From an uncultured Candidatus Saccharibacteria bacterium (GTDB lineage Bacteria > Patescibacteriota > Minisyncoccia > Phycocordibacterales > UBA9973), in contig CAZADR010000001.1 of assembly GCA_964484005.1 (NCBI GenBank), forward strand, positions 43,927 through 107,926: a stretch of 64,000 nt of DNA, in the 5' to 3' direction. Position 1 is the first letter of the stretch, and every line of letters starts with the position of its first letter. The notes under the pieces were generated by a model, which ran no database searches, was not told the DNA's origin, and saw nothing but the letters and a program-made list of their open reading frames with translations. The translations under genes were made by a program, and so were the position numbers. Positions 1 to 64,000 of the stretch are shown here, piece by piece.

Positions 1-334
1 GCAACAAACTCTGAGTACACCAGTTGTAGATTTTGAAATAATATTTAAAAAATTAGGTGAAATTGTCAAAAAGTATGAGAGCTTGAAACAAGATTTAATG
101 TTTGAAGCAGAAGTATTTTATGTAAATAATGAAAATTTAGAAAAAAGTGTAAAAGAAATGTTCTTAAACCTTGAAGAGGAAAATATCAATGAAGAATTAA
201 GCAGAAAGATGCTTCAGTTGAAACAAACCTCTGATGAAGAACAAGGGAAAAATATTTTACAAGAAATAAATGAATTAAATAAAAAGAAAGAAGATATTAA
301 AAATGGTCGTTTAAGTAATAGCGCCGCGCTTTAA
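1..334 (+). CDS. C-terminal fragment of an upstream gene running off the window edge, most likely the DNA primase DnaG C-terminal helical domain
   Basis: The frame is open from the window edge to the stop at 332-334. The product is a helical, charged low-complexity tail. Position directly upstream of rpoD matches the conserved dnaG-rpoD synteny. There is no catalytic motif in view, so the identity is an inference. Confidence 0.35.
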   Translation, partial: QQTLSTPVVDFEIIFKKLGEIVKKYESLKQDLMFEAEVFYVNNENLEKSVKEMFLNLEEENINEELSRKMLQLKQTSDEEQGKNILQEINELNKKKEDIKNGRLSNSAAL

Positions 335-358
335 TGGACGATTGCGCGGCATGATTTC

Positions 359-1603
359 GTGAAATCAAAATATATGAAAAAGAAAACAAAAAACAAAAAA
401 ATAATAAAGAAAAACAAGGCTATTAAAAAAGTTAAGAAAGTTGTTAAAAAGATTAAAAAAGTTGTAAAGAAAGTAAAAAAAGTAGAGAAGAAAGTTGTTA
501 AAAAAGAAAAAATTAAAAAGTTGACCTCTACTGAAAAGAAGGCTGAATCTTTGGCTCATTTGGCAAATATTTTGATAGAAAAAGGCAGAAAGAGAGGTTT
601 TATAACTTATGATGAGATATTAAAAACTTTTCCAGACATAGAGAATAATATTTTATTTTTAGATGAACTTTATGATAAGTTTTCTGTTGCAGGGATAGAT
701 GTGCTCGAAGGCGGGAACTTGCTCAATTTGGATCTTGATGTTAATGATAAAGATTTAAACAAGGGTAGTATGCATGATTCTATTCAGATGTATTTGAAAG
801 AAATTGGGCAGTATCCTCTTATTCACGCAGGGGATGAAAAGGATCTAGCAAAGCGCATAGAACATGGAGACCTAGAAGCCAAGAATCTATTAGCTAGAGC
901 CAATTTGCGTTTGGTGGTTTCTATCGCTAAAAAATATGTAGGAAGAAGTGCAAATCTTACCTTACTTGATTTGATTCAAGAGGGAAATCTCGGTTTATTT
1001 AAAGCAGTTGAAAAGTTTGATTGGACCAAGGGATATAAGTTTTCTACTTATGCTACATGGTGGATTCGCCAATCTATCACTCGTGCACTCGCTGACCAAT
1101 CTAGAACGATTCGTATTCCAGTGCACATGGTAGAAACTATTTCAAAATATAAACAAACTCATCGTAGATTGAGCCAGGACCTAGGCAGGGAACCACTAGC
1201 AGAAGAAATTGCCACTGAGATGGGTATTCCAGTTGAAAAGATTCATGTTATTGAAAATATCAGTCAAGAAACTATTTCCCTAGAACAACCAGTAGGGGAT
1301 GATGATGATAAGTCAACTTTAGAAAACTTTATTCCAGATGATAAAATATTGCGCCCAGACCAAGAATCCTCTAGGAGAATTCTTTCTGATCAAATTCGTG
1401 AAGTTTTGGATGAATTAAATCCAAAAGAACGAAAGATTTTAGAGATGCGCTATGGACTACTAGATGGCATACAGCACACACTAGAGAGAGTAGGGGAAGA
1501 GTTTGGTGTGACCCGAGAACGTATTCGACAAATCGAAGCTAAGGTGCACGAAAAACTTCGCCAGCATGAAAAGATTTCAAGGTTGAAAAATTACTTTGAT
1601 TAA
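359..1603 (+). CDS. rpoD: RNA polymerase sigma-70 factor RpoD/SigA with a lysine-rich (KKVVKK)n N-terminal extension
   Basis: Region 2 core [11 protein letters not shown]...[13 protein letters not shown]...[16 protein letters not shown] is present. Region 4 EMRYGL...[20 protein letters not shown] is present. The N-terminus is a K-rich repeat tail. Confidence 0.95.
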
Positions 1604-1610
1604 ACAAAAA

Positions 1611-1640
1611 ATCCTCCGATAAAACGGAGGATTTTTATTA
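1611..1640. terminator. Bidirectional rho-independent terminator between rpoD (+) and the dsbA-like gene (-)
   Basis: Hairpin atcctccg-ataaaa-cggaggat followed by ttttatt on the plus strand. An A/T run lies on the other side too. Confidence 0.6.
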
Positions 1641-1651
1641 CTGAGAATTTT

Positions 1652-2383
1652 TTATTTTAATGCGGCGTCGAGTTTTTGTTTTACAGCAGAAGCAGGTTCA
1701 GCTCCTTCAATGGTATTTACTACTTTTCCATTCTTTAGAATAAAGCCTTTTGGAGTTCCAGTGACTCCTGCAGTGTTGGCTTCGTTTTTTGAATCCAATA
1801 CAGCTTGTTCATACTTGTTTTCATCTAAACATTTATCAAAGGACACTGTGTCTAGTCCTAGTGTTTTAGCGAAAGATTTTAGATTTACATCAGAAAAACC
1901 ACCTTCGTTTTCTCCATCTTGGTGAGCGTAAAGATAATCATGGTATTCCCAAAACTTCCCTTGGTCTTCAGCACATCTTGCCCCCTCAGATGCTTGAAAA
2001 GATTCTGGCCCTAGGAATGGAAAATCTCGATAAACAAATTGGACTGTACCATTGTTTACATATTCCATAACTGTAGGCATAAATGGGTCCCAGTTAGGAT
2101 CTCTTTGTTTTAGTGCTTGGATTAAAGAAGAATCAGCTCCCAGTTGTCCTGAGACTGCTCCACAGAAAGGACATTGAAAATCTTCATATAAAACAACAGT
2201 TACTTTTGCTTTTTCACTTCCCAAGGTTCTATCTTCTTTACTTACTGGAGATAGTGCCGTAATGGCGACCTTGTCACCGTTGTTTTGAGTAGGCGCAGAG
2301 CTACCTTTTAATAAAACTGCTCCAGCTATGAGTACTCCTGCTATTATGATTGCTCCTGCTATTGATTTTTGATCGTTTTGCAT
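1652..2383 (-). CDS. DsbA-family thiol-disulfide oxidoreductase (thioredoxin fold) with an N-terminal membrane anchor
   Basis: CPFC active-site motif within YEDFQCPFCGAV. There is an N-terminal transmembrane helix, and the length fits DsbA/BdbD-like proteins. Confidence 0.75.
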   Translation of the reverse strand: MQNDQKSIAGAIIIAGVLIAGAVLLKGSSAPTQNNGDKVAITALSPVSKEDRTLGSEKAKVTVVLYEDFQCPFCGAVSGQLGADSSLIQALKQRDPNWDPFMPTVMEYVNNGTVQFVYRDFPFLGPESFQASEGARCAEDQGKFWEYHDYLYAHQDGENEGGFSDVNLKSFAKTLGLDTVSFDKCLDENKYEQAVLDSKNEANTAGVTGTPKGFILKNGKVVNTIEGAEPASAVKQKLDAALK

Positions 2384-2509
2384 ATTATTTTTATATATTT
2401 TGTAATATGCTATTGTAGCATGTTTTTGAAATATGATATAATAAAGTTATTAAACAAAAGGTCTTTTATTAATTAATTTGCTTCGACTGAGGTTGGAGCT
2501 AAAAAAAAT

Positions 2510-2788
2510 ATGTGTAATGGAAAATGGGGAGGGTGTCTTTGTCACAAGATTTGTGCAGTTCTTTTGGTGGTTGGAGGATTAAACTGGGGTTTGGTAGGGT
2601 TGGGAATGTTGATTGGCAATGATTTAAATGTCGTAAACATGCTCCTTGGAGCTTGGCCTAAGATTGAAGCAATAGTTTACTTATTGGTAGGTGTTGCTGC
2701 AATCATGAATGTATTTCACTGCAAATGCAAGAAGTGCATGGAAACATGTGGTTCTTGTGGTGTTGAAAACATGGAAAATAAGATGTAA
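2510..2788 (+). CDS. DUF378-family small membrane protein with a Cys-rich C-terminal tail
   Basis: GLNWGLVG motif and two transmembrane segments are typical of DUF378. The C-terminus HCKCKKCMETCGSCG is a metal-binding-like cluster. Confidence 0.65.
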   Translation: MCNGKWGGCLCHKICAVLLVVGGLNWGLVGLGMLIGNDLNVVNMLLGAWPKIEAIVYLLVGVAAIMNVFHCKCKKCMETCGSCGVENMENKM

Positions 2789-2806
2789 TTATGTTTTTAA
2801 AATAAA

Positions 2807-2838
2807 AAGCCCCCACCAGCTGGTGGGGGCTTTTTATT
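2807..2838 (+). terminator. Rho-independent terminator
   Basis: Hairpin gcccccaccagctggtgggggc followed by tttttattt. Confidence 0.6.
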
Positions 2839-2877
2839 TACTTTTAGGGCTTAAAATGCTATAATAAAAGGGAGTTT

Positions 2878-4122
2878 ATGACATCAACTTTTGATTTTAT
2901 ATTATATATATTACTTTTTCTGTCTGTTTACGTGCAGGTCTTTTTTTTCGTTACTTTCTTGGAAAATAGGGGAAAAATAGTTATCAGAAAAGGAAAAATC
3001 AACTTGGGGTCTTATCCAGCAGTGACTATTACTGTACCTTGCTGGAATGAAGAAAAAACAGTTTTTAAGACAGTGCAGTCTATTTTGAGTCTAAATTACC
3101 CTAAAGATAAGTTGAATATATTTCTTATAGATGACGGCTCTACTGACAACACCTGGAATGAAATAAAAAAATTTGAAGGATATTCTAATATCAAAATTTT
3201 TCAAAAGAAAAACGGGGGAAAACACACTGCTCTTAATTTTGCCCTAGAAAATACTAAAACAGATTTCTTTGGTTGCTTGGATGCAGATTCTTTTGTGGAC
3301 CAAGAGGCCCTTGTCCGTTTGATGAGTTATTTTGAAAAAGATCCTTCTGTTATGGCTGTGGCTCCTTCTGTGACAGTAGATAGTCCTAAAAACATAGTCC
3401 AGATTGCGCAAAAAGCAGAATACAATATGGGTGTTTATTTTAAGAAAATGCTTGGTTTTTTGGGTGCTATAAATGTGACTCCAGGCCCGCTCACTATTTT
3501 TAGAAAAAAAGTTTTTGATGATTTGGGACCTTATCGTCACGGACACAATACCGAAGACATGGAAATAGCCTATAGGATGCAAAAAAATAATTACAAAATA
3601 GAGCACTGTAATGATGCATATGTTTATACTAATACACCCCTAACCATAGGTAAGCTTTACAAGCAAAGAGTGCGTTGGATTTACGGTTTTATAAACAATA
3701 CTTTTGATTATAGAAATGTTTTATTTAAAAAGGAATATGGCAATTTTGCTCTTTTTACCTTACCGATGGGATTTATTTCAATTGTTTCTGTGGGGTATCT
3801 TTTTGGTAGGGTAGCTTATAATTTAGCAGATTTCATTTATTCAAAATTTGTAGTTTTTAATACCGTTGGTTTTAGCTTTAATTTTAAAAAAATAAGCTTT
3901 GATCCATTTTTTATTAATACCCAAGCTGTATTTTTTCTAGTAATCGTTATTTACGCCCTGGTTTTCTTTGCTATAATTTTTGGTAGAAAAATGACTGAAG
4001 AAAAGAAGTCTTTTTCTTTAGATATTCTTTATTTTTTCCCTGTCTTTAGCCTGGTTGCGCCCTTTTGGCTTTTAAAAGCTGTTATAAATACTGTATTATC
4101 AAAAAAACCATCTTGGAGATAA
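2878..4122 (+). CDS. Processive family-2 glycosyltransferase, membrane-integrated (PgaC/IcaA/NodC/cellulose-synthase-like)
   Basis: Motifs present: VTITVPCWNEE, DDGSTDNT, DADSF, a TED-like segment, and Q(R)VRW (QRVRWIYG). There are multiple C-terminal transmembrane helices. Confidence 0.8.
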   Translation: MTSTFDFILYILLFLSVYVQVFFFVTFLENRGKIVIRKGKINLGSYPAVTITVPCWNEEKTVFKTVQSILSLNYPKDKLNIFLIDDGSTDNTWNEIKKFEGYSNIKIFQKKNGGKHTALNFALENTKTDFFGCLDADSFVDQEALVRLMSYFEKDPSVMAVAPSVTVDSPKNIVQIAQKAEYNMGVYFKKMLGFLGAINVTPGPLTIFRKKVFDDLGPYRHGHNTEDMEIAYRMQKNNYKIEHCNDAYVYTNTPLTIGKLYKQRVRWIYGFINNTFDYRNVLFKKEYGNFALFTLPMGFISIVSVGYLFGRVAYNLADFIYSKFVVFNTVGFSFNFKKISFDPFFINTQAVFFLVIVIYALVFFAIIFGRKMTEEKKSFSLDILYFFPVFSLVAPFWLLKAVINTVLSKKPSWR

Positions 4123-4125
4123 ATT

Positions 4126-4809
4126 ATGAATAATAATATTGATTGGAAAAAATATTTAATAGTGTTTCTGATTACAGTGGGACTATTTTTTACTGCGAGT
4201 TATTTAAGTGATTATTTTGTTAATAAAAAGATTAATCAGTTAAAAAATATTCAAGATCAGATAGCTATAGATATCCTCTCTTCAGAAACTCAATTTTCTT
4301 TACTTTCAGAACTTTCCTGTAAAAATATTTCTGATTCCGTTTATTCTCCAGAACTAGAAGAGCTCGGCAACAAGCTAGAATGGAGCCAGAACAACTTGAG
4401 TGTTACTGAAGAAATATCTAACTTAAAAAAGTATTATGCCTTGTTGCAGATTAAAGATTATTTAATGGCGAAAAAAATATCTGCTCGTTGTGGAACAAAA
4501 TCAGCTTTTATTCTTTATTTTTATACTACAGCAGAGAATTGCAGTTTGTGTGAAGAAGAGGGAATAGTATTGTCTTCTCTGAAGACTAAGTATCCAGAGC
4601 TTCGAGTATATTCTTTTGACTACAGTACCGATCTCTCTGCGGTAACCTCTATGCTTCAGATATATAAAATAAAAGATACTGCTCTTCCAGCTTTGGTGAT
4701 AGACGACAGTGTATTTTCTGGGTTTCAGACCTTGGAAAATCTCGAAGTTTATATAAAAGGAGCATTTAAATTAGAGGAAACAAACCCTGAAACTGAGCCT
4801 CAAAATTAA
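4126..4809 (+). CDS. Hypothetical membrane-anchored protein translationally coupled to the GT2 synthase
   Basis: The start lies 4 nt after the GT2 stop. There is an N-terminal transmembrane helix and a CxxC pair (ENCSLCEEEG). No recognised family. Confidence 0.45.
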   Translation: MNNNIDWKKYLIVFLITVGLFFTASYLSDYFVNKKINQLKNIQDQIAIDILSSETQFSLLSELSCKNISDSVYSPELEELGNKLEWSQNNLSVTEEISNLKKYYALLQIKDYLMAKKISARCGTKSAFILYFYTTAENCSLCEEEGIVLSSLKTKYPELRVYSFDYSTDLSAVTSMLQIYKIKDTALPALVIDDSVFSGFQTLENLEVYIKGAFKLEETNPETEPQN

Positions 4810-4823
4810 ATTAGTTTTTTATC

Positions 4824-4898
4824 TGAGCCGCCTCTCGGATTCGAACCGAGGACCTTCGCTTTACAAAAGCGTTGCTCTACCAACTGAGCTAAGGCGGC
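4824..4898 (-). tRNA. tRNA-Thr (anticodon UGU)
   Basis: The reverse complement reads GCCGCCTTAGCTCAGTTGGTAGAGCAACGCTTTTGTAAAGCG...GGTTCGAATCC...GGCGGCTCA. The cloverleaf is derivable and the anticodon loop is TTTGTAA. Confidence 0.85.
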
Positions 4899-4972
4899 AT
4901 TATTTATTTATCTAAACACAATACCATCTTTATTGCATTCTACCAAAACAGCTAAGGCGGCATTATTTATTT
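4888..4972. repeat. Two perfect 22-bp direct repeats (gctaaggcggcattatttattt) 63 bp apart; the first copy includes the 5' end of tRNA-Thr
   Basis: Exact duplication at 4888-4909 and 4951-4972. Confidence 0.7.
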
Positions 4973-4981
4973 TTTCAAAAA

Positions 4982-5392
4982 CTACAAATTTTCTTCTTCC
5001 TCTTCTTTTACCATCTCTTTTATTTTTTTTACTTTACTTTTGTATTCTGAAACCATTTTTAGAAACTTACTGACTTCTCTTTTTGTTTCATTTTCAACAA
5101 CATTCTTTTTATTGTATGTGTTCTTTATTTTAAACTTCAATTCTTCGTATTTATTCTTTAAGACATTGTTTATTCTGAAGTATATCCTTATTGATCCTAC
5201 TAAACCTGCATACCCGTATTTTTTAAAGTTCTTAACAGTTGAATGTTTCCATTCGTCAAAAAAATGATGGGGGATAAAGGTGTCCTCTGTTTGGTTTAAA
5301 ATTACCCCATTTTGGATTAAGAAGAACTTTCTTCCTATCATAAATGTGATTCCAGAGAGAGATACAAAAAATAAAATTAAAAGTATGTACAT
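4982..5392 (-). CDS. Hypothetical membrane protein with a K/E-rich C-terminus
   Basis: ORF with one N-terminal transmembrane helix. No motif recognised. Confidence 0.35.
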   Translation of the reverse strand: MYILLILFFVSLSGITFMIGRKFFLIQNGVILNQTEDTFIPHHFFDEWKHSTVKNFKKYGYAGLVGSIRIYFRINNVLKNKYEELKFKIKNTYNKKNVVENETKREVSKFLKMVSEYKSKVKKIKEMVKEEEEENL

Positions 5393-5425
5393 ATTTAGTC
5401 AAACCATATTCTCTATGGTTGATTG

Positions 5426-6205
5426 TTATATTGAATAACGCTTTACTTCCTTTATCTTTGCTCCATTTTTCTCCAACAACTTACCGACTGTCAACTCTCC
5501 GTCTTTTATGAAAACTTGATCCAAAAGGGTCTTTTCTTTGAAATAAGTATTCATTTTCCCGACAAGCATTTTTTCTTTTATATCTGCGGGTTTGTCTATT
5601 TCTGCTATTTCTTTTTCAAAGATTTCCTTCATTGTTTTCTTGGCCTCTTCACTTACTTCAGCCTCTGTGATGTATTCAGGCTTCATGGCTGCTACGTGCA
5701 TAGCAATATCTTTTGCTAGTTCAGCATTGCCTCCCTCTAAACTCACAATAATCCCAATTTTATTATTGTGTACATAATTTCCTAAAACATTGCCAGAAAC
5801 CTCAAAAGATTCACCGAGCTGTATATTTTCACCGGTTTTTTGGATTACTCCGTCAATCATTTCTTTTGCTTCTGTTTTCATTTTTTCTAGGCCGTCAGCA
5901 AAAGCTTTTTCTGTTAATTTTGATAGGAGATTGGTGAAGTCTTCATTTTTGGCGACAAAGTCAGTCTCGCAAAGTAGACCCACTAATAAAGTTTTGTTGT
6001 CTCCGTTTTTTATCATTAATGCACCGCTATTTAAAGATCTATCAGCTTTTTTAAGAGCGATATCTGAGCTTGTTTTCTTTAGGATTGCCAATGCTTTTTT
6101 CATGTCTCCTTCGGCTTCTTCTAGGGCACGCTTGCATTGCATCACAGAAATGCCGGTTGAATCGCGGAGCTCTTTTATTTGCTCTGTGGTGATTTGATTA
6201 GTCAT
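5426..6205 (-). CDS. tsf: Elongation factor Ts
   Basis: The N-terminal UBA-like segment ITTEQIKELRDSTGISVMQCKRALEEAEGDMKKAL is diagnostic. The gene is downstream of rpsB as in the conserved operon. Confidence 0.9.
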   Translation of the reverse strand: MTNQITTEQIKELRDSTGISVMQCKRALEEAEGDMKKALAILKKTSSDIALKKADRSLNSGALMIKNGDNKTLLVGLLCETDFVAKNEDFTNLLSKLTEKAFADGLEKMKTEAKEMIDGVIQKTGENIQLGESFEVSGNVLGNYVHNNKIGIIVSLEGGNAELAKDIAMHVAAMKPEYITEAEVSEEAKKTMKEIFEKEIAEIDKPADIKEKMLVGKMNTYFKEKTLLDQVFIKDGELTVGKLLEKNGAKIKEVKRYSI

Positions 6206-6211
6206 ATTGTT

Positions 6212-6937
6212 TTAAGACTTCTTTTCAGGTACGGACATTTGTCCTTCCTTATAAGAGGTTCCGATAGCTGTTGTAAAAAATTTAATTGAAGGAATTGCTC
6301 CATCATTTGCGACGATAGGGTAGTCGAGGCCTTTGATATTTGAGTCTGAGTTTACAAGAGCTATTACTGGTATGCCAGACTTTCTAGCCTCAGTAGCTGC
6401 TATGTGTTCGCTCTTTGCATCAATTATAAACAAAGCATCTGGAGCTTTTTTCAAACCAAGTAAACCAGTATAGTATCTGGCAAGTTTTTCCATTTTCTTT
6501 GCCATTACTACTCGCTCCTTTTTGGTATATTTGTTTAATCCTCCACCTACGCTATCTTTTTGATAGTTTTCTAGTTCAATAATTCTTTTTTTAATTTCGG
6601 TAAAATTGGAAAGAGTTCCTCCAATCCATCTTTCTGTTACATAAGGCATATTTAGAGATTCTGCGACATCTTTGACCGCTACCTTGGCCTCAGGCTTTGT
6701 GCCAACAAAAAGAACGGTTTTGTTTTGGGCTCCCAAATTTTTGATAAAAAGGGTAGCTTCATCTAAAAGAATGCTTGTTTTTTCAAGGTTTATGATGTCT
6801 CCCTTGTTCTTGGTGGTGTATATAAATGAAAAAACAGAAGGGTGTCTTCTGGTCTTGCTGTAGCCATAATGGGCCCCAGCCTTGAACATTTTTTCTACTA
6901 TTGTGCCCGCCTCTATCTTTAATTCAGCTTTTTGCAT
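6212..6937 (-). CDS. rpsB: 30S ribosomal protein S2 (start moved to an internal Met; the longest ORF would overlap the divergent proS start)
   Basis: S2 signature segments FKAGAHYGYSKTRRHP, LFVGTKPEA, ERWIGGTLSNF and ALFIIDAKSEHIA. Confidence 0.9.
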   Translation of the reverse strand: MQKAELKIEAGTIVEKMFKAGAHYGYSKTRRHPSVFSFIYTTKNKGDIINLEKTSILLDEATLFIKNLGAQNKTVLFVGTKPEAKVAVKDVAESLNMPYVTERWIGGTLSNFTEIKKRIIELENYQKDSVGGGLNKYTKKERVVMAKKMEKLARYYTGLLGLKKAPDALFIIDAKSEHIAATEARKSGIPVIALVNSDSNIKGLDYPIVANDGAIPSIKFFTTAIGTSYKEGQMSVPEKKS

Positions 6938-7012
6938 ATGCATCAATATAGCAGAAAGGGTATAGTTTTGCAACTTTGACCAAAGGGTTTTTTTCGGGTA
7001 AGATGGCAATAT

Positions 7013-8272
7013 ATGAGACAATCAAAACTTTTTACTAAAACAAGGAAAGAGATACCAGCAGACGAGACGTCCAAGAATGCAGAGTTCCTTATTCGAGCTG
7101 GTTTTATACACAAGGAGATGGCTGGGGTATATAGCTATTTGCCGTTGGGTTTGAGGGTCATAAAGAAAATCGAAAACATAATAAGGGAAGAAATGAATGC
7201 TATCGGAGGCATAGAAATGAAAACAGCAGCTTTTCAAAGTAAAGAAGTATGGGAAAAGTCTAATCGTTGGGATGATGAAGTGGTAGATGTATGGTTTAAA
7301 ACAAAATTAAAAAATGGCGGAGAGATAGGTTTGTCGTTTACCAACGAGGAAGCATATTCAAATATTTTAAAACAATATATAAGTTCTTATAAAGATTTAC
7401 CAATTTACCCATACGATTTTAAAGATATTTTTAGAAACGAGGCAAGGAGCAAATCTGGGATAATGAGAGGAAGAGAGTTTTATTGGAAAGCCATGTACTC
7501 TTTTTCTAAAGATGAAAATGAACACAATGATTTTTACGAAAAATCAAAAATAGCTTATAGTAATATTTTTAAGCGTGCAGGAATTGGTCATATAACTTAT
7601 ATTACTTTTGCTTCTGGTGGAAGTTTTTCAAAGTTTTCTCATGAATTTCAGACCATAACTTCAGTCGGAGAAGATACTATTTATTTAGATGAAAGTACGG
7701 GCTTAGCTATAAACAAAGAAGTTTTAAACGATGAAGTTTTAGAGTCATTAAATATTAAAAGAGAAAACTTAGTTGAGCAAAAAGCTGTGGAAGTAGGAAA
7801 CATCTTTTCGCTTGGAACAAAGTTTTCTGAGCCTTTTGATTTGAAATATAAAAATGAAAATGGTGAAGAAAAATTAGTGATAATGGGTAGCTATGGTATA
7901 GGCCTTAGTCGGCTCATGGGAACAATAGTAGAAGCTTTGTCTGACGACAAAGGAATCATTTGGCCAGAAACAGTCGCTCCTTTTAAAGTACACTTATTGG
8001 CTTTAGGAGATAGTGAAAAAGTAAAAGAAGAAGCCAAAAAAATGTATCTTGAGTTTGATAAAAAAAATATAGAAGTTCTTTTTGATGATAGGGTGGAAAT
8101 GTCGGCTGGAGAAAAATTTGCCGATGCTGATTTACTTGGAATGCCGTATCGAGTAGTCGTTTCTGAAAGAAGTATGAAAGAAGGTGGATTTGAAATAAAA
8201 AAAAGAAATGAAGAAAAAGGAAAAGTTGTCTCTCAGGATGAATTATTAACGATACTAAAACCGAAAGCATAA
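7013..8272 (+). CDS. proS: Prolyl-tRNA synthetase, short form lacking an editing insertion
   Basis: N-terminus KLFTKTRKEIPADETSKNAEFLIRAGFIHKEMAGVYSYLPLGLRV matches the ProRS motif-1 region. A C-terminal anticodon-binding-like domain is present. 419 aa. Confidence 0.8.
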   Translation: MRQSKLFTKTRKEIPADETSKNAEFLIRAGFIHKEMAGVYSYLPLGLRVIKKIENIIREEMNAIGGIEMKTAAFQSKEVWEKSNRWDDEVVDVWFKTKLKNGGEIGLSFTNEEAYSNILKQYISSYKDLPIYPYDFKDIFRNEARSKSGIMRGREFYWKAMYSFSKDENEHNDFYEKSKIAYSNIFKRAGIGHITYITFASGGSFSKFSHEFQTITSVGEDTIYLDESTGLAINKEVLNDEVLESLNIKRENLVEQKAVEVGNIFSLGTKFSEPFDLKYKNENGEEKLVIMGSYGIGLSRLMGTIVEALSDDKGIIWPETVAPFKVHLLALGDSEKVKEEAKKMYLEFDKKNIEVLFDDRVEMSAGEKFADADLLGMPYRVVVSERSMKEGGFEIKKRNEEKGKVVSQDELLTILKPKA

Positions 8273-8274
8273 TT

Positions 8275-9321
8275 ATGTTTGATAAATTTTACAAATTAAT
8301 TTCAAATGATATTGGCATAGACCTCGGTACTTCCAACACCTTGGTGTATTTAAAAGGGCATGGCATCGTCATCAACGAGCCTTCTGTGGTTGCAGTAAAC
8401 ATAAAAACAAATCAAGTCTTGGCAGTAGGAACACAGGCAAAAGAAATGCTCGGACGCACTCCAGGGCACATTAGAGCTATCCGTCCTCTTGTCGATGGGG
8501 TTATTTCTGACTTTGAAGTTACCGAAGAAATGCTTTCATATTTAATAAACAAAGCAGACAGAATATCAAAAAAAATAGCTAGACCAAGAGTTTTGATTGG
8601 GGTACCCTCTGGGACGACTAACGTAGAGACTCGGGCTGTCTATGATGCGGCAAGAAATGCAGGAGCTAGGGAAGTATTTTTAATAGAAGAACCAATGGCG
8701 GCTGCAATCGGTGTCAGGCTTCCCATAAAGGACCCAGTCGGTTCTATGATTATAGATATTGGAGGAGGCACCACTGACATTGCAGTTATTTCTTTGGGTG
8801 GAATTGTAAAATCTAAAAATCTAAAAATTGCTGGAGATAAATTGAACAATGACATCATCACTTATATGCGTGATGAATTCAAAATCCTGATCGGTGAGAG
8901 GACTGCAGAGATGGTAAAAATTGCTATTGGTTCTGTGTTGCCAGGAGATTATATGGAAACCGAAGTTCATGGCCGAGATCTTTTGACAGGATTGCCGAGA
9001 GAGGTAGTGGTCACAGACTCAGATATTCGTGAAGCTTTGGCCCTTTCCATAAAAGGTTTAGTGGAAGGAATAAAAGATATGCTGGAAACTACTCCTCCAG
9101 AGATATTGTCTGATATCATGCACAGAGGAATAACTTTGTCAGGAGGAGGGGCTCTCTTGCCAGGACTAGATCAACTTTTACAAAGTGTTCTAAAAATTTC
9201 GGTTTATGTAGTAGAAGATCCTCTTTCGGCTGTAGCTAGGGGGACTGGAGTTATTTTAGATGATTTACCACTTTATAAAGATGTTTTGATTGGGAATCAA
9301 GATGAGTTACCTCCTAGATAA
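8275..9321 (+). CDS. mreB: Rod-shape-determining protein MreB (actin-like ATPase)
   Basis: IGIDLGTSNTLVY phosphate-1 motif, and DIGGGTTDIAV. Confidence 0.92.
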   Translation: MFDKFYKLISNDIGIDLGTSNTLVYLKGHGIVINEPSVVAVNIKTNQVLAVGTQAKEMLGRTPGHIRAIRPLVDGVISDFEVTEEMLSYLINKADRISKKIARPRVLIGVPSGTTNVETRAVYDAARNAGAREVFLIEEPMAAAIGVRLPIKDPVGSMIIDIGGGTTDIAVISLGGIVKSKNLKIAGDKLNNDIITYMRDEFKILIGERTAEMVKIAIGSVLPGDYMETEVHGRDLLTGLPREVVVTDSDIREALALSIKGLVEGIKDMLETTPPEILSDIMHRGITLSGGGALLPGLDQLLQSVLKISVYVVEDPLSAVARGTGVILDDLPLYKDVLIGNQDELPPR

Positions 9322-10093
9322 AAAAATACAAAGAAATAAGTTTTTAAAAATCACAATTTGTGTTATTTTTTTATTTTTCTTGTTTTATTTTAGGTCTGGA
9401 GTTTTTCAATCTTTTTCTTATGTGAGTCAGATTATCTTTCGTCCAGTTTTTTCTTTGGGAAATACTATCAGCTCTAAGTTCAGTAACATTGGCTCTTATT
9501 TTAGTTTTAAAAATTCTCTATATCTTCGAAACGAAGACCTAAAGTCAAAATTAAATGAAAATGAATTGAGAATGGCGAATTATAATATTTTATTAGCAGA
9601 AAATGAAGTTTTAAAAGAAATTTTAGGTAGGAACATAGAAAATAAAAGTTTTTTACTTTCGGCTATTTTATCTAAACCAAATAAAAGTATTTATGACACA
9701 CTGGTTATAGACATAGGAATACTGCAAGGAGTAAGGATAGGTGATTTGGTTTTTGCTTTGGGAGATATACCAATTGGGCGTATTTCAGAAACTTTTCCTA
9801 ATTCTTCAAAAGTTGTTTTGTTTTCGAGCCCTAGAGAAAAAACCCAAGTAATTATAAATGATTCTTTTCTAGAAATTATAGGGAGGGGTGGTGGTAATTT
9901 TGAAATAATTTTACCCCGAGATTTTAAATTAGAAAAAGGAACTCCAGTGTTGATGCCTGGGCTTGGTTCGTATGTGCTCGCAATTGCTGAGACTATAATT
10001 TCTGATCCACGCAATCCTTTTACAGAAGCCCTACTAGTGAGTCCTGTAAATATTCAAGAGTTGAAGTTTGTGCAGATAGAAAATCAGAAGTAA
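9302..10093 (+). CDS. mreC: Rod-shape-determining protein MreC
   Basis: Immediately follows mreB. N-terminal transmembrane helix, a coiled-coil NEDLKSKLNENELRMANYNILLAENEVLKE, and a C-terminal beta domain. Confidence 0.75.
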   Translation: MSYLLDKKIQRNKFLKITICVIFLFFLFYFRSGVFQSFSYVSQIIFRPVFSLGNTISSKFSNIGSYFSFKNSLYLRNEDLKSKLNENELRMANYNILLAENEVLKEILGRNIENKSFLLSAILSKPNKSIYDTLVIDIGILQGVRIGDLVFALGDIPIGRISETFPNSSKVVLFSSPREKTQVIINDSFLEIIGRGGGNFEIILPRDFKLEKGTPVLMPGLGSYVLAIAETIISDPRNPFTEALLVSPVNIQELKFVQIENQK

Positions 10094-10101
10094 GTTTTAA
10101 A

Positions 10102-11376
10102 ATGCACTTCAAAATAGAAAAAAAATTAAAGAATAGCTTGGGTCGTGTTGGAGTGCTCACTACTCCTCATGGGGAAATTCATACTCCAGCTTTTGTGGCG
10201 GTGGGCACCAAGGCCACAGTAAAATCTTTGAACCCTGAGCAGGTAAAAGACGCGGGCACAGAAGTGGTGCTCGGAAATACTTATCATTTATATTTACAAC
10301 CTGGAGATGAGATAGTGCGAGACGCAGGGGGAATAGGTAAATTTATGAATTGGAAAGGTCCGACGATGACAGACTCTGGCGGTTTTCAGGTTTTCTCTCT
10401 CGGTGCGGCTTATGGAAAAGATATTTCAAAAGTCACAAAAATTACTGATCCTTCCCTCATGATTCCAGAGAGGTTTGATGACAGTGACGCTCCGAGATTG
10501 GCAAAGATAGGGCAAGACGGGGTTTCTTTTAAATCTCATCTTGATGGTTCTATACATTACATTACTCCAGAGAAATCAATTCAGATACAGCACAACCTCG
10601 GAGCAGATATAATCTTTGCTTTTGATGAATGCACTAGCCCAGCAGAAGACTTGCGGTATCAAGAAGAAGCCCTTGAGCGTACACATCGTTGGGCAGAGAG
10701 AAGTTTAGAAGAACACAAGAAACTAGCGCAGGCGAATGCTCTACGTCGTTCGCACTCTATCCTGAACACGCAAGAGCTTTTTGGTAGCAGCGAAGACTCC
10801 TACGAGCATTCGCCTGCGCTTTTTGGCATCGTGCAGGGAGGTAGGGAAGAGTCACTACGAAAAGAATCAGCAAATTTTTTGAAAAATTTGGATTTTGATG
10901 GTTTTGGCATTGGTGGAAGTTTTGCCAAAGAAGATATGTCCACAGCAGTAAAGTGGGTAAATGAAATTTTGCCAGAAGAAAAACCTCGGCACTTGCTCGG
11001 TATTGGTGAGCCCGAAGATTTGTTTATGGGCATAGAAAATGGTGTTGATTTATTTGATTGTGTTTTACCTACACGGCTCGGGAGAAACGGTACTCTCTAT
11101 ACCAAGAATGGAAAAATAATAATCATGAATACAAAATTCAGAACAGATTATTCTCCAATAGAAAAAGATTGTGAATGTTATACTTGTAAAAATTATACTC
11201 GTAGCTATGTGGCGCATCTTTTTCACGGCAAAGAAATGCTCGCAGGTACACTGTCTTCAATACATAACCTATATTTTATTGTTAATTTGGTAAAAAAAAT
11301 CAGACAGTCAATTTTAGACGACAATTTTTTCGAGTTTAAAGAAGAGTTTCTGAAGGGGTATTTATTAAAAAAATAA
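10102..11376 (+). CDS. tgt: Queuine tRNA-ribosyltransferase
   Basis: TPHGEIHTPAFVAVGTKA and VLGNTYHLYLQPG motifs. The zinc site CECYTCKNYTRSYVAHL is present. Confidence 0.9.
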   Translation: MHFKIEKKLKNSLGRVGVLTTPHGEIHTPAFVAVGTKATVKSLNPEQVKDAGTEVVLGNTYHLYLQPGDEIVRDAGGIGKFMNWKGPTMTDSGGFQVFSLGAAYGKDISKVTKITDPSLMIPERFDDSDAPRLAKIGQDGVSFKSHLDGSIHYITPEKSIQIQHNLGADIIFAFDECTSPAEDLRYQEEALERTHRWAERSLEEHKKLAQANALRRSHSILNTQELFGSSEDSYEHSPALFGIVQGGREESLRKESANFLKNLDFDGFGIGGSFAKEDMSTAVKWVNEILPEEKPRHLLGIGEPEDLFMGIENGVDLFDCVLPTRLGRNGTLYTKNGKIIIMNTKFRTDYSPIEKDCECYTCKNYTRSYVAHLFHGKEMLAGTLSSIHNLYFIVNLVKKIRQSILDDNFFEFKEEFLKGYLLKK

Positions 11377-11382
11377 TTCTTT

Positions 11383-11631
11383 TTATTTTAATTTAGATTC
11401 TAACTCGTCAACTCTTACTTTTAGTTTATTATGATCTTCATATTTGACTCGAGTTACAACAAAATCATCTATTCTTTTATTTGTACCTTCGAGTTGGTTT
11501 TTAACACCTTTTATTTCTTCTTTAACTTCATTAATTCTTGTATCAATTTTTTCTTCTACCTTAGAAAAACTTCTATTTATTGATTCAAGTAATTCTTTGT
11601 TTGTTATTTCCTTTTCTTTTTTATTAGTCAT
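11383..11631 (-). CDS. Small coiled-coil hypothetical protein
   Basis: ORF only, with charged heptad-like sequence. Confidence 0.3.
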   Translation of the reverse strand: MTNKKEKEITNKELLESINRSFSKVEEKIDTRINEVKEEIKGVKNQLEGTNKRIDDFVVTRVKYEDHNKLKVRVDELESKLK

Positions 11632-11858
11632 TTTATTTATTTTCTTGATTTAATAATTTATGTTTCTTTAAAAAATCCAGAATCGGTTTTCCGCATTTTG
11701 AACAAAAATCTTTATCCGCAAAAAGACCCATGCCAGCCTTTACGGGATCGCCTTCTAATTTCTTTTTGCAAATATCACATTTCCTAACATTAATCCCTAA
11801 AGTATATCACACTCTAAAAGTCTAGTTATCCCCACTTTTTCTCTACATTTCCCTTTGC

Positions 11859-11867
11859 GGGGGGGGG
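11859..11867. repeat. G9 homopolymer tract in the promoter region of the giant surface-fibre gene
   Basis: Nine consecutive G in a roughly 33% GC genome. It lies between a TTGCGG -35-like hexamer (11855-11860) and a TAAAAT -10-like hexamer (11876-11881), 38 nt before the ATG at 11905. Confidence 0.9.
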
Positions 11868-11904
11868 TTATATGTTAAAATATATAGGTTAGCGAAATAT
11901 TAAT

Positions 11905-14900
11905 ATGCTCAAGAAACCATTTATAAAAAGATTACTTTTTTCAAGCTTTTTTGGTTTGTCGTTTTTCTTTGTGTTTTTCTTTTCTGCCGTTAATCCTGTT
12001 TCTGCTTTTGATTTTAATTTTGATCTAAACTCTACTACAATCAAAGCTTCCACTTTGTCTGCCAATTTATCAGAAAATGCTTGGGATTTTTATGTTGTTA
12101 ATGTGGTAGAGCCAACTAATAATGTTTTACAAGAAGTAATTAATTTTTTTCTAGATTCAAATACTTACCAAGTTGTTTTGCCAGAAACTCCACTCCAAAC
12201 AGTTACTTCTTTTTTAAACAATACTTATAACTCTTATAACAATTACATCTTAAGACCAGGCGTAGCAGCTATTGAAAAATCAAATGTAACTTTTACAAAA
12301 ATAACTGACAATATTACAGTACCCAAAATTAGTGTTCCCAAGGTGGGCATGGTAGCAAATGTATCAAGTATTATTGATGGTGTAAACAATTTCAGTAACA
12401 CTCTCTTTTCTCTCTACGACGAATATGTCATTGATCCTTTGGCACAATTGTGGGGAGGGATATTTTTTAATATTTCAAATAATTTAAACAAAGTACCGCC
12501 AACATCGGTAGTAAAAATAGAAACTCCTCCAGCCAAAACAGAGATAGAGCCTAAGCCTCTATCTGGGTCTCCAATAGTTTACCTAAACAATAATCCTTCA
12601 ACCAATCGAGGTCTACAGGGTCCTCAAGGAATACAAGGACCAATGGGGCCACAAGGACCCACTGGCGAGAGAGGTTCATCTGGGAGTGACGGTAATACGA
12701 TAGACACCTCTTCCTTCGTCTCTGAAACTGATTTTGATAATCAAGTAAATGCCCTCTTAAATTCTATTGAAAATGGTCTGTCAGGTTTGTCTGAATCTAT
12801 CTCTGAAGAAGTCAATACAGATTTACTGACAGTAGCAGGCAATGCCACTATCGGTGGAGATTTGATGGTCAATGGGCAAGGAATATTTACCCGAGTTCCC
12901 ACTCTGGCTCATGCCTTCGCTCCTTCATGGCCACTCGGTGTTTCTAATGTTGCCGATGCCACTCTCTACATTAATCCTGCTTCTTCAGTAGCAAGTGGCA
13001 ACTTGATTGGCGCTGCCATAAACGGCACAGTAAAATTCATCGTTGATGCTGACGGAAATGTTTATGCCAATAATATGATCCTAAATGGGAGCGTCACTAG
13101 TGGCGCGACGACTGTTTCCAGTTTGTCGGTGTTGGACAATACTATCCTAGGAGATGCTGGCGTAGATACGATTACGGTAAATGGCAGAATTAATTCTGAT
13201 TTAACCTTTACGACTGACAACACCAATGATATCGGAGCAAGCGGTGTTAACAGAGCTAGGACTGGATATTTTGGTACTTCCATAATTTCTCCTGTAGTCA
13301 ATGCCACCACCGGCGTGCAAATTGCAGGTGCCGCCACGACCGGCACAATCCTGCGTGGCAACGGTACAAATTATGTGCCTACCACCGCCACTTTTGCTGA
13401 TACATACACAGCCAGCAATTTGCTCTATTCCAACGGCGCGAATACTGTTGCCGGTTTAGCGACGGCTAATAGCGGAGTCTTGGTTACTAATTCAACCGGA
13501 GTGCCATCTATTTTAGGTTCTATGACCAACGGTCAATTAGTGGTCGGCTCAACCGGCGCGACTCCTGTTTTGGCAACAATTACCGGTACCACCGATCAAA
13601 TCGTCGTTACTAATGGCGCGGGCACAATTACTCTTTCTATTCCGCAAAGCATTAATACCACTTCTACTCCACAATTTGCCAGATTGGGGGTCGGAGTCGC
13701 GGCGGACGCTACCAATATTCTGACCGCCACCTCCGCTTCCGCCACCGACCTTTCTAAAACTTTAAATATAACTCACACCGGAGCAATTACTGGTACAGGT
13801 TATGCCGGATACTTTACAAAAACTGGAGTATCTACAACAAATGTCGGCCTTTATGCTACTGCAACGGGAGCTACAAATAATTATGCGGCGATATTTGAGA
13901 ACGGCAACGTCGGCATCGGGACGACGAATCCGGGGGCGAAGTTGTCAATCAACACTGATTATTGGAATAACGCATATTTTCCCGCTGGTACGGTTATCGG
14001 TGCATATTTAGGTGCAGCGTATGCAGGATTTTTTGCTAGTGGTGCGGGCGATACTTCTAGAATAACATTAGGAAATGGAGGAACTGGGTATCAGAGTTAT
14101 ATAGAAAATTTAGCGGGAGGAGCTGGTAGTCTTAGTATTGTCAATAACAATGGCCCTGTTTTGTTTAGTGGAACCGGCAACGTCGGCATCGGGACGACGG
14201 CACCAGTTCAAAAACTTGATATGGTGGTTGGGGCGGGAGATGGTACTCAAAATGAAGCTGTTGGTATCCGCTTACGAAATACTTCTGTTGTTGGTAATAC
14301 AAACACTTTACAAATAGGTCTTAATTCTACATTTAATGCTGGTGCAGCACAGCCAGGCTATGGTTACCTTCAATCAGTTTATTGGGGAGGAAGTGTCAAT
14401 GCCCTGATTTTGAATCCTCAAGGTGGTCCAGTTACAGTTGGAACTGCTACTGATTTTAATCCAGGAGGATTTTTAGTAAAGGGAATTACTTTAGTTTCTT
14501 CTCCTACTCGTGCTGGAAATACTTTAATGGGAGGACTAGGTTTTACACATGGAGCAGGATATACACCTATTTCCGCTTCCATTTATGGAATCTATGATAA
14601 ATCTGTATGGTCTCAAGGTGCGGGTTTAGTATTTAATACAGTTTCAGGGGCAGATATTTCAGGTTCATCTGGTGTCGAGAGAATGAGAATTAGCTCAGAC
14701 GGCAACGTCGGCATCGGGACGACGGGGCCAGGGTCTCATCTTCAGATTGACGGTAATATTTCAGCAGCATCTTGGACTACCGATGGTATAGCTTTTGATT
14801 CTAACGCCGCCACTTTCACAGACACCAGTACAGCCGGAGCAGGAACTGTAGCCGTAAGAACCGCTAACAGTTTCGGAGCACCAACTTTCGCATCTACAAA

Positions 14901-15906
14901 CGCAATCACAGTAACTGACGCCTTCACTTTATATGTTCCCAAACCAATCGCTGGAACAAACACCACTATTACCAGAGCCAACTCTGCTTACTTTGAGGGG
15001 AATGTCGGGATTGGTCAAGTAGCACCAGCTTACGCCCTAGACGTCCTAGCCACCGGTACCGGAGTCATTGCTAGATTCAATAGTACCAATGCTACCGGTT
15101 GTACATTAGCTGATGGAGGAACCATCACCTGTACTTCAGATGTCAGAATGAAGAAAAACATAGAAGATATTACTTATGGTCTAGAAACCATCAAAGGTTT
15201 AAGACCCGTCTTATTCAATTGGAAATATGAAGATGATACTACTTCAAAAAACCTCGGTTTCATCGCTCAAGAAGTGGAAGCCCTAGTACCCAAACTCATC
15301 GCTACTGACGAAAACGGCATGAAGTCTTTAAATACCACCGCTATGATTCCTATTTTAACCAAAGCCATACAAGAAATGAATCTAAATCTTGAAGGAGTTG
15401 CAGGTACGATTACTCCGCTCGAAGCCTCTCCTAATGAATCTTTTGTCACTACTTTTTTTGATAATTTATTTAGCAAAGTTACCGTTTGGCTCGCTGATGC
15501 GGGGAATGGAATTGGTAAGATATTTACAACCGAAGTGGAAACCAAAAATCTCTGCGTCTCGGATGATAGCGGAGAAAAAACATGTATTACAAAATCACAG
15601 CTCGATGCCTTACTTTTAAATGCAACCGTCAGCCCTGCACCTGTGCCAGTACCCGAACCAATACCGGACCCTGTTCCAACTCCAACTCCAACTCCAACTC
15701 CTGATCCAACACCATTACCAGATCCTGTACCTGTAGTACCTCCGACATGTACTCTGCCTCAAGTCTTAGATACAACCACGAATACTTGCGTAGATCCCGC
15801 GCCAGTAATTCCGACTTGCACCCTGCCTCAAATTTTAGAAAATAATGTTTGTGTAGATCCTGTACCAACTCCACCTGCTGACACCACACCGCCAGTAACG
15901 CCATAA
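11905..15906 (+). CDS. Giant secreted tail-fibre-like surface protein with a collagen-like Gly-X-Y segment, repeated GNVGIGTT beta-structure units, a C-terminal peptidase_S74 intramolecular-chaperone autoprocessing domain, and a Pro/Thr-rich Cys-containing tail
   Basis: Signal peptide present. GLQGPQGIQGPMGPQGPTGERGSSGSDG is collagen-like. NVGIGTT(N/A/G)P recurs four times. SDVRMKKNIEDITYGLETIKGLRPVLFNW...GFIAQEVEALVP matches the endosialidase/tail-spike chaperone domain (S74). The C-terminus is PAPVPVPEPIPDPVPTPTPTPTPDP plus a TCTLPQ(V/I)L...C(V)DP motif twice. Confidence 0.85.
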   Translation: MLKKPFIKRLLFSSFFGLSFFFVFFFSAVNPVSAFDFNFDLNSTTIKASTLSANLSENAWDFYVVNVVEPTNNVLQEVINFFLDSNTYQVVLPETPLQTVTSFLNNTYNSYNNYILRPGVAAIEKSNVTFTKITDNITVPKISVPKVGMVANVSSIIDGVNNFSNTLFSLYDEYVIDPLAQLWGGIFFNISNNLNKVPPTSVVKIETPPAKTEIEPKPLSGSPIVYLNNNPSTNRGLQGPQGIQGPMGPQGPTGERGSSGSDGNTIDTSSFVSETDFDNQVNALLNSIENGLSGLSESISEEVNTDLLTVAGNATIGGDLMVNGQGIFTRVPTLAHAFAPSWPLGVSNVADATLYINPASSVASGNLIGAAINGTVKFIVDADGNVYANNMILNGSVTSGATTVSSLSVLDNTILGDAGVDTITVNGRINSDLTFTTDNTNDIGASGVNRARTGYFGTSIISPVVNATTGVQIAGAATTGTILRGNGTNYVPTTATFADTYTASNLLYSNGANTVAGLATANSGVLVTNSTGVPSILGSMTNGQLVVGSTGATPVLATITGTTDQIVVTNGAGTITLSIPQSINTTSTPQFARLGVGVAADATNILTATSASATDLSKTLNITHTGAITGTGYAGYFTKTGVSTTNVGLYATATGATNNYAAIFENGNVGIGTTNPGAKLSINTDYWNNAYFPAGTVIGAYLGAAYAGFFASGAGDTSRITLGNGGTGYQSYIENLAGGAGSLSIVNNNGPVLFSGTGNVGIGTTAPVQKLDMVVGAGDGTQNEAVGIRLRNTSVVGNTNTLQIGLNSTFNAGAAQPGYGYLQSVYWGGSVNALILNPQGGPVTVGTATDFNPGGFLVKGITLVSSPTRAGNTLMGGLGFTHGAGYTPISASIYGIYDKSVWSQGAGLVFNTVSGADISGSSGVERMRISSDGNVGIGTTGPGSHLQIDGNISAASWTTDGIAFDSNAATFTDTSTAGAGTVAVRTANSFGAPTFASTNAITVTDAFTLYVPKPIAGTNTTITRANSAYFEGNVGIGQVAPAYALDVLATGTGVIARFNSTNATGCTLADGGTITCTSDVRMKKNIEDITYGLETIKGLRPVLFNWKYEDDTTSKNLGFIAQEVEALVPKLIATDENGMKSLNTTAMIPILTKAIQEMNLNLEGVAGTITPLEASPNESFVTTFFDNLFSKVTVWLADAGNGIGKIFTTEVETKNLCVSDDSGEKTCITKSQLDALLLNATVSPAPVPVPEPIPDPVPTPTPTPTPDPTPLPDPVPVVPPTCTLPQVLDTTTNTCVDPAPVIPTCTLPQILENNVCVDPVPTPPADTTPPVTP

Positions 15907-16020
15907 AAAACATATTTTTGTATCACGAATAGCAGGTTGAACGTCCAAAAACACGGAAAGTAATGATATTTTAACCCCCGTGGGTCGTGATATGGTGCAA
16001 AACTGTGGTATAATATAAAA

Positions 16021-16380
16021 ATGGAAAAAGATGACGAAGTTGAATTACCTACGATTAATTGGCTTCCTCCTGATACCCCTCTGCAACAAACGATCGGAGA
16101 AAGTCGCATAGCGGACGCTTGTCAATATTGTAACTCTAAAAATTTCGTCAAGCGGGGCACTCGCCAGAATCAATATCAAAGTGTCCAGCTTTATTTGTGC
16201 AAAAATGAAGAATGTGGTCGCACTTTTACCGCACAAGACGTGAAAGGCAAACATTTTCCGTTGAATGTGGTGATTGAGGCTATGAGTTATTATAATCTTG
16301 GATTTTCATTAGAAGAAACTTGTAGGATTATAAAAAAGAAATTCAACGTAGCTCCGGATGCTGCGACTCTTGGAAGCTGA
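16021..16380 (+). CDS. Zinc-ribbon plus HTH protein with IS1 InsA-like architecture
   Basis: CQYC-x16-LYLCKNEEC zinc ribbon followed by a helix-turn-helix (VIEAMSYYNLGFSLEETCRII). GC content is about 45% against about 30% in the flanks. It ends at a TGA that is in frame with the next ORF. Confidence 0.55.
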   Translation: MEKDDEVELPTINWLPPDTPLQQTIGESRIADACQYCNSKNFVKRGTRQNQYQSVQLYLCKNEECGRTFTAQDVKGKHFPLNVVIEAMSYYNLGFSLEETCRIIKKKFNVAPDAATLGS

Positions 16381-16416
16381 GTAGACGAATACAAAGAACT
16401 TTGTCGCTATGAACGT

Positions 16417-17283
16417 TTGCGTCCATATGCAATAAAAATGTGCCAGCCAAAAGATACGATTGAAGTCGTCTCTATGGCGCATCGGCAACTTTACCGTTTT
16501 CGTTATCATCGTCCGAAAACCGCCCTAATGTTGACGGAATTTAAAAATCGCAACCTTCGTCGTTTGCAAGAATATTTGAACGCGGTTTCGAGTGAGACAC
16601 CGCACCAATATTTTCAGGACGGTGAGCGCATGAGCGATGTGCGGAGTAAGTTTAGCACCGCAGATATGATTGTAAAATCAAAAAATAATTATGCGAATCG
16701 ATTGGCAAAATTCGTCTTGCAGACGGTTTCTGAAAATAAGGCTCGCCATGAGGCGCTCCAGCGGTTTTTTATTGCGAATGATTCCTGTACGGTGGCGACG
16801 GAAGTGCCGGTGTATATCAGGAGAGAAGATGTGGAACATATGGAAAACGTGCTGAAGTTTAAGGTTGTCGGAGAGAGTGGACTTGAGTTTAAAGGGAAAA
16901 AAGAGGGACAGCTGCCAAAAGGCAATTCAACATCGGCAGCTCTACGCAGCCTACCTCGGCTGCTAACTGGACACATTGATCTTGTGCAGATAAGGAATGG
17001 TCAAGTTCACATTATGGATTACAAGCCGAATGCGGCTAAAGAGCGCCCCATCGAACAGCTCACATGGTATGCGTTAGCGCTTTCACGCCTCACCGGTCTG
17101 CGGCTTTTTGAATTCACTTGCGCCTGGTTTGATGAAAAAGATTATTACCAATTTTTTCCGTTGCATGTGGTAAAAAAATTGCAAACTAAAGCAATAAAAC
17201 CACGGAAGCGTATAATAAACTTTAAAGATGGCACTAAAGTCGAGGTACCGAGGGAAAATCCGGGGAAAGTCATAATTGTTTAA
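16417..17283 (+). CDS. RecB/Cas4-like PD-(D/E)xK nuclease-domain protein
   Basis: The C-terminal half carries GHIDLV (D), MDYK (D-x-K) and QLTWYALAL (QxxxY), in the order typical of RecB-family nuclease domains. It shares a frame with 16021-16380, separated by a single TGA. GC is elevated. Confidence 0.5.
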   Translation: MRPYAIKMCQPKDTIEVVSMAHRQLYRFRYHRPKTALMLTEFKNRNLRRLQEYLNAVSSETPHQYFQDGERMSDVRSKFSTADMIVKSKNNYANRLAKFVLQTVSENKARHEALQRFFIANDSCTVATEVPVYIRREDVEHMENVLKFKVVGESGLEFKGKKEGQLPKGNSTSAALRSLPRLLTGHIDLVQIRNGQVHIMDYKPNAAKERPIEQLTWYALALSRLTGLRLFEFTCAWFDEKDYYQFFPLHVVKKLQTKAIKPRKRIINFKDGTKVEVPRENPGKVIIV

Positions 17284-17818
17284 TTTTATGGATAAAAAAT
17301 GGGATAAAACAAAAAATGAATATGTAGGAGGGTATAAACCATCGGGTAGTTTTGGTAGCGGGAGTTACAAAAAATCGTTTACGCCAAAACGTCCAGTCAA
17401 AACTTTTCGCGATTTGGATGTCTACCAAGGAACCGTGGAATGTTCAGTTTTGATTACAAAAAATATTGCCCCCGCTCTCATCAAGTTGAAATATGCTTAC
17501 GGAGAGCGCTTGAGTGATTGTGCACTCGCCGTTCCGCTTTTCATTGCCGAATCGCACTCGCTCCGTTTTGCAGATTTTGCGCTCGGTGTCGGTTATTTGG
17601 AAAAAGCAATGTCGGCATCGAATAAAATGGTCGTGTATTTGGAACATGCCAAAGGAATTTACGGCGCCAAACTCGACCAAAACCTGATTGAAGATATTAT
17701 CGGGAGGTATGTGAGCTGTCGCATAAAAATGTTTCATTTGGAAAAATCTTGGAAGCGTTTTCGGACAGAATACGGCGACGAGAAAAAGGAAAAAGGAGCA
17801 GGCGGATTTAAATACTAG
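17276..17818 (+). CDS. Four-helix-bundle protein (23S rRNA intervening-sequence protein / Avd-like family) with a G/S/K-rich N-terminal extension
   Basis: FRDLDVYQ...AESHSLRFADFALGVGYLEKAM...YLEHAKGIYG fits the TIGR02436 pattern (FRDL-V-WQ). Confidence 0.55.
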   Translation: MFNFMDKKWDKTKNEYVGGYKPSGSFGSGSYKKSFTPKRPVKTFRDLDVYQGTVECSVLITKNIAPALIKLKYAYGERLSDCALAVPLFIAESHSLRFADFALGVGYLEKAMSASNKMVVYLEHAKGIYGAKLDQNLIEDIIGRYVSCRIKMFHLEKSWKRFRTEYGDEKKEKGAGGFKY

Positions 17819-17829
17819 TTGATTTATTT

Positions 17830-19305
17830 ATGAAGCAAAAATCAATTGTTTTTACCCCAACTTTGTTTTACGAATATGCGATTTGTCCACACTGGATTTG
17901 GCACGATCGTTTCAGCGATCCGAAAGAAAAAGGCGAAATGCCCGAGCTATCTTTGCGGTTGTTTGAACAAGGTGTACTGCACGAAAAAGATTATATAAAA
18001 GACCTGATATTTACTCAAGTTAAAGCAGTTAATTTGAAGGTGGCGTTTACACAGACTATGAGCTTAATGCAAGCAGGTGCAGAGCTCATATATCAAGGAG
18101 TTATCCAATTTGAACAAGATGGCATTTTATATCAAGGCCGTCCCGATTTACTTAAAAAAGTATCGGGAAAATCTAAATTTGGAGATTACTATTACCAACC
18201 GATAGATATTAAATCAACAAAAGAGATAAAAACTGAACATGAATATCAGTTAATTTTTTACGGATTAGTTTTAAAACATGTTCAAGGAATATTCCCCAAT
18301 GAAGCAGCTATTATTAATAAAGATAAAAAAACTGTTTTGTTTTCAATGAGTGAGGAAGAACAACGAAAAACAATAGGGCATATGAAAGAAATTATAGCTG
18401 TTTTAGAGGGTAATAAACCACTCTTGAAATTGGTTTCCAGTTGCAAAGACAGCCCTTGGTATAAAAAATGCGTGTCTGAAGCGGAAGCCAAGAATGACAT
18501 TGCTTTACTATATCATTTGGACTCTCGAGCTTATCCAACCTTACGCGCTTATGGCATTAACACGGTAGCGGAAGCAGCTAATATGGATATTGCCACGCTC
18601 CCTAAAATTCCGTATGCTAGTCGGGAAACCTTGGAGAGAGTCAAGTTGCAAGCAGAGAGCCTTTTGGAAAACAAACTTAAGTGGATAGCCAAACCAGTAT
18701 TATCTAACGCCAAGTTGAAAATCTTTTTTGATATTGAAGGCGATCCACTATTGCAGACTCAATATATGTTTGGTTTTTGGATTTCTGGCGATCCAGAGTT
18801 TAAATATGCTCAAATTGGTCACGTTCGGAAACATAAAGACGAAGGTAAATACTTTCTATACTTTTTAGCCGAAGACCCAAGCGAAGAAGAAATGATGTGG
18901 AAACAATTTTTACAATGGCTGGATATTTTACCTAATGATGATTACGCAATATTTCACTATGCCAAATATGAAAAAATATGGACCCAAAAACTGAAGGAAA
19001 AATATGGCGGGTCCAAAAAGTTCACAGAGTTTCATTCAAAACTATTTGACCTAGAAGATGCACGCAAAGAATCAGTTATCTTTCCTCTTTATTTTTATTC
19101 CATTAAAGACATCGCTAAGTCAAAATTTGTCAATTTTAAGTGGCGACATGAGAAAGCAGGTGGCGCTCAGAGCATCTTTTGGTATGAAAAGTGGTTGGAA
19201 GAAGTGAATTGTGATGTTCTTAATGATATAATTGATTACAATGAAGATGACGTCAGAGCGACCGAGTTTTTCTATCTTTGGTTAAAAAACTATTGCATTT
19301 TTTGA
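17830..19305 (+). CDS. RecB-family nuclease of the TM0106 type with a C-terminal RNase-H-like (YprB-like) domain
   Basis: N-terminal Cys motif YEYAICPHWIWHD. GRPDLL (D), IDIKS (D-x-K) and QLIFYGLVL (QxxxY). The C-terminal FFDIEGDP segment resembles an RNase-H-fold exonuclease motif. Confidence 0.6.
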   Translation: MKQKSIVFTPTLFYEYAICPHWIWHDRFSDPKEKGEMPELSLRLFEQGVLHEKDYIKDLIFTQVKAVNLKVAFTQTMSLMQAGAELIYQGVIQFEQDGILYQGRPDLLKKVSGKSKFGDYYYQPIDIKSTKEIKTEHEYQLIFYGLVLKHVQGIFPNEAAIINKDKKTVLFSMSEEEQRKTIGHMKEIIAVLEGNKPLLKLVSSCKDSPWYKKCVSEAEAKNDIALLYHLDSRAYPTLRAYGINTVAEAANMDIATLPKIPYASRETLERVKLQAESLLENKLKWIAKPVLSNAKLKIFFDIEGDPLLQTQYMFGFWISGDPEFKYAQIGHVRKHKDEGKYFLYFLAEDPSEEEMMWKQFLQWLDILPNDDYAIFHYAKYEKIWTQKLKEKYGGSKKFTEFHSKLFDLEDARKESVIFPLYFYSIKDIAKSKFVNFKWRHEKAGGAQSIFWYEKWLEEVNCDVLNDIIDYNEDDVRATEFFYLWLKNYCIF

Positions 19306-19356
19306 CTTTTAATAAGTGTGGGGGTATACTAAATCCTGTTTTTAATTTTTAACCCA

Positions 19357-20766
19357 ATGCCGAATAAAAAAATAAAAAACTCAAAGAGACCACAGAAGAA
19401 TTGGAAAAAGTTTTGGAAGCTAGGAGCTGATGAATTTAACACTCAGTATTTTGGAGTGAATAAAGACGGCGAGCTCACTGCGACTGAAGGTCATCACATT
19501 TATAATTTAAATGACATAGCTCATAAATTTGGTACACCTCTCCAAGTTATTTTTCCTTTTATTATAGAAGACAGACTCAAGGACTTGATTGGATATTTCC
19601 AAGCCTATATGAAGATTTATGGCTATAAAGGAAAGTTCTTTTATCACTATCCAATGAAGGTAAACCAAAATAAAGAATTTATCCTTCCGCTTCTTTCTGA
19701 AGGCGCAAACTTGGAAGTAACTTCTGCTAACGAGCTTTGGTTGGTAAAAAAGCTTTGGGAAGGAGAAAAATTTAATAGTAAGATTCGAGTACTATGTAAC
19801 GGTCCAAAGACACATCAATATTTAGATTTGATAGAAGAATTACGAGGGAAGGGAATGAACATTGTGCCTATTATAGAATCCAACGAAGAGATAGAGAGAA
19901 TATTAAAACATAAAGGAGATGTAGGGGTGCGAATAGATATGGACATCAAGGCGGACACACACTGGGACAAGAAATTTGACCGTTTTGGTCTTTCAGAAAA
20001 AGATGTTTTGGGTTTGGGTAAAATAAAAAATTTAAAAATACTTCATTATCACCTTGGTTCACAAATAAAAACACAAAAAAGTATTTTAGATGGAATCAAG
20101 CATGCTTTTAGTATTTATACACAACTTCAAAAGACTCATCCTACTTTAGACACTTTGGATATTGGTGGGGGATTTGGTATTCCTTATGAAAAGAAAAAGT
20201 TTTATACCGCTAAGGGTGTTTCTAGTAAAATAATTAAAGTATTAAAAAATTTGTCAGATAAGGCTGGTATTAGACATCCAAACCTAGCAGTAGAATGGGG
20301 ACAATATATAGTGGCTCCTGCACAGATAACGATCTACAAAGTTATTTCTAAAAAAATAATTCCAAAAGCCAACGCCAGAGCTTGGTACATTGTAGATGGA
20401 AGTTTCATGAATGATCTCAAGGATACTTGGGCGATACACCAGAAATGGCACATTATACCTGCAAACAATATGCATGGTGCACTGAAGACCGTGTGGCTCG
20501 CTGGGAGTACTTGTGACTCGGATGATAAATATACAGCTGGAGGAAATTATATTTTAATGCCAAAGCTTCATAATGAAAAAGAAGATCAGCTAGTGGCTAT
20601 CTTTGATACAGGCGCATACCAAGACGGACTCGCTTCTCATCACTGCCTACTCGCAGCACCTCTTAAGATAATAGCTCAGGACGGAATGATAAAAATTGCT
20701 CGTAAGCGTGAAAATGCTGAATCTATTGGTAAACTTTTTGGTTGGACTAATGGAGATCATAAATAA
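19357..20766 (+). CDS. speA: PLP-dependent Orn/DAP/Arg decarboxylase-family enzyme, most like a short biosynthetic arginine decarboxylase
   Basis: FGTPLQVIF, HYPMKVNQN, EVTSANEL, HYHLGSQI...LDIGGGFGIPY and GSTCDSDD motifs match the fold-III decarboxylase / SpeA pattern. Confidence 0.6.
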   Translation: MPNKKIKNSKRPQKNWKKFWKLGADEFNTQYFGVNKDGELTATEGHHIYNLNDIAHKFGTPLQVIFPFIIEDRLKDLIGYFQAYMKIYGYKGKFFYHYPMKVNQNKEFILPLLSEGANLEVTSANELWLVKKLWEGEKFNSKIRVLCNGPKTHQYLDLIEELRGKGMNIVPIIESNEEIERILKHKGDVGVRIDMDIKADTHWDKKFDRFGLSEKDVLGLGKIKNLKILHYHLGSQIKTQKSILDGIKHAFSIYTQLQKTHPTLDTLDIGGGFGIPYEKKKFYTAKGVSSKIIKVLKNLSDKAGIRHPNLAVEWGQYIVAPAQITIYKVISKKIIPKANARAWYIVDGSFMNDLKDTWAIHQKWHIIPANNMHGALKTVWLAGSTCDSDDKYTAGGNYILMPKLHNEKEDQLVAIFDTGAYQDGLASHHCLLAAPLKIIAQDGMIKIARKRENAESIGKLFGWTNGDHK

Positions 20767-20769
20767 AAT

Positions 20770-21243
20770 ATGAAAAATTTTAAACAGCTATTTTCTCACG
20801 ATTCGCGTTCTATCTTTTTTAAGATTTCCTTTTTTTTAGTTATTTTTTTATTTTTTATTTTTTATTTTTCTCAAAAATCTGGAGAGATTAAAATAGTAAA
20901 AATTGCAGGGCAGGAAATAAGGGTAGAATTAGCAAGAACACCAGAAGCTCAACAGCAAGGGTTGAGTGGCAGAGAAAGCTTAGAGGATAATACTGGAATG
21001 TTGTTTGTTTTTGAAAACCCAGGTATATATTATTTTTGGATGAAAGACATGAAATTTCCCATTGACATGATTTGGATTAATGAAGAACAAAAAGTGGTTC
21101 ATATAAAAAAGAATGCAAAACCAGAATCATTTCCTGAAAGTTTTGGAAATGATGAAAATGCAAAATATGTTTTAGAAATTCCTGCCGGTTTTTCTGATAC
21201 GAATAATCTAAAAGAAGGGGACAGTGTTATTTTTACATATTAG
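20770..21243 (+). CDS. DUF192 (COG1430) domain protein with an N-terminal membrane anchor
   Basis: ELARTPEAQQQGLSGRESLEDNTGMLFVF...FWMKDMKFPIDMIW matches the DUF192 signature. Confidence 0.7.
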   Translation: MKNFKQLFSHDSRSIFFKISFFLVIFLFFIFYFSQKSGEIKIVKIAGQEIRVELARTPEAQQQGLSGRESLEDNTGMLFVFENPGIYYFWMKDMKFPIDMIWINEEQKVVHIKKNAKPESFPESFGNDENAKYVLEIPAGFSDTNNLKEGDSVIFTY

Positions 21244-21257
21244 AAATTTAGCAAAAG

Positions 21258-21295
21258 AAAATCCCCCACTTTTGGTAGGGGATTTTCGTTTTTTA
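21258..21295 (+). terminator. Rho-independent terminator
   Basis: aatccccc-acttttggta-ggggatt followed by ttcgtttttt. Confidence 0.5.
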
Positions 21296-21297
21296 CA

Positions 21298-21709
21298 GGT
21301 ATCTATAAGCCGAATTTTGTATTTAATGCCAAAGCATTATAGATAGCAATTTATCTAGGCCTGAAATTGCTCTCAGGCTCAAGCGATTCTCCCCCACACC
21401 TTTCGGAATGATGCGCATTTGCGCGTTGCTTTTAGCAACTTCATTCTGAAAGGTGTGGGGGCACGATCTTGCACAGAGGTAAGGGTTTAGCCGTTTCACC
21501 CTTCGACTTCGCTCAGGGCAAGCCCTAAGTTTATATGAAGATTTATCCATTTCTGGATACCCTAACCCTTTCGAGTTAAGACGTCTCTGCTCGCACCTAT
21601 GTATCACTACATACGGGGGTTACCCGCTACCATTCCCATCTCTTTCGAGACTCGCTGTGTTCGGACTTTCCTCTATATAGCTTGCGCCATATAGTAGCTA
21701 TCCGATACC
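21298..21709 (-). ncRNA. rnpB: RNase P RNA, bacterial type A, with an extended perfect hairpin insertion
   Basis: The minus strand carries AGGAAAGTCCGAAC (P4 5' strand), AGCGGGTAACCCCCG, AAGGGTGAAACGGC, GCTTGAG and GCAATTTCAGGCCTAGATAAATTGC (the CCUAGAUGAAUG region), and ACAAAATTCGGCTTA (P4 3' strand). A P1 pairing ggtatc/gatacc joins the ends. Confidence 0.8.
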
Positions 21710-21816
21710 TGCAAGGGTATTATACAACGCTTGCTTTATTTATTCAAGTATGATATACTATGTTTGTGAGTGTGAGGTTGTTCTCACATTTTTAAATAGA
21801 CAACATAAGTGCCGCA

Positions 21817-21848
21817 AAAGACGCCCCTCGGGGCGTCTTTTGTTTTGT
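21817..21848. terminator. GC-rich hairpin with a U-tract between the rnpB 5' side and the next plus-strand gene
   Basis: aaagacgcccc-tcg-gggcgtcttt followed by tgttttg. Confidence 0.4.
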
Positions 21849-21893
21849 ATGGGCTTAACTTGCAGAACAGGGTGAGGGTGTTATAATTTAAGT

Positions 21894-22106
21894 ATGAAAA
21901 TAGAATCATCGAATTTAAACGAGAATATTAATTGGACCAAGACTTACAGGAAGCTAATAGAGGATTTGCGAACTAGAGCTAAACAGGAAGGAAGAAACCC
22001 AGATCAAGTGGTGAGAGAGCTTAGCGAAGAAGCTCAAAAAGACTTAGTTTCAAAGCAAGCACTCGAAGAAACATCTCTTAGTGTAGCGAAAGGGCTAAAT
22101 CATTAA
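21894..22106 (+). CDS. Small hypothetical protein (70 aa)
   Basis: ORF only, charged and helical. Confidence 0.3.
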   Translation: MKIESSNLNENINWTKTYRKLIEDLRTRAKQEGRNPDQVVRELSEEAQKDLVSKQALEETSLSVAKGLNH

Positions 22107-22134
22107 TATTTAAAAAATAAAGAATAAATACATC

Positions 22135-23727
22135 ATGTTGAAAAAAATAAATTTCTCTAGCACAGGTAAACTTCTTCTTTTTTTATTTATAATTTTACCT
22201 TTTCTTTTTCAAGGAAATACTCAAACTTTCGGACAAACTGTTTCGGGTTGTACTTCTTCTGGACCATATAACACGATTACAGGCGAACTTTGTAATACTG
22301 GAACTGCGAGTGGGTGTCTCCCTGGTTATTTATTTAGCTCAACGACAGGTAAGCTTTGTCCAGTTGTAACTTCTACCACTCCACCATCAACTCCTTCTGT
22401 GGGTTCTTTGGCAACCTTGAACTATGTAAAAGATTTATTGAGAATTAGATCTACATATCAATATCCTCAATTTATATATGGAGCTACTGTGGCAAATAAC
22501 AAATTTATATTTAGAGGGAAAGGTTGTTTGCAAAATATGGCAAATACGGGTACTGGTGGAGGTGTGTGGATTGCATCAGAAGATGGTTCCACTATTACTG
22601 AAAGAGATACTTGCATGGATGCTGGTGCGCCACAAAGAAATAGAGGTGCTTCTTTTCACGGACAGACTACTTCTGGTAATATCTTTTTAAACTGGAGTGG
22701 AGATGGATTTGTTAAGGAAAATATTTCTGCCGGTCCCGAAGAGGCAAATCACGCTGTGTATTATAGTAAAGCTGGAATTCCTAGATCATCTTCTCCTTTG
22801 CACCTTTATAATAATGATTTAATTGTTTTAAAAAATAGAATACTTGCACCCAATTCTCGTAGGGATTATTCTTCCCGTGATTTAATAAGCTTGCCCGACT
22901 GGAAACTTATTGGGACTGCCGCTGTTCCTTCCGGATTTGAAGGAAGAAGTTTTTCTGGTTTTGGTTTTGGTGATTTTATGGTTTATCCTGTTGATGGATC
23001 TCTTTTCTCAGTTTCCAAAACTGGTGAAATTAAAAAAATCAAAAATCTTCCAAGTGCTGAACATATTTATCGTATTGGAAATTCCTTAAGTTATGGTTTT
23101 GACTATTCCACGACACCAGCAAAGCTTGCTGTTATGGAGGTCAATAGATCATATGTTGTGGGTCAACAATTTGCTAATAATCGTAAAATATCCGTTTACA
23201 AGCTTTCTTTGGGTGGTGTAACTTTAGACAAAGTAATTAATCTTCCAGATGATGATGCTTTTCCATCAGTGAGAGGAGATTATGCTTTGAACAGTTTTGG
23301 AATTTGGGGTGATTATGTTGTAGTAGGAGCTCAGGATAGAAGTTATAAGTTCCACGAACTTCAACTTTGGAAGGGGGGTCAAAAAATACACACTCTTACA
23401 ATAAACAACGAAGCTGCTCCAGACCACATATTAATTTCTAAAAATGGATATGTGGCAACTTCAATGTGGTCAAGTACATTTAAAGTTCTTGGAGAATTAA
23501 ATGATGATGGACAACCTAAAACTGAAGGAGGAACAGCAGCCATTCTTTATAAAATTAAAGTACCTACCTCAAATACAATTCCAATTCCAGGGCCAGGAGG
23601 CATTCCGGTGGATGTAAATTGTGACAATGCTTCAGGTAGCTTGGCTGATCTTTGTAAGCAGTATAAAGAGATATTAAGAAAAACCTGTCTTGTGGCTCCA
23701 AATATTGCTATTTGTCAGAATCAGTAA
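22135..23727 (+). CDS. Secreted hypothetical protein (530 aa) with an N-terminal Cys-spaced repeat
   Basis: Signal peptide. Repeats CTSSGPYNTITGELC / CLPGYLFSSTTGKLC. No enzymatic motif recognised. Confidence 0.55.
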   Translation: MLKKINFSSTGKLLLFLFIILPFLFQGNTQTFGQTVSGCTSSGPYNTITGELCNTGTASGCLPGYLFSSTTGKLCPVVTSTTPPSTPSVGSLATLNYVKDLLRIRSTYQYPQFIYGATVANNKFIFRGKGCLQNMANTGTGGGVWIASEDGSTITERDTCMDAGAPQRNRGASFHGQTTSGNIFLNWSGDGFVKENISAGPEEANHAVYYSKAGIPRSSSPLHLYNNDLIVLKNRILAPNSRRDYSSRDLISLPDWKLIGTAAVPSGFEGRSFSGFGFGDFMVYPVDGSLFSVSKTGEIKKIKNLPSAEHIYRIGNSLSYGFDYSTTPAKLAVMEVNRSYVVGQQFANNRKISVYKLSLGGVTLDKVINLPDDDAFPSVRGDYALNSFGIWGDYVVVGAQDRSYKFHELQLWKGGQKIHTLTINNEAAPDHILISKNGYVATSMWSSTFKVLGELNDDGQPKTEGGTAAILYKIKVPTSNTIPIPGPGGIPVDVNCDNASGSLADLCKQYKEILRKTCLVAPNIAICQNQ

Positions 23728-23742
23728 AAGTTAACATAATTA

Positions 23743-23774
23743 AAAACACCCTGTTTAAACAGGGTGTTTTTAAT
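23743..23774. terminator. Bidirectional terminator between the 530-aa gene (+) and tRNA-Ala (-)
   Basis: aacaccctg-tttaaa-cagggtgtt flanked by T/A runs on both sides. Confidence 0.55.
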
Positions 23775-23776
23775 TA

Positions 23777-23852
23777 TGGTGGACCTGAGGAGACTCGAAC
23801 TCCTTACCCCCTCATTGCAAATGAGGTGCTCTACCAGATGAGCTACAGGCCC
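23777..23852 (-). tRNA. tRNA-Ala (anticodon UGC), CCA encoded
   Basis: The reverse complement reads GGGCCTGTAGCTCATCTGGTAGAGCACCTCATTTGCAATGAGG...GGAGTTCGAGTCTCCTCAGGTCCACCA. Confidence 0.9.
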
Positions 23853-23934
23853 TTAAGAACACAAAGATATTCTAACTTATTTTACCAATAATGCAAATCT
23901 TTTGGATATCTTTTTTATAGTGTACAATTGCGAA

Positions 23935-24969
23935 ATGCGTTATAAATTCTTTACTAATTCTGAAAAGGCCTGGCGAGCTATGTTTGATGTTATAAAAGAC
24001 GCAAAAAAGTCTGTCTATCTCGAGATGTATATTTTTGAAAATAACATGGTGCAATACGACTTTTTGATGTTATTAAAGAAAAAAGCTGAAAGTGGAACTC
24101 GGGTGAGGATAGTGTTAGATTCTTTTGGAAGTGCTGGATTAAATAAAATAGATATAGCTTCTTTGAAGGAAAGTGGTGCAGAGATTTTTTTCTTTAGTCA
24201 TTTTTTACACAGAATACACCGAAAGATTTTGGTGATTGATGAAAAGATTGCTTTTATAGGCGGAGTAAATTTTCACCAAATTTCTAGACGTTGGAATGAT
24301 TTGACGGTACAAGTAAAAGAGGGGAAACTCGTATTGTCTATTATTGGGTCTTTTGCGAAGGTGTACAGAGAGTGCGGAGGAAGGGATCCAATAATTCTTG
24401 CTCAAAACAAAAGTTTGGTTTTAGATAAGACACACACTTGGCTGATAGAACATTTTCCAATAAGAAACAAAGCAAGTTTGAAAAGGATTTATAAGAAAAA
24501 TATAAGAAAAGCGCAGATGAATATAATTTTAGCGACTCCTTATTTTATGCCTAGGCATTGGATGATAGCAGTTCTTCACCAAGCAGTCTTGCGAGGTGTA
24601 AGGGTGGAGGTTTTGGTACCCAGAATTACAAATCATTACTGGGTAAATCGTGTTAATTATTTTTTTATGTTTAAACTTTCGAAACTTGGAATTAATTTCT
24701 ATTTAGAACCAAAAATGAATCATGCCAAAGTTATGGTTGTTGATAATAAAGAAGGGATTATGGGTTCTCATAATTTAGATTTTCTTTCTTTTGAAATAAA
24801 CTCTGAAGTCGGGATATTTTTAAAAGATAAAGATGCAGTACAAAAGCTCGTGCAAATCATGACAGATTGGAAAAAAGATGCAGTTCTTTTTGATGCCCCA
24901 AATTATAAGCCTAAAATTATAGATTATATTTTGTCTCCAATAATTAGTCTTTTCTTGAAGATTTTCTAA
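23935..24969 (+). CDS. Phospholipase-D-family protein with two HKD motifs (cardiolipin-synthase / Nuc-like)
   Basis: HRKILVIDEKIAFIGGVNF and HAKVMVVDNKEGIMGSHNLD, i.e. two HxK(x)4D(x)6G motifs. Start moved to an internal Met. Confidence 0.75.
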   Translation: MRYKFFTNSEKAWRAMFDVIKDAKKSVYLEMYIFENNMVQYDFLMLLKKKAESGTRVRIVLDSFGSAGLNKIDIASLKESGAEIFFFSHFLHRIHRKILVIDEKIAFIGGVNFHQISRRWNDLTVQVKEGKLVLSIIGSFAKVYRECGGRDPIILAQNKSLVLDKTHTWLIEHFPIRNKASLKRIYKKNIRKAQMNIILATPYFMPRHWMIAVLHQAVLRGVRVEVLVPRITNHYWVNRVNYFFMFKLSKLGINFYLEPKMNHAKVMVVDNKEGIMGSHNLDFLSFEINSEVGIFLKDKDAVQKLVQIMTDWKKDAVLFDAPNYKPKIIDYILSPIISLFLKIF

Positions 24970-25022
24970 GACAATAATAATTGTTTGTTTTTTGTTAGAT
25001 TTCTGTTAATATGACTATATAT

Positions 25023-25096
25023 TCCGGGGTAGCTCAGCGGTAGAGCGGTCGCCTGTTAAGCGATTGGTCGTAGGTTCGATCCCTACCCCCGGAGCA
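25023..25096 (+). tRNA. tRNA-Asn (anticodon GUU); serves as an integration site
   Basis: TCCGGGGTAGCTCAGCGGTAGAGCGGTCGCCTGTTAAGCGAT...GTAGGTTCGATCCCTACCCCCGGAGCA. The last 14 nt overlap the 3' end of the serine recombinase ORF on the opposite strand. Confidence 0.9.
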
Positions 25097-26642
25097 ATGT
25101 TTTGTATTTAGTGCTATTTTCACTTTTTACCTTACTGGTATTAGGTTTTTTGAGTTCGAATTTATTTTGAGCGTCAATTCTCTCTTGAATCCTCTTTGAA
25201 ATCTTTTTTACTGAACTCTTTAAAACAGTATCAGCTTTCTTGTCTTTCAAGATTAGGTTCGCGAAAATGTGAGATAAGAGCAACCGGCGTTCTTCTGGGC
25301 TTCTCTTTTCGTATATTTCTCTGGCCCGGCGTGCGAGATCCAAGATGTTTATATACAACTCAAAATATTTTGTTTCCTCGTTCTTCAACTTGGTTATTTG
25401 ATTTTGGATTTCAGCTTGCTCGGTGTTTATCTCTTTCTGCTTCGCTTCCCACCTTTCTTGGGTTATTTTTTCGGACAATCTGTCATTGTAGAGTATATCC
25501 AGTTGCCTCTGTAAAGCGTTATAGCGAAGATCTAGGGCTTTAAGAGTATTTTCCTTGTATTCGGATTCTAGCTTATGATCTGCCTTAATTTTGTCCCTTA
25601 TGAGGTCTGCCTCTTTTTCAGTTATATTCTCAAAGAAACGGAATGCTCCTATCAAGGAAACATCCAGATCAGTTTCTTTAGTCATTCCTTTTTGGGAACA
25701 GGGCCGGTTGTGTTTGCAAGAATAATAAACAATTCCTTTTTGTATCTCACCACTTATTGAACCTCCACATTCTCCACACTCAATCATTTTACTGAACTGA
25801 AAGGTATGTCTTTTGTAATGCGGTGATTTACCTCGTGTAAGTGTAAATTGCACCTTATCAAAAAGCTCCTTCGATACCAACGGTTCGTGCTTTCCGTTAT
25901 GCACAAAATCGTTCCATCTTAATAATCCCATATAAAATGGGTCGCGTAGTATATCTTCCAATCTACTCTTTGAGAGCTTACTACCATTTCTAGTTCTTAA
26001 TCCATCCTCATATAATTTTTCCCGCAAACCAGTTAGAGAGTAATTTCTGGTTGCGTAATACTCAAATGCTTTCTTGATAAAGCGACTTTTATCTTCATCT
26101 ATGATATGAATTTTGTGTCCCTTTTCACCGATCGTTTTATATCCTATTGGAGGTTTTGCCGGTAGCCATCCCTGTGCAATTTTTTCTTTCTGACCCTTTT
26201 TAACTTCTTCCGAAAGATTAGAAATATACTTCTTCGCAAGGACTATTTCAATATCCCAACGAAACTTCTCGTCTGATTTGGCGTATCTGTGTATTACTAG
26301 ATTTTGTTTCACGAAATGTATCTGGTGTTTTTCGTCTGCCTCTATCCAATCATTCGCAGTTATTGCGTCCACAAAATTTCTTGTAAGACGATCCACCTTT
26401 TCACAAAGTAAAATAGGAACATCTTTCTTTTTTAGATATTCCATCATTTCCCCGAATATCTTTCTTTGCTTTGCGCCACTAGCAGATTCTGCCGGAGCGA
26501 ATGACCTAACTACCTCAAAACCTTTCCTGTTTGCATATTCTACAAGCAACTTCTCTTGGGAGGGCAAAGAATAACCAGTTTCTTCTTGTTCCTTTGAGGA
26601 TACTCTGCAATAAATTACGCATTTGATTCTAGTTAGATTCAT
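25083..26642 (-). CDS. Large serine recombinase (integrase), copy 1; C-terminus encoded within the tRNA-Asn 3' end
   Basis: VIYCRVSSKEQEETGYSLPSQ catalytic Ser region. DRLTRN. C-terminal zinc-ribbon and coiled-coil typical of large serine recombinases. The stop codon TAG lies at 25083-25085 inside the tRNA. Confidence 0.85.
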   Translation of the reverse strand: MNLTRIKCVIYCRVSSKEQEETGYSLPSQEKLLVEYANRKGFEVVRSFAPAESASGAKQRKIFGEMMEYLKKKDVPILLCEKVDRLTRNFVDAITANDWIEADEKHQIHFVKQNLVIHRYAKSDEKFRWDIEIVLAKKYISNLSEEVKKGQKEKIAQGWLPAKPPIGYKTIGEKGHKIHIIDEDKSRFIKKAFEYYATRNYSLTGLREKLYEDGLRTRNGSKLSKSRLEDILRDPFYMGLLRWNDFVHNGKHEPLVSKELFDKVQFTLTRGKSPHYKRHTFQFSKMIECGECGGSISGEIQKGIVYYSCKHNRPCSQKGMTKETDLDVSLIGAFRFFENITEKEADLIRDKIKADHKLESEYKENTLKALDLRYNALQRQLDILYNDRLSEKITQERWEAKQKEINTEQAEIQNQITKLKNEETKYFELYINILDLARRAREIYEKRSPEERRLLLSHIFANLILKDKKADTVLKSSVKKISKRIQERIDAQNKFELKKPNTSKVKSENSTKYKTLLRG

Positions 26643-26687
26643 ACATTTTTATTATACAATTAAAGTTGATAATCTCAAAAATAGTTT

Positions 26688-27245
26688 TTAACCACCAGCT
26701 AAAAATGTCATTTTATCTCTTATTTCTTTTTTTCTTTTATTTATCTCTTCTTGCTCTTCCAAATTGCTTCCAAAGCATATATCTCTGTTTGTTTTCTCTG
26801 GGGTATTCTCTGTATAGATAGTTTGCTTAAATTTACTAGCCAGTTTGCAGGATTCAGCAAACTGGTTTGCGGACACTGGCATATTTATAAAAGATTTTAG
26901 TATAGCGACAAGTTTATTTTTGTTTATGTGGAAGTACCTCTTTCTAGGAATACCACGAAGTTCTACTTCAAGCACATCGAGTTTCTTCCAAATTTTTATC
27001 GCCTTTTCTTGTTGGCTTCTAGTTAAACAGCTTTCTTGGTAAATTTCCCTTATTGTTTTATAAGTCCAATCTGGGTCTGAACCTTTGTTATCCCAATAGA
27101 GTAACTGTGATAGAAAAAGCCCAGCAGTTGCACTTTTAGCTAATCTGCCGAGTATTGGATTAAATGCGATAGGTTTTGCACCCAATATTTCAATAATAAG
27201 AGAGTTGTAGTTTGTATTAGCCCTGCCTTGATTTTTGTTTTTCAT
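26688..27245 (-). CDS. Winged-HTH protein resembling the replication-initiator RepA_N / DnaD-like N-terminal domain
   Basis: ATAGLFLSQLLYWDNKG...WTYKTIREIYQESCLTRSQQEKAIKIWKKLDVLEV resembles the RepA_N pattern. Low-confidence family call. Confidence 0.4.
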   Translation of the reverse strand: MKNKNQGRANTNYNSLIIEILGAKPIAFNPILGRLAKSATAGLFLSQLLYWDNKGSDPDWTYKTIREIYQESCLTRSQQEKAIKIWKKLDVLEVELRGIPRKRYFHINKNKLVAILKSFINMPVSANQFAESCKLASKFKQTIYTENTPEKTNRDICFGSNLEEQEEINKRKKEIRDKMTFLAGG

Positions 27246-27262
27246 ATCAGCTCTTTTATTTT

Positions 27263-27451
27263 TTAATGATCAGAACCTAAAACTGACCCACTAGGAGCTG
27301 ATACTAATGGGTCTGTTTTAAGCACCGATTTTTCTTTTTGTTTATCCTCGTAATCAAAACGTGCGAGCAAATCAAAAAAGGAAGACAGCTCGTCCAGCTC
27401 TTCTTTGTCTAAATGTTCTATTGAGGTGAGATTGTTATCTTCGCTATACAC
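27263..27451 (-). CDS. Small acidic hypothetical protein (62 aa)
   Basis: ORF only. Confidence 0.2.
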   Translation of the reverse strand: MYSEDNNLTSIEHLDKEELDELSSFFDLLARFDYEDKQKEKSVLKTDPLVSAPSGSVLGSDH

Positions 27452-27623
27452 TTGGGTCTTTTTTTGACCCCGTTTGTTTATTGCGACAAATAAAAAACGG
27501 ATTGTCCCGTAGCAGAATCCGTAGCAAGAGGTTTTGGATCTCTATCTCAAGAGATCGCCAATGTATTGAGTTACTCAGATTATAGCACTTCTTATAATAC
27601 CGGCAAATATGTTATCCACACTA

Positions 27624-30041
27624 TTATTTATCGTTATCTTTCTTCTTCTTTTCAGCTTTAGGTTTTTTAGATTTTTCGCGAGCTATTTTTTCTTCCATTT
27701 CCTTGCCAAATTTACTATCCACAATAAAAGAACCCCACACTTCAAAAATAAATTTATCTATATCATATTGTTCAACAACTTGATACATCATTGCTTCTGC
27801 ATCATCGCGGATGCTCAATGATCCGTTAATACTTTCTCTTTCGTAATCATCGCGCCACCTCCATAATTCTCGTTTTAATTGATCCTTATGAGGTAATCCC
27901 AAAACATTGTGGTCTTCAGGATCAACTCCGGCAGGCAAATTAGTAAGGTGTTTTGCAAAATACTTTGCTTCAAATTCTGTGATTTTTATTTTCAGATCAG
28001 CAAATATATCCATCCATCCCTTTTTTAGAGCAATAATGCCTAAATAACAGGCCTTTTCTAAAACTCTTGGTTCGTTGTATCCATATCCTCTTGTAGTTTT
28101 TTGCAAAGTATCTTTTGTTATTGAATAAAGACAATTTATACAATCTTGAACGAGCGCTTTGTCTTCCAATTTTTCTGCTACAATTATGCCTGTTTTTGCA
28201 ACACTATCTGTAAGGGTGTTGAAAGGATTTGAGCCACCATCAAACTTCTCGGCGTGGCTTACAAAAAAACTTGGCAGGTGGATGTTCCAAGCTAGACGGC
28301 TTTTTAATTCAGTCACATCTTTTTTAAAATCATCATCTTGTATTAGATCAACTATAAGATTATTTATATTGAACAGAAGACGACCTATACTATCAGTAAG
28401 AGTTGTGTCACAGCTTTTTACTGTTTCCGATAAAATCCGCAAACTCATATTTAATTCACGAAAGAACTCTATTAGATTTCTTTTATACCTATCCTTTTCT
28501 CTTGTATCTGTAATTTTAGAATAATGTTCCATTATTACCGCAAGGGTGGTGTAAAACTCATCATAACCCTTACTTAAACTGAAACGAGTTTGTATATCGT
28601 CAGGAAGCAAACCAGCTTTAATAAAATTATTGATGTGATTTGCGATGGTAGCAATGTTTTTTAAAGCGCCCTTGATATGTATCTGTCTATCAATATCAGG
28701 ACTAGTAAATACTGCGCTAATGATACGAAGAAATGTCGTGGAACAGAGATCCACAATAATGGTTTGTTTTTGAGATAGACCATAAATGGCTACACTCATT
28801 ATTTTATCTAGTAGTCCGTGAAGTGTTAAAGAAAGTCCTTTCTGTGAAGCTATAACTGCGATATCACGAAGCACTTGCAAACCTTTATAAACGACCTCTA
28901 TATTTTTTGCTCGTTGTCCGCTTTCAATGTAAAAGTTTAAATTTCCCAGTATTAGATCTAATATGGGGTTTTCGTTTCTCTGGCTTATGAAAGTGATTTC
29001 TTGTGCCTTGCCTGCCAATCCGCGATAAATATCAATTATATAGGTAGCAAGTTCGTCCTTGCCATCTTTGATAAACTTTTCTCCCGCCTTATTTAATCTT
29101 TCAAGATTTTTATTAACGAAAGTTTGGCTATCACTTTCTACTGCAAGAAATACTGTGCCAGATGGTAGTATGAGGGATGAGGTTTTTCGTGCTTCAAAAA
29201 ATCTAATCAGTATTCTATAAACTGCTGTGAACCCTCGCTTGGTAGTGCCTACCTCTTGCTTGTCGCTTAATTTTAATGAAATCTCTACAAGATTTTCTAT
29301 TTGCCTATCAAGGTTTATCATAAACGGCTGTAAAAATTGATTATATGCTTGGGCAAGTCCCATATCGTTAGTGATAGAGGGATTTCTGGTGTGAAGCAAA
29401 TCAGCTAACCGTTCTGCATCGGATTGCAATTTATTTAAAAATCTCACTCCCTCTTTTTCTAAAAAAGAAATTGCTTCTGACGGGTTTAGTTTTTGCCGGA
29501 CATTTTTATATTGCCAATCTATCAAAGCAAAAACGGCTCCAACTAATACAAGAGATAACAATACTATTCCCGAACTGATGTTATGTAAAATTGTTGTTAA
29601 ACTTCCAACATAAAGCCCACCGCCTAAAAATAAGAGTGTGATAATTATCACTACAAAATAAACAAACTTTTCTTTCCAGTCGTGTATAAAAACCTCAAAA
29701 TACTGGGATGAGTAAAGCTCTGCCGCACTCTGAATAAGGAAAATTGAAATAGTGAATACTATCGCAATAGTGCCTCCGGTCATTGCTCCGAGAGCGACTA
29801 GATAATTGCTTAAAATATCTTGCGTAAAGTTTAGTCCGCCAAAATAATTTACTATTAAGCCAATACCAAGACCGATTACTAAAAAAGATAGTCGTCTCAT
29901 CCAGCCAAAATGTTTTCCCAGAGATGATAAAAATCTTTTCCATCTTCCCAGATATAACCACATTGTCAGCTTGTAGCTATATTTTAGGTATTGAAGCCAT
30001 CCCTGTTTCCACTCTTTTATTTCTGCTAATAAAAGTTTCAT
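27624..30041 (-). CDS. 805-aa polytopic membrane protein of unknown function with a large helical cytoplasmic domain and a K-rich C-terminal tail (element cargo)
   Basis: About 5 N-terminal transmembrane helices, a long alpha-helical region and a KSKKPKAEKKKKDNDK tail. No recognised catalytic motif. Confidence 0.6.
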   Translation of the reverse strand: MKLLLAEIKEWKQGWLQYLKYSYKLTMWLYLGRWKRFLSSLGKHFGWMRRLSFLVIGLGIGLIVNYFGGLNFTQDILSNYLVALGAMTGGTIAIVFTISIFLIQSAAELYSSQYFEVFIHDWKEKFVYFVVIIITLLFLGGGLYVGSLTTILHNISSGIVLLSLVLVGAVFALIDWQYKNVRQKLNPSEAISFLEKEGVRFLNKLQSDAERLADLLHTRNPSITNDMGLAQAYNQFLQPFMINLDRQIENLVEISLKLSDKQEVGTTKRGFTAVYRILIRFFEARKTSSLILPSGTVFLAVESDSQTFVNKNLERLNKAGEKFIKDGKDELATYIIDIYRGLAGKAQEITFISQRNENPILDLILGNLNFYIESGQRAKNIEVVYKGLQVLRDIAVIASQKGLSLTLHGLLDKIMSVAIYGLSQKQTIIVDLCSTTFLRIISAVFTSPDIDRQIHIKGALKNIATIANHINNFIKAGLLPDDIQTRFSLSKGYDEFYTTLAVIMEHYSKITDTREKDRYKRNLIEFFRELNMSLRILSETVKSCDTTLTDSIGRLLFNINNLIVDLIQDDDFKKDVTELKSRLAWNIHLPSFFVSHAEKFDGGSNPFNTLTDSVAKTGIIVAEKLEDKALVQDCINCLYSITKDTLQKTTRGYGYNEPRVLEKACYLGIIALKKGWMDIFADLKIKITEFEAKYFAKHLTNLPAGVDPEDHNVLGLPHKDQLKRELWRWRDDYERESINGSLSIRDDAEAMMYQVVEQYDIDKFIFEVWGSFIVDSKFGKEMEEKIAREKSKKPKAEKKKKDNDK

Positions 30042-30201
30042 AATAAGCTGTATCTTAACATTTTGGGCTTAAAAAATATACTGAAATTGGGTTTCTGGCA
30101 AAATCTCAAAAAATTGCAATAAGACAAGAGTAATTATATAATTATTGGATAACTTAATAAGAAAGACCTAAACCCTGTGGATGGCCTTAAAACTATAGGA
30201 T

Positions 30202-30316
30202 ATGGTCGCAAAGTCGGATCACGCATAAAGAACCCATCGCAGGGTTGCGTGATCCGCCATATCGGGAAACCGGTATGAGAGGTTTCGGCCTCTACCTGTG
30301 GTGGGCTTTTTGTTTT
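30202..30316 (+). ncRNA. Candidate structured RNA element A (unknown family), ending in a U-tract 12 nt before the ATG at 30328
   Basis: Nested hairpins ggatcacgc/gcgtgatcc and aaccc/gggtt, a GAAA-tetraloop hairpin cgg-gaaa-ccg, and agagg/cctct, followed by gggctttttgtttt. It is homologous to element B at 37884-37999, with compensatory substitutions in each stem. Confidence 0.35.
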
Positions 30317-30327
30317 AGTAAAATTAT

Positions 30328-31344
30328 ATGAAAAAATTCTGGCAAATATCGAAAATAGCAATAGCAAGTATAGCAATATTTTCATTTCTCGTTCTTGTAT
30401 TTTTAGTTATTATTGTTTGGGATGATACTGACACAGAAACATCACAAAATGCGGATTTTTTAGCTAAACAACAAGAAGCACTTAATAAAGCAATAGATGA
30501 GATCGAAACAAAATCAAATCTAGAAACAGATGAATTAAAGAAAGAGATTGAAAATTTAAAAAGTAAAACCACCAAACAAACTCAAAACCAACAACAAGCT
30601 AATAATAACATTGCTGAATTAAAGAATGAGTTAAAATCCACTGATGCTTTAGTTAATGAAAATTATGACGAACAATCTGATGTTGTCTTAGATTCCATTG
30701 CTAAAGTTGCTTGTTTTTTAACTAAAAATAAGACCATTTTTGGTTCGGGTTCAGTATGGGGCGTAGGTGATGATTATTATTTAGTTACCAATAAACACGT
30801 TTTAGAAGAAGCAGATAGAGAAGATGAAAGTTGCGCTATATCGATTGCTAGAGATTGGAATGCAGTGGCTAATGATGTTGAAAAGGCCTATCAAGATGAT
30901 AACTTACTTATATATAGTTTAGACCTGAATTATACCTATTGGGAGATAGATGGGTTTGATTTTGCAATCACTAAAATAATTGAAGATAAGCAACCACTCT
31001 CTTTTCTCGATGATATTGCGATGGAAACAAATGAGACTGAGTGTAATGAGAATTTAGGGGTTGGAGAAAAAATAAAAATTATAGGATTTCCTTATACTAG
31101 TTCTGTTGCTCTACCCACTATTACAGAAGGAATTATTTCAAGTTTTGAGTATATTGGTGATAGTAGTTACTATATAACATCTGCAAAAATTGAACACGGA
31201 AATTCTGGCGGAATGGCGGTAACTAATAACTATCATTGTCTGATAGGTATACCCTCTGCTGTTGTTGTCGGTGATTCAGAGAGTTTAGGAAGGATTCTTG
31301 TTTTAACAGAGAAAGATTTAAAAACTCTTTTTGATCAGATTTAG
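30328..31344 (+). CDS. Membrane-anchored trypsin-like (S1 family) serine protease with an N-terminal transmembrane helix and coiled-coil
   Basis: LVTNKHV (His), a conserved Asp, and the GNSGG (HGNSGGMAV) Ser motif. Confidence 0.65.
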   Translation: MKKFWQISKIAIASIAIFSFLVLVFLVIIVWDDTDTETSQNADFLAKQQEALNKAIDEIETKSNLETDELKKEIENLKSKTTKQTQNQQQANNNIAELKNELKSTDALVNENYDEQSDVVLDSIAKVACFLTKNKTIFGSGSVWGVGDDYYLVTNKHVLEEADREDESCAISIARDWNAVANDVEKAYQDDNLLIYSLDLNYTYWEIDGFDFAITKIIEDKQPLSFLDDIAMETNETECNENLGVGEKIKIIGFPYTSSVALPTITEGIISSFEYIGDSSYYITSAKIEHGNSGGMAVTNNYHCLIGIPSAVVVGDSESLGRILVLTEKDLKTLFDQI

Positions 31345-31354
31345 TAGATAATTT

Positions 31355-31849
31355 ATGGAAAAAGAAAAACCTAGATCATTTAGATTAAGTCGAGAAACAA
31401 TGTTTGATAATACCATTTATGGAGATATGTCTAAAAAAGATTGGTGGAAGTTTAAAAAGGTAAGTTACAAAGTAAATTATAGAAATCTTGCTTTATTATT
31501 TATCTTTTTCTTATTTCTAATACCAACGTTATTCCCTGTTGGTAGCATTGCTCTCATTATTTGGATTATTTTATGGATAAAACATAAACTATCTCAACCA
31601 AGAGAGGTTGTTATTGCTTCAAAAACGCTTACTCCGGAAGATATTAAAAAATTTCTTGGAAATGGAGCAGATAACCTAACCAACGAAGAAGCCCAAAAAC
31701 TTTTTATGGAATTACCTGTAGAAAAACAAATGGAAGCTGTTTTTAGCAATTCTCCAAAGGAGTTAAAAAGAGAAAGAAACGTAAAAATAATTGTGAGCAT
31801 TATTGTTCTAGTTGGCCTAGCGGTATTGCCTTTTTTATTACTAAATTAA
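31355..31849 (+). CDS. Hypothetical membrane protein
   Basis: ORF with transmembrane helices. Confidence 0.4.
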   Translation: MEKEKPRSFRLSRETMFDNTIYGDMSKKDWWKFKKVSYKVNYRNLALLFIFFLFLIPTLFPVGSIALIIWIILWIKHKLSQPREVVIASKTLTPEDIKKFLGNGADNLTNEEAQKLFMELPVEKQMEAVFSNSPKELKRERNVKIIVSIIVLVGLAVLPFLLLN

Positions 31850-31894
31850 GCAGATAATAATTTATGAAAAAATTAAAAGTTAATAAAAAACAAA

Positions 31895-32188
31895 ATGAAT
31901 AATAGCTGGGGTGTTGGACTTCTGATTGGTGGAATTATTGGAATATCTATAGGCGCAACTTTTGGGCCTTCTAAAAAAGACTATGAACGAGCAAAAGGGC
32001 AATGTTATATCGTCCGAGATGATTATAGTTCTGCTCTTGAAGATGCCACTTCAAGTATTGAGGAAGCAAATAGCCAAATAGCTGATGGGCAAGGTTATGC
32101 TTGGTCTTCTTATAATGAAATGGGAGAGGCTTTAGAGAATTTATACGAAGTTGATGATGCTGACAATCCCGGAACTACTTGTTATTAG
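31895..32188 (+). CDS. Hypothetical small protein with an N-terminal transmembrane helix
   Basis: ORF only. Confidence 0.35.
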   Translation: MNNSWGVGLLIGGIIGISIGATFGPSKKDYERAKGQCYIVRDDYSSALEDATSSIEEANSQIADGQGYAWSSYNEMGEALENLYEVDDADNPGTTCY

Positions 32189-32357
32189 AAATTAGCTAAT
32201 GCAATGAAATACTACTTTAAAAAATTTCTATACTTTACCATAATGATCGCATTTTTCTATATGACTTTTTATATTCTCGGTGGATGGGCGTTATTTTTTT
32301 GGGTGCCTTTTATATTTTATCAATTAGAGTAATTAAGTATCTAGTTCTAAAAATTAT

Positions 32358-32711
32358 ATGGAAAACAATGATAAAAAAATGTGGGGTCTTGAATCAGATA
32401 CATATGATAAATTGGCAAGTAGTCATTCTAGGGCAAATATATTTTTATGGATTGTTGGGGGCTTAATATACAATTTTTTTAATGGCGATTTAATAAGTTT
32501 GTCATCTGTCTTAGTTGTTTTCCCCGGCATATTTATTGCTTCTTTTGCTTCAATTCCAACCTTCTGGGTTAATGTTAAAAAAATGCAGATACTCCAAAAA
32601 ACAAATAATATACTAGTGCTAATAGGATTCACTATTTGGTATGCGGTTGATCTTATTTTTCCAATTCTAATGAGTATTCTATTTATCAAGTTTATTAGTT
32701 TGTTTAATTAA
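32358..32711 (+). CDS. Hypothetical membrane protein
   Basis: ORF with multiple transmembrane segments. Confidence 0.35.
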   Translation: MENNDKKMWGLESDTYDKLASSHSRANIFLWIVGGLIYNFFNGDLISLSSVLVVFPGIFIASFASIPTFWVNVKKMQILQKTNNILVLIGFTIWYAVDLIFPILMSILFIKFISLFN

Positions 32712-33101
32712 ATTTTATAGAAGATTATATGGAAAAATTAAAACAATACAAATATATAATTTTAATAGTATTGCTAACTTTTGGGTTTGTTTTTTATTGG
32801 TATGAATGGAGACCACACGGAATATAACAAATCACGCAAGAAGAAGTAATTATTATTTAATGTTATAATATAACTATGAAAAACAAAACCCCAACAACAC
32901 GAGAATTAGTAGATAATACATATATTGATTCTGCGTTGCGTGGACTTAAACGTCTTTTAGATGACGACTTTAGGGATGGTAAAATTAGTGAAACTGAATA
33001 TAAAAAACGATCAGATAAATTTACAGAAGCTATAAACGCCCCAGAATAACCCTAGAAATAGGTTTTTTTGATGGGCTAGAATCTGTTGGAATTAAATATA
33101 A

Positions 33102-33653
33102 TTACTTCACCCATTTCTTCCCAGTTAATTTTTCCAGAAGCATCTCTCTCAACTGTTGATCAGAATATCCAGCAAACTTATTAATATGATGTTTGTCCGG
33201 AGAGTATAGACCCTTTAACTTATAAGCCATATCTAGTCCATCTATTATCGCCCTATTATTATCGACAGAATAGAAAGCTATTTTACCTTTTGCTGATTCT
33301 TGTATTACAACGACTTTTAATCTAGCATCCTCTAAACATTCTTTTATTTCTTTGTCTTTCATTTTTTTAGGAAAGCTAAAGTGTTTTATTTCTTTTGCTT
33401 CTAAAAGTTCTAAATGTTTATTCACTAAAAACTCATCATCTATAAAAGATTTCATTAAAACATCCCAGCTTTTAGTTTGTCTTAACTGTTGAGGATTGTC
33501 TGCATAGTTTTGAGAATATCCGGCTTCTTTAATTGAAGCTCCCAATGTCTTACCTTTTCCAAGATTTTCCAAGATTTTTCTATGTCGCTCTAATGGCTTT
33601 TTTTCTCTATTTACTTTTTTATTCATCACTTCTTTATTAAAATTACTTACCAA
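33102..33653 (-). CDS. HTH protein resembling a phage terminase small subunit (Terminase_2-like)
   Basis: ILENLGKGKTLGASIKEAGYSQNYADNPQQL resembles the ...AGYS...A... HTH of small terminase subunits. It sits immediately downstream of recombinase 2. Confidence 0.4.
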   Translation of the reverse strand: MVSNFNKEVMNKKVNREKKPLERHRKILENLGKGKTLGASIKEAGYSQNYADNPQQLRQTKSWDVLMKSFIDDEFLVNKHLELLEAKEIKHFSFPKKMKDKEIKECLEDARLKVVVIQESAKGKIAFYSVDNNRAIIDGLDMAYKLKGLYSPDKHHINKFAGYSDQQLREMLLEKLTGKKWVK

Positions 33654-33680
33654 ACTTTATTAAAATGATTCTCTGATAGT

Positions 33681-35345
33681 TTAATACGCTAAAAGTGACT
33701 TTATTTCAGCCAATGCTATACTAGGAAAAGGATATTCTTCGAGCCAATTTATAGTTCGAAAGTCGTCCACAATACCGAGCAATGTTTTGTATTTATAGTC
33801 AAAATCAGACTTTTGTATTGGAGATACAAGGCTTTTTTGTAGTTCGTAGACTTCATTTAGCTTAGGAATCCATTCAAGCAGATATTTGCATGCTAAATTG
33901 TAATTTGGCTTTATTTCATTTACGTTTTGTGCGAAGTTCGTAAATAATTGAGCAAACAATAACCTCTTTTCATCTGTAAGTGCTTGCTCGTAAATTTCTT
34001 TAGCCTTGAAAGCTAATTCGTGGATTATTAAACGCAACTCTTGGTAATCATCGCTTTGGCTAACAACTTTTTCAAGCGTAGATTCAAGGGCATCTTCTTC
34101 AGTTTTACATTCAGCAATCTTTCTTTCGCAATATTCAAGTGGTACTTCTTTGTTTATTGTTGCCTCAAAATATTTATCTTTCTGTTTTCTTATGCTTGTG
34201 AGTAGCCCATTCAGTCTTTGAATTTCAGTTTCCCTTAACTTCACATTCTCAGCATTTTCTTCCAAGATAATTCCTTCAATCCATTTTAGTACCGCTTCAT
34301 TCTTAGGGGCTATTTTAAAGAATACGGGGTCTACCTGCTTTTCTACTTCTTCCTCCTTGATATAGGTCTTTTTGGTGCAATGACGAGATTTTAAGTGGTT
34401 ATTACAATGTCCATAAAGAATACCTTTTTGTGTTTCCCAGCTCAATACTCCGCCACAACCATCACAAAAGATTTTTCCTTGAAATAAATAATTGTGCTTG
34501 GTGGTAATAACATTTTTACCTCTTCTTTTAAGAACACTTTGTGCTTTCTCAAATAAGTCTTTGGTAATTAAAGGCTTGTGTTTTGCTGGGTATATTTCAC
34601 CTTTCCATTTCATTTTGCCATAGTAGAATGGGTCTTGAAGTAATTCATAGATTCTACTTTGTAAAACTTTATTTCCATTTGTTGAACGAAGCCCCGTTTT
34701 ATACATTTCATCCTCAAGACTTTGTATAGAATAGTTTCCCGTAGCATATAGCTCAAACATTTTTCTAATATGCGGAGCAACCCCATCATCAATCACATGT
34801 ATTTTGTGTCCTTTGTCCCCAATAGTTTTATATCCAGTTGGTGGTTTGGTTGGCAACCATCCTTGTGCTATTTTTTCTTTCTGCCCCTTTTTCACTTCTT
34901 CGGAAAGGTTAGCTATATATTTCTTTGCAAGAACAATCTCAATATCCCAACGAAATTTTTCGTCCGATTTGGCATACTTGTGTATTACAAGGTTCTGCTT
35001 AACAAAGTGAAGCTGTCTTTCTTCATTAGCCTCAATCCAATCATTTGCTACGACTGCTTCCTTGAGGTTTCTGGTGAGTCGGTCAACTTTTTCACACAAA
35101 AGAATTTGAATATTATTTTTTCCCATATAGCCCATCATTTCAGCAAAGATTTTTCTTTGTTTTGTTCCACTTGCAGATTCTGCAACAGAAAAAGGTTTTG
35201 CCACTTCAAAACCTTTTCTATTTGCATATTCAATTAGTAATTTTTCTTGCGAGGGAAGCGAGTACCCCGTATCCTCTTGTTCTTTTGATGATACACGGCA
35301 ATAAATAACGGCTTTATTCTTTGTGTTTTTTATTTGAGTTTTCAT
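33681..35345 (-). CDS. Large serine recombinase (integrase), copy 2, full length
   Basis: VIYCRVSSKEQEDTGYSLPSQ...DRLTRN, roughly 60-70% identical to copy 1 over the catalytic domain. An internal site at 33777-33795 repeats the copy-1/tRNA junction sequence. Confidence 0.85.
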   Translation of the reverse strand: MKTQIKNTKNKAVIYCRVSSKEQEDTGYSLPSQEKLLIEYANRKGFEVAKPFSVAESASGTKQRKIFAEMMGYMGKNNIQILLCEKVDRLTRNLKEAVVANDWIEANEERQLHFVKQNLVIHKYAKSDEKFRWDIEIVLAKKYIANLSEEVKKGQKEKIAQGWLPTKPPTGYKTIGDKGHKIHVIDDGVAPHIRKMFELYATGNYSIQSLEDEMYKTGLRSTNGNKVLQSRIYELLQDPFYYGKMKWKGEIYPAKHKPLITKDLFEKAQSVLKRRGKNVITTKHNYLFQGKIFCDGCGGVLSWETQKGILYGHCNNHLKSRHCTKKTYIKEEEVEKQVDPVFFKIAPKNEAVLKWIEGIILEENAENVKLRETEIQRLNGLLTSIRKQKDKYFEATINKEVPLEYCERKIAECKTEEDALESTLEKVVSQSDDYQELRLIIHELAFKAKEIYEQALTDEKRLLFAQLFTNFAQNVNEIKPNYNLACKYLLEWIPKLNEVYELQKSLVSPIQKSDFDYKYKTLLGIVDDFRTINWLEEYPFPSIALAEIKSLLAY

Positions 35346-35521
35346 TTAGTTAGATTCTTGCCTACAAAGTTTTTAAAGGTTTTCTTGTCTATTCTGTATT
35401 CCTTGCCAAATTTATATGCTTTAAGTTTCCTTGCCCTTATATATCGGTAAATAGTTATTATATTTAGCTTCAGTATTTCCGCTAATTCTTCGGCTGTATA
35501 GAATTGCTCTTTTTTTCTCAT
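35342..35521 (-). CDS. Excisionase-family HTH protein (59 aa) overlapping the start of recombinase 2 by 4 nt (ATGA); not in the supplied ORF track
   Basis: Minus-strand translation MRKKEQFYTAEELAEILKLNIITIYRYIRARKLKAYKFGKEYRIDKKTFKNFVGKNLTK shows the Xis/MerR-like HTH_17 pattern (TxxEAAExLGVSxxTIYRxIxxGKLPAxRxGRxxRI). Confidence 0.5.
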   Translation of the reverse strand: MRKKEQFYTAEELAEILKLNIITIYRYIRARKLKAYKFGKEYRIDKKTFKNFVGKNLTK

Positions 35522-35580
35522 GTTCCAATTTTATCATACTGGACTTTTCTATACAACCAAAGTTATCCACATTTACCTTA

Positions 35581-35763
35581 TCACGCAGGCAAAGTATTTT
35601 TCTCCTCCTTCTTAAGGCGTTGATAGATACCAAACAGAGTTAAATAATAATTAGCCACTCCATTGGCAATTTCAGCCACTTCCTGTTCAGAATAATTCTC
35701 AAAATCAACATGGTCTTTGTGAATCTCCTTGAATTTATTTATTTGTTCCTGTCGCAGTTCCAT
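35581..35763 (-). CDS. Small hypothetical protein (60 aa)
   Basis: ORF only. Confidence 0.25.
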   Translation of the reverse strand: MELRQEQINKFKEIHKDHVDFENYSEQEVAEIANGVANYYLTLFGIYQRLKKEEKNTLPA

Positions 35764-35961
35764 GTTTAGTTTCTAATTTACTTTTGACGCCCCATTGGGG
35801 GAAACTGACCAGATAGTTTTATCTTTACATCACCACATAATATTATTTGGCTGAACAAGGGGATATATTCTCTGTCCAGAATATAAAATCTTTACAGGTT
35901 CATCTGTCCGAAGGATAGATGAATAATATCAATTATTATATGTGTATATTATTTGTGTATA

Positions 35962-36207
35962 CTATCTGGTATTGGTTGGCTGTTCTTCACTTAACGAGTT
36001 AATGGTTTCAACAAAGTCTTTGTCATTCTCTACAACGCTGAAAGCTTTTTCAGTAACGGTGTACCATTTTGTTTTGTCATATCCGTGTTTATTGAACCTT
36101 CCAGTGTCTATGTATGATTTCTTTTTGAGATTGTCTAAAATTCGTCTAATTGTTGCTATTGTCCAAAAAGAATATTGCTCTTTAAACTTAAGTACAGAAT
36201 TAAACAT
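35962..36207 (-). CDS. Small winged-HTH-like hypothetical protein (possibly RepA_N/DnaD-like)
   Basis: SFWTIATIRRILDNLKKKSYIDTGRFNKHGYDKTKWYTV. Weak resemblance only. Confidence 0.3.
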   Translation of the reverse strand: MFNSVLKFKEQYSFWTIATIRRILDNLKKKSYIDTGRFNKHGYDKTKWYTVTEKAFSVVENDKDFVETINSLSEEQPTNTR

Positions 36208-36478
36208 CCAATATTTACCTTGATAATAGTGATATTCACTCTTTTTTCTTTTGTTGAGATTAACCTAAAAATATATGTTGCTGAACATAATGGCTTCCTC
36301 AACGCCAACATCTTTTGCCACACTTTCACTAAAATAATATTTTTTTATATCATTGTTTTCCATATGTAATTAATGCTTTATGATGTAAACTATGCTTTTC
36401 TTTTTTCGTTTCTACATACACATCATTTAAGCTCATTTTTATTGCTTATAATAAAGAGGAGCTTCAAAAACAGGTACG

Positions 36479-36694
36479 CTACAACATGTCTTTTGTTAGG
36501 TCGTACAAATATTTTAATATTTGCCCCTTTTCGTCTTTTGCATACTCTTCCTTATCAACTAATTTGTTAAAATATCTTCTAATTCTATCTCTACTGAACT
36601 TTTTTCCACGTACTGTGTTGGCAAAACAAGTAAATGACGACCAGAAAGGGTTTTTCCTCTGAATATATTCAAATCTTCTTTTTATACTTCTCAT
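36479..36694 (-). CDS. Small basic hypothetical protein
   Basis: ORF only. Confidence 0.25.
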   Translation of the reverse strand: MRSIKRRFEYIQRKNPFWSSFTCFANTVRGKKFSRDRIRRYFNKLVDKEEYAKDEKGQILKYLYDLTKDML

Positions 36695-36843
36695 TATTTT
36701 ATTAGTTATTAATATTTCTCTTAACTAGACTGGGAAATCAGTCCAAGCAGTAGTTTTTGTTACGACATAATAAAATCACCACTTCTATGATTATAGAAAG
36801 TGGTATATATACAATTTACAATATTGTAAAAATAGGATGTGGA

Positions 36844-37578
36844 TTAATGCACATTAAACCTCCAACTTGAGCTTTTATAACTTCCATCAAGTTCTTCTCT
36901 CATAAAAACTTTATCAGAGTAAAGAGGCTTTTTTAGTTCTTTGTTTAAATCGGATATATATTGACGAAGCGTTTTCTCTCTTTGCTTTGATTGCATTCCT
37001 AATATATCGTAAATCTCTTCCTCTCCCACTGTTTCGTATTCTGCTTCAATGAAAATTTTACATAATTTCTTTAATCTTTTTGGTAAGGTAATGATTTCAT
37101 CATGAATTCTTATCGTATCATCATTATAAAGCTCCAAATCCCCAACACTTTTTTCCCTCATAGGTATTCGTAAAGATAAATCAATGCCACTCTTATATAA
37201 GATTTCATCTGTCTGTTTTAATGTTAAAACACTTTTAAAAGACTGTTTGTATTTTCTTAATTTCTTTAAATTTACATTTATATAGGTAATAACAAAATCA
37301 TCAGTTTCAATACGGCTTCCGTCTTCATTATATATTGACCCCTTAGAATAATCGGACATGGCTGGAATAGGTGTTCTTGAAGTCATTTTTAAGATTTTTT
37401 GTTCTTCTAAATTCAATAAAAATGAAATGCATTCTGAACTCGGTAATTTGAATTCCCAAGTCATTAATTCATAGCCCCCTCTAGGATTATTTTTTCTACT
37501 TTCTTTTGGATAAAGAAGAACTTGCTCCTCAATAAAAGATAAAATTCTTAAACACTCTACGAATTTCTTCTGCTCCAT
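36844..37578 (-). CDS. Hypothetical protein (244 aa), element cargo
   Basis: ORF only. No motif recognised. Confidence 0.4.
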   Translation of the reverse strand: MEQKKFVECLRILSFIEEQVLLYPKESRKNNPRGGYELMTWEFKLPSSECISFLLNLEEQKILKMTSRTPIPAMSDYSKGSIYNEDGSRIETDDFVITYINVNLKKLRKYKQSFKSVLTLKQTDEILYKSGIDLSLRIPMREKSVGDLELYNDDTIRIHDEIITLPKRLKKLCKIFIEAEYETVGEEEIYDILGMQSKQREKTLRQYISDLNKELKKPLYSDKVFMREELDGSYKSSSWRFNVH

Positions 37579-37883
37579 TTCTAGATTGTATTACAAAAAG
37601 TTCTAAAATCCCACCATTTTTCAGATGAGTATATTCGGTGTATCCTCTTTCATTTGGGTGTCCTCCCCCCGTACCCCTTATCAAATAAGAATATTACTAA
37701 TAGTAAATATTAAAATATAGATGTCGTAATGTAAGCTGTATTTGCTTATAGAAAGGCTATAACAACCTCTTTAATGGTCTATAAACACGCTATAAACCCT
37801 TATTGATGGTAAATTTATAGAAAGGTGCTATTATTGTTTTATAACTTAATATAAGAGTAGCCTAAACTTTTGTAGACAAAAGC

Positions 37884-37999
37884 ATGGTGAACGAAGTCAG
37901 GTAATGCATAAAAAACCCTTCATGGGGTCGCATTACCTGCCGTACAGGGAAACTTGTATGAGAGACTTAGGTCTCTACCCGTGAGGGGCTTTTTGTTTG
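37884..37999 (+). ncRNA. Candidate structured RNA element B, homolog of element A
   Basis: Same architecture as A with covarying stems: aggtaatgc/gcattacct, cagg-gaaa-cttg, agagac/gtctct, then gggctttttgtttg. Confidence 0.35.
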
Positions 38000-38040
38000 C
38001 CAATTACGGAAATTATTAATGATAAACAAAATACAAATAT

Positions 38041-38232
38041 ATGGAAAAGGAAACTTTTGGTCAATTCTTGGGTCGTAACTGGTGGCTGTTGCTTATTAGT
38101 TTTATTCACATGCTGAGGAATGGTGAAGATTTTACAGGAGGCGAGAAATTATTACTTTTTATCATTACTGGTGGAATAATAATATTTCTAATGTTTCTTT
38201 ATTGGTCTTATCAAAATAAGAAAAATAATTAA
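38041..38232 (+). CDS. Small membrane protein
   Basis: ORF with 2 transmembrane helices. Confidence 0.3.
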   Translation: MEKETFGQFLGRNWWLLLISFIHMLRNGEDFTGGEKLLLFIITGGIIIFLMFLYWSYQNKKNN

Positions 38233-38237
38233 TAATT

Positions 38238-38666
38238 ATGAAAAGAACACAAAGTATATTTTTAATTTTAATTGGAGTTGCTGTTTTAATTTTTACAATC
38301 TTTTATATCTCAAAAGAAGATACGAAAGATTTATTGGCAAAACAAGAGAGTTGCGTTAAGGCTTACGAAAAAATGAGTGCTGAAGCTCCAAAATCAAGTT
38401 TAGACAACGAAGGAATGATGACTGTTTCAAACCATGCCTTGTATAGTCAAACACAAAAAAGCTGTGTTGAAACTTTATATGTAAGCACTCTTTCTTTTAA
38501 AGACAAAAAACCTGAAGCAAAAGGTTATTTTTCAATAAAAGATATTTATACGGGAGAAGTTTATTTCGTTAAATTATTTACAAATGATACTGAAAGTAAA
38601 GATGTGGAAGCTTGGTATAAGTCAAAACTGAACGAATTAAAAACGTTTGGTAGTGATGAAAAATAA
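38238..38666 (+). CDS. Small secreted / lipoprotein-like hypothetical protein
   Basis: Signal peptide. ORF only. Confidence 0.4.
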   Translation: MKRTQSIFLILIGVAVLIFTIFYISKEDTKDLLAKQESCVKAYEKMSAEAPKSSLDNEGMMTVSNHALYSQTQKSCVETLYVSTLSFKDKKPEAKGYFSIKDIYTGEVYFVKLFTNDTESKDVEAWYKSKLNELKTFGSDEK

Positions 38667-38706
38667 GAAACTTATTAGATTTATATTATTAGTTAAAAAA
38701 ATAATT

Positions 38707-39066
38707 ATGAATAAATATATATTAAGCATGTTTGTATTAGTCGGTTTATTGGTTAGCGTAAACAACATCTACGCAAAAACTGTGCCTAGTAATCAAGTAA
38801 ATGCAATTGTAAAGATATTAAAAACTCTAGGTATAGAAAGTGGAAAAATAAGCGAGATAAAAAAGATATTGGAGGACGACAACATTACTACCCCCGTTAA
38901 AAACTACAGTCCAAACACAGGAAAAGAAATTATTCCTGAACCCAAAATAGAGGCTACTGGTTGTGAAAATAACTACAAGTTTAATATAAAAACTGGTCAA
39001 CCATGTTCAAGTTATAAAGCACCAACACCTCAGAAATGTTCTGGTTGGTGTCCCGCAAGTGCATAA
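38707..39066 (+). CDS. Small secreted Cys-containing hypothetical protein
   Basis: Signal peptide MNKYILSMFVLVGLLVSVNNIYA. C-terminal Cys pairs. Confidence 0.4.
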   Translation: MNKYILSMFVLVGLLVSVNNIYAKTVPSNQVNAIVKILKTLGIESGKISEIKKILEDDNITTPVKNYSPNTGKEIIPEPKIEATGCENNYKFNIKTGQPCSSYKAPTPQKCSGWCPASA

Positions 39067-39131
39067 ATAAAGATTGATTTTCCTAGTAAAAGTTGTAATA
39101 TCAAAATATTAGTAATAATCTCTAATATTAC

Positions 39132-39626
39132 ATGGAAAATACACCAAAGGATGACTGGTTTAAAAAGGCAATAGCTATAGCAATTCTACTCATAGGAGCC
39201 TCTGTGTTTTATTATTTTATTATTTTTCTTCCCTCAGAAAAAAGGGCTGAAAAAGATAAAGAAGCACAAAAAGAACAAGCTCTTGAAGCAAAAATAGCAG
39301 AAGAAAATTTAAAAGAAGAAGAGAGAAAACAAAATCTCCAAATATGTTTAGAAGAAAGCGAATACCAAACAACCTCTTCTCATTTATGGCTTTGTTCAAG
39401 CATAGGGAGAACTGAAAAATCTTGTGGGGAAGTTTTTGCTTCATCAAAAAATGTTTTTGATTCCTTAGCAAACTATAGGAGAATTTTCGGGGTTGAAAAA
39501 ACTGTTGATGACTTTGATGGGTTTTCAGAAAAATGTAATTGCGGGTTAGAAAAATACAGGAGAGATGAGTTTGCAGTAGAAAAAAAAGAAAGAGACGATA
39601 TTTGTTTTAAAACTTACGGAAATTAG
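39132..39626 (+). CDS. Membrane-anchored coiled-coil protein with a Cys-rich C-terminal domain
   Basis: Transmembrane helix, a K/E coiled-coil, and 6 Cys in the C-terminal half. Confidence 0.4.
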   Translation: MENTPKDDWFKKAIAIAILLIGASVFYYFIIFLPSEKRAEKDKEAQKEQALEAKIAEENLKEEERKQNLQICLEESEYQTTSSHLWLCSSIGRTEKSCGEVFASSKNVFDSLANYRRIFGVEKTVDDFDGFSEKCNCGLEKYRRDEFAVEKKERDDICFKTYGN

Positions 39627-39627
39627 T

Positions 39628-39858
39628 ATGAAAAAAATAAAAGAAATTTTAATAAAACTAAACGATTGGAAGTTTATTATTCTGATAATATTTATCCTTG
39701 GTAGTGCTTTTTATTGGTATGAGTTGAGACCAATACAAGAAAAAAAGGATTGTTTTGAAATGGCGAAAGAGTACGTTGTGGAAACAAAGGATTCTGGTAA
39801 TATAGAAGCCAGATTTAATAATGTTTTTGATTTATGTTTAAAGAAGAAAGGGTTATAG
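39628..39858 (+). CDS. Small membrane protein
   Basis: ORF with one transmembrane helix. Confidence 0.3.
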   Translation: MKKIKEILIKLNDWKFIILIIFILGSAFYWYELRPIQEKKDCFEMAKEYVVETKDSGNIEARFNNVFDLCLKKKGL

Positions 39859-39866
39859 TAAAATAT

Positions 39867-40220
39867 ATGAAAAAGATAATCCTCACGTTAATAATCCTAG
39901 CTCTAACTATCCCTGTTATTTCTTTTGCTCATTCTGGTAGGACTGATTCTTCGGGCTGTCATACTTGCCGTACAAATTGCCCTAATTGGGGTCTAGATTA
40001 TGGAGAATATCATTGTCATAGGTCAAAAGGCGTTGCTCAGCCTCTAGAGCCAGTTAGAAGCATTAGAAATGAAGGTGGTGTGGGACAAACTGTTCCAGCC
40101 CCTGAATATAAAATTCCAGCCAATACTGTAAATACGCCAGCAATAAATACAACTCCAACGCCCTCAACCCAAACAGAAAAAAAGAGCTGGATTGTAAGAT
40201 TTTTTAGCTGGTTGTTTTAA
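39867..40220 (+). CDS. Small secreted His/Cys-rich protein
   Basis: Signal peptide. HSGRTDSSGCHTCRTNCPNWGLDYGEYHCH is a metal-binding-like motif. Confidence 0.4.
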   Translation: MKKIILTLIILALTIPVISFAHSGRTDSSGCHTCRTNCPNWGLDYGEYHCHRSKGVAQPLEPVRSIRNEGGVGQTVPAPEYKIPANTVNTPAINTTPTPSTQTEKKSWIVRFFSWLF

Positions 40221-40230
40221 GTAAAATTTT

Positions 40231-40638
40231 ATGAAAAAAATTTTAAAATATTTTGGATTCATTATTTTGGTTCTTATTGGATTGTTTTTATTTGTTGCTA
40301 ATTTTTCTTCTATCAAATCAAATTTTCAATGCTCTGGTAAAATAACCTATCAAGAGACAACAGAATCAAAAACTATTTATATTATATTAGAAGAATATAG
40401 ATGGTGGGTAGGTCTTTGGGGTGATTCAGATGGTAATATGAAACTAGAAATTCCTAATGAGGATTTTGATTATTTTGATTCCATATTAGAAAATGGTAAT
40501 CTGCTTTCTATCTTTAAAACTTCTTATAATCCAAACCCAGAAAAAAAACTAGTTGGAAATTTTTCAACACTAAGTAAAACGTTAGATTTAGATACATCCT
40601 TTGGTGTTTTTAGTGGTTCTTGTAATATTATTAATTAG
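40231..40638 (+). CDS. Small secreted / membrane-anchored hypothetical protein
   Basis: N-terminal transmembrane helix or signal peptide. Confidence 0.4.
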   Translation: MKKILKYFGFIILVLIGLFLFVANFSSIKSNFQCSGKITYQETTESKTIYIILEEYRWWVGLWGDSDGNMKLEIPNEDFDYFDSILENGNLLSIFKTSYNPNPEKKLVGNFSTLSKTLDLDTSFGVFSGSCNIIN

Positions 40639-40646
40639 ATAAATTT

Positions 40647-40895
40647 ATGAAAAATAAAAAATTAATTATTATAATTCTGATTCTTTTAGTAGTAGGCGGA
40701 ACATTTTTTTATCTGACCAAGACATGCAATCCGCCATTTATTAAAGGGAATATTAATAGTGAGGGTGAAAAAATTTATCACATACCAAGCGGACAATTCT
40801 ATGACAAAACCATAATAGATAGAAGTGCGGGCGAAAGGTGTTTTATCTCAGAAAAAAGAGCTATCTATTCTGGCTGGAGGGCTTCATCAAAATAG
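40647..40895 (+). CDS. Small secreted hypothetical protein
   Basis: N-terminal transmembrane helix or signal peptide. Confidence 0.35.
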   Translation: MKNKKLIIIILILLVVGGTFFYLTKTCNPPFIKGNINSEGEKIYHIPSGQFYDKTIIDRSAGERCFISEKRAIYSGWRASSK

Positions 40896-40942
40896 AGATA
40901 ATTATATTTAACATACATAGGACAATGTGATAAAGTTCGTAG

Positions 40943-42502
40943 ATGCCACCGAATAAAGACCAAAAGGTAAAACTAACTTTTTCAGACTATTTTAATATCC
41001 CAAAAGAAACTTTAAAACAAGAGGGCTATTTTGATATTTCCCTCGCATCAGATTTACCAGTTTTTATTGACCCTTTTCACCTTTTTTATAGCAAAAAATT
41101 GGCTTATAAAAAACTTCACGAAGATATAATTAAATATCTAATTTTTCTCAAAGAAACTTCAAAAAATAATGGAAATAAACTATCAAACGGAATGATTGAG
41201 GAATACTATAGTTTTCATGAAGTAGAACAGACATGGTTAGGTTTTAGTGTTAAAGACAATAAGGGGCATGGGCTAGGAAAAAAGTTTGCTAAAGCACTTA
41301 ACGCAAATTTTAATGCCATGTTTGATGATTTTGGTGTTGGCATTAGTTCCCATCATCTTGAAAAGCTTACTCTTGTTTCAGATAATGTTGGCAAGGATAC
41401 TATCAGTGATTTTACTACGAATTTAATTTTAGGATACCTTGCTAAAGAAACAGAAAAATTTACCTTAAAACATATTGAAGAAAAACAAAGACAAAAATTT
41501 GCAGTTGAAAAAGCCGAATTTGACTACGAAGATAAAACTTGGACATCAAAAGTATTTACTTTACCAATATTCAATCAAGATTTTGTTTTGTTAACACCAA
41601 TAGATTTATTAACTAAAGATGAAACATGGATAAATAAAAATGAACTGCTTGATAAGTTTTCAGAAATCCCTTACTCTATTTCTAACCAAGCCCTAAGAGA
41701 AAAACTTTCTAGGTATTTTCAATCAAGAATTATTACTAATTCACCAAGCAAGATAGATAAAAAAACTGGCAAGGAGGTTATAAACATAACTCAAAAATCA
41801 AAGAGAATTTCAGCAAAAGAAACCATAACAGAATTCCCAGAGGCTATAGATTACTATATTAAAAAGAAAGAAGAAAATGGAGAACAAGCAATTAAGGGTG
41901 GGCTTGAAAAAGTTGCAGAAACCCGACAATTTGTTGAAGAGCAGTTTAGAGATTTTGCCACACTAGTTGAAAGCCATGGTGGTTTAAGCACAAAAAGACC
42001 CTCTTCTTTTGAAGAATCTCTAAAAGCAAGTCTTTACTTTAAGGAATGTGTTGAACTGCACGATGGATATAAAAATTTATATTACAAAGATTCTGTTTCG
42101 GGTCTAATTCCTCATGATGAACCCTCAATACAAAGATTGTATTGGTTTGTTTGGAACGGAAATTCAAGTGATTTAAACAAAGAAGTTTCAAATGGCTTGG
42201 GAACTGTTGACTACACAGCCTCTAATGGCAAAAAGGATAAAACACTTATTGAATTTAAGCTTGCTAGTAGTGGCTCTCTGAAAGATAATTTAAAAAATCA
42301 GCTAGAAAAGTATAAAGAAGTAAACAAAACAAAAAAAGGAATATGGATAATAATATTTTTTACTGCTGACGAAGAATTTAAATTAAAAACAATTCTTAGG
42401 GAACTTGAAATGGATAAAGTGGAAGGTATTATTCTTGTGGACGCAAGGTTAGATAACAAAATTACTGCGTCAAAAATCAAATCTTTAAAATCCAATGAGT
42501 AA
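40943..42502 (+). CDS. Hypothetical 519-aa protein, first gene of a two-gene operon with an Mrr-cat-like nuclease
   Basis: No recognised domain. The C-terminal segment GTVDYTASNGKKDKTLIEFKLA could be a PD-(D/E)xK-like motif. It overlaps the next gene by 8 nt. Confidence 0.45.
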   Translation: MPPNKDQKVKLTFSDYFNIPKETLKQEGYFDISLASDLPVFIDPFHLFYSKKLAYKKLHEDIIKYLIFLKETSKNNGNKLSNGMIEEYYSFHEVEQTWLGFSVKDNKGHGLGKKFAKALNANFNAMFDDFGVGISSHHLEKLTLVSDNVGKDTISDFTTNLILGYLAKETEKFTLKHIEEKQRQKFAVEKAEFDYEDKTWTSKVFTLPIFNQDFVLLTPIDLLTKDETWINKNELLDKFSEIPYSISNQALREKLSRYFQSRIITNSPSKIDKKTGKEVINITQKSKRISAKETITEFPEAIDYYIKKKEENGEQAIKGGLEKVAETRQFVEEQFRDFATLVESHGGLSTKRPSSFEESLKASLYFKECVELHDGYKNLYYKDSVSGLIPHDEPSIQRLYWFVWNGNSSDLNKEVSNGLGTVDYTASNGKKDKTLIEFKLASSGSLKDNLKNQLEKYKEVNKTKKGIWIIIFFTADEEFKLKTILRELEMDKVEGIILVDARLDNKITASKIKSLKSNE

Positions 42503-43337
42503 AAAAACAAAAGAAGAAGAGGTAGATGAAATAAAACAAAAAAGTGGGCATGGGCTTCATCTTAAAGTTGCCAACTATCTTGAATCTAAGGGTTGGGAAG
42601 TTGTTATTGGTCAATATTATATTGATATTGCAACTGGTTTATCTCGTGATTTAGATATACTTGCGACAAAGTATTTTCCAATAGCTGATAGCGGTACAAA
42701 CCTAAGAATTCGCTTTTTTATTGAATGCAAATATGTAGAAAATATAAATGTTGTTTGGTTCACACCAAAAGATTTAAAAAAGTCGCAGGCTCTTATTGCG
42801 GATACTGGTTTAATGAGAGGAAGTGAAGAACATGAAATGCGTATTGCAAATCCAGCAAGTTATATGCCTCTTTATCATCATTATATGGAAAATTCTCCTG
42901 TGGCTAAATTAACTGATAAAAAAGGTCAACAAGACATATTCTATCAAGGTGTTAATAGCTCTGTTCATGGAATGATTGCATTAAGAAACACTAACTACGA
43001 AAGGTTCAGTTTTGATTATCCAGTAATAGTTTTTGATTCTTTTGAGAAAATATTCCGTGCGACTGAAGACAATAAAAATATAGAAATTACTGAAAATTTT
43101 CAACGAGCCATTGATTACTCATATAAGCAAGAAGACCAGCTCAAAAGTAAGTATTTTATAATTGACATTGTGTCTTTTGAGTTAATAGACTCATTTTTAG
43201 AAAACATAGAAAAAGCGGATGTAGAGATTATGAAAAGTAAGGCATTCTCTCAGATTAAGGAAGAAAGATTTCAAGAAAGAATGCATAATATAAATAGGTA
43301 TTCTAATGATGACCCCTTTAATGATTACGGTATTTAA
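42495..43337 (+). CDS. Restriction-endonuclease-fold (Mrr catalytic-domain-like PD-(D/E)xK) protein
   Basis: GHGLHLKVANYLESKGWEV ... RDLDILA ... FIECKY matches the Mrr_cat pattern (G.G..E..L...G..V ... D.DI.A ... (Q/E)CK). Confidence 0.5.
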   Translation: MSKKTKEEEVDEIKQKSGHGLHLKVANYLESKGWEVVIGQYYIDIATGLSRDLDILATKYFPIADSGTNLRIRFFIECKYVENINVVWFTPKDLKKSQALIADTGLMRGSEEHEMRIANPASYMPLYHHYMENSPVAKLTDKKGQQDIFYQGVNSSVHGMIALRNTNYERFSFDYPVIVFDSFEKIFRATEDNKNIEITENFQRAIDYSYKQEDQLKSKYFIIDIVSFELIDSFLENIEKADVEIMKSKAFSQIKEERFQERMHNINRYSNDDPFNDYGI

Positions 43338-43436
43338 CTTTTTGTGGATTAAGTAATATATTATTAATGGGTGTGGGGTAATACTATTTAACAATAGAAA
43401 GTAATTTGTGTATTTGTTGTAAAGAAACAGAGGGGA

Positions 43437-44045
43437 ATGGGAAAACCTCTTCCCATTTTATCGTTCGTAAGCTATACTTCCAAGCGAGCAGAGAGAAAAT
43501 ATCTAAATAAATACTTAATTTTACAAAAGTGGTATAATTTTTCTATGGCAATAGAAAATAAAGCTTTTCTTTTATATGTTCGGAATTTTATTTTTGGGGC
43601 AGAAGATAGTCTGGTATCTACTGTTGGTCTGTTGGCTGGGGTGGTTTCGGCTGGGATGGCTCAAAGTGAAATATTGATTTCAGGTATAGTTTTAATTTGC
43701 GTAGAAGCATTTTCTATGTCGGTGGGAAGTTTTTTATCTGAGAGGACGACCGAAGAGTCTTGTATTGGGTACGAGGAGAAAAATAGTAATTCTTTACTAG
43801 CCTCTATAATTATGTTTTTTTCTTATTTTGTATGCGGGATGATTCCTTTATTTCCTTACTTTTTTATTTCAATTAATCTTGCTTTTTGGTGGTCTATATC
43901 TTTGAGTCTTGTTTCTTTGTTTGTTTTAGGTTTTATAAGTGCAAAGATTTTAAAAACTAAAATACTAAAAAGTGCTATCAGGATGATGCTTATTGGTGGA
44001 CTAGCGATAGGGCTGGGAGTCTTGGTGGGTATGATTATGAAATAA
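43437..44045 (+). CDS. VIT1/CCC1-family (DUF125) membrane protein; true start possibly the internal Met near 43542
   Basis: GAEDSLVSTVGLLAGV...EAFSMSVGSFLSE and a C-terminal transmembrane bundle, typical of VIT-family iron/manganese transporters. Confidence 0.55.
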   Translation: MGKPLPILSFVSYTSKRAERKYLNKYLILQKWYNFSMAIENKAFLLYVRNFIFGAEDSLVSTVGLLAGVVSAGMAQSEILISGIVLICVEAFSMSVGSFLSERTTEESCIGYEEKNSNSLLASIIMFFSYFVCGMIPLFPYFFISINLAFWWSISLSLVSLFVLGFISAKILKTKILKSAIRMMLIGGLAIGLGVLVGMIMK

Positions 44046-44097
44046 AATTGTATTTATTAATTTGCATGTACTTCTAATTTTTTGATATAATAAACTT

Positions 44098-44634
44098 ATG
44101 GAGAATTTTAAATTTATTCTTGGATCAATGATAGTTTTAGCTGTGATTGGATTGGGGGGCTATTGGGCTATAACCTCAATGCAGACTGGTAATGAATATG
44201 TAAGTACTCAAAAGATAGAAGATTTAGAAGACAAAAATGAAGAGCTAGAAAAAGAAGTTCGAAGACTTAAAAATGAGCTTAGTGCTTTGCAGCCAGAAGT
44301 GGTAGCAGAAGAAGAGAAAGAGCCACAAAAAGAAGAACCAACTCCAAAACCAGTGGAGACAGCTTACAAGCATCAGGTATTAATTGGTGAGTTGCAAGAG
44401 TTGATAGATGACAATATATTTCTAAAATTAAAATCAGCTGGTACCAGAGTCGGAACTGTGCAGAATTTTCTAAATATATATAATAAGACTTCAAATAGGG
44501 TAGATAATGATTACGGCGCAAGTACCAAGACTGCAGTAGCCGCTTTTCAAAAAGCACAGGGCTTGACCGCGGACGGGGAAGCAGGACCTGGGACATTTAA
44601 AAAGATGATTGAGTGGCTTAAAAAACAAGGCTAA
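44098..44634 (+). CDS. Membrane-anchored coiled-coil protein with a C-terminal peptidoglycan-binding domain (PG_binding_1)
   Basis: TVQNFLNIYNK...DNDYGASTKTAVAAFQKAQGLTADGEAGPGT. Confidence 0.65.
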   Translation: MENFKFILGSMIVLAVIGLGGYWAITSMQTGNEYVSTQKIEDLEDKNEELEKEVRRLKNELSALQPEVVAEEEKEPQKEEPTPKPVETAYKHQVLIGELQELIDDNIFLKLKSAGTRVGTVQNFLNIYNKTSNRVDNDYGASTKTAVAAFQKAQGLTADGEAGPGTFKKMIEWLKKQG

Positions 44635-44638
44635 ATTT

Positions 44639-45040
44639 ATGTTAAAAGATTTTAAGCAATTTTTACTTAGAGGAAATGTGGTTGATCTGGCTGTCGGTGT
44701 GGTCATCGGTGCTGCTTTTGGTACTGTGGTCTCTGCTTTGGTTTCCGACCTACTTACTCCTTTAATATCAGCTATTGCAAAAGTACCTGACTTTTCAGGA
44801 TTTTTTGTGACTATTAATGATAGTAAGTTTATGATTGGGCATTTTATTAATGCTTTGATTTCTTTTGTATTAGTTGCAGCGGCTGTATTCTTCTTTGTAG
44901 TAAAGCCGATGAATCTATTAGTTGAACATTCTCGCAAAGGACCACCAGCTGATCCAACTACTAAAAAATGTAAAGAATGTCTAAGTGAGATTCCGATTGA
45001 AGCCAAGAGATGTTCACATTGCACTCAATTAGTTTCTTAA
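44639..45040 (+). CDS. mscL: Large-conductance mechanosensitive channel MscL with a C-terminal CxxC...CxxC zinc-ribbon extension
   Basis: MLKDFKQFLLRGNVVDLAVGVVIGAAFG is the MscL N-terminal signature. The C-terminus is KKCKECLSEIPIEAKRCSHC. Confidence 0.85.
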   Translation: MLKDFKQFLLRGNVVDLAVGVVIGAAFGTVVSALVSDLLTPLISAIAKVPDFSGFFVTINDSKFMIGHFINALISFVLVAAAVFFFVVKPMNLLVEHSRKGPPADPTTKKCKECLSEIPIEAKRCSHCTQLVS

Positions 45041-45078
45041 TTTTATAAACAAAAACAGGGATGAGGTGGACAAAAGTC

Positions 45079-45837
45079 CTACCTCATCCCTGTGCATTGA
45101 TTTGGAAAATAAACTTCTTTTGGTGCTTGTATCTCCCAGAAAAGAGGAGGTTGTTCGCATATTTCTATGCGGTAAACTGATACTGTCCGTCCGTCTTTGT
45201 TCTCCTCATATTTGTGATGGAAAACAGACAAACCTTTTGGTTTTTTTACACGAATACAGTTTTGTTTCTGTTTCTGAAGTTTTGGTAATTTCTCCAGCCA
45301 GCTTTGCAAGAGCTCTTGCTGTTCTTCGTTTGGCGGAGGGCCCAGCTTGCTCTTGAATCTAGAATTGGGACCTTGCAGGGTAAAGCTCACTGATTCCGCA
45401 AAATCGCCAGCTCCGGTGCTGAAATCGGTGTGCCTAGATTCTGGGTACCAGGGTGTGTACGGAGACAGGTTCCTAACAGAGAGCCACTTTGCTCTTAGTT
45501 CTGGAGTCAGGTACGTGTAGTCGAAGGCATGCGCCAATTCATGCACCATAGTGGCTGCGACCTGAGAAGGAGAGTGTTCTGGACGAATCCAAATTGTAAT
45601 ACTCTTTGCTTCTCCGGGGTTAGTCATCCCCAGGTAACCCTTCCTACCAGGAGCAAAAATTACTTCCTTCCATCCTTCCGGGCGCCAAACGAGACGTACC
45701 TCTTTTGTGGCCAGGTTTCCAAGTTCCTGGTGAGCATGTGTCTTTCCTTTTGAATCTTTCCAGGGTTCAGCCGGAGAGGAAGATAGAGCAAACAGCAATA
45801 GAATAGTTGTCAAAGTACCAAGGATTGCTCGTCGCAT
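45079..45837 (-). CDS. Secreted HExxH zinc-metallopeptidase-like protein, GC-elevated (about 48%)
   Basis: Signal peptide. MVHELAHAFDY is the HExxH motif. Confidence 0.5.
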   Translation of the reverse strand: MRRAILGTLTTILLLFALSSSPAEPWKDSKGKTHAHQELGNLATKEVRLVWRPEGWKEVIFAPGRKGYLGMTNPGEAKSITIWIRPEHSPSQVAATMVHELAHAFDYTYLTPELRAKWLSVRNLSPYTPWYPESRHTDFSTGAGDFAESVSFTLQGPNSRFKSKLGPPPNEEQQELLQSWLEKLPKLQKQKQNCIRVKKPKGLSVFHHKYEENKDGRTVSVYRIEICEQPPLFWEIQAPKEVYFPNQCTGMR

Positions 45838-45930
45838 TTGCTTCCTCCTTTTTTGTTAGTCTATTCCAAATATCACAAGAGCACAATAGCTTAAAAAAGA
45901 AGAAAAAAGTGTTATAATTTTATCTATAAT

Positions 45931-46317
45931 ATGAAAAAAGTAATCTTTATCTTTTTTATTGCGTTTATTTTAAATTTAATTTGGGAAAATTTACATTCAG
46001 TTTTGTATGTTAATTATAAAGGAGGAGAAATAACTCAGTTTATACTTCTTCGCGCCACTCTATCCGATGCTATTTATATTGTCTTTATGGTTTTTCCTTT
46101 TATTGTTTTTCCAACTCTAAAAAATAAAGATTGGTTGGTAGTTATTTTGGGATTTATTATTTCCATCAGCATAGAATATTATGCACTTTCTACTGGAAGA
46201 TGGGCTTATAATTCTATGATGCCGATCATTCCATTTCTGGGGGTGGGCCTGACACCGACTATCCAACTCGGTATTCTCGGGTATATTTCGATTAGATTGG
46301 AAGAAAAATTCTCCTAA
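45931..46317 (+). CDS. Hypothetical polytopic membrane protein
   Basis: ORF with 3-4 transmembrane helices. Confidence 0.4.
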   Translation: MKKVIFIFFIAFILNLIWENLHSVLYVNYKGGEITQFILLRATLSDAIYIVFMVFPFIVFPTLKNKDWLVVILGFIISISIEYYALSTGRWAYNSMMPIIPFLGVGLTPTIQLGILGYISIRLEEKFS

Positions 46318-46349
46318 CGAGGACGGTTCTCACTACTTTTATCCATAAA

Positions 46350-46380
46350 AAAAGAGGCATTCTTTCGAATGCCTCTTTTG
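46350..46380. terminator. Bidirectional terminator
   Basis: aaagaggcattc-tttc-gaatgcctcttt. Confidence 0.5.
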
Positions 46381-46400
46381 CCGTAGGATACCGCTACAGT

Positions 46401-47012
46401 TCAGTAAGAGCCGAATCCCGGACGAGACGGGCTCTTGTAGAGGACGCCGTGGTCGCCGGTGCCGGAGTCGTTGTAGACTTCCAGCAATACGACGAACTCA
46501 CCCCAGATGGCGGGACCGATGACGACGCCGTCGGCACCGACCCAGTTGCCGCTGATCAGAGTTGCGTCGGCCGGGGCTGCGACGATCTTGACGAAGTAGT
46601 TCCACTTCGCCGTCTTGCCGTCGGTATCTTCGTACTCGCCTTTCGTGTGGTTCGTGAGCCAGGCGCCGGAGCCGATGTACGAAGGATAACCGTAATGCCG
46701 GTCTAGCTTGTTGTCGCTGTCACAGTCCTTGTTGGACAGCCACGCGCTATTCCACTTCATCACCAGGTTGTCGTTCGCGTATGCTTGGCACCAGGCGGCG
46801 TTGCGATAGGCGTCACAGTAAGTGCCGTTGAACATCATGGCCTGGTAGTTGTATCCCCACTGGTCGTAACCAGTGGTGATGACGTTACCGGCGCCGTCGA
46901 GGATGATGTCATCCTGGATGGTGGCACATGTCTGTGCCGACGCCGTGGTCGCAGTGTTGAACACCAACAACACGAATAACGATAAGACAAAGAACTTCAA
47001 GAACTTTTTCAT
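46401..47012 (-). CDS. Secreted protein of unknown function encoded by a strongly GC-rich gene (about 60% GC) with an AT-rich signal-peptide segment; uses a TGA stop
   Basis: Signal peptide MKKFLKFFVLSLFVLLVFNTATTASA. The mature part is rich in G/Y/W/N/D. No family recognised. Composition is sharply different from the host. Confidence 0.55.
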   Translation of the reverse strand: MKKFLKFFVLSLFVLLVFNTATTASAQTCATIQDDIILDGAGNVITTGYDQWGYNYQAMMFNGTYCDAYRNAAWCQAYANDNLVMKWNSAWLSNKDCDSDNKLDRHYGYPSYIGSGAWLTNHTKGEYEDTDGKTAKWNYFVKIVAAPADATLISGNWVGADGVVIGPAIWGEFVVLLEVYNDSGTGDHGVLYKSPSRPGFGSY

Positions 47013-47175
47013 TTATAATCTCCTATGACTAAGTAATCTCTTAAGTTCAGAGACACTTGACACATTGAAGCATTATATCTATTAATATTAAATAGTCAAG
47101 AATAGGAAAGGGAATAGGAAATTTAAATAAATTATAGTATAATACAATTTATATTATTAAATAACATATCAATTT

Positions 47176-47301
47176 ATGGCAAAAAGAGGAACCACACTTA
47201 GCCCAAAAAAGAAATCAAGACGATCTCACAAAACCAAGAAGAGACTCGAGATAAAGAGAACGATGCTCGCTAAAAAGTCTAAAAACAAGAAACGCGGATA
47301 A
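47176..47301 (+). CDS. 41-aa highly basic small protein (ribosomal-protein-like); not in the supplied ORF track
   Basis: MAKRGTTLSPKKKSRRSHKTKKRLEIKRTMLAKKSKNKKRG, followed by a clean terminator at 47331-47362. Identity uncertain. Confidence 0.3.
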   Translation: MAKRGTTLSPKKKSRRSHKTKKRLEIKRTMLAKKSKNKKRG

Positions 47302-47330
47302 AATTAAGAAAAAACCTTGATATTGTCTAG

Positions 47331-47362
47331 CAAAATACCCCTATTTTAGGGGTATTTTTTGT
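47331..47362 (+). terminator. Rho-independent terminator
   Basis: aaatacccct-atttt-aggggtattt followed by tttt. Confidence 0.55.
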
Positions 47363-47425
47363 GCACCTCTTATGCACCCATTGTGCACTATTTAGCTTGA
47401 CGCTAGGTGTATCAGGGAGTAGATT
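47361..47425 (+). promoter_or_regulatory. Three (G/A)TGCAC direct repeats at 11-bp phasing upstream of a TTGACG-N17-TAGATT promoter-like element for the beta-helix protein gene
   Basis: GTGCAC at 47361, ATGCAC at 47372 and GTGCAC at 47383. TTGACG at 47397-47402 and TAGATT at 47420-47425. Confidence 0.3.
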
Positions 47426-47493
47426 TAGAAAAATGTTCAAATTCTATTAGGTTTTGTTTTTAAAGGTTTAATTATTAGTTTAATAAAAAATAT

Positions 47494-49788
47494 ATGAAAA
47501 AATATTTCTTATCTAGTTTAGGTTTTATGGTTTTAGGTTCTCTCTTGGTCGGACAAAGTGCATTAGCAGCGACAAATCCTGTCACGGGAAGCGTTGGTAG
47601 TATTACGCAAACTGATGCTATTTTGAATGGTACAAATGGAGACACTGATGCTATTGGGCATTCTTTCTGGGTATCTGATTCAACTTTTGCAACAGATTCT
47701 CCAACAATACCTCCAGGAGTTTATTCCACAGTTGATATGGGTGCGATAGCAGCTGGAGCTTCTTTTTCTGCTTCACTAACAAGTGACTTTACTGGATTTC
47801 CAGGAGCTACTGCAAATACTCCCTATTACTTTGCTGCATGGTCAAATGTAAGCGGTACTTGGTATCCAGGTGAAGTTTTAAGTTTTACGACACTTCCTGG
47901 CCCTGTTTTTATTGACACAAACTCAAATTCAGTATTTGATGAAGGAGAATTAGATTTTGACACCATAGAAGCCGCGGTAAGTGCCTCTGTTCCTGGTGAT
48001 ATTATTATTGTAACTGAAGGCCCTTTTGTATTAAATAGCACAATAAATTTAAACAAAGATATTACCTTAAAAGGGATGGGGAATCCACTTATTCAAGTAT
48101 CTGGTTCTAATATTCTTTTTAACGTTTCGGCAACAGGGGTTACAATTCAAGGATTTCAAATTCAGAAGACAGATAAATTGAGTCAAACCTTAATTCACAT
48201 AGCTTCTAGTGATACCACAATAGAAAGTAATGAAATTTTTGGTGATTATGTAGTTGGAGAGGGTGATGTAGCTCGAGCAATGGTTTTACAGGGAGGTCTT
48301 ACTGGTATAAATATTGCAAATAATACTATTCACGATTTACGCCAACCTGCATATGTTAGTGGAGTTACCACAGGAACTGTTTCTAATAATTATGTGTATA
48401 AGACTAAGGGGTGGGTTATAGAACAAGGAGATCTAACTTTTACAGATAACACTTGGGGGGAAGGGGCGAATGCAAACGTATACGACATTGCTATTCTTGC
48501 GACGGTTGGGGCTTCTTATTATACAAATATTCCAGCAATGTCTGCCGCAAACAATGATGCTTCTATAGAAGATCAACGTGGAGTTTCTGCCACTCTTTCT
48601 CTGGTATATGTTGATGGATCAGTGGAGGTGAGTGGAACCGGGACACAAAATAGCCCAAAGAAAACTCTTACAGAAGGGGTGATGCGTGTTGTGGAAGGCG
48701 GAAAGATTGTTCTTCTCTCTAATCTTTCTACTGCTTCAACCGTAGAAATAAATAAATCTTTAACACTCGAAGGTGGAGACAGTACTCTTACTGCTTCTGC
48801 GGGTTTGACGGGTACTGTTCTACTAATTACTTCAAATGATGTGACAGTAAAAAATCTTACTGTGGATGGAGGGGGGCTACCAGTACAAGGGATTCAGGCT
48901 TACAAAGTTACCGGTATCCTTTTGGATAATATAACTGCTCAAAATACTGGAAAGTCTGGCATTATGGTAAACGGCTCTACTTTGACTGTAAATAATGTAG
49001 AAACTCTTAACAATAACTGGCACGGAATAAACGTAGATCAAGGTTCAGGAGTTACTACTCTTGCAGAACTTACAGTAAATGGCACAAGTGTCCATACTGA
49101 AGTAGGCCCAGATATATTCGTAGATAACAATACAAAAGGATCTGTTGTGGATAATAATGACCAATATAGTACTGTTCCGGTGGGTCTTGGGACGGCTTAC
49201 TACCTTTTTACTAAATTTACTCTTACCTATATTGCAGGTGCTAATGGCTCAATAACAGGAAACTTGTCTCAAGACGTGATTGAAGGACAAGACGGAACAA
49301 CCGTTACTGCGGTTGCTAATGACGGATATCATTTTGATAGTTGGAGTGACGGACTTACTACAGCTGCTAGAACTGATACGAATGTAACTGGAGCACTTTC
49401 ATTTACTGCGAATTTTGCAATAGATCAATCTTCTGGTGGTAATAGTGGAAGCAGGAGAGCCACTCCTGCTACTCCTGCAACCCCAGCTGTTCCTGGAGTA
49501 AGTCCCGCAACACCAGCAACACCTGCTACCCCCGGTCAGGTTCTCGGTGCGGAGAAGTTTATCTTTACACTTTTCTTGAAAAAAGGTCCACCCTATAATG
49601 TAGGTACACAGGGGAATGAAGTCATGGAACTTCAGAAATTCTTGAATGCAGCAGGTTTTGGTATATTGGCAGTTGATGGGAAATTTGGACCATTAACCGA
49701 AGCGGCTGTTATCAAATTCCAATTAGCAAATGGACTCGTAGGAGATGGAATAGTAGGACCTCTCACTAGAGCAGTGTTGAATAAATAA
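47494..49788 (+). CDS. Secreted right-handed beta-helix (pectate-lyase-fold-like) protein with a PT-rich linker and a C-terminal peptidoglycan-binding domain
   Basis: Signal peptide. Repeated NNTIHD / SNNYVY / TDNTWG beta-helix rungs. ATPATPATPAVPGVSPATPATPATPG linker. C-terminal GNEVMELQKFLNAAGF...DGKFGPLTEAAVIKFQ (PG_binding_1). Confidence 0.7.
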   Translation: MKKYFLSSLGFMVLGSLLVGQSALAATNPVTGSVGSITQTDAILNGTNGDTDAIGHSFWVSDSTFATDSPTIPPGVYSTVDMGAIAAGASFSASLTSDFTGFPGATANTPYYFAAWSNVSGTWYPGEVLSFTTLPGPVFIDTNSNSVFDEGELDFDTIEAAVSASVPGDIIIVTEGPFVLNSTINLNKDITLKGMGNPLIQVSGSNILFNVSATGVTIQGFQIQKTDKLSQTLIHIASSDTTIESNEIFGDYVVGEGDVARAMVLQGGLTGINIANNTIHDLRQPAYVSGVTTGTVSNNYVYKTKGWVIEQGDLTFTDNTWGEGANANVYDIAILATVGASYYTNIPAMSAANNDASIEDQRGVSATLSLVYVDGSVEVSGTGTQNSPKKTLTEGVMRVVEGGKIVLLSNLSTASTVEINKSLTLEGGDSTLTASAGLTGTVLLITSNDVTVKNLTVDGGGLPVQGIQAYKVTGILLDNITAQNTGKSGIMVNGSTLTVNNVETLNNNWHGINVDQGSGVTTLAELTVNGTSVHTEVGPDIFVDNNTKGSVVDNNDQYSTVPVGLGTAYYLFTKFTLTYIAGANGSITGNLSQDVIEGQDGTTVTAVANDGYHFDSWSDGLTTAARTDTNVTGALSFTANFAIDQSSGGNSGSRRATPATPATPAVPGVSPATPATPATPGQVLGAEKFIFTLFLKKGPPYNVGTQGNEVMELQKFLNAAGFGILAVDGKFGPLTEAAVIKFQLANGLVGDGIVGPLTRAVLNK

Positions 49789-49804
49789 AAAAGAAATTCT
49801 TTTT

Positions 49805-49840
49805 CAAAACCCCATCTTTACAGATGGGGTTTTGTTTGTT
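49805..49840 (+). terminator. Rho-independent terminator
   Basis: aaaaccccatct-ttaca-gatggggtttt followed by gtttgtt. Confidence 0.55.
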
Positions 49841-49851
49841 ATAATAGTCCA

Positions 49852-50820
49852 ATGTTTCATTGGTTTAAAAAGCATTTTATACCGCACGAAGACAATAACC
49901 ATCGTCCGCATCTGTTGCGAGAGTCCAGTATTAAAAATATTATTGTGATTGTTCTTTTTTTGGAAATAATTACTTTTTTAATACCAACTCTGTCTCACAT
50001 AAACATCACCGGAGGAATGGCGGCAGTGTTGCCAGCGATATTGTCTGACCTTACAAATAGTGAAAGACAAACACAAAATTTAAAAACTCTTACAGTAAGT
50101 CCAGTTTTAAATAAAGCGGCAGAAATGAAAGCTTTGGATATGGCTACAAATAGTTACTTTGCTCATACTAGCCCTGAAGGAAAAACTCCATGGTATTGGC
50201 TTGAAAAAGTTGGATATAAATATCAGTATGCCGGAGAAAACCTGGCTGTTAATTTTAGTGATTCCAAGGATGTGACAAATGCTTGGATGAAAAGTCCTAC
50301 TCATAAAGCAAATATTATAAAAGGGAATTATACAGAAGTCGGTACCGGGATTGCAAATGGTTTATACCAAGGAGTGGAGACGGTGTTTGTCGTGCAAGTG
50401 TATGCAAACCCTCTTTTGAGTGTAAAAATAATAGAACCAACAAATACAGAAGCTAAAACAATTAAAGAAGTATCAAAAATTGAACCTCCTAAAGAAGAGA
50501 TAAATATTCTCGGGGCAGAAGTTGTGGCTGATACAGAAAATATCACAAGTACACAAATTCAAAATTCAACATTTTGGCAAAAAATACTTGCTTCACCTCG
50601 CAACACCATGAATATAATTTTATTTGCCGTTTTGATGATTATTGCTTTTGCCTTGGCTCTATATATGTTTATAAAAATTAAACATTATCATTTTGATTTG
50701 ATTACTAATGGATTAATTGTTCTCGCTATTTTGGGAGTTATTTTTGTTGGAAATTATTACTGGAGCAATAGTCAAATGGTTGTTTCAAAAAGTTTCGATT
50801 ATTCGGTTGAAAACAAATAA
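49852..50820 (+). CDS. CAP / SCP (cysteine-rich secretory protein) domain protein flanked by N- and C-terminal transmembrane helices
   Basis: NSYFAHTSPEGKTPWYWL...YAGENLAV...AWMKSPTHKANII matches the CAP-domain signatures. Confidence 0.7.
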   Translation: MFHWFKKHFIPHEDNNHRPHLLRESSIKNIIVIVLFLEIITFLIPTLSHINITGGMAAVLPAILSDLTNSERQTQNLKTLTVSPVLNKAAEMKALDMATNSYFAHTSPEGKTPWYWLEKVGYKYQYAGENLAVNFSDSKDVTNAWMKSPTHKANIIKGNYTEVGTGIANGLYQGVETVFVVQVYANPLLSVKIIEPTNTEAKTIKEVSKIEPPKEEINILGAEVVADTENITSTQIQNSTFWQKILASPRNTMNIILFAVLMIIAFALALYMFIKIKHYHFDLITNGLIVLAILGVIFVGNYYWSNSQMVVSKSFDYSVENK

Positions 50821-50844
50821 TTCTTTTTTAATTTTTAATTTCTA

Positions 50845-52014
50845 ATGCAAAATAAATCGTTTAAAATTCATCCTGATGTTCTCAAGTTGGGTACGGTGAG
50901 TTTTTTGACTGACATTAGTTCAGAGGCTATATTTTCAGTATTTTCTGTGTTTTTCACAGTTATTGTGGGTGCTCCTGCTTCTTTGCTTGGATTAATAGAA
51001 GGTATCGCAGATTTTTCTGCCTCATCTCTGGATTATTTTGCGGGCTGGCTTTCTGATAAATCAGGAAAAAGAAAACAGCTCACTTTGTTTGGCTATGGTT
51101 TTTCAACCATAGCGAAATTGATGCTTTTGGTGGGTACTTCAGTCACTGCCCTTGCTTCATTTAGAATAATAGAACGTATTGGTAAAAGTTTTCGTGGTCC
51201 ACCTAGGGATGCTTGGCTCTCTGCTGTGGCCGAAGAATCCACTAGGGGATACACTTTTGCTGTTCACAAAGCTATGGATAAAGCAGGAGCGGTGTTGGGA
51301 CCACTGGTAGCTTATTTTCTTCTTTTGTATTTGGGGCAGAGTTTGAATACTTTTCGTATTATTTTTATTGTTTCTCTTTTTACTGCAGTCGCTGCGGTAG
51401 TAGTCCTCGCTTTGATGAAAGATAGGCCAGGGATTCCACACGAAAGAGAAAATATTTTCAAAGCTTGGGGAACATTGAGTCCGAAGTTTAAAAGTTACCT
51501 TATACCGGCAGGGATTTTTTCTTTGGCTTATTTTAGTTTTGGGTTTTTATTATTGAGAGCCTATGATATTGGTTTTGCTATCAAAGATGTAGTGCTTTTA
51601 TATGCTCTTTTTAATGTTTCTTTTGTATTTATTTCTATACCGATAGGCAAACTGGGTGATTATATTGGGCGTCGATATATCATCGTTCTCGGATATCTAA
51701 TTTATATAATTATGAATTTAGGTTTTATCTTTGCGACAAAAAAATGGGAAGTTGTCGTTTTGTTTTTGTTGTTTGGTATTTTTTATAGTATAGATGAAGC
51801 CCAAGGTAAGGCATTTATAACAGATATAGAAAAAGACAGGAGGGCTACTGCGATAGGGGCTTACAACTTTGTCGTTGGTCTCATATACCTACTCGCTTCT
51901 GTAATCGCAGGCTTACTTTGGGTCATAAACCCTATTTTTGCCTTTATTTTTGCTGTAATAATAACCGTTATCGCAATGTTTGTCTTTATGTCTATTTTTT
52001 GGCGAAAAGTTTAA
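50845..52014 (+). CDS. Major-facilitator-superfamily transporter
   Basis: 12 predicted transmembrane helices. MFS-like GxxxDKxGKR (LSDKSGKRK) loop motif. Confidence 0.7.
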   Translation: MQNKSFKIHPDVLKLGTVSFLTDISSEAIFSVFSVFFTVIVGAPASLLGLIEGIADFSASSLDYFAGWLSDKSGKRKQLTLFGYGFSTIAKLMLLVGTSVTALASFRIIERIGKSFRGPPRDAWLSAVAEESTRGYTFAVHKAMDKAGAVLGPLVAYFLLLYLGQSLNTFRIIFIVSLFTAVAAVVVLALMKDRPGIPHERENIFKAWGTLSPKFKSYLIPAGIFSLAYFSFGFLLLRAYDIGFAIKDVVLLYALFNVSFVFISIPIGKLGDYIGRRYIIVLGYLIYIIMNLGFIFATKKWEVVVLFLLFGIFYSIDEAQGKAFITDIEKDRRATAIGAYNFVVGLIYLLASVIAGLLWVINPIFAFIFAVIITVIAMFVFMSIFWRKV

Positions 52015-52050
52015 CTTTTTTTAAAGAAGTTTTTGTGATAAAATAGGGTT

Positions 52051-52725
52051 ATGGAAAACTTAAAAAATAACAGTGTTTGGATTATTAGCTCGGTGTTGTT
52101 GGTTTTTTCTATAATTTTCTTTTTCTCTGCTCAAGCTTTTTCTGATCAAGGCTCATTTGTCGAGGTAAAAGGATTGTCTGAAAGGATAGTCAAAGCAGAT
52201 GTCGCAATTTGGTCAATCAATTTTGAAGTAAAATCAAACAACATAGATACTCTTTATGCAGATATTGAAAAAAATATAAATAGTATAAAAGAATTTCTTT
52301 TAGAAAAAGACTTTGAAGATTCAGAGATAAGTATTGCCCCAGTAAATATTTATCAAGACACATATAAAGAAGCTTTGTTTAGATACAATTCCACTACCCA
52401 GCTTTCTGTTTACACTAAAAAAGTTGATAAAGTTAGGTCTGCCTCCAAAGACACACTGCTTTTGGTAAAGAAGGGAGTGACCCTAAATCAAAATTATATA
52501 ACTTTTGAATTTTCAGACATCAACAGCATTAAGCCAGAGATGCTCGCTGAGGCAATCAAAAATGCCAGAGCTTCCGCGGAACAATTTGCCACTGAATCAG
52601 GCTCTCGCCTTGGCTCTATTTCTCGTGGAAATCAGGGAGTATTTGATATTTCTGATAAAGATCCAGGTTCTCCTGAGTACAAGAAAATTCGAGTGGTTTC
52701 TAGTTTGAGATTTTTACTTAAATAA
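52051..52725 (+). CDS. SIMPL-domain (DUF541) protein
   Basis: N-terminal transmembrane helix. VKGLSERIVKADVAIWSINFEVKS... is typical of SIMPL/BP26-like proteins. Confidence 0.6.
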   Translation: MENLKNNSVWIISSVLLVFSIIFFFSAQAFSDQGSFVEVKGLSERIVKADVAIWSINFEVKSNNIDTLYADIEKNINSIKEFLLEKDFEDSEISIAPVNIYQDTYKEALFRYNSTTQLSVYTKKVDKVRSASKDTLLLVKKGVTLNQNYITFEFSDINSIKPEMLAEAIKNARASAEQFATESGSRLGSISRGNQGVFDISDKDPGSPEYKKIRVVSSLRFLLK

Positions 52726-52743
52726 AAATATTTTACTATAGTT

Positions 52744-53247
52744 ATGAAAAAGAAGACTCCTATAAAAAAATCTAAGAAAGTCATAATGGTAAGCGGGGGG
52801 TTTGATCCAGTACATGTTGGTCATTTAGACATGTTTAAAGAAGCAAAAGAGCTCGGAGATGAACTCGTTGTGGTTGTAAATAACGATAATTGGAAAAAAG
52901 CAAAAAGGCGTTATGTTTTTATGCCGGACCAAGATCGCAGGGAAATAATAGAAGCCCTAAAGTTTGTTGATAGGGTAGTACTTACCGAACACGAAGATCC
53001 TAAAACCCCGAAAGACATGAGTGTAATAAATGAATTAAAAAAAATTAGGCCACACATTTTTGCCAATGGCGGGGATAGAAACGAAGAAGATGCAAAAGAT
53101 CCCGAATCCTCATTGTTTTACGAAGTAGAGCTTTGTAAAAACTTGGGGATTGAAATGGTTTTTGGTATAGGGAAGAAAGGAAAAATAAGAAGTTCATCAG
53201 ATTTGGTGAAAGAAGCTGCAAAAAAACATAAAAATAAGAAAAAATAA
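52744..53247 (+). CDS. Cytidylyltransferase-family nucleotidyltransferase (TagD / RfaE-domain-II-like)
   Basis: VSGGFDPVHVGHLDMF is the H-x-G-H nucleotidyltransferase motif. Short, about 167 aa. Confidence 0.65.
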   Translation: MKKKTPIKKSKKVIMVSGGFDPVHVGHLDMFKEAKELGDELVVVVNNDNWKKAKRRYVFMPDQDRREIIEALKFVDRVVLTEHEDPKTPKDMSVINELKKIRPHIFANGGDRNEEDAKDPESSLFYEVELCKNLGIEMVFGIGKKGKIRSSSDLVKEAAKKHKNKKK

Positions 53248-53248
53248 A

Positions 53249-54016
53249 ATGCTACCAGATAAAAAAATTTTTGCTTTTGACGTGGATGGAACACTTACCG
53301 TGAGTAAAACTTTGATTACAGAGAGTATGGCGCACTTGATAAAAGAGTTGGTAAAACAAAGAATGGTTCTCGCCATTGCGGGAGGCAGTTTTCATCAGCT
53401 TGAGACGCAGTTTCTCCCTCCATTTTTAAATGATGATTCCATGATGCCCTATATTCGCAACTTTACACTTTTGCCGACAAGTGGAAGTCAAAGATATGAA
53501 TATGATGAGGTAAAAAAAGAATGGCTGATGACCGACAAAGAGCCACTTGATGCAAGGGTAAAAGAGAGAGCTATGAAGCTTTTGCAAGAAGTAATAGATA
53601 ATCCTATTTATGAAATACCCTCAAATCCGATAGGAAATATTATAGAGGACAGAGATACCCAGATTACCTTTACTCCAAATGGACAACAAGCTCCGGTAGA
53701 AATAAAGATGAAGTTTGATCCAGATAAAAAGAAAAGAGAACGCATAAAAGCCATGCTCGAGCCAGAGTTACCAGAAGTTAGTATTTTAATTAATGGAACT
53801 TCTAGTATTGATATACTTCCAAAGGGATTTAATAAGGCGGTAGGGTTAAATAGATATCTGAAAAAAGCAGGTCTTGATAAGTCAGATGTGCTCTTTATAG
53901 GTGATGGTATTTTCCCTGGAGGCAATGATTATTCTGTAATGGAGGCTGGTTTTGACACAATAGCCGTTAAAAACCCTCTTGAGACTGAGGCGATTATAAA
54001 AGGTTGGATTAGCTAA
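53249..54016 (+). CDS. HAD-IIB hydrolase, eukaryotic-type phosphomannomutase-like
   Basis: FAFDVDGTLT is the DxDGT motif. IAGGSFHQLETQF parallels the PMM VGGSD..K..EQLG region. FIGDG near the C-terminus. Confidence 0.6.
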   Translation: MLPDKKIFAFDVDGTLTVSKTLITESMAHLIKELVKQRMVLAIAGGSFHQLETQFLPPFLNDDSMMPYIRNFTLLPTSGSQRYEYDEVKKEWLMTDKEPLDARVKERAMKLLQEVIDNPIYEIPSNPIGNIIEDRDTQITFTPNGQQAPVEIKMKFDPDKKKRERIKAMLEPELPEVSILINGTSSIDILPKGFNKAVGLNRYLKKAGLDKSDVLFIGDGIFPGGNDYSVMEAGFDTIAVKNPLETEAIIKGWIS

Positions 54017-54047
54017 AAAATTATTTAGTTATATAATATAAACATAT

Positions 54048-54398
54048 ATGGCAGAATTTGATATTTATCAAGAAGAAAGGCCCTGGGGAAACTTTCGACA
54101 ATTTACCCACAACTCTCCCTCAACTGTAAAAATCCTTTCTATAAAACCGAATACTTCTTTAAGTTTACAATACCACAACAATAGGGAAGAGTTTTGGAAG
54201 GTGCTTTCTGGGCAACCCGTTGTGACTATTGGTGAGCAAAAAATCAAAGCAAAAGCTGGAGATGAATTTAAAATAGAAAAACTTCAACCACATAGGCTCG
54301 AAGCAGGAGAGGAGGACGTTCAGGTCTTGGAAATAGCTTATGGAAATTTTGAGGAAAGTGATATTATAAGGCTAGAAGATAAATATGGCCGTATCTAA
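54048..54398 (+). CDS. Cupin-domain protein (mannose-6-phosphate-isomerase type-II C-terminal cupin-like)
   Basis: EERPWGNF...LSLQYHNNREEFWKVLSG is a cupin motif. Confidence 0.6.
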   Translation: MAEFDIYQEERPWGNFRQFTHNSPSTVKILSIKPNTSLSLQYHNNREEFWKVLSGQPVVTIGEQKIKAKAGDEFKIEKLQPHRLEAGEEDVQVLEIAYGNFEESDIIRLEDKYGRI

Positions 54399-55635
54399 AA
54401 AGAAAAAAATAAAAAAAGTTTTAACAAAAAAGAAAGTAAAGAAAGTAGTTAAAAAAAATATTAAGAAAACTGTTAAGAAAAAAGCAGCTAAGGTTGTTCG
54501 TCGTGTTAAAAAAGTAGTTAAAAAAACTACTAAAAAAGTTTCAGTAAAAAAGAAAATTCTGAAGAAAAAAATAACAAAAATAATAAAAAAAAGTGTAAAG
54601 AAAGTTGTAAAAAAGAAAATACCAGCACTTCACCTAGAAAGATCCAACAGGAATCCAATCATTATTCCAGAAGAAAATCTATATTGGGAGTCTAAGGCTT
54701 CTTTTAATCCGAGTGCTTTGTACCACGACGGAAAAGTGCACATCATTTACAGAGCGATTGGGGATAGTGACATTTCTGTTTTAGGATATGCGGAAAGTAA
54801 AGATGGTTTGTTTTTTAATAAAGATTTAAAAAAATTAGCTTATTTTAGTAAGAGTAGGCAAGCAGAGAAAAGAGATCCTGCCGATAAGCTAGTAAACTAT
54901 AGCTCTGGTGGAGGGTGGGGCGGAGGATGTGAGGATCCACGCCTTACTTTGATTGGTGATAGAGTATATATGATATATACATTGTTTGACGGTTGGGGTT
55001 CTCTTCGATTGGCGCTCACTTCTATAAGTCTAGATGATTTCTTGGCCAAGCGTTTTTATTGGAAAGAGCCAGTTTTAATTTCTCCACCTAACGAAATAAA
55101 TAAAAACTGGGTTTTGTTTCCTGAAAAAATAAAAGGCAAGTATGCCATTTTACATAGTTTTGCACCCAAAATATTGATTGAATATTTTGATGATTTAAAA
55201 GAATTAAACGGTAGAAGATTTATAAAGAGTAATAACACCAGGCCCGTAGACAAAACTCGAACTTGGGACAGCTGGTTTCGGGGAGTAGGACCATCTCCAA
55301 TAAAAACAAAATATGGCTGGCTTATTATTTACCACGCCATGGATCACAAAAATCCAGATAGATATAGGATAGGAGCGATGATATTGGATACTAAAGATCC
55401 TACAAAAGTTCTTTATCGCTCCAAAGATCCAATTTTGGAACCTGAAGAGTGGTATGAGAATGAGGGCTATAAAAGAGGAGTTATTTATTCCTGTGGCGCT
55501 ATCGTAAAAGATAAAAAACTTTTTATCTACTATGGGGGTGCAGACAAGGTGTCGTGTGTCGCTACAGCTGATTTGGAAAAGTTCTTGAACGAACTCACTC
55601 ATTTTAAAGTACCAAAATTAAAAACTAAAAAATAA
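54385..55635 (+). CDS. GH130-family (DUF377, beta-mannoside phosphorylase-like) glycosidase with a lysine-rich (KKVxKK)n N-terminal extension
   Basis: NPIIIPEENLYWESKASFNPSALYHDGKVHIIYRAIGDSDISVLGYAESKDGLFF is the GH130 N-terminal signature. The first 75 aa are K-rich repeats resembling the rpoD N-terminus. Confidence 0.75.
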   Translation: MAVSKKKKIKKVLTKKKVKKVVKKNIKKTVKKKAAKVVRRVKKVVKKTTKKVSVKKKILKKKITKIIKKSVKKVVKKKIPALHLERSNRNPIIIPEENLYWESKASFNPSALYHDGKVHIIYRAIGDSDISVLGYAESKDGLFFNKDLKKLAYFSKSRQAEKRDPADKLVNYSSGGGWGGGCEDPRLTLIGDRVYMIYTLFDGWGSLRLALTSISLDDFLAKRFYWKEPVLISPPNEINKNWVLFPEKIKGKYAILHSFAPKILIEYFDDLKELNGRRFIKSNNTRPVDKTRTWDSWFRGVGPSPIKTKYGWLIIYHAMDHKNPDRYRIGAMILDTKDPTKVLYRSKDPILEPEEWYENEGYKRGVIYSCGAIVKDKKLFIYYGGADKVSCVATADLEKFLNELTHFKVPKLKTKK

Positions 55636-55649
55636 AAGTTAATTTATTT

Positions 55650-57578
55650 ATGTATGTAGTAAAAAGATCTCACCATAACCCAATTTTGAAACCCAATAAA
55701 GATAATTATTGGGAAGCATTTGCTTCTTTCAACATGAGTGTCATAAAAAAAGGTAAATCTTTTTATGGTGTTTATCGTGCTATTTCTGCTGAAGATAAAT
55801 TTATTACTCCACACCAGATCTCTGTGATAGGCATTGGTAAGTCCAAAGATGGGAGACATTTTGAGGAACGCAAGCCCTTTATCACTCCACAGGAAGAATG
55901 GGAAAAGTATGGATGTGAAGACCCCCGTATCACTTTTTTTGAAGGGAAATATTATACTTTTTATACTGCTCTTTCCAAGTATCCATTTGAGGCCAGTGGT
56001 ATAAAAGTCGCAGTTGCTATATCTAAAGATTTAAAAAAAGTTGATGAACGGCATTTGGTGACTCCATTTAACGCCAAAGCGATGACACTTTTTCCAGAAC
56101 GAGTTAATGGGAAGATTACAGTGATAGTAACCGTAAATACAGATATGCCACCTTCTAAGATTGCTATAGCTCAGGTTAAAAAAATGGAAGATCTGTGGGA
56201 CCAAAATTTTTGGAATAAATGGTATGAAAAAATAGATGAACACACTATTGATTTAAGAAGGGTAGAGACAGACCATACAGAGGTGGGTGCTACTCCTATC
56301 AAGACTTCTCGTGGTTGGCTTCTTTTGTATTCTCACATTCAACATTATTTTGGAGGTGGGGACCGTGTTTTTGGAATAGAGGGTGCTTTACTTGATTTGG
56401 ATAATCCGCTCAAGATTATTGGGCATACTCGTGGGCCGCTTTTGGTTCCAAGAGAGCCCTATGAGCTCTTGGGGCATGTCTCAGATATTGTATTTCCCAG
56501 CGGGGCAGTCTTGGAAAAAGATATGCTTTATATATATTATGGAGCAGCAGACACGACCGCCTGTATGGCACATGTAAATATAATTGACCTTGTGTCTACC
56601 ATGAGAAAAGAGACAGCCTCCAATTGGCATTTTCTTCGCTCTTTAAACAATCCTATTATTACTCCAGATAGAAATCATCCATGGGAATCTAAGGCAACTT
56701 TTAACCCAGCAACTTTGCGTATACGAAACACAACTCATATTTTGTATCGTGCTTTGTCCGATGATAATACTTCTTCTATTGGTTATGCATCAACTAAAGA
56801 TGGTTTTTTTATAGATAAAAGAGAGGAGACCCCTGCTTATGTCCCTAGAGAGGATTTTGAATTAAAAAAAGTGGCAGGAGGCAATTCTGGCTGTGAAGAT
56901 CCTCGTTTAACTAAAATTGGAAAGACTATCTATATGTGTTATACCGCTTTTGATGGCATAGGCCCACCTAGGGTGGCTGTCACTTCTATCTCAGAGAAAA
57001 ATTTTTTAGAGAAAAATTGGAAATGGGAAAAACCAGTCCTTGTTACTCCGGCTGGTTTTGACGATAAGGATACCTGTATTTTTCCTGAAAAAACTAATGG
57101 TAAATATTTTATTTTACACAGAGTTGGAGATGAGATGTGTGGTGATTATTTAAAATCACTTAGTTTTAAAACAGAAACAGTCAAGAAATGTATCAGAATC
57201 ATGGGACCAAGAGCAAACTCTTGGGATAGCGCAAAAGTCGGAATTTCGGCTCCACCAATAAAAACAAAACATGGTTGGTTGCTCTTATATCATGGAGTTT
57301 CCAAAACTAGTTCTACTTATCGTATTGGAGCAGTGCTTCTAGATATAAATGATCCAGCAATTGTGTTGGCTCGAACCACTGACCCTATATTTGAACCAGA
57401 AGAACCATACGAAAAGAATGGCATAGTAAATAATGTCGTATTTCCATGTGGAATGATTGAAAAAAATGGCTTTTTATATATATATTATGGGGGTGCAGAT
57501 ACTGTTGTCGGAGTTGCCACTATTGATATGGATATCGTGATAAGAGCGTTGACCAGAAATCTAAAAAACAAGAAGTAA
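55650..57578 (+). CDS. Protein with two tandem GH130-family domains
   Basis: NPILKPNKDNYWEAFASFN...YRAI...IGIGKSKDGRHF, and again NPIITPDRNHPWESKATFNPATL...YRALSDDNTSSIGYASTKDGFF. Confidence 0.75.
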   Translation: MYVVKRSHHNPILKPNKDNYWEAFASFNMSVIKKGKSFYGVYRAISAEDKFITPHQISVIGIGKSKDGRHFEERKPFITPQEEWEKYGCEDPRITFFEGKYYTFYTALSKYPFEASGIKVAVAISKDLKKVDERHLVTPFNAKAMTLFPERVNGKITVIVTVNTDMPPSKIAIAQVKKMEDLWDQNFWNKWYEKIDEHTIDLRRVETDHTEVGATPIKTSRGWLLLYSHIQHYFGGGDRVFGIEGALLDLDNPLKIIGHTRGPLLVPREPYELLGHVSDIVFPSGAVLEKDMLYIYYGAADTTACMAHVNIIDLVSTMRKETASNWHFLRSLNNPIITPDRNHPWESKATFNPATLRIRNTTHILYRALSDDNTSSIGYASTKDGFFIDKREETPAYVPREDFELKKVAGGNSGCEDPRLTKIGKTIYMCYTAFDGIGPPRVAVTSISEKNFLEKNWKWEKPVLVTPAGFDDKDTCIFPEKTNGKYFILHRVGDEMCGDYLKSLSFKTETVKKCIRIMGPRANSWDSAKVGISAPPIKTKHGWLLLYHGVSKTSSTYRIGAVLLDINDPAIVLARTTDPIFEPEEPYEKNGIVNNVVFPCGMIEKNGFLYIYYGGADTVVGVATIDMDIVIRALTRNLKNKK

Positions 57579-57591
57579 TTATCTTTGTTTT

Positions 57592-58866
57592 TTAGATTTG
57601 AGAAATATCTCTGGGTGAAAAAAGATTGATGGTCCAATCTAGGGCTACTCTTATTTTCTTTCTCCACGAAAGAAGCTTGAAAAGATAAATAGTTCTCCAG
57701 AGCCACCAGGTAATGTGTCCAGAAAAAGTGAAATTTGATATTTCTCCGATAGCCATCCAGCGTCCAATAGATAAAAGATTCCCTGAATTTTTATAAATAA
57801 ATCTTTCTGGTCTTTGGTTTTTTATTAAGAGCTCAATATTTTTGACTACAGCCTTGGCTTCTTTTTCAGCTACTTGGGCGAGGGCGGGTAGGGGTCTTTT
57901 GTTTTGTTCAAAAAAAGCCACATCTCCAATAGCAAAGACTTCTTTTTGGTCTTCTAATTGTAAATATTCATTTACTATAAGTCTGCCGTCTGGAGATTTT
58001 AAGACTTCCTGATTAAATTTTAATTCTCTTGGTTTTACACCAGCTACCCAAATAACAGTATTGGTAAATATTTTTTTACCTGCCCCGTAGGGAGTAATCT
58101 TTCCTTTGGGGTTTTCTCCTACCATAATATAAGAATCTGCTACTTCTATGACTTCGTTATTTAGCATCACCTCAATCCCTTTTTTCTGAAGTACTTCTAG
58201 GCTTTTCTTTTGTGCCTTTTCTCCAAAAGAGGGAATTAGTTCTCCTGTTTTTTGTATTAAGACAATTGAGATATCTTCCATAACTTCTTTTGTGTAATAA
58301 TGAGAAAAACTTTCTTTAATTAGTTCTTCCAGCTCGGCCGCTAGCTCTACTCCCGTAGGCCCACCTCCGACAATCACAAACTTTAACATTCTTTTTCTTT
58401 CTTCTCTGTCTTTAATCTGTGAAGCTTTTTCAACTTGTTTGATGCAGTGGTGTTTTATTTTTATTGCATCTTCTATATTTTTTAGCGTAAAAGAATATTC
58501 TTCTGCGCCTTTTGTGTCGTAAAAATTGGTTTCGGCTCCGGGTGCCAAGATTAGGTAATCATAATTTACTGTCGTATCGTTTACTTTGACTGTATGGTTT
58601 TCAAAGTTTATAAACTCCGCCTTACCTAAATAAAAATTCTTTAGACAACAGCCTAAAACTTTTCGAATAGGTTCTATTATATTTACGGGGTTTATCCCGC
58701 CAGTAGCTACCTCGTGTAAAAGCGGAGTAAACAGAAAATGGTCTTTTTCTCCTACCATTGAGAGTTCTATTTGTTTATTTTTGTCGAATAGTTTATGTAG
58801 ATTTCTAAGGGTATATACACCACCAAAACCATTACCGATTATGAGTATTTTTATGGGTTTTACCAT
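57592..58866 (-). CDS. ndh: Type II NADH dehydrogenase (NDH-2), FAD-dependent pyridine-nucleotide-disulfide oxidoreductase
   Basis: ILIIGNGFGGVY (GxGxxG), a second VIVGGGPTGVE Rossmann motif, and a C-terminal membrane-anchoring region. Confidence 0.8.
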   Translation of the reverse strand: MVKPIKILIIGNGFGGVYTLRNLHKLFDKNKQIELSMVGEKDHFLFTPLLHEVATGGINPVNIIEPIRKVLGCCLKNFYLGKAEFINFENHTVKVNDTTVNYDYLILAPGAETNFYDTKGAEEYSFTLKNIEDAIKIKHHCIKQVEKASQIKDREERKRMLKFVIVGGGPTGVELAAELEELIKESFSHYYTKEVMEDISIVLIQKTGELIPSFGEKAQKKSLEVLQKKGIEVMLNNEVIEVADSYIMVGENPKGKITPYGAGKKIFTNTVIWVAGVKPRELKFNQEVLKSPDGRLIVNEYLQLEDQKEVFAIGDVAFFEQNKRPLPALAQVAEKEAKAVVKNIELLIKNQRPERFIYKNSGNLLSIGRWMAIGEISNFTFSGHITWWLWRTIYLFKLLSWRKKIRVALDWTINLFSPRDISQI

Positions 58867-58925
58867 GGGTTTATTATATCAAAAAATGGGTTTTTGTTGC
58901 TAAAAAAACATGTTATAATGTAGGT

Positions 58926-59321
58926 ATGCAAATAAATTTACAGGGTAAGAATTTTGAATTAACAGATGCTATCAAGGATTATGTTTTAAAAAGAGTAACC
59001 AATCTAGAAAAATTACTTTCAAGCATAGAGGAAAAAGGCGGAGAAGTGTTGGTAAACTTTGAGGTTGGTAAAAGCACCAATCACCATAAATCAGGAGATG
59101 TTTTTCATGCAGATTGTTTGATTAATATAAATGGTGAGAAGTTTTATTCTAGTTCAGACCAAGAAGATATTTATCCAGCTATCGATGAGATTAAAGAGAC
59201 TCTCTTTAATGAAATTAGAAAAAACAAAGATCGCAAACAAACTTTGTTTAAGCGCGGAGCAGCGAGTGTAAAGAAAATGTTAAAAGGTCTTTCTGGTAGA
59301 AACCCTTTTACTTCTAAATAG
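58926..59321 (+). CDS. hpf: Ribosome hibernation promoting factor / RaiA family
   Basis: MQINLQGKNFELTDAIKDYVLKRV is the HPF N-terminal signature. Confidence 0.85.
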   Translation: MQINLQGKNFELTDAIKDYVLKRVTNLEKLLSSIEEKGGEVLVNFEVGKSTNHHKSGDVFHADCLININGEKFYSSSDQEDIYPAIDEIKETLFNEIRKNKDRKQTLFKRGAASVKKMLKGLSGRNPFTSK

Positions 59322-60195
59322 TATTCTTTAGAAAATCTTCGTATTTTTTTTCTTTTTTACCCTCAGGGAGAACTTTTTTGATTATAAATTGCTCGTTTTT
59401 CAATACTGCATCAGTAATGATTATTCTTTTGTCATTTACAAAAAAGAATGTTCGGGGCCAGGTGGAGTAAGCTCTGAACTTATTATAGTTTAATTTTGCA
59501 TCAGCGTTTAAGTCTATCAAGCCGTCTTCTTTTTTTATTTTTTTACAAAAAGTAGCCCGTGTCTCGTCTTGGGCAACAGGTACAATTTTTCCATTTATAA
59601 AGTCTGGTAAAATCCTTAGCAACAATTCTCCGCCAATCTTTATCAATCTTTCGCGGAACTCGGAAGCTTTTTCTTCTGGGAAAATATCTACTTCTTCTGT
59701 TCCAATAATTGGCCCAGAGTCCATCTTATATTCCATCTTTTGGATAGTGATTCCTGTCTCTGTGTCGCCGTTTAGAATTGCAGACTCTACTGGGGATGCT
59801 CCGCGGTATCTAGGGAGAAGGGAATAGTGGATGTTTATAGAGCCGAGCTTGGGCATATTTATTATTTCTTCAGGTATTATTTTTCCGTAAGCGACGACCA
59901 AGAAGAAATCTATGTTTCCCCCAAAGAAGGACTTCGGGGAGTTTCCCCGAAGTCCTTCTTTGGGGATGTGATCTTTTAATGTTTCTGGCTGAATGTAGGG
60001 AATGTTGTTTTCTTGTGCCCAGACTTTGACAGGAGGGGGAGTTAGGAGCATCTTACGGCCCTGGGGCTTGTCTGGTGAAGTAATAATGAGTGATGGCATA
60101 TATCCATTTTCTTTTAGAATATCTAGGGTTTTAGAGGCCACATCTGGAGTACCCCAAAACACAAAATTTAATTTTTTAGTTGTTTTATCCATCAT
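59314..60195 (-). CDS. fmt: Methionyl-tRNA formyltransferase
   Basis: FVFWGTPDVASKTLDIL, a SLLPRYRGASP-like motif, and position downstream of def. Confidence 0.9.
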   Translation of the reverse strand: MMDKTTKKLNFVFWGTPDVASKTLDILKENGYMPSLIITSPDKPQGRKMLLTPPPVKVWAQENNIPYIQPETLKDHIPKEGLRGNSPKSFFGGNIDFFLVVAYGKIIPEEIINMPKLGSINIHYSLLPRYRGASPVESAILNGDTETGITIQKMEYKMDSGPIIGTEEVDIFPEEKASEFRERLIKIGGELLLRILPDFINGKIVPVAQDETRATFCKKIKKEDGLIDLNADAKLNYNKFRAYSTWPRTFFFVNDKRIIITDAVLKNEQFIIKKVLPEGKKEKKYEDFLKNTI

Positions 60196-60198
60196 AAA

Positions 60199-60759
60199 TT
60201 ATTTTACTTGAGGTAATTCTTCCCGTATATCTTTTGCGTGGTCTGTAAATAAGACACCGTCCAGGTGATCAGTTTCGTGTTGAAAGATTTGTGCTAAAAG
60301 CCCAGAAGCTCCTCTGGTAAACTTTTTACCAGTTTCATCATAAGCAGACACTGTGGCTTTTTTTGATCTATGTGTTTTACCATAGAGCCACCTTACAGAG
60401 AGACAGCCCTCTGGCACCCATTCTTTGTCTCTGGAGAGTTTGGAAATCTTCGGATTGATAAAAACCATATCTTTTATTTCCTCTTTCTTTTCTTTTTCAG
60501 TTATATTATTTTCATTCAACGATATTTCTTCTCTATTTTTACCAAAGTTTTTATCAAATATTTTTCCTGAGACAACAAAAATACGAAGGGCATAGCCTAT
60601 CTGTGGAGCTGCGATAGCTACTCCATCATCTTGGCTTTTTAAAGCATCTGACATTTCTTTTAAAATTGTTTTTATTTTTTTTGTTTTAATATCAGAAACA
60701 AGCACCTCTTCCGCTATTTGGTGTAATACTTTTTCTTTTTGTTGAAGAATTTTCTTCAT
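60199..60759 (-). CDS. def: Peptide deformylase (with an internal K/E-rich insertion)
   Basis: GIAAPQIG, EGCLSV and HETDHLDG motifs. Confidence 0.9.
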   Translation of the reverse strand: MKKILQQKEKVLHQIAEEVLVSDIKTKKIKTILKEMSDALKSQDDGVAIAAPQIGYALRIFVVSGKIFDKNFGKNREEISLNENNITEKEKKEEIKDMVFINPKISKLSRDKEWVPEGCLSVRWLYGKTHRSKKATVSAYDETGKKFTRGASGLLAQIFQHETDHLDGVLFTDHAKDIREELPQVK

Positions 60760-60765
60760 TGTTTT

Positions 60766-62079
60766 TTATTTAAGCTCTTTTAAATATTCCAAAAGCTTGT
60801 TTAGTTTTACTGTGTCTTGAGATCTATTGGACATATCTCTCACTATTACTGCATTATCAATTGCTTCTTTTACTCCAAAGATAATAGCATAGGGGATAGC
60901 GAGCTTTTCTGCAATGGCTAATTGTGAGCCGAGGCTGTCTTTAGAAAGAGATTGGGCTATGGGGATATGTGCCTTGCGTAATATTTCTATTATATTTAAG
61001 CTTTTTAGTTTAGCTTCGGAGCCAAGTTGAATAAAATATATTTTAGGTTTCTTTAATATGCGTGGTGAAAGTTTTTTATACCAGTTTGATTCTACTATTC
61101 TATCTACTCCCATGGAAAAGCCAACAGCAGGTACATCTTTTTTACCTCCTACTTGTTTGGCTAGGTAGTCGTATCTTCCACCAGAGGCGATCTGAGTAGG
61201 CAAGCCTCCATCTTCTCCGCTTCCGTTGTCTGTGTAAACTTCAAAAACAGTACGAGTGTAATAAGAGAGTCCTCTCACTAAGTTTTTATTGATGTTGTAA
61301 TTTATACCCATTTCTTCTAAATATTCCAATACTTCCTTGAAATGTTTTTTACAAGAAGCACACAAGAAAGAAATTGCATCTGGTGCATTTTCGTTTATTT
61401 CTTTTGTCTTTTCTTCTTTGGAGTCTAGGATGCGAAGGGGATTGGTCTTGAGCCTTTCTCGGTCTATGGCTGGTAAGCTGCTAAGGTGTTTTCTGTAGTA
61501 ACCAGTAAGTTCTTTTATGTATCCACCTCTGCATTCTTTGTCTCCTATTGAGTTTATGTCTATGGTGAGGTTAGTAGCTCCTGCTTCCTCTAAGATACTC
61601 ATACCTGCTTTTATAACCAACGCATCCATTATACTTTTGTCGTTTCCGAGAACATCTAAATCAAATTGCCAAAACTGTCGGTATCGTCCTCGTTGAGGCT
61701 TGTCATGTCTAAAAACAGGACCGTATTGGTAAAACATTACAGGTTGCGGCATAGTTTGCATGCCGTGTTCAATATAGGCACGCATAAGAGGTGCGGTGTG
61801 TTCTGGTCTGAGAGCTAGGTGATCTCCACCCTTAGTTTTTAGAGTGTACATTTCTTTATCTACAATATCTGTTCCTGCACCAATACTTCCCGTTAGGATT
61901 TCTTCATTTTCTAATATAGGAGTTTCGATGGGTTTAAATCCATAGTAAACGGCTACTTCTTGCGCTTTTTCAAAAAATCCTTGGAAAGCATAGTATTGTT
62001 CGTTCATTAAGTCCCTCATCCCTTTTGGTGATGCTACTTCTGCTCCCTTATTTTTATTTGAATGCGTTGTTTTTTTCAT
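60766..62079 (-). CDS. hisS: Histidyl-tRNA synthetase
   Basis: PKGMRDL, KEMYTLKTKGGDHLALRPEHTAP, GGRYD and GFSMGVDR motifs. Confidence 0.9.
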   Translation of the reverse strand: MKKTTHSNKNKGAEVASPKGMRDLMNEQYYAFQGFFEKAQEVAVYYGFKPIETPILENEEILTGSIGAGTDIVDKEMYTLKTKGGDHLALRPEHTAPLMRAYIEHGMQTMPQPVMFYQYGPVFRHDKPQRGRYRQFWQFDLDVLGNDKSIMDALVIKAGMSILEEAGATNLTIDINSIGDKECRGGYIKELTGYYRKHLSSLPAIDRERLKTNPLRILDSKEEKTKEINENAPDAISFLCASCKKHFKEVLEYLEEMGINYNINKNLVRGLSYYTRTVFEVYTDNGSGEDGGLPTQIASGGRYDYLAKQVGGKKDVPAVGFSMGVDRIVESNWYKKLSPRILKKPKIYFIQLGSEAKLKSLNIIEILRKAHIPIAQSLSKDSLGSQLAIAEKLAIPYAIIFGVKEAIDNAVIVRDMSNRSQDTVKLNKLLEYLKELK

Positions 62080-62087
62080 TTTTTATT

Positions 62088-62636
62088 TTATTGTTTATAA
62101 TCTCCAGGCAAAACATCTATATTACTGATAGGCAATAAACGTAAGAATGCTTTTCCTGAAATAAGGTTCATTTTTACTGCTCCCCAATATCTGGAATCTG
62201 AGCTGGCACTTCGGTTGTCTCCCATTACAAAAAATTCATCTTCTTTTAAAACAAAATGTGTATCGTTGTTGCCTATATTTTTAACATAAGGTTCTGTGAG
62301 AACAAAACCTTCTTTTTGATCGGCATTAGTGATGGTCACCATGTTGCCCTTGATATCTATGGTTTCATTTGGTAAGCCGATTATTCTTTTTATAAAGAAT
62401 TTGGTTGTGTCACCAGGATACCTAAATACCACAACATCATCTCTTTTTGGATCAGTTAATTTGTAAGATATTTTATCTACTATCAAATAATCACCGTTTT
62501 CAAACGTTGGTACCATTGAAGAACCTGAGACCACAAATGGCTCAGCTACCAAAACACGAATAGGTATGACGATAATAAGCGCGATTATAGCAAAACGCAC
62601 GAGTTCCCAAAACGATTGTCCTTTTGTTTGTTCCAT
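62088..62636 (-). CDS. lepB: Signal peptidase I
   Basis: SGSSMVPT (Ser box), KRIIGLPNE (Lys box) and GDNRSASSDSRYWG. Confidence 0.85.
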   Translation of the reverse strand: MEQTKGQSFWELVRFAIIALIIVIPIRVLVAEPFVVSGSSMVPTFENGDYLIVDKISYKLTDPKRDDVVVFRYPGDTTKFFIKRIIGLPNETIDIKGNMVTITNADQKEGFVLTEPYVKNIGNNDTHFVLKEDEFFVMGDNRSASSDSRYWGAVKMNLISGKAFLRLLPISNIDVLPGDYKQ

Positions 62637-62698
62637 GCTTATAATATAACATAAAAAACTCTTGACAGCATGTCACAGATTGTTTTGTAATAAATAAC

Positions 62699-62744
62699 CC
62701 CCCGCACCAGGTGAAGGGGAATTCCCCTTCACCTGGTGCGGGGG
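62699..62744. repeat. Perfect 46-bp GC-rich palindrome (23-bp arms) centred on GAATTC, in the divergent lepB/pth intergenic region
   Basis: cccccgcaccaggtgaaggggaa | ttccccttcacctggtgcggggg. No mismatches across the arms. Confidence 0.9.
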
Positions 62745-62770
62745 AGCGTCTGTGTGTTATTATTCATTCT

Positions 62771-63310
62771 ATGAAATTAGTTGTTGGATTAGGAAATCCT
62801 GGAGAAGAATATGAAAACACAAGGCACAATACGGGGCGTATTTTAGTTGATTTAGTGGAGAAAAAAATAGAACAAAACAACAGTAAGCTTAAAATAAAAT
62901 TTCTAAAACCAGATACTTTTATGAATCATTCTGGTAAAGCTGTGGCTCCTTTTATAAAAACAAAAAAAGATTTAGAAAATCTGGTTGTGATTTATGATGA
63001 CATAGATTTACCACTTGGAAAAATAAAGATTTCCTTCAATCGTTCTTCGGGTGGACACAACGGACTTGGCTCTATAATCAAGGCTTTGAAAAGCGAAGAA
63101 TTTTTGCGTATTAGAGTCGGTATTGCACCTGCGACTCCGTCTGGAAAACTAAAAAAGCCATCAGGTGAGAAAGCTGTATTAAATTTCTTATTGGGTGAAT
63201 TCAAAAAACCAGAATTAGAAACAATTAAGAAACTTTCCAAAACAGTTGCTCTTGCTGTAGAAACTATTTTTTCTGAGAGCAAAGAGAAAGCGATGTCACT
63301 TTATAATTAG
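62771..63310 (+). CDS. pth: Peptidyl-tRNA hydrolase (start moved to MKLVVGLGNPG; the longer ORF reads through the palindrome)
   Basis: MKLVVGLGNPGEEYENTRHNTG and FMNHSGKAV are Pth signatures. Confidence 0.9.
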   Translation: MKLVVGLGNPGEEYENTRHNTGRILVDLVEKKIEQNNSKLKIKFLKPDTFMNHSGKAVAPFIKTKKDLENLVVIYDDIDLPLGKIKISFNRSSGGHNGLGSIIKALKSEEFLRIRVGIAPATPSGKLKKPSGEKAVLNFLLGEFKKPELETIKKLSKTVALAVETIFSESKEKAMSLYN

Positions 63311-63315
63311 ATTTC

Positions 63316-63789
63316 ATGAAAGATCCCCAAAAGACACTTAATTGGATTGTTGATATTTTTAAGAAAAATAATATACCTTTTGTTATTACTGGTGGTCTCG
63401 CGGCAAAAAGCTATGGATCACCAAGAGAATTAAATGATATTGATATAGATATTCATGATAAAGATTTGTATTTAATTTCTGAACAGGTTAAACCTTATAT
63501 TGTTTTTGGTCCAAAAAAATACAAAGATGAACGATGGGACTTATTGCTTTTGATGTTAAATCATGAAGGACAAGATATAGATATTAGTGGTGGAGATACT
63601 TTAAAAATATGTGATGCGAGATCTGGGGAATGGGAAGTTGATACAACTGATTTTTCTGATGTTGAAAAAAGAGACATTTTTGGAATTCAAGTTCCAGTAA
63701 TATCCAAAAAAAGACTTATTGATTACAAATCTATGTTAGTTGGAGAACACCAAAAAATAGATATTAAAGCGATAGGTGAATGTAAATAA
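63316..63789 (+). CDS. Nucleotidyltransferase-fold protein (ANT(2'')-like / MJ1651-like), uncharacterised
   Basis: ITGGLAAKSYGSPRELNDIDIDI resembles the GG.A....G..R...D.D nucleotidyltransferase motif. Confidence 0.45.
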   Translation: MKDPQKTLNWIVDIFKKNNIPFVITGGLAAKSYGSPRELNDIDIDIHDKDLYLISEQVKPYIVFGPKKYKDERWDLLLLMLNHEGQDIDISGGDTLKICDARSGEWEVDTTDFSDVEKRDIFGIQVPVISKKRLIDYKSMLVGEHQKIDIKAIGECK

Positions 63790-64000
63790 TTAGATTTCCT
63801 TGATGGCTTCGATGATGATGCTTTTTTCGCCGTTTTTGTTGGAGATTTTTCCTGAAAAAGCGATGCACTTTTCAGGTACCAATATGTCTATGCTTTCTTT
63901 GAAGATGGAAGGGAAGGCGACAGCTTCGATGGAGTCGGTGAGGTCGGCTATTTTAAGAAATGCCATGCGTTCGTTGTTTTTGGTGACTACTTGCCTAGAG
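63790..64000 (-). CDS. dnaE: 3' fragment of the DNA polymerase III alpha subunit (C-terminal OB-fold region); the gene continues beyond the window
   Basis: The minus-strand frame open to the window edge translates ...VVTKNNERMAFLKIADLTDSIEAVAFPSIFKESIDILVPEKCIAFSGKISNKNGEKSIIIEAIKEI*. This matches the DnaE C-terminal RMAF..LED..G.iE.vvFP pattern. Confidence 0.55.
   Translation of the reverse strand, partial: SRQVVTKNNERMAFLKIADLTDSIEAVAFPSIFKESIDILVPEKCIAFSGKISNKNGEKSIIIEAIKEI

Follow-up and report, generated by a model that had tools for sequence, protein, structure and literature searches.

An in-frame TGA at an invariant tryptophan codon of a conserved zinc-ribbon/HTH/nuclease gene: a probable recent nonsense allele

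In the InsA/InsAB' arrangement of IS1, a zinc-finger/HTH ORF is fused to a catalytic ORF by programmed -1 frameshifting. UGA is a stop codon that tRNA-Trp(CCA) misreads.

Full reassignment of UGA to Trp has been described in the family JAKLIH01 (Patescibacteriota, class Minisyncoccia, order UBA6257), where UGA makes up 0% of stops, 150-303 Pfam columns support Trp, RF2 is lacking, and 2/4 genomes have a tRNA-UCA (Fakih et al. 2026, PMC13092985). Among Minisyncoccia with the standard code and a retained RF2, UGA stops fall as low as 3.9-4.6%, with UAG commoner than UGA (PMC13092985). In Candidatus Providencia siddallii, PSAC has an intermediate code and strains PSOF and PSLP carry 'readthrough' genes (Manzano-Marin et al. 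2023, PMC10540940). PSOF and PSLP keep the CCA anticodon in tRNA-Trp and have RF2; in strains with RF2, UGG has changed to UGA in ~1.4% of genes, which the authors interpret as readthrough (PMC10540940). Here we compare these systems with a locus in which a single TGA separates two ORFs in a 64,000-nt stretch of DNA (the window).

The interrupted gene and its homologues

On the forward strand of the window, a 119-aa ORF (16021-16380) is terminated by TGA at 16378-16380 and followed after 36 nt by a 288-aa ORF (16417-17283). Given that their starts are 396 nt (132 codons) apart, the two share a reading frame, and this TGA is the sole stop between ATG 16021 and the TAA at 17281-17283; the sequence and the ORF list bear out the original prediction on each of these points. 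Translation through the TGA gives an unbroken 420-aa protein that matches 1868 proteins. The fused translation aligns with single proteins at E = 1e-237 over 92-100% of length, so the layout is not a chance juxtaposition. The best 120 of these matches are single proteins of 387-666 aa with 65-88% identity, and Trp occupies the position of the TGA in 120/120 of them. The homologues are thus single fused proteins with Trp rather than Gly at the site, one of the outcomes that had been envisaged. At the DNA level, TGG is found in all 54 species-level relatives covering the site, and TGA solely in the five contigs of this strain. None of these relatives (120 proteins, 54 loci) has a stop or frameshift at the position, and tblastn against 56 loci returned one continuous match per locus. 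Because Trp is present in 120/120 proteins and TGG in 54/54 relatives, we infer that TGG>TGA is a lineage-specific transition; by homology, the two ORFs are parts of one ancestral gene. Homologues made of two genes with their own starts, which would have told against a single gene, were not found among these relatives, and the candidate second starts TTG 16417 and ATG 16438 align with conserved internal codons, Leu133 and Met140. The features of the locus are collected in Table 1.

Table 1. Features of the interrupted gene and its surroundings (window coordinates).
Feature	Position	Strand	Evidence or detail
Promoter-like site (GTGATA, 16-nt spacer, TG-TATAAT), ends 6 nt before ATG 16021	15987..16014	+	Consensus scan, 10/12 matches, extended -10 TG
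Zinc-ribbon/HTH/Cas4-RecB-like PD-(D/E)xK nuclease gene, 420 codons, one nonsense codon	16021..17283	+	Homologue alignments
Four-cysteine zinc ribbon, aa 34-71 (C34, C37, C60, C65)	16120..16233	+	NCBIfam NF050000 IS1/IS1595 N-terminal Zn-binding domain, E = 3.5e-6; four Cys invariant in alignment
Three-helix transposase-like HTH, ~aa 74-129; TGA within third helix	16240..16407	+	Domain matches aa 74-129 and aa 90-123, plus predicted helix 3
TGA in place of Trp120 codon (TGG>TGA, G>A transition)	16378..16380	+	Context GGA AGC TGA GTA GAC
36-nt 'gap' between ORFs, ordinary coding sequence VDEYKELCRYER, kept in all homologues	16381..16416	+	Alignment columns 231-243
PD-(D/E)xK core, Cas4/RecB type; GHID aa 317-320, DYK aa 333-335, QLTWY aa 346-350	16738..17160	+	
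Conserved partner gene, 176 aa, ATG 4 nt after nuclease TAA	17288..17818	+	Directly downstream of nuclease homologue in 49/56 loci, 37-87% identity

The contigs indicate that the TGA is reproducible and real and no product of misassembly. Five contigs from independent assemblies match the window with 100.000% identity over 2.6-6.4 kb that include the site. Their sources are ENA assemblies ERZ27247817, ERZ27247820 and ERZ27247830 plus the Logan assemblies of runs ERR3094293 and ERR3094296. Ten contigs carry the exact 119-aa product, and gene callers annotate the second ORF as 269 or 281 aa. A sequencing or assembly artefact could produce such a one-base departure from the expected TGG, and all of the evidence is from metagenome assemblies, probably of one study; still, with the same base in five contigs from two assembly pipelines and several runs, identical over kilobases, and with the exact product recurring, we regard an artefact as extremely unlikely. 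A scan of JGI metagenome contigs with a 37-mer carrying R at the variable base found no TGG allele of the same strain, and among 5.8 billion protein clusters there was no intact allele at >=90% identity, the top match being 88%.

The gene family is widely conserved across Parcubacteria (Minisyncoccia), with 65-88% identity across class-level lineages, on par with core genes. Core-like conservation of this kind is odd for a dispensable gene, and we counted it against reading the TGA as a plain nonsense allele. In two relatives, however, the gene is independently disrupted, by a TAG at the invariant Ser205 (L032) and by a frameshift (L049), so it seems dispensable. Some MAGs have two copies of the nuclease gene, and accessory genes are inserted beside it in relatives.

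The interrupted copy shows no decay beyond the TGA, with no additional stop or frameshift and no surplus of substitutions at conserved sites. At 142 near-invariant columns it differs uniquely once, against 0-4 times in intact homologues, and relative-rate counts reveal no acceleration (4-7 window-unique changes vs 2-18 in relatives). Such a pristine copy fits a very recent mutation, but full expression or retained function of the gene would explain it just as well. The lack of relaxed constraint and of rate acceleration, together with the unusual rarity of TGA stops described below, were further points that we counted against a nonsense allele.

Protein domains, recoding signals and expression context

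The fused product had been predicted to join a zinc ribbon, an HTH and a PD-(D/E)xK nuclease, and matches to NF050000, to HTH domains and to PF12705 support this. The PF12705 match covers aa 280-357 and scores 26.3 bits (E = 8.9e-6), above the curated threshold of 22. D320, D333, K335, Q346 and Y350, which make up the catalytic D...(D/E)xK and QxxxY motifs, are invariant in the alignment, and the fold of the nuclease is similar to that of solved RecB/Cas4-like members of the PD-(D/E)xK group. A PDB sequence search with the family profile returned nothing meaningful, and the nuclease has no PHROG match. It is not a bona fide Cas4: only C367 is invariant in the C-terminal domain and there are no cas genes nearby. 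The structure model used is that of an intact homologue (P0002), built with 106 sequences; a first model, built with 24 sequences and X at the stop, was set aside at pLDDT 54. In the retained model, the position of the TGA lies within the third HTH helix, not in a linker or at a domain boundary.

We found no sign that the stop is part of a recoding device. The stop context contains no slippery run, the RNA between 16360 and 16480 folds no better than shuffled sequence (z = 0.05), and no Rfam family matches at the site. Given that the stop is not conserved in any relative, has no cis signal and lies within the HTH instead of at a domain boundary, we find programmed recoding unsupported, both by stop readthrough and by a mechanism like that of InsA/InsAB', which the original prediction had raised. 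Selenocysteine recoding is rejected; the column holds Trp, not Cys or Sec, and there is no structure beyond that of shuffled sequences. Unprogrammed, leaky reading of the UGA by tRNA-Trp is possible.

The promoter-like site ends so close to ATG 16021 that it suggests a leaderless or near-leaderless mRNA, and many other genes of the window have TATAAT just upstream of ATG without a Shine-Dalgarno sequence. No Shine-Dalgarno precedes any candidate restart after the TGA, which is a weak test because the genome is mostly without them. Directly downstream, the partner gene is probably co-transcribed and translationally coupled with the nuclease, judging from the 4-nt spacing between the two. Its 176-aa protein has no Pfam, NCBIfam, PADLOC or PHROG match. 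GC3 of the nuclease and partner genes is 0.41-0.42, the highest among native-looking genes (~0.28). Nuclease and partner together form a very widespread, very conserved Parcubacterial two-gene module.

TGA usage and the genetic code of the host

Among window ORFs of at least 100 aa, 44 end in TAA, 11 in TAG and four in TGA. One of the four (44491-45024, minus strand) is spurious, lying antisense over a PG-binding gene and an MscL gene, so the real TGA ends are those of ORF 16021-16380, the 17830 gene and the GC-rich 46401 gene; these stop counts agree with the original prediction, which had called TGA very rare and named the same three. Across ~93 kb (the window and ~29 kb of flanks), TGA ends 2 of ~77 genes and is rarer than TAG, whereas it makes up ~25% of stops in the relatives' loci (Fisher p = 0.002 to 1e-5 vs host). 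This depletion is not diagnostic, since standard-code Minisyncoccia that retain RF2 reach the similarly low values cited above. In the same ~93 kb, there is one in-frame TGA at a sense position vs ~285 TGG Trp codons. The nuclease gene is the only one in the window that a TGA splits, the ~29 kb of flanks have none, and the rpoB, rpoC, dnaE, dnaG and aaRS genes of the host in this region have no in-frame TGA.

The two TGA-ended genes may both be foreign. In the neighbouring TM0106 nuclease gene, TGA coincides with the C-terminus of the homologue and appears to be a true stop; L006, the closest relative, lacks this gene at its syntenic locus. The gene at 46401-47012 has a GC3 of 0.80 and is clearly foreign. 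The window contains no GGQ release-factor gene, and the tRNAs seen in the window and in the flanks reached by way of window proteins and the host RpoB are those for Thr, Ala and Asn only, with no tRNA-Trp; an RF2 gene was found in relative L017. We reject code 4 or code 25 for the window as a whole, as no other gene merges across a TGA. Code 25 (UGA=Gly) is rejected at the site itself, where the column is invariant Trp and the closest relatives have TGG.

Origin of the TGA codon and comparison with known systems

We favor, as the probable explanation, a very recent nonsense allele, null or hypomorphic, in a dispensable gene: a mutational accident and neither a programmed device nor a change of code. 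Of the three readings in the original prediction, recent inactivation is the best supported. A G>A transition changed the TGG of the invariant Trp120 to TGA in one clonal population of uncultured Candidatus Nomurabacteria, and the allele would be very young. Its main product would be the 119-aa fragment with a truncated HTH, which would make the allele null or strongly hypomorphic. Since UGA, which tRNA-Trp(CCA) misreads, has taken the place of a Trp codon, any leaky readthrough would restore the precise wild-type protein, at a low level. The coupled partner gene may also be expressed less because of the early termination.

The gene could instead be fully functional if UGA is efficiently decoded as Trp, through an incipient table-4 code or tolerated readthrough; native genes would have shed their UGA stops, RF2 would be weak or lost or tRNA-Trp altered, and the first UGG>UGA changes would be neutral. 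In favor of this, the TGA lies exactly at an invariant Trp in an otherwise pristine ORF, and TGA stops are much commoner in relatives. Moreover, because TGA ends only 2 of ~77 genes, fewer than TAG, with one of the two clearly foreign and the other missing from the L006 locus, we allow a small chance of such incipient decoding. There are also precedents in JAKLIH01 (PMC13092985) and Providencia siddallii (PMC10540940). We nonetheless think efficient decoding unlikely, given the single TGA against so many TGG codons, none of it in the core genes listed above, the TGA of the TM0106 gene at the C-terminus of its homologue, and the similarly sparse UGA stops of RF2-retaining, standard-code Minisyncoccia; the independent TAG and frameshift in relatives' copies favor simple loss. 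More doubtful still is that the host stands at a pre-reassignment stage of UGA-to-Trp capture, with UGA stops nearly purged, UGA read by tRNA-Trp frequently enough for UGG>UGA to be tolerated at an invariant Trp, and the nuclease gene holding the first captured codon. If true, Patescibacteria would have a second, independent case beside JAKLIH01, a transitional one comparable to PSOF/PSLP of Providencia siddallii.

A functional split gene, with a 119-aa zinc-ribbon fragment and a nuclease fragment restarted at TTG16417, ATG16438 or ATG16474, would be in keeping with the intact sequence downstream of the TGA, with the second ORF that callers do annotate, and with a mostly Shine-Dalgarno-less genome in which the lack of such a site does not exclude restart. 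Yet the break falls within the third HTH helix rather than a linker, the proposed starts align with internal Leu and Met codons that are conserved, 0 homologues are split there (best 120 proteins, 54 loci), and a consensus scan finds no good promoter-like site just upstream; we judge it very unlikely. A relic of horizontal transfer from a donor in which TGA is a sense codon, under code 25 (Gly) or code 4 (Trp, e.g. JAKLIH01-like), is slightly less credible again. The raised GC3 of nuclease and partner is compatible with horizontal arrival, and a UGA=Trp lineage is known in the same class. The code-25 donor of the original prediction is nevertheless excluded by a conserved Trp, not Gly, and by TGG in the closest relatives. 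For either code, the module has TGA at only 1/6 of its Trp codons, TGG is present in 54/54 relatives, the closest (88% identity) among them, and no homologue with multiple TGA codons occurs among the relatives' loci examined.

A plain nonsense allele would be of little importance beyond an annotation warning, that the two called ORFs (119 aa and 269 or 281 aa) are one gene; the conserved two-gene module and the near-avoidance of TGA stops by the host are the more useful side results. Should the whole genome reveal further UGG>UGA sites or loss of RF2, it would give an uncommon view of stop-codon capture at its earliest step, in a CPR bacterium of free-living type.

Like IS1, the locus encodes an IS1/IS1595-type N-terminal zinc ribbon and HTH followed by a catalytic domain, and in this one strain the short N-terminal product would predominate. 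Unlike InsA/InsAB', the family is a single ORF everywhere, with no slippery A-run and no frameshift; its catalytic domain is PD-(D/E)xK, not DDE, and the stop falls within the HTH, not after it. Compared with Cas4/RecB PD-(D/E)xK nucleases (PF12705; e.g. PDB 4r5q, 4ic1 and AddAB nuclease domains), the protein lacks the conserved four-cysteine Fe-S cluster, carries a fused transposase-like zinc ribbon/HTH, has an uncharacterised 176-aa protein as its partner, and lies in no CRISPR context.

The host shares with JAKLIH01 its bacterial class and UAA-dominated stops with little or no UGA, but differs in having one sense-position TGA and UGA at the end of two genes; its RpoB places it as a Nomurabacterium. 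The likeness to Providencia siddallii lies in a UGG>UGA change at a conserved Trp of an otherwise intact gene in an AT-rich, reduced genome, and in the share of genes affected, ~1.3% in the host (1 of ~77) vs 1.3-1.5%. There, however, at least nine genes carry the change, essential ones among them, and species share some of the sites, whereas the host has one gene in ~93 kb, probably dispensable, at a site common to no relative. Set beside an ordinary nonsense (unitary) pseudogene or hypomorph, the locus is unusual in its lack of secondary decay, its unusually conserved family and a host nearly without TGA stops. It resembles such an allele in that one transition has placed a stop, in one lineage only, where every relative has a sense codon, and in that the same gene has been independently disrupted elsewhere.

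The interruption and its distribution

Two ORFs that share a frame, 16021-16380 (119 aa) and 16417-17283 (288 aa), lie 36 nt apart, and the TGA at 16378-16380 that terminates the first is the sole stop between the ATG at 16021 and the TAA at 17281-17283; on this point the sequence and the mechanical ORF list bear out the original prediction. Read through, 16021-17283 encodes an uninterrupted protein of 420 aa with three recognizable domains (see table); PADLOC also returned a Cas4-like match for the nuclease. We searched 5.8 billion protein clusters (database clustered at 90%) and obtained 1868 matches. The best 120 of these 1868 come from Parcubacteria/Minisyncoccia MAGs, e.g. Nomura-, Kaiser-, Zambryski-, Sungii-, Yanofsky- and Moranbacteria; every one is a single protein (387-666 aa) that aligns to 92-100% of the fused query at 65-88% identity, and all 120 have Trp in the TGA column (alignments of 24 and 121 sequences). 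None is split into a pair of genes that each have a start; the TTG at 16417, the "start" of the second ORF, is the codon of near-invariant Leu133, and the ATG at 16438 chosen by gene callers is that of near-invariant Met140. At the DNA level, we fetched 56 species-level loci; the site is TGG in all 54 that cover it, and TGA is confined to contigs of the window's own strain. Because the homologues are fused proteins with Trp and the relatives carry TGG, the event is a TGG>TGA transition in a single lineage.

A GIY-YIG (PF01541) or Hint/intein (PF14890) domain is present in some longer homologues of 530-670 aa (P0087, P0054, P0046, P0068, P0069, P0094, P0099), so in some lineages inteins or homing endonucleases target the gene.

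There are 10 recorded contigs with the identical 119-aa product. We fetched five of these, from ENA assemblies ERZ27247817, ERZ27247820 and ERZ27247830 and Logan assemblies of runs ERR3094293 and ERR3094296; across 2.6-6.4 kb, TGA included, each matches the window at 100.000% identity. The TGA is therefore a fixed trait of a clonal population and not an assembly error, and an artefact is scarcely credible. The top full-length protein match is just 88% identical; neither the protein clusters nor the JGI metagenomes yielded an intact allele of this strain, the latter in a degenerate 37-mer scan that gave no match.

Both HTH profile matches extend across the TGA position. In a model of the intact homologue P0002, W105, the equivalent of the Trp at the TGA, lies in helix 99-108, the third of the bundle; the 1-119 product would thus miss half of the probable recognition helix. 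The stop context, GGA AGC TGA GTA GAC, contains no slippery run, the RNA that surrounds and follows the stop is folded no more stably than shuffled sequence (z = 0.05), and no Rfam family matches at the site. The candidate restart codons of the second ORF have no recognizable signal. Most genes in this genome lack a Shine-Dalgarno sequence, and in many TATAAT precedes the ATG by only 5-10 nt (for example at 16009-16014 and ahead of 44098, 49852, 57592 and 58926), suggesting that leaderless mRNAs are widespread; the promoter-like site of the nuclease gene, GTGATA-16-TG-TATAAT, ends 6 nt before its ATG.

Stop usage and the genetic code

When TAA and TAG were the sole stops in translation, no substantial ORFs merged in the window apart from the nuclease pair, and none in ~29 kb of flanks reached through window proteins and the genome's own RpoB. 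The flanks include rpoB, rpoC, dnaG, dnaE and RNase R, all terminated by TAA or TAG and free of internal TGA. At Trp positions in window and flanks, we counted 1 TGA versus ~285 TGG. The TM0106-family nuclease gene ends in a TGA just where the family profile ends, at most 2-3 residues from the C-terminus of the homologue at the L026 locus. Since this TGA appears to mark a natural end and no other substantial ORFs in the window and these flanks merge across a TGA, a full code-4 genome is excluded; so too is code 25, the residue at the TGA being Trp and not Gly.

Among window ORFs of at least 100 aa, 44 end in TAA, 11 in TAG and 4 in TGA. One of the last (44491-45024, minus strand) is spurious, lying antisense over the PG-binding and MscL genes; with it set aside, the TGA-terminated genes originally listed are the right ones. 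TGA is indeed rare as a stop: across ~93 kb (window 1-64000 and flank contigs L062:10475-20474, L064:1188-11187 and L066:1-9164), it terminates 2 of ~77 genes, fewer than TAG (~13). These are a high-GC gene that is plainly foreign and the TM0106 nuclease gene, which the closest relative, L006, lacks at its syntenic locus; both look foreign or accessory. In relatives' loci, TGA makes up about a quarter of stops (69/243 overall; 11/46 where GC is <40%) and ends 21/54 of their own nuclease genes (Fisher p 0.007 to 1e-5 for its scarcity here). In Minisyncoccia with the standard code, published UGA shares of stops run from 3.9% to 27%. Because relatives with the standard code and RF2 go down to 3.9-4.6%, with UAG > UGA (table in PMC13092985), the depletion is not diagnostic.

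By its RpoB, 90-94% identical to many named Nomurabacteria, the host is a Candidatus Nomurabacteria. No release-factor gene lies within the window; in one relative, Minisyncoccia Co_bin_102, the nuclease homologue is followed, ~2.5 kb downstream, by a gene for RF2 (L017:~7200-8100) that has the SPF and GGQ motifs.

A probably accessory module and its surroundings

The nuclease gene and the 176-aa gene downstream (16021-17818) form a two-gene module in 49/56 loci from many Parcubacteria lineages, at 65-88% identity. Their GC3 of 0.41-0.42, versus ~0.28, is the highest among native-looking genes. The nuclease gene is disrupted independently elsewhere, by a TAG at invariant Ser205 in a Nomurabacteria MAG from Lake Pavin (L032:1493) and, in a Yanofskybacteria MAG (L049:~5011-5071), by a frameshift at about residue 375; two MAGs carry two copies each. 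Inserts of 0.6-1 kb separate the gene from its partner in several relatives (L007:4432-5285, L008, L015, L021, L022, L023, L025) and carry accessory genes, judged from sequence to encode Bro-N-like proteins of 268-276 aa (near-identical in four MAGs), MazF/PemK-like or NYN-like proteins; the position resembles a hot spot for insertion. Together these features suggest that the module is accessory and perhaps horizontally exchanged, so that occasional loss would be unremarkable.

The partner's conserved part opens with FRDLDVYQ, reminiscent of the "23S rRNA intervening sequence protein"/Avd family of four-helix bundles; no profile match to that family was found. A fibre-like protein gene with a Peptidase_S74 (endosialidase chaperone) domain lies near the module in 25 loci, mostly upstream. 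The window's own copy, within a 42-44% GC stretch at ~12-18 kb, resembles a phage tail fibre yet its context is chromosomal. Directly after the module lies the TM0106 nuclease gene; at L006 an ornithine/arginine decarboxylase gene follows instead, and a possible frameshift splits the alignment of the L026 homologue between two frames. The Trp-rich product of the high-GC gene has a putative signal peptide and no Pfam, PADLOC or PHROG match; the gene seems to have arrived recently by horizontal transfer from a high-GC donor.

Features of the interrupted protein, the window and its left flank
Feature	Location	Strand	Remarks
Zinc ribbon, IS1/IS1595-type, four-cysteine	aa 34-71		NCBIfam NF050000
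HTH, transposase-like	aa 74-129; aa 90-123		Profile matches: IS6 N-terminal stretch; DUF4817
PD-(D/E)xK nuclease domain	aa 280-357		PF12705, above gathering threshold
Fibre-like protein, 1333 aa	11905-15906	+	Collagen-like G-x-y stretch; Peptidase_S74 aa 1078-1131; Pro/Thr-rich tail
TM0106-family RecB-like nuclease	17830-19305	+	TIGR03491, E = 5e-87; Cas4-like + RNase H-like domain
RNase P RNA class A	21290-21713	-	Rfam gathering-level match
LOOT RNA motif, copy 1	30165-30293	+	Rfam gathering-level match
LOOT RNA motif, copy 2	37859-37976	+	Rfam gathering-level match
Neighbour gene	45079-45837	-	GC3 0.43, raised; AAGGAGG, only strong Shine-Dalgarno in window
High-GC gene, 203 aa, TGA-ended	46401-47012	-	GC 57%, GC3 0.80 vs 35% GC genome
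IS200-type Y1 transposase gene	L066:7980-8636		Directly upstream of rpoB, left of window, same genome

Explanations for the stop

We see no decay in the interrupted copy, which differs privately (P35Q) at one of 142 invariant or near-invariant columns (121 sequences), versus 0-4 private changes in intact homologues; relative-rate counts give 4-7 private changes at well-conserved columns versus 2-18 in seven close relatives, with no excess downstream of the stop. The mutation arose very recently, or else selection still acts on the gene. We favor a very young lineage-specific nonsense allele as the probable explanation: TGG>TGA would have hit a conserved but dispensable nuclease gene, leaving a null or strongly hypomorphic allele. 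UGA is a leaky stop that tRNA-Trp can misread, and misreading at any level would restore the wild-type protein. Of the three readings in the original prediction, the recently inactivated pseudogene is thus the best supported.

Efficient decoding of UGA as Trp in a UGA-poor genome has a precedent in JAKLIH01, a Minisyncoccia family in order UBA6257 that is reported to have UGA=Trp, 0% UGA stops, no RF2 and tRNA-UCA in 2/4 genomes (PMC13092985); we hold such decoding unlikely here, given that RF2-retaining standard-code relatives reach similarly low UGA usage and that the site is the only TGA at a Trp position in the ~93 kb, and its stricter version, a genuine pre-reassignment stage, is more doubtful still. 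That the gene works as a split pair is highly unlikely, with conserved internal codons as the starts of the second ORF and the stop inside the HTH, and a relic from a donor that reads TGA as sense is very improbable; its code-25 version, raised in the original prediction, fails on the conserved Trp.

The other suggestion, programmed readthrough following the logic of IS1 InsA/InsAB', we reject: slippery run, RNA structure and Rfam match are all absent, and in contrast to the designed two-product layout of IS1, the stop here cuts into the HTH, which argues against such an arrangement. The nearest analogue for a state of tolerated readthrough is Providencia siddallii, where 9 intact genes per genome carry UGG>UGA with RF2 present (PMC10540940), a further precedent for decoding UGA as Trp.

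Follow-up and report, generated by a model that had tools for sequence, protein, structure and literature searches.

A Large Serine Recombinase Gene Apparently Divided at an Attachment Site Within Its Own 3' End Upon Integration Into tRNA-Asn in Patescibacteria

Why does a recombinase gene end inside a tRNA gene, and why is the DNA at that junction found again inside a paralogous recombinase gene? These questions are raised by a stretch of 64,000 nucleotides from an uncultured Candidatus Saccharibacteria bacterium, referred to here as the window. Recombinase 1 ends ...KYKTLLRG*, and its stop codon (25083-25085) and final two codons lie within the 3' end of tRNA-Asn; the overlap of the ORF and ARAGORN tRNA coordinates bears out this reading, which had been made in the initial annotation. 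The 19-bp segment GAGCAATGTTTTGTATTTA at the junction occurs exactly twice, at 25092-25110 and 33777-33795. The second copy is inside the recombinase 2 gene where, as also annotated, the frame runs on past the shared segment as KYKTLL GIVDDFRTINWLEEYPFPSIALAEIKSLLAY*. The features of the locus are listed in Table 1.

Table 1. Features of the tRNA-Asn locus as we read it, in window coordinates.
Feature	Coordinates	Strand	Basis
PLD-like / cardiolipin-synthase family host gene, upstream of target	23902..24969	+	Pfam PLDc_2 2.8e-41
tRNA-Asn(GTT), integration target, B arm of attB	25023..25095	+	ARAGORN
J1, attL of element 1: B arm, GAGC core 25092-25095, P'1 arm	25073..25120	.	sequence
Recombinase 1, integrated form, 519 aa	25083..26642	-	body 1 (517 aa) plus Arg-Gly-stop from tRNA antisense
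Element 1 (e1), 8,685 bp, J1 centre to J2 centre	25095..33779	.	junction sequences; collinear with e2
e1 replication-initiator-like gene, 185 aa	26688..27245	-	PHROG 9773 "replication initiation O-like" 1.7e-22
e1 805-aa ORF	27624..30041	-	without family match
e1 trypsin-like peptidase, 338 aa	30328..31344	+	Pfam Trypsin_2 1e-11
Probable displaced native tail of recombinase 1 (GIVDDFRTINWLEEYPFPSIALAEIKSLLAY*)	33681..33776	-	tail HMM E 4.6e-16
Recombinase 2 ORF, 554 aa	33681..35345	-	body 2 (33777-35345) plus probable tail of e1
J2, P1 arm, GAGC core 33777-33780, P'2 arm; probable attR of e1 fused to attL of e2	33754..33805	.	sequence
Element 2 (e2), 9,709 bp, J2 centre to J3 centre	33780..43488	.	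junction sequences; collinear with e1
e2 HTH (excisionase-like) gene, overlaps recombinase 2 start	35342..35521	-	PHROG excisionase/DNA-binding matches, 1e-7 to 7e-4
e2 519-aa gene, DUF8370/DUF8371; phrog_30194 (unknown function)	40943..42502	+	domain/PHROG matches
Probable displaced native tail of recombinase 2 (AWKYSLRTIKWEEVFPFPSVSLQQIHKLLSIVK*), orphan without body	43384..43485	-	tblastn E 3.6e-6; tail HMM E 6.5e-20
J3, attR of e2: P2 arm, GAGC core 43486-43489, B' arm (original tRNA-downstream DNA)	43463..43510	.	sequence
VIT1-family transporter, host gene downstream of island	43545..44045	+	Pfam VIT1 8.2e-31

The repeat could simply reflect chance or ordinary conservation between paralogs, with no link to recombination, and the two recombinases are indeed paralogs with 49% amino-acid identity. 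However, only 0.02 matches were expected by chance and none of 100 shuffles gave two, so that the repeat, as first reported, is exact and not a product of chance. Since nucleotide alignment of the C-terminal third of the two genes gave only ~35-55% identity, the 19-mer is an isolated island of identity, and continuous conservation between the paralogs was ruled out as its source. Also, the shared segment, which includes a core found across the family, is exactly where one copy meets the tRNA. We therefore give almost no credence to chance or plain conservation.

Three junctions, J1, J2 and J3, have the GAGC(A) core in common, with GAGC as the minimal common core. On the tRNA-sense strand it corresponds to G71-C74 of the tRNA. 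The motif gttcga, which had been noted upstream of both 19-mer copies, is real, and its spacing to GAGC differs between them, being 18 nt for the tRNA copy (25074 to 25092) and 23 nt for the second (33754 to 33777). At J1 the motif is the T-loop GTTCG (25074-25078), and its 18-nt spacing to the core agrees with the consensus drawn from 43 attL sites. The motif is 23 nt off the core at both J2 (33754-33758) and J3 (43463-43467). At J3 an orphan tail is followed by unrelated host DNA and the VIT1 gene. A further junction of tail-coding sequence, core and former tRNA-downstream DNA had been predicted, and it was located here, at 43463-43510.

A consensus built from 43 attL and 25 attR sites places TCGAAC at positions 16-21 outward from the centre in the B arm and at 21-26 in the P arm. 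The distance of GTTCG to the core is 18 bp for the tRNA arm versus 23 bp for the tail arm. The P' arm has a weaker c.aAAg at 21-26, and the B' arm shows no conserved motif, a point against the in-gene attP explanation. In large serine recombinases, the zinc-ribbon (ZD) motif is shifted by 5 bp and attP half-sites are ~5 bp longer than those of attB (PMC3783163). The 5-bp shift of GTTCG seen here matches this known attB/attP shift. The 19-bp identity is probably the 4-5-bp core plus a P' arm common to e1 and e2, and the centre of attP would fall at a Leu-Leu codon pair of the element's own recombinase gene, ~32 codons short of the stop. The in-gene attP was reconstructed from the junctions of integrated copies: the predicted attP1 junction reads ...GTCCACAATACCGAGCAATGTTTTGTATTTAGTGC..., the predicted attP2 junction ...CTTCCAAGCGAGCAATGTTTTGTATTTATAGTC... 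and the predicted empty attB ...CCCTACCCCCGGAGCAGAGAGAAAATATC....

Despite the insertion, the tRNA-Asn gene was left whole through its discriminator, G73 (25094). An empty site in the same strain was sought by a neighbour look-up with VIT1, and e2 was present on all four contigs found. An unoccupied site was recovered only in a more distant relative (L106/L107), by look-up via the PLD gene; this relative keeps the order tRNA-Ala (-), PLD, tRNA-Asn (+). The tRNA-Asn of the window matches the unoccupied tRNA-Asn of L106 exactly, through GGAGC.

Next, the split was followed in relatives. Endings encoded by tRNA were found in 184 of 242 database relatives, as expected if integration swaps the C-terminus for tRNA-derived residues, as initially proposed; 137 have a stop 1-2 residues past Leu-Leu and 47 show antisense-tRNA read-through. 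About 45 of the 242 bear tails, namely the 38 classed as such and some within the "other" class. Recombinase ORFs in fetched related loci overlap tRNA-Asn or other tRNAs. With a tail HMM, 38 orphan tails were detected in 33 related loci besides the window, all on the recombinase strand and all but one 5.4-10.8 kb upstream of the recombinase stop; the exception is in L011, where one tail directly follows the stop. The core CTC is a codon of the recombinase frame at 45/48 attL sites and of the tail frame at 24/24 attR sites. The body is at attL and the tail at attR in dozens of loci, which agrees with the initial proposal that the attP core lies within the 3' coding region of the recombinase gene itself. 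The comparison to SSV1 made at that time also holds in layout, since the att site is inside the integrase ORF and the gene is partitioned in the window and in the 33 loci. On some contigs labelled Bacteroidota, relatives are full-length and bear tails, and neither a tRNA nor a second copy lies within 10 kb of them. This observation counts against the in-gene attP explanation.

Both proteins are large serine recombinases with Resolvase, Recombinase and Zn_ribbon_recom domains. The resolvase catalytic domain (PF00239) matched at 8.1e-20 in recombinase 1 and 2.2e-19 in recombinase 2, and the Recombinase domain (PF07508) at 1.7e-17 and 7e-15. The zinc ribbon (PF13408) scored 36.5 bits in recombinase 2, above the cut-off, and 23.0 bits in recombinase 1, below the cut-off of 25.3. 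S19 of the RVSS motif and the zinc-ribbon cysteines C294, C297, C314 and C323 are invariant in alignments of 30 and 76 sequences. In an AlphaFold2 model, helices 350-397 and 403-429 form a predicted coiled coil inserted in the zinc-ribbon domain, and a Foldseek search with the predicted model gave full-length matches to the SPbeta integrase (9dxd, E 8e-19), phiC31, Bxb1 and LI 4kis. The integrated ORF retains all Pfam domains and only 31-33 C-terminal residues are displaced.

What, then, is the tail? It could be a separate, conserved small coding or binding feature at the element end, with full-length ORFs arising only as read-through accidents at tandem junctions. This would fit with the finding of no excised form and with several full-length examples that are demonstrably in tandem arrays. 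However, the frame is continuous across the core at the 45/48 attL and 24/24 attR sites given above, the orphan tails lie within short stop-to-stop frames of 30-165 codons, and the frame holding the J3 tail in the window has no Met. Tail type co-varies with body clade. Beyond the half-site, pN/pS was 0.21-0.40 with pS of 0.78-0.85; the tails are under purifying selection at the protein level. In an AlphaFold2 model of the full-length relative P0002, linker residues 501-520 are of low confidence (pLDDT 58-64) and the tail, with its helices at about residues 517-552, is a confident two-helix unit of the full-length protein (pLDDT 88-94). Lastly, the geometry of site-specific recombination is such that joining the left side of attR to the right side of attL necessarily fuses tail to body. 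For these reasons, we consider a separate feature quite improbable and regard the tail as the C-terminal part of the recombinase protein.

The recombinase 2 ORF currently ends in the tail at 33.7 kb, which could belong to either recombinase. In the initial annotation this copy was taken to preserve the unrecombined configuration. Under that arrangement, a single composite element of 18.4 kb would have entered through the attP of recombinase 1, with its ends at J1 and J3; recombinase 2 would lie inside it with an unrecombined attP and its native tail, and the tail at 43.4 kb would be that of recombinase 1. The order of parts is identical to that of two tandem elements, recombinase 2 has an unbroken, in-frame ORF, and a reaction of attP with attL or attR would be unnecessary. 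In related loci, however, body and tail types co-vary in the opposite way. The rec1-clade loci have the DDFRTIDW..EYPFPSIAL tail type in 11/11 cases, the type at 33.7 kb, and the rec2-clade loci have the LLAW..LRTIKWEE.FP.PSVSLQQI type in 6/6 cases, the type at 43.4 kb. Body and tail type agree in all 17 informative loci; the segment at 33777-33795 is therefore a hybrid junction, formed where two tandem elements meet.

Individual loci point the same way. Orphan tails matching the one at 33.7 kb are found in L039, L032, L045 and L060, all rec1-clade loci. The L039 body is 90% identical to recombinase 1, its orphan tail (LLGIVDDFRTIDWVREYPFPSIALAEIKSLLAY) is three residues apart from the 33.7-kb tail, and its attR P arm (GTTCGAAAGTCGTCCACAATACCGAGCA) is identical to the P1 arm of J2 from GTTCG as far as the core. 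Within the rec2 clade, the 43.4-kb tail has matches in P0002, L008, L010 and L011, and P0002 and L008 are 80-81% identical to recombinase 2. Elements like e2 are present singly at tRNA-Asn in L089 and L095, and P0001/P0242, cluster-mates of recombinase 2 (P0241) with near-identical bodies, bear yet another tail. The nested arrangement was rejected on the co-variation of body and tail, and we hold it to be very improbable indeed. The unrecombined status of the second copy was accordingly not upheld, as its tail is of the recombinase 1 type and J3 at 43.49 kb shows two tandem elements.

The region 25095-43488 is, then, very probably occupied by two small, related integrative elements, e1 and e2, that have in-gene attP sites and are inserted in tandem at the tRNA-Asn 3' end. 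The two are collinear, and tandem arrays were found again in L010, L044, L067, L081 and L086. Because the 33.7-kb tail type goes with recombinase 1 and the 43.4-kb type with recombinase 2 across the 17/17 informative relatives, the 554-aa recombinase 2 appears to be a chimera, a gene re-completed from body 2 and tail 1. The exact recombinase 1 protein (P0121) was found on eight contigs and the exact recombinase 2 protein on four. Canonical serine integrases are not known to act on attP paired with attL or attR. This counts against the tandem explanation, as the formation of the array is left unexplained.

The length of e1 is inside the family range of 5.4-10.7 kb. Its 185-aa gene also matches a DnaD-like helicase loader (9.5e-10). 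No Pfam or PHROG match was found for its 805-aa ORF, and the counterpart in relatives is a Toprim (L001) or Prim-Pol (L103) protein. The HTH gene of e2, which encodes a 59-aa protein and whose counterpart in L002/L007 matches Pfam HTH_17, is a candidate directionality factor or regulator.

The following cycle would account for these arrangements. In the free element, the order would be body, P' arm, core, P arm and tail. Recombination with attB would leave the tRNA intact; the body would then abut the tRNA, its ORF ending in Arg-Gly from the tRNA antisense strand and a T-stem stop, and the ~32-codon tail would end up at the far side of the element. Where two elements are stacked, the one nearer the tRNA would place its tail in frame behind the distal body and, therefore, "recombinase 2" would look full-length. 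The elements may thus cycle through an excised circle that joins body and tail. Exact look-up of body1+tail1, body2+tail2, body1+tail2 and body2+RG in a collection of 15 billion proteins gave none of them. A scan for the 19-mer in metagenome contigs gave 13 loci, of which only L089 and L095 were relevant; both are attL-type, and no circular junction was seen. The same scan of viral contigs gave one irrelevant locus only. Five element-sized contigs with full-length genes (L001, L102-L105) had no terminal overlap, and L102 and L104 clearly extend into non-element genes.

To our knowledge, characterised large serine integrases usually target protein-coding genes or intergenic sites, and their attP lies outside the integrase ORF. 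The recombinases described here are like those of Listeria A118/LI, SPbeta (SprA), phiC31 and Bxb1 in their resolvase, recombinase and zinc-ribbon domains with an inserted coiled coil, in short att sites with limited identity and in a distal motif whose distance from the centre is 5 bp greater in attP than in attB. Unlike in those systems, attP would fall in the final ~10% of the integrase ORF, integration occurs at a tRNA gene 3' end, the C-terminus of the protein is changed and only one attB arm, that of the tRNA, is conserved. In staphylococci, Ccr serine recombinases build tandem or composite SCC arrays at orfX. The present elements resemble these in being stacked head-to-tail at one chromosomal site, and such stacking implies that hybrid junctions are used as targets. 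In SCC, by contrast, the Ccr att sites are outside the ccr genes and no chimeric recombinase is formed at the internal junction.

A similar layout is that of the "suicidal" tyrosine integrases of archaeal viruses and plasmids (SSV1, pTN3 and pT26-2), in which the att site lies in the integrase ORF, the target is a tRNA and the gene is partitioned (PMC8371274, PMC7253208). These three properties are shared, but here the enzyme is a serine recombinase of bacteria (Patescibacteria/CPR) without the tyrosine fold (Phage_integr_3). The SSV1-type split also parts an N-terminal portion from the catalytic portion and leaves two inactive pseudogenes, whereas here a single intact ORF retains both the catalytic and the DNA-binding domains and loses only ~32 residues from its C-terminus. 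For mycobacteriophage BPs and its relatives, integration-dependent immunity is reported (PMC4557955, PMC3694055): attP is located within a phage gene, at its 3' end, and integration alters the C-terminus and properties of the protein. BPs is alike in yielding a C-terminally altered protein upon integration, but there the cut falls in the repressor gene and integration is carried out by a tyrosine recombinase, whereas here the integrase gene itself is cut. Integration of the BPs type reportedly removes a C-terminal degradation tag; the tails here end ...SLLAY and ...KLLSIVK, with no ssrA-like LAA ending and no demonstrated ending of the degradation-tag kind. A literature search, with most subscription-journal papers outside its scope, found no serine integrase with attP in its own gene or in Patescibacteria. 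As far as the searched literature goes, the self-splitting layout had been described only for archaeal tyrosine integrases.

These findings affect annotation, phylogeny and mining for genome-engineering tools, as about three quarters of the family's database sequences (184/242) are fusion products with tRNA-derived endings and some that look full-length are two-element chimeras. They also make att sites convenient to predict in uncultivated lineages: in this family, attP can be taken straight from the sequence at the gene's 3' end, and attB is the 3' end of a tRNA that is highly conserved. The same self-splitting logic is present in a widespread family of large serine recombinases of Patescibacteria/CPR in a milder form, a swap of the C-terminus in place of destruction of the gene, and it becomes testable whether an integrase senses its own integration state through its C-terminus. 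Loss or exchange of the tail may alter the activity, directionality or stability of the enzyme and so act as a built-in sensor of the integrated state. More tentatively, and with less than even probability, the tail could be a functional module reporting that state, with the full-length form of the circle proficient for integration and the tRNA-terminated form altered in directionality, activity or stability, e.g. excision-competent or locked. If so, the directionality of a serine integrase would be controlled by where its own att site lies, in addition to or in place of a separate directionality factor, and in tandem arrays the tail of a neighbour would re-complete the distal enzyme and couple the behaviour of the stacked elements.

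Recombinases 1 and 2, both large serine recombinases (LSRs), carry Resolvase, Recombinase and Zn_ribbon_recom domains alike and share 49% protein identity. ARAGORN and the ORF ends place the stop and final two codons of recombinase 1 (...KYKTLLRG*) within the 3' end of tRNA-Asn, and an exact copy of the 19-mer at this junction, GAGCAATGTTTTGTATTTA, lies inside recombinase 2, which continues for 31 further codons (GIVDDFRTINWLEEYPFPSIALAEIKSLLAY). This confirmed what the initial annotation had observed (0.02 such matches are expected by chance). The 19-mer might have been a stretch of continuous conservation between the paralogs, but nucleotide alignment excluded this: it is an isolated island of identity, since the C-terminal thirds of the genes are elsewhere only ~35-55% identical.

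Features of the tRNA-Asn island and its surroundings
Feature	Position	Strand	Description
High-GC stretch	11905-15906		1333-aa ORF; GC 0.44-0.47 (background ~0.33)
tRNA-Asn(GTT)	25023-25095	+	ARAGORN
19-mer, two copies	25092-25110; 33777-33795		exact repeat
Recombinase 1	25083-26642	-	519-aa ORF
Recombinase 2	33681-35345	-	554-aa ORF
J1			tRNA / core / recombinase 1 body
J2			tail / core / recombinase 2 body
J3			tail / core / host DNA
Element e1	25095-33779
e1 gene			replication-initiator-like; PHROG 'replication initiation O-like', 1.7e-22
e1 gene			805-aa ORF; no matches
e1 gene			trypsin-like peptidase
Element e2	33780-43488
e2 gene			excisionase-like HTH; overlaps recombinase start
e2 gene			DUF8370/8371 protein
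e1/e2 match, 105 bp	30211-30315; 37894-37998		upstream region of divergently oriented genes
e1/e2 match, second	32734-32815; 39654-39732
Paralogous tail	43494-43396	-	tblastn, E 3.6e-6
VIT1-family host gene	43545-44045		downstream of J3
High-GC stretch	45000-47000		2 kb; GC 0.42-0.49 (background ~0.33)

When the last 31 residues of the 554-aa ORF, those past the core (its tail), were used as a tblastn query, a paralogous tail, SLLAWKYSLRTIKWEEVFPFPSVSLQQIHKLLS, was found with no recombinase body attached. The + strand there reads atcGTTCGtaagctatacttccaagcGAGCAgagagaaaatatc and leads to the VIT1-family gene. GAGC(A) is common to all three junctions, and e1 and e2 are collinear, each having, in order, a recombinase, the 105-bp stretch (75% identity), a second short match and a tail. 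The two matches lie outside the recombinases, in the same order at 72-75% nucleotide identity, and the first may represent a shared regulatory or origin region.

Searches with each recombinase returned a large family (242 proteins retrieved), whose given source names were mostly Patescibacteria/CPR (Nomurabacteria, Paceibacterota, Yanofskybacteria, Wildermuthbacteria). Scanning one genome per species gave 79 related loci (L008-L086), whose six frames were searched with a profile of 27 tails. Orphan tails numbered 38, in 33 of the loci, and every one shared the strand of the recombinase. With respect to the recombinase stop they lay 5.4-10.8 kb upstream, at the opposite element end, apart from a single tail in L011 that comes immediately after the stop in a tandem-type junction. 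Tail type tracked body clade with zero exceptions. The 11 loci with bodies nearer recombinase 1 (including L039, 90% identical; L032, 87%; L045, 78%; L060, 77%) all had DDFRTIDW..EYPFPSIAL..IKSLL-type tails; the L039 tail is LLGIVDDFRTIDWVREYPFPSIALAEIKSLLAY, and its P arm DNA from GTTCG to the core is identical to that of the window at J2. All six loci nearer recombinase 2 (L008, 81%; L010, L011, L016, L019, L020) had LLAW..LRTIKWEE.FP.PSVSLQQI-type tails, as did the full-length recombinase 2-like protein P0002 (80%); the 43.4-kb tail is of this type.

This co-variation indicates that the 33.7-kb tail belongs to recombinase 1 and the 43.4-kb tail to recombinase 2, an assignment by which the island is a tandem array of e1 and e2 and the 554-aa "recombinase 2" a chimera of body 2 and tail 1. 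The proposal in the initial annotation of an attP within the recombinase's own gene, with a tRNA-derived C-terminus after integration, is upheld, but copy 2 is a tandem-junction chimera rather than the unrecombined configuration it was taken for. Four contigs encode exactly this chimeric protein; P0001 and P0242 have bodies near-identical to that of recombinase 2, yet another tail. Same-strand recombinase copies 5-9 kb apart also occur in L010, L044, L067, L081 and L086, making six examples of tandem arrays with the window, and lone e2-like elements sit at tRNA-Asn in L089 and L095. These arrays exist although canonical serine integrases, according to PMC3783163, do not recombine attP with attL or attR. 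L032 contains a series of three attR-like orphan tails within 1.7 kb (722-820, 1412-1519, 2312-2401), and a GAGC core comes after every one. The innermost alone fits the recombinase 1-clade body now present; the outer two are of another type (LEWRDAFRTFDW...), resembling remnants of previous elements at this tRNA site.

To describe the sites, 43 attL and 25 attR sequences were aligned on the core and their half-sites read from the centre outward. The B arm (attB, tRNA side) has the consensus CTCCgcgGGtAGGa.TCGAAC..., where the T-loop motif of the tRNA occupies positions 16-21, and the P arm (attP, tail side) CTCGCttgGa.gGAcga.TTtCGAAC..., with the same motif at 21-26. The P' arm (body side) has a weaker c.aAAg at 21-26, and no conserved motif was found in the B' arm (downstream host side) of this alignment. 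In the window, the distance between GTTCG and GAGC is 18 nt at J1, against 23 nt at both J2 and J3. The Listeria integrase follows the same rule, proposed also for other serine integrases: the distal, zinc-ribbon-domain motif lies 5 bp further out in attP (positions 16-24) than in attB (11-19) (PMC3783163). This shift accounts for the gttcga that the first reading had seen upstream of both copies. The Arg-Thr codons (CGA AC.), six codons past Leu-Leu in all tails, are the best conserved in even the most divergent tails because they lie within the shifted motif.

The minimal core in every attL/attR pair is GAGC, tRNA G71-A72-G73-C74; crossover therefore falls at the extreme 3' end and the tRNA stays intact. 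A related genome (L106/L107) has an unoccupied site, with tRNA-Ala(-), PLD, tRNA-Asn(+) synteny, an identical tRNA-Asn and no element downstream (L106:7075-7149, L107:4716-4790; GGAGC/CAAAGTTTTAGC; PLD 67% identical). With other tRNA targets the shared core can be longer: in L059 (tRNA-Asp) it is TCGCCCGCGCA (11 bp), and the P arm there copies part of the acceptor stem.

Across the 242 proteins, 137 stop one or two residues past Leu-Leu (mostly ..LLRG; also LLGR, LLPR, LLRR), 47 continue through antisense tRNA (..DSNLRP.., ..GIEPTT..), and ~45 bear tails (38 classed as tails plus several from the "other" class). Splitting of the gene by integration appears to be a property of the family. In 33 loci ARAGORN placed a tRNA across the recombinase stop or no more than 150 bp from it; 23 of these were tRNA-Asn, the others Gln, Tyr, Arg, Leu, Val, Asp or Glu. 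Several more tRNA-Asn genes went undetected on account of an intron. A group I intron interrupts the anticodon loop of the target tRNA-Asn(GTT) in several relatives (L032, 11585-11894, -; RF00028, 85.9 bits, E 2.5e-22, Rfam), and L009, L016, L039, L089 and L095 have similar sequence; the window tRNA-Asn has no intron. The core CTC is a codon in the recombinase frame at 45 of 48 attL sites and in the tail frame at all 24 attR sites, and therefore rejoining of attR-left with attL-right is always in frame. Elements are 5.4-10.7 kb long (median 8.1 kb, n=16). Some branches may lack the split: on Bacteroidota-labelled contigs, full-length tail-bearing relatives lie in ICE-like surroundings with no tRNA or second recombinase within 10 kb, and may be either long arrays or a branch whose site lies elsewhere. 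These loci are L014, which equals L101 (Chitinophagaceae-labelled, 449-kb contig; IS66 transposase, TrwB-like coupling protein and UmuC/UmuD-like neighbours), L012, L017 and L064.

Assemblies often break at this locus. L002, a 161-kb contig, ends shortly after J1, ~300 bp past the recombinase 1 stop, and contigs of 1.1-1.6 kb carry many of the PLD homologues (P0244-P0252 among them), which fits population heterogeneity or repeats at a tRNA-Asn hot spot. The high-GC stretches of the window may be foreign or compositionally unusual genes. Given their cargo, and the Toprim or Prim-Pol genes in relatives' elements, the elements resemble small integrative replicons more than they do complete tailed prophages.

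Every testable sequence and fold feature agreed with LSR membership. SSV1-type "suicidal" integrases have a similar layout, with the att site in their own integrase gene, and are confined to archaea according to a 2021 review (PMC8371274; also PMC7253208). The present proteins do not belong to that type: they are serine recombinases of bacterial hosts, with ~32 residues displaced and the multi-domain ORF intact. The integration-dependent immunity of mycobacteriophage BPs, with attP within the repressor gene, is another likeness. A large computational survey of LSR att sites says nothing of tRNA targets and only keeps sites lying no more than 500 nt from the gene (PMC10083194). Our search, of incomplete literature coverage, found no paper on a serine integrase with attP in its own ORF.

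No excised circle was found in the protein collection, 19-mer scans or element-sized contigs. The predicted joined proteins were absent from the collection, scans of metagenome and viral contigs gave only attL-type junctions and no circular one, and element-sized contigs with full-length genes had no terminal overlaps, some extending into other genes. Scored beyond the ~26-bp half-site, tail pN/pS was 0.40 (recombinase 1 type) and 0.21 (recombinase 2 type), with synonymous sites close to saturation (pS 0.78-0.85). Purifying selection thus acts on the protein sequence of the tails, although most of the copies sampled are orphans. The AlphaFold2 model of full-length P0002 (mean pLDDT 86) matches the solved serine integrases SPbeta, phiC31, Bxb1 and LI along its whole length. 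In it, a low-confidence linker (residues 501-520, pLDDT 58-64) spans most of the P' arm coding, and the tail forms a confident helix-turn-helix (helices 517-531 and 541-552, pLDDT 88-94). The selection and the model suggest that the tail is translated and functional once joined to the body, which implies that, on an evolutionary time scale, these elements go through an excised phase.

What the first reader, a model, noticed from the sequence alone, without database searches (positions are those of the whole stretch)
27624..30041. 805-aa polytopic membrane protein of unknown function as the main cargo of element 1
It is the largest cargo gene of the tRNA-Asn element. It has about five N-terminal transmembrane helices, a roughly 600-residue all-helical soluble region with no recognisable catalytic motif, and a KSKKPKAEKKKKDNDK tail. 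Large membrane proteins carried next to integrases are often abortive-infection, superinfection-exclusion or conjugation-related. This one matches nothing I can recognise.
Basis: inference. Interest (0 to 1): 0.5.

Follow-up and report, generated by a model that had tools for sequence, protein, structure and literature searches.

The report
Mobile-element membrane protein, function unknown
The 805-residue gene is real. It belongs to an undescribed but widespread family of membrane-anchored helical-repeat proteins that travel as cargo on integrating mobile elements, prophages and restriction-modification loci, mostly in ultra-small (CPR) bacteria, which makes it a reasonable but untested candidate for a new anti-phage or exclusion gene.

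Summary
ORF 27624-30041 (-) encodes an 805-aa protein with four, not five, N-terminal hydrophobic helices. It also has a cytoplasmic, almost all-helical region of about 630 residues, which AlphaFold2 (pLDDT 84.6) models as an alpha-solenoid, and a Lys-rich tail that the family does not conserve.

The gene lies inside a delimited 8.7-kb serine-recombinase element at tRNA-Asn, the first of two tandem elements, and is its largest cargo gene.

Across 49 non-redundant loci there is no fixed partner gene. Recurrent neighbours are:
- serine recombinases (15 loci);
- tyrosine recombinases (9 loci);
- type I restriction-modification operons (6 loci, abutting the hsdR stop codon in two);
- a tRNA immediately upstream (6 loci);
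- in one locus, the slot right after the endolysin gene of a tailed prophage.

My best reading, at 0.45 confidence, is a single-gene conflict module: the solenoid senses and the conserved four-helix membrane domain executes. This is inferred from context, not shown. Interest is moderate.

The parts
27624..30041 (-). Gene for the 805-aa membrane-anchored alpha-solenoid protein (family member P0001)
   Evidence: ORF list and translation. An identical protein is found in public assemblies. There are 352 homologous 50%-identity clusters. AF2 model pLDDT 84.6, pTM 0.75.
29517..29891 (-). Four-helix membrane module (residues about 51-175), DUF2254-like. By the positive-inside rule both ends face the cytoplasm and the external loops are 10 residues or fewer.
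   Evidence: Hydropathy peaks and helices in the AF2 model. Distant family members match Pfam PF10011 profile positions 9-168 of 368: P0260 scores 37.1 bits against a cut-off of 28.8, and 10 of 55 distant members match at E<=0.01. A profile of this module retrieves a protein annotated PF10011.
29727..29804 (-). Second transmembrane helix (TM2), residues 80-105, carrying the motif GAMxGGxIAIVF[ST]xSxFxxQ. This is the best-conserved stretch of the whole family.
   Evidence: Column conservation on the 86-sequence alignment A2. M87, G89, G90, I94 and S99 are invariant among 45 closer homologues.
27717..29516 (-). Cytoplasmic alpha-solenoid (residues about 176-775), near-neutral (pI 6.3)
28962..29189 (-). 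Conserved polar cluster around the only beta-hairpin: R285, S288, S289, S303-D304-S305-Q306, E314, N358-P359. It is a candidate ligand- or partner-binding site.
   Evidence: R285, D304, N358 and P359 are at least 90% conserved across the 86 divergent members. Information content. The hairpin at 289-303 is in the AF2 model.
27627..27680 (-). Lys-rich C-terminal tail (residues 788-805), specific to this lineage
   Evidence: Translation. The tail is not conserved in the family.
30073..30101 (-). Promoter-like site (TTGCCA-17-TATTTT) about 30 nt upstream of the start codon
   Evidence: Consensus scan only. Promoter-like sites are not enriched over shuffles, so this is weak.
27497..27510 (-). Terminator-like hairpin plus T-run about 115 nt after the stop codon, suggesting a monocistronic unit
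   Evidence: Consensus scan: 7 terminator-like sites found against 1.9 expected in shuffles.
25023..25095 (+). tRNA-Asn(GTT), the integration target. Its 3' end is overlapped by the last codons of the recombinase gene.
   Evidence: ARAGORN and Rfam and the sequence itself.
25092..33781 (.). Element 1 (8,685 bp between GAGCA cores at 25092-25096 and 33777-33781). It carries the serine recombinase SR1, a RepO/DnaD-like protein, a 62-aa ORF, the 805-aa gene, a LOOT RNA, a protease, small membrane proteins and a 183-aa ORF.
   Evidence: A 19-nt sequence is shared between 25092-25110 and 33777-33795. SR1 and SR2 are 49% identical up to exactly this point. An orphan tail lies at 43396-43494 and a third GAGCA core at 43486-43490.
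25083..26642 (-). Large serine recombinase SR1 (519 aa) of element 1. Its ORF ends 'KYKTLLRG*' inside the tRNA.
   Evidence: Pfam Resolvase, Recombinase and Zn_ribbon_recom; sequence.
26688..27245 (-). 185-aa replication-initiation O-like / DnaD-like protein of element 1
   Evidence: PHROG 9773, E 1.7e-22.
30165..30293 (+). LOOT RNA (RF03000) copy 1. It is divergent from the 805-aa gene and ends in a terminator-like hairpin just before the protease gene.
   Evidence: Rfam 74.3 bits against a gathering score of 46.4. My own covariance model R1 gives 103 bits. Terminator-like site at 30291-30305.

Best explanation
The gene encodes one member of an undescribed, horizontally mobile, single-gene family. 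Each member has a DUF2254-type four-helix membrane module followed by a cytoplasmic alpha-solenoid of about 600 residues. In this window it is the main cargo of an 8.7-kb serine-recombinase element integrated at the 3' end of tRNA-Asn.

I think it most likely acts in conflict between the host or its element and incoming phages or other mobile DNA. The cytoplasmic solenoid, with its conserved polar pocket (R285, S303-D304-S305, N358-P359), would bind an invader-derived component or an invader-perturbed host component at the inner face of the membrane. The highly conserved membrane module (TM2, GAMxGGxIAIVFS) would then execute the response. That response could be membrane permeabilisation, as in abortive infection, or a block to DNA entry or egress at the membrane, as in exclusion.

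Shown here:
- the gene is real and conserved;
- the predicted topology and fold;
- its location inside a delimited element;
- its repeated association with recombinases, restriction-modification genes, nucleases and a prophage accessory slot.

Inferred: the defence or exclusion role and the division of labour between sensor and effector.
For: Mobility and accessory status:
- 49 non-redundant loci show no conserved synteny and no universal partner gene.
- A large serine recombinase lies within 10 kb in 15 of 49 loci, and a tyrosine recombinase lies nearby (within 10 kb; directly downstream and convergent in seven) in 9 of 49.
- In the window and in L007, L021, L031 and L035 the gene sits between a recombinase gene abutting a tRNA or group I intron and an orphan recombinase tail. 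These are delimited elements of about 9-15 kb.
- In 6 loci a tRNA lies 73-225 bp upstream.
- Hosts are mostly CPR MAGs, but also MAGs labelled Nitrospirota, Vicinamibacterales, Elusimicrobiota, Gammaproteobacteria and Atribacterota.

Conflict context:
- Type I restriction-modification operons lie next to the gene in 6 loci. In L035 and L037 the gene start abuts or overlaps the hsdR stop.
- In a census of 143 nearest neighbours, the top Pfam families are Phage_integrase, N6_Mtase, ResIII, Eco57I, N6_N4_Mtase, Methylase_S, SNase, C5 methylase, MTES_1575 and PLDc_2.
- PADLOC on the same set finds restriction-modification types I, II, IIG and III, mad2, SNc+LTD and DrmMI.
- L033 is a tailed prophage in which the homologue follows the endolysin gene directly.

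Architecture:
- The topology is N-in, C-in with tiny external loops, so the protein looks inward.
- TM2 is the best-conserved segment, so the membrane part is more than an anchor.
- No housekeeping transporter or sensor homology was found.
Against: - There is no experimental evidence and no homology to any known defence protein. PADLOC gave 0 hits at E<=0.1 and PHROGs gave 0.
- There is no recognisable enzymatic effector domain.
- The whole protein, solenoid included, is unusually well conserved (44-72% identity among CPR members). That suits binding to a conserved cellular partner better than an arms-race sensor.
- Several loci show only housekeeping neighbours apart from a tRNA.
- There are no homologues in sequenced phage genomes or plasmids.
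- The neighbour enrichment was not tested against a genome-wide background.
Confidence: 0.45

Rival explanations
1. An element-benefit function that is not immunity. The protein would be a membrane-tethered scaffold that helps the element or prophage itself. Examples are anchoring replication or segregation of the excised circle at the membrane, modulating DNA uptake or transfer, or remodelling the host-symbiont interface of an episymbiotic CPR cell.
For: - The gene travels with elements that carry their own RepO/DnaD-like initiator.
- High sequence conservation of the solenoid fits a conserved cellular partner.
- L006 has a coupling-protein-like gene and a Toprim gene nearby.
- The solenoid is near-neutral, like a protein-protein scaffold.
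Against: - The gene occurs in very different vehicles: serine-recombinase elements, tyrosine-recombinase loci, a tailed prophage, restriction-modification operons, and alone next to tRNAs. It is therefore not a core gene of any one life cycle.
- Element 2 in the same window lacks it.
- There are no plasmid hits.
Confidence: 0.2
2. An ordinary, non-essential membrane or stress protein of the DUF2254 superfamily. It would merely sit in variable regions, and the mobile-element neighbours would be coincidental hitch-hiking.
For: - The membrane module is DUF2254-like, and DUF2254 proteins have no reported function.
- Some loci have only housekeeping neighbours.
- Strong purifying selection acts along the whole length.
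Against: - The distribution is patchy: 20 loci in a pattern-limited scan of one genome for each of 185,579 species.
- Proteins reach 63-70% identity between MAGs assigned to different lineages.
- There is no synteny.
- The gene is repeatedly enclosed within delimited integrative elements.
- The DUF2254 C-terminal half (profile positions 170-368) is absent.
Confidence: 0.15
3. A membrane-associated enzyme acting as a lysogenic-conversion factor. The conserved polar cluster (R285, S288/S289, S303-D304-S305-Q306, E314, N358) would be an active site that modifies a lipid, an envelope precursor or a nucleotide. This would change the cell surface or physiology to the element's advantage.
For: - Nearly invariant polar residues cluster around the single beta-hairpin in an otherwise repeat-like protein.
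- The prophage slot after the lysis genes is a typical place for conversion genes.
Against: - The fold searches return only non-enzymatic helical repeats.
- No catalytic family matches by sequence.
- The external loops are too short to act outside the cell.
Confidence: 0.1

Closest known systems
DUF2254 (Pfam PF10011), predicted membrane proteins of unknown function
   Same: The N-terminal four-helix membrane module is homologous. Family member P0260 scores 37.1 bits on profile positions 9-168, 10 of 55 distant members match, and a profile of the module retrieves a protein annotated PF10011.
   Different: The window protein itself does not reach the Pfam threshold. Only the membrane half of the 368-position profile is matched. 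The DUF2254 C-terminal domain is replaced by an alpha-solenoid of about 600 residues. DUF2254 itself has no known function: the literature search found 4 papers, none of them functional.
Single-gene or membrane-effector abortive-infection and exclusion proteins (for example lambda RexB, Kiwa KwaA, 4TM effectors of CBASS/Pycsar, prophage Sie proteins). This comparison is from general knowledge.
   Same: It shares a multi-helix inner-membrane module, carriage on prophages, integrative elements and defence islands, and the lack of an enzymatic domain. The working model of a membrane effector controlled from the cytoplasm is the same.
   Different: There is no sequence match to any PADLOC 2.0 model. 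The protein is far larger than typical Sie or Rex proteins. The sensor part would be a covalently attached alpha-solenoid rather than a separate protein or a nucleotide signal. No phenotype is known.
ZorA of Zorya (MotA/ExbB-like membrane protein with a long helical cytoplasmic tail). This comparison is from general knowledge.
   Same: The gross layout is similar: N-terminal transmembrane helices followed by a long, purely helical cytoplasmic part, in defence-island contexts.
   Different: No ZorA model matches the 805-aa protein. There is no ZorB/MotB-like partner and no ZorC or ZorD next to it. The cytoplasmic part is modelled as a compact solenoid, not a long coiled-coil tail.
HEAT/ARM alpha-solenoid scaffolds (importin-beta, PP2A A subunit, beta-catenin, Sec7 DCB-HUS, eIF3a)

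Membership tests
DUF2254 (PF10011) | Match to the Pfam HMM at or above the gathering score (28.8 bits) | tested here: not met
   The window protein has no PF10011 hit at E<=0.1. A distant family member, P0260, reaches 37.1 bits, and 10 of 55 distant members match at E<=0.01.
DUF2254 (PF10011) | Homology of the N-terminal four-helix membrane module (profile positions about 9-168) | tested here: met
   Transitive evidence only: P0260, P0142 and P0047 align on profile positions 9-168, 14-217 and 18-168. The family's TM-module profile A6 retrieves P0271, annotated PF10011, at E 2.3e-12.
DUF2254 (PF10011) | Presence of the DUF2254 C-terminal soluble domain (profile positions about 170-368) | tested here: not met
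   No member aligns beyond profile position 217. The region is an alpha-solenoid in the AF2 model.
Known anti-phage defence families (PADLOC-DB 2.0) | Match to any of the 5027 defence-protein HMMs | tested here: not met
   0 families at E<=0.1.
Known anti-phage defence families (working criterion: defence-island or mobile-element neighbourhood) | Recurrent location next to known defence genes and mobile-element genes | tested here: inconclusive
   Restriction-modification genes, nucleases and recombinases dominate the 143 nearest neighbours. No genome-wide background was available to turn this into a statistic.
Known anti-phage defence families | Protection phenotype on phage challenge | not testable with these tools
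   This needs heterologous expression and a phage panel.
Zorya ZorA / MotA-ExbB-like stators | Match to a ZorA/MotA model and an adjacent MotB/ZorB-like partner | tested here: not met
   No ZorA hit for the 805-aa protein. No conserved partner gene in 49 loci.
Cargo of a large-serine-recombinase integrative element | The gene lies between attL and attR of an element that has a Resolvase+Recombinase+Zn-ribbon recombinase | tested here: met
   SR1 domains. GAGCA cores at 25092, 33777 and 43486, plus an orphan recombinase tail at 43396-43494. The same layout is seen in L007, L021, L031 and L035.
Cargo of a large-serine-recombinase integrative element | An empty site (attB) or excised circle observed in other samples | tested here: not met
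   The predicted attB, CCCTACCCCCGGAGCAGAGAGAAAAT, was not found in the JGI metagenome contigs. The samples that carry this genome are not in that collection, so this is uninformative rather than contrary.

The most novel reading that the evidence does not exclude
The family is a new single-gene, membrane-acting immunity or exclusion system that is characteristic of the mobile elements of CPR/Patescibacteria and sporadically transferred to other phyla. The DUF2254-type four-helix module would be the effector and the fused alpha-solenoid the sensor. If so, this would give the DUF2254 superfamily its first function and add a defence mechanism to a radiation of bacteria whose immune repertoire, as far as I know, is thought to be small and dominated by restriction-modification.
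Probability: 0.3. Interest if true: 0.65.

Novelty: new variant of a known kind. Interest (0 to 1): 0.4.

Why it matters
From general knowledge, CPR/Patescibacteria make up a large share of bacterial diversity. Most are uncultivated, and their mobile elements and immune systems are poorly charted.

This work turns a lone hypothetical protein into a defined family. It now has a domain layout, conserved residues to mutate, delimited carrier elements and a recurring link to restriction-modification loci. That makes a defence or exclusion hypothesis directly testable in a heterologous host.

If the hypothesis is confirmed, it would also give the first functional handle on the DUF2254 membrane module. 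If it is not, the finding remains an ordinary unknown cargo gene.

The by-products may be as useful as the protein itself:
- a family of serine-recombinase elements whose attP lies inside the recombinase reading frame;
- the orphan LOOT RNA as a component of those elements.

Tried and rejected
- Foldseek against AFDB50 was not available on the machine. This would have been the best chance of a fold-level relative.
- The PDB sequence profile gave nothing.
- Phage (INPHARED) and plasmid (PLSDB) tblastn searches found no match.
- The broad alignment A2 was too diverse for the locus finder, so I used A1 instead.
- A2 was too large for a family scan, so I used the 55 distant members instead.
- The N-terminal-module profile search of the 5.8-billion-protein set returned only fragments plus one DUF2254 protein. 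The hoped-for survey of other domains fused to this membrane module failed.
- I looked for a displaced tRNA 3' fragment to mark the far end of the element and found none. The orphan recombinase tail solved the problem instead.
- The predicted empty site was not found in metagenomes.
- The adjacent trypsin-like protease was rejected as a partner. It recurs only in L007, and not adjacent there.
- The ORF directly downstream was rejected as a conserved partner. A small 2-3-TM protein follows the gene in only 6 of 49 loci, and these fall into unrelated clusters.
- A nucleic-acid-binding solenoid was rejected, because the region is near-neutral (median pI 6.3).
- Literature searches for DUF2254, LOOT and CPR serine-recombinase elements gave no functional information.
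Full report
1. THE OBSERVATION

The ORF 27624..30041 on the - strand starts with ATG and encodes 805 aa. It is single-copy in the window. It is a real gene:
- an identical protein is found on 8 contigs from several samples;
- more than 120 full-length homologues of 42-72% identity exist in the 90%-clustered database;
- an exhaustive HMMER search of 1.84 billion 50%-identity representatives finds 352 clusters at E<=1e-3 and 126 at E<=1e-30, nearly all 750-850 aa and aligned end to end.

A promoter-like site lies about 30 nt upstream of the ATG. A terminator-like hairpin lies about 115 nt after the stop. Both are consensus matches only.

2. ANATOMY

Hydropathy and an AlphaFold2 model built on 45 homologues (mean pLDDT 84.6, pTM 0.75) give the following layout:
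- a basic amphipathic helix at residues 1-43;
- four hydrophobic helices, at about 51-68, 80-105, 124-146 and 153-175;
- an almost purely helical region from 176 to about 775, with one beta-hairpin at 289-303.

Basic residues flank the N-terminus, the loop at 106-123 and the segment after TM4. The other two loops hold no Lys or Arg and are 10 residues or fewer. By the positive-inside rule, both ends and the whole soluble part face the cytoplasm. This topology is my inference from the sequence.

On an 86-sequence alignment that reaches down to 19% identity, the best-conserved stretch of the entire protein is TM2 (GAMxGGxIAIVF[ST]xSxFxxQ). Next come residues 660-675 (EPRxxxKACYxGIxALK), 300-315 (SDSQxFLxxxLERL) and 355-365 (ENPI). 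R285, D304, N358, P359, R535, P187 and F764 are at least 90% conserved.

The soluble region is near-neutral (median pI 6.3 across the family), so nothing suggests generic nucleic-acid binding.

3. HOMOLOGY SEARCHES

Pfam, NCBIfam, PADLOC and PHROGs give no significant match for the window protein. A family profile finds nothing in PDB sequences.

The fold searches behave as follows:
- Foldseek against the PDB returns only designed repeat proteins, transportins and beta-catenin, with TM-scores at most 0.28.
- BFVD returns nothing at E<=1e-3.
- AFDB50 could not be searched.

The soluble part is therefore a generic HEAT/ARM-like alpha-solenoid without an identifiable relative.

The membrane part does have a relative. 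Distant family member P0260 matches Pfam DUF2254 (PF10011) at 37.1 bits against a cut-off of 28.8, on profile positions 9-168 of 368. Ten of 55 distant members match at E<=0.01. Two closer members match weakly on the same positions. A profile of the family's membrane module retrieves a protein annotated PF10011. DUF2254 has no known function. The family is thus a DUF2254-type membrane module fused to a new solenoid in place of the DUF2254 C-terminal domain.

4. THE ELEMENT IN THE WINDOW

tRNA-Asn lies at 25023-25095 (+). A large serine recombinase, SR1 (25083-26642, -; Resolvase, Recombinase and Zn-ribbon domains), ends 'KYKTLLRG*' with its last codons inside the tRNA 3' end.

A second recombinase, SR2 (33681-35345, -), is 49% identical to SR1 up to exactly that point. 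The two share the 19-mer GAGCAATGTTTTGTATTTA (25092-25110 and 33777-33795). SR2 then continues for about 35 further codons.

An orphan homologue of that 35-codon tail lies on the - strand at 43396-43494 (tblastn E 3e-6), with no recombinase gene in front of it. It ends at a third GAGCA, at 43486-43490, just upstream of a host VIT1 gene.

The simplest reading is two elements integrated in tandem at the same tRNA, with attP lying inside the 3' end of the recombinase reading frame:
- Element 1 runs from 25092 to 33781 (8,685 bp). It carries SR1, a RepO/DnaD-like protein (PHROG 9773, E 1.7e-22), a 62-aa ORF, the 805-aa gene, a LOOT RNA, a membrane-anchored trypsin-like protease, three small membrane proteins and a 183-aa protein.
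- Element 2 runs from 33777 to 43490 (9,709 bp).

A single 18.4-kb element with two recombinases cannot be excluded. Either way the gene is inside, and it is the largest cargo gene. The predicted empty site was not found in the JGI metagenomes. That is uninformative, because the source samples are not in that collection.

5. RELATED LOCI

I collected loci from the look-up of encoding contigs, the GTDB representative genomes, IMG/VR and the JGI metagenomes. They reduce to 55 non-redundant loci, and the gene was called in 49 of them, counting the window's own region.

Hosts are mostly Parcubacteria-type CPR MAGs: Buchananbacteria, Paceibacterota, Uhrbacteria, Magasanikbacteria, Minisyncoccales, Roizmanbacteria and bins labelled 'Saccharibacteria'. 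There are also MAGs labelled Nitrospirota, Vicinamibacterales, Elusimicrobiota, Gammaproteobacteria and Atribacterota.

Clustering all neighbours shows no universal partner gene. The recurrent neighbours are:
- large serine recombinases in 15 loci (13 full-length, 2 fragments);
- tyrosine recombinases (about 300 aa in eight loci, 467 aa in L065) in 9 loci, directly downstream and convergent in seven of them, with a DUF488 protein in five;
- type I restriction-modification operons in 6 loci, with the gene start abutting or overlapping the hsdR stop in L035 and L037.

About 21 of 49 loci have a recombinase within 10 kb, although many contigs are short. In six further cases a tRNA gene lies 73-225 bp upstream on the same strand: Trp, Glu, Asn, Ala, Ser and one odd tRNA.

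Orphan recombinase tails lie downstream of the gene in L007, L021, L031 and L035, with partial evidence in L050 and L073. Each is paired with a recombinase gene that abuts a tRNA-Asn or a group I intron. The gene is thus enclosed in delimited elements of about 9-15 kb in at least four more genomes.

One IMG/VR contig, L033, is a tailed prophage with a minor tail protein, tape measure, baseplate hub, tail fibres and an amidase/endolysin. The homologue follows the endolysin gene directly, which is the usual slot for prophage accessory genes.

I took a census of the two nearest genes on each side, 143 proteins from 47 loci. It is led by Phage_integrase, N6_Mtase, ResIII, Eco57I, N6_N4_Mtase, Methylase_S, SNase, C5 methylase, MTES_1575, DUF2726, PLDc_2 and DUF559. 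PADLOC on the same set finds restriction-modification types I, II, IIG and III, mad2, SNc+LTD and DrmMI. No background distribution was available, so this enrichment is qualitative.

6. INTERPRETATION

The following is shown:
- the family is conserved and horizontally mobile, and behaves as a solitary gene;
- its topology is inward-facing;
- its membrane helix TM2 is more conserved than anything else in the protein;
- it has a conserved polar cluster in the solenoid;
- it repeatedly travels on integrative elements, on a prophage and in restriction-modification operons.

From this I infer, at about 0.45 confidence, a role in conflict with incoming phages or other mobile DNA. The solenoid would be the recognition part and the DUF2254-type module the executing part, acting by membrane permeabilisation or by a block at the membrane.

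Several points weigh against this:
- there is no match to known defence families;
- there is no enzymatic domain;
- there is no phenotype;
- some neighbourhoods are housekeeping only;
- the sequence conservation is unusually high for a supposed arms-race sensor.

The rivals, with my confidence in each, are:
- an element-benefit scaffold unrelated to immunity (0.2);
- an ordinary DUF2254-superfamily membrane protein that merely sits in variable regions (0.15);
- a membrane-associated conversion enzyme that uses the polar cluster (0.1).

Only one locus has a coupling-protein-like gene, and there are no plasmid hits.

7. COMPARISON WITH KNOWN SYSTEMS AND NOVELTY

The protein is not a member of any characterised family. 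It shares only the membrane half with DUF2254. It resembles HEAT/ARM scaffolds in fold class only. In layout it resembles membrane-effector abortive-infection or exclusion proteins, and ZorA, but it fails every sequence test for them.

I file it as a new variant of a known kind: mobile-element-borne membrane proteins that are candidates for immunity or exclusion. Interest is moderate (0.4). An unknown cargo gene is not surprising in itself. However, the family is large, cleanly defined, linked to restriction-modification operons, and now testable.

8. SIDE OBSERVATIONS

These are listed separately in the report:
- The orphan, metagenome-only LOOT RNA (RF03000, described as metagenomic in PMC7779021) occurs twice in the window, once per element. 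It also occurs in eight of the other 48 loci.
- The recombinase reading frame is split by integration.

Noticed in passing
window 30165-30293 (+) and 37859-37976 (+); also L017:12162-12278, L021:14731-14854, L035:15421-15541, L039:8703-8823, L049:4941-5071, L059:5944-6065, L064:8582-8700, L070:13795-13915: Two copies of the LOOT RNA (RF03000) lie in the window, one in each tandem element. The Rfam 14 paper describes this motif as metagenome-based. Each copy ends in a terminator-like hairpin just before a run of small secreted or membrane-protein genes. LOOT also lies within 10 kb of the 805-aa homologue in 8 other loci. It therefore looks like a component of these CPR integrative elements, which would give the orphan motif a genomic home.
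   Followed up: partly
window 25083-25110, 33681-33795, 43396-43494; L007:16219-16311, L021:15963-16055, L031:15672-15767, L035:16371-16463, L050:12972-13064, L073:11591-11686: The attachment site of these large serine recombinases lies inside the 3' end of their own reading frame. Integration at a tRNA replaces the last 35 or so codons. SR1 now ends 'RG*' inside tRNA-Asn, and an orphan tail-coding fragment is left at the far end of the element. The orphan tail is a handy marker for element borders. From general knowledge, this recalls the split integrase gene of SSV-type archaeal viruses.
   Followed up: partly
window 33777-43490: A second, tandem serine-recombinase element of 9.7 kb. It carries SR2, a RepO/DnaD-like fragment (35962-36207), a 244-aa protein, LOOT copy 2, about seven small secreted or membrane proteins, and an overlapping pair of unknown genes of 519 and 280 aa (40943-42502 and 42495-43337). 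The pair has no Pfam match and may be a two-gene cargo system.
   Followed up: partly
window 30328-31344 (+): A 338-aa protein with an N-terminal membrane helix, a coiled coil and a trypsin-like protease domain lies directly downstream of LOOT copy 1. Its protease domain matches the protease part of PADLOC RT-Protease_XI models (E 2.6e-12). A related protease occurs in the L007 element, but not next to the 805-aa homologue.
   Followed up: partly
L007:1975-2219, L031:6725-6950, L035:921-1168: Group I introns (RF00028) lie immediately next to the 3' end of the serine-recombinase genes, where other loci have a tRNA. The integration target there is probably an intron-containing tRNA gene that ARAGORN does not call.
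   Followed up: no
L017:13493-15103 and 15039-15432: In this Parcubacteria MAG the serine-recombinase gene overlaps the 3' end of the tmRNA gene. The same element family apparently also uses tmRNA as an integration site.
   Followed up: no
L010:12316-12864, L037:10123-10620, L053:12421-12918, L032:8628-9107, L034:12399-12923, L035:12456-12905: In 6 of 49 loci a small protein (149-182 aa) with 2-3 predicted transmembrane helices follows the 805-aa homologue directly on the same strand. These proteins fall into at least three clusters with no detectable mutual similarity and are absent from the window. They may be an optional partner.
   Followed up: partly
L073:10001-11303: The homologue in this groundwater contig appears to be interrupted after about 160 codons. 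The next ORF (MKRLGRSPKNK...HIVFVPKRRRK...) looks like an IS200/IS605-type transposase, so this copy may be a pseudogene. This was not verified with a family search.
   Followed up: no
window 21290-21713 (-): A bacterial RNase P class A RNA (116.8 bits). The 94-aa ORF at 21323-21607 on the same strand lies inside it and is therefore spurious.
   Followed up: no
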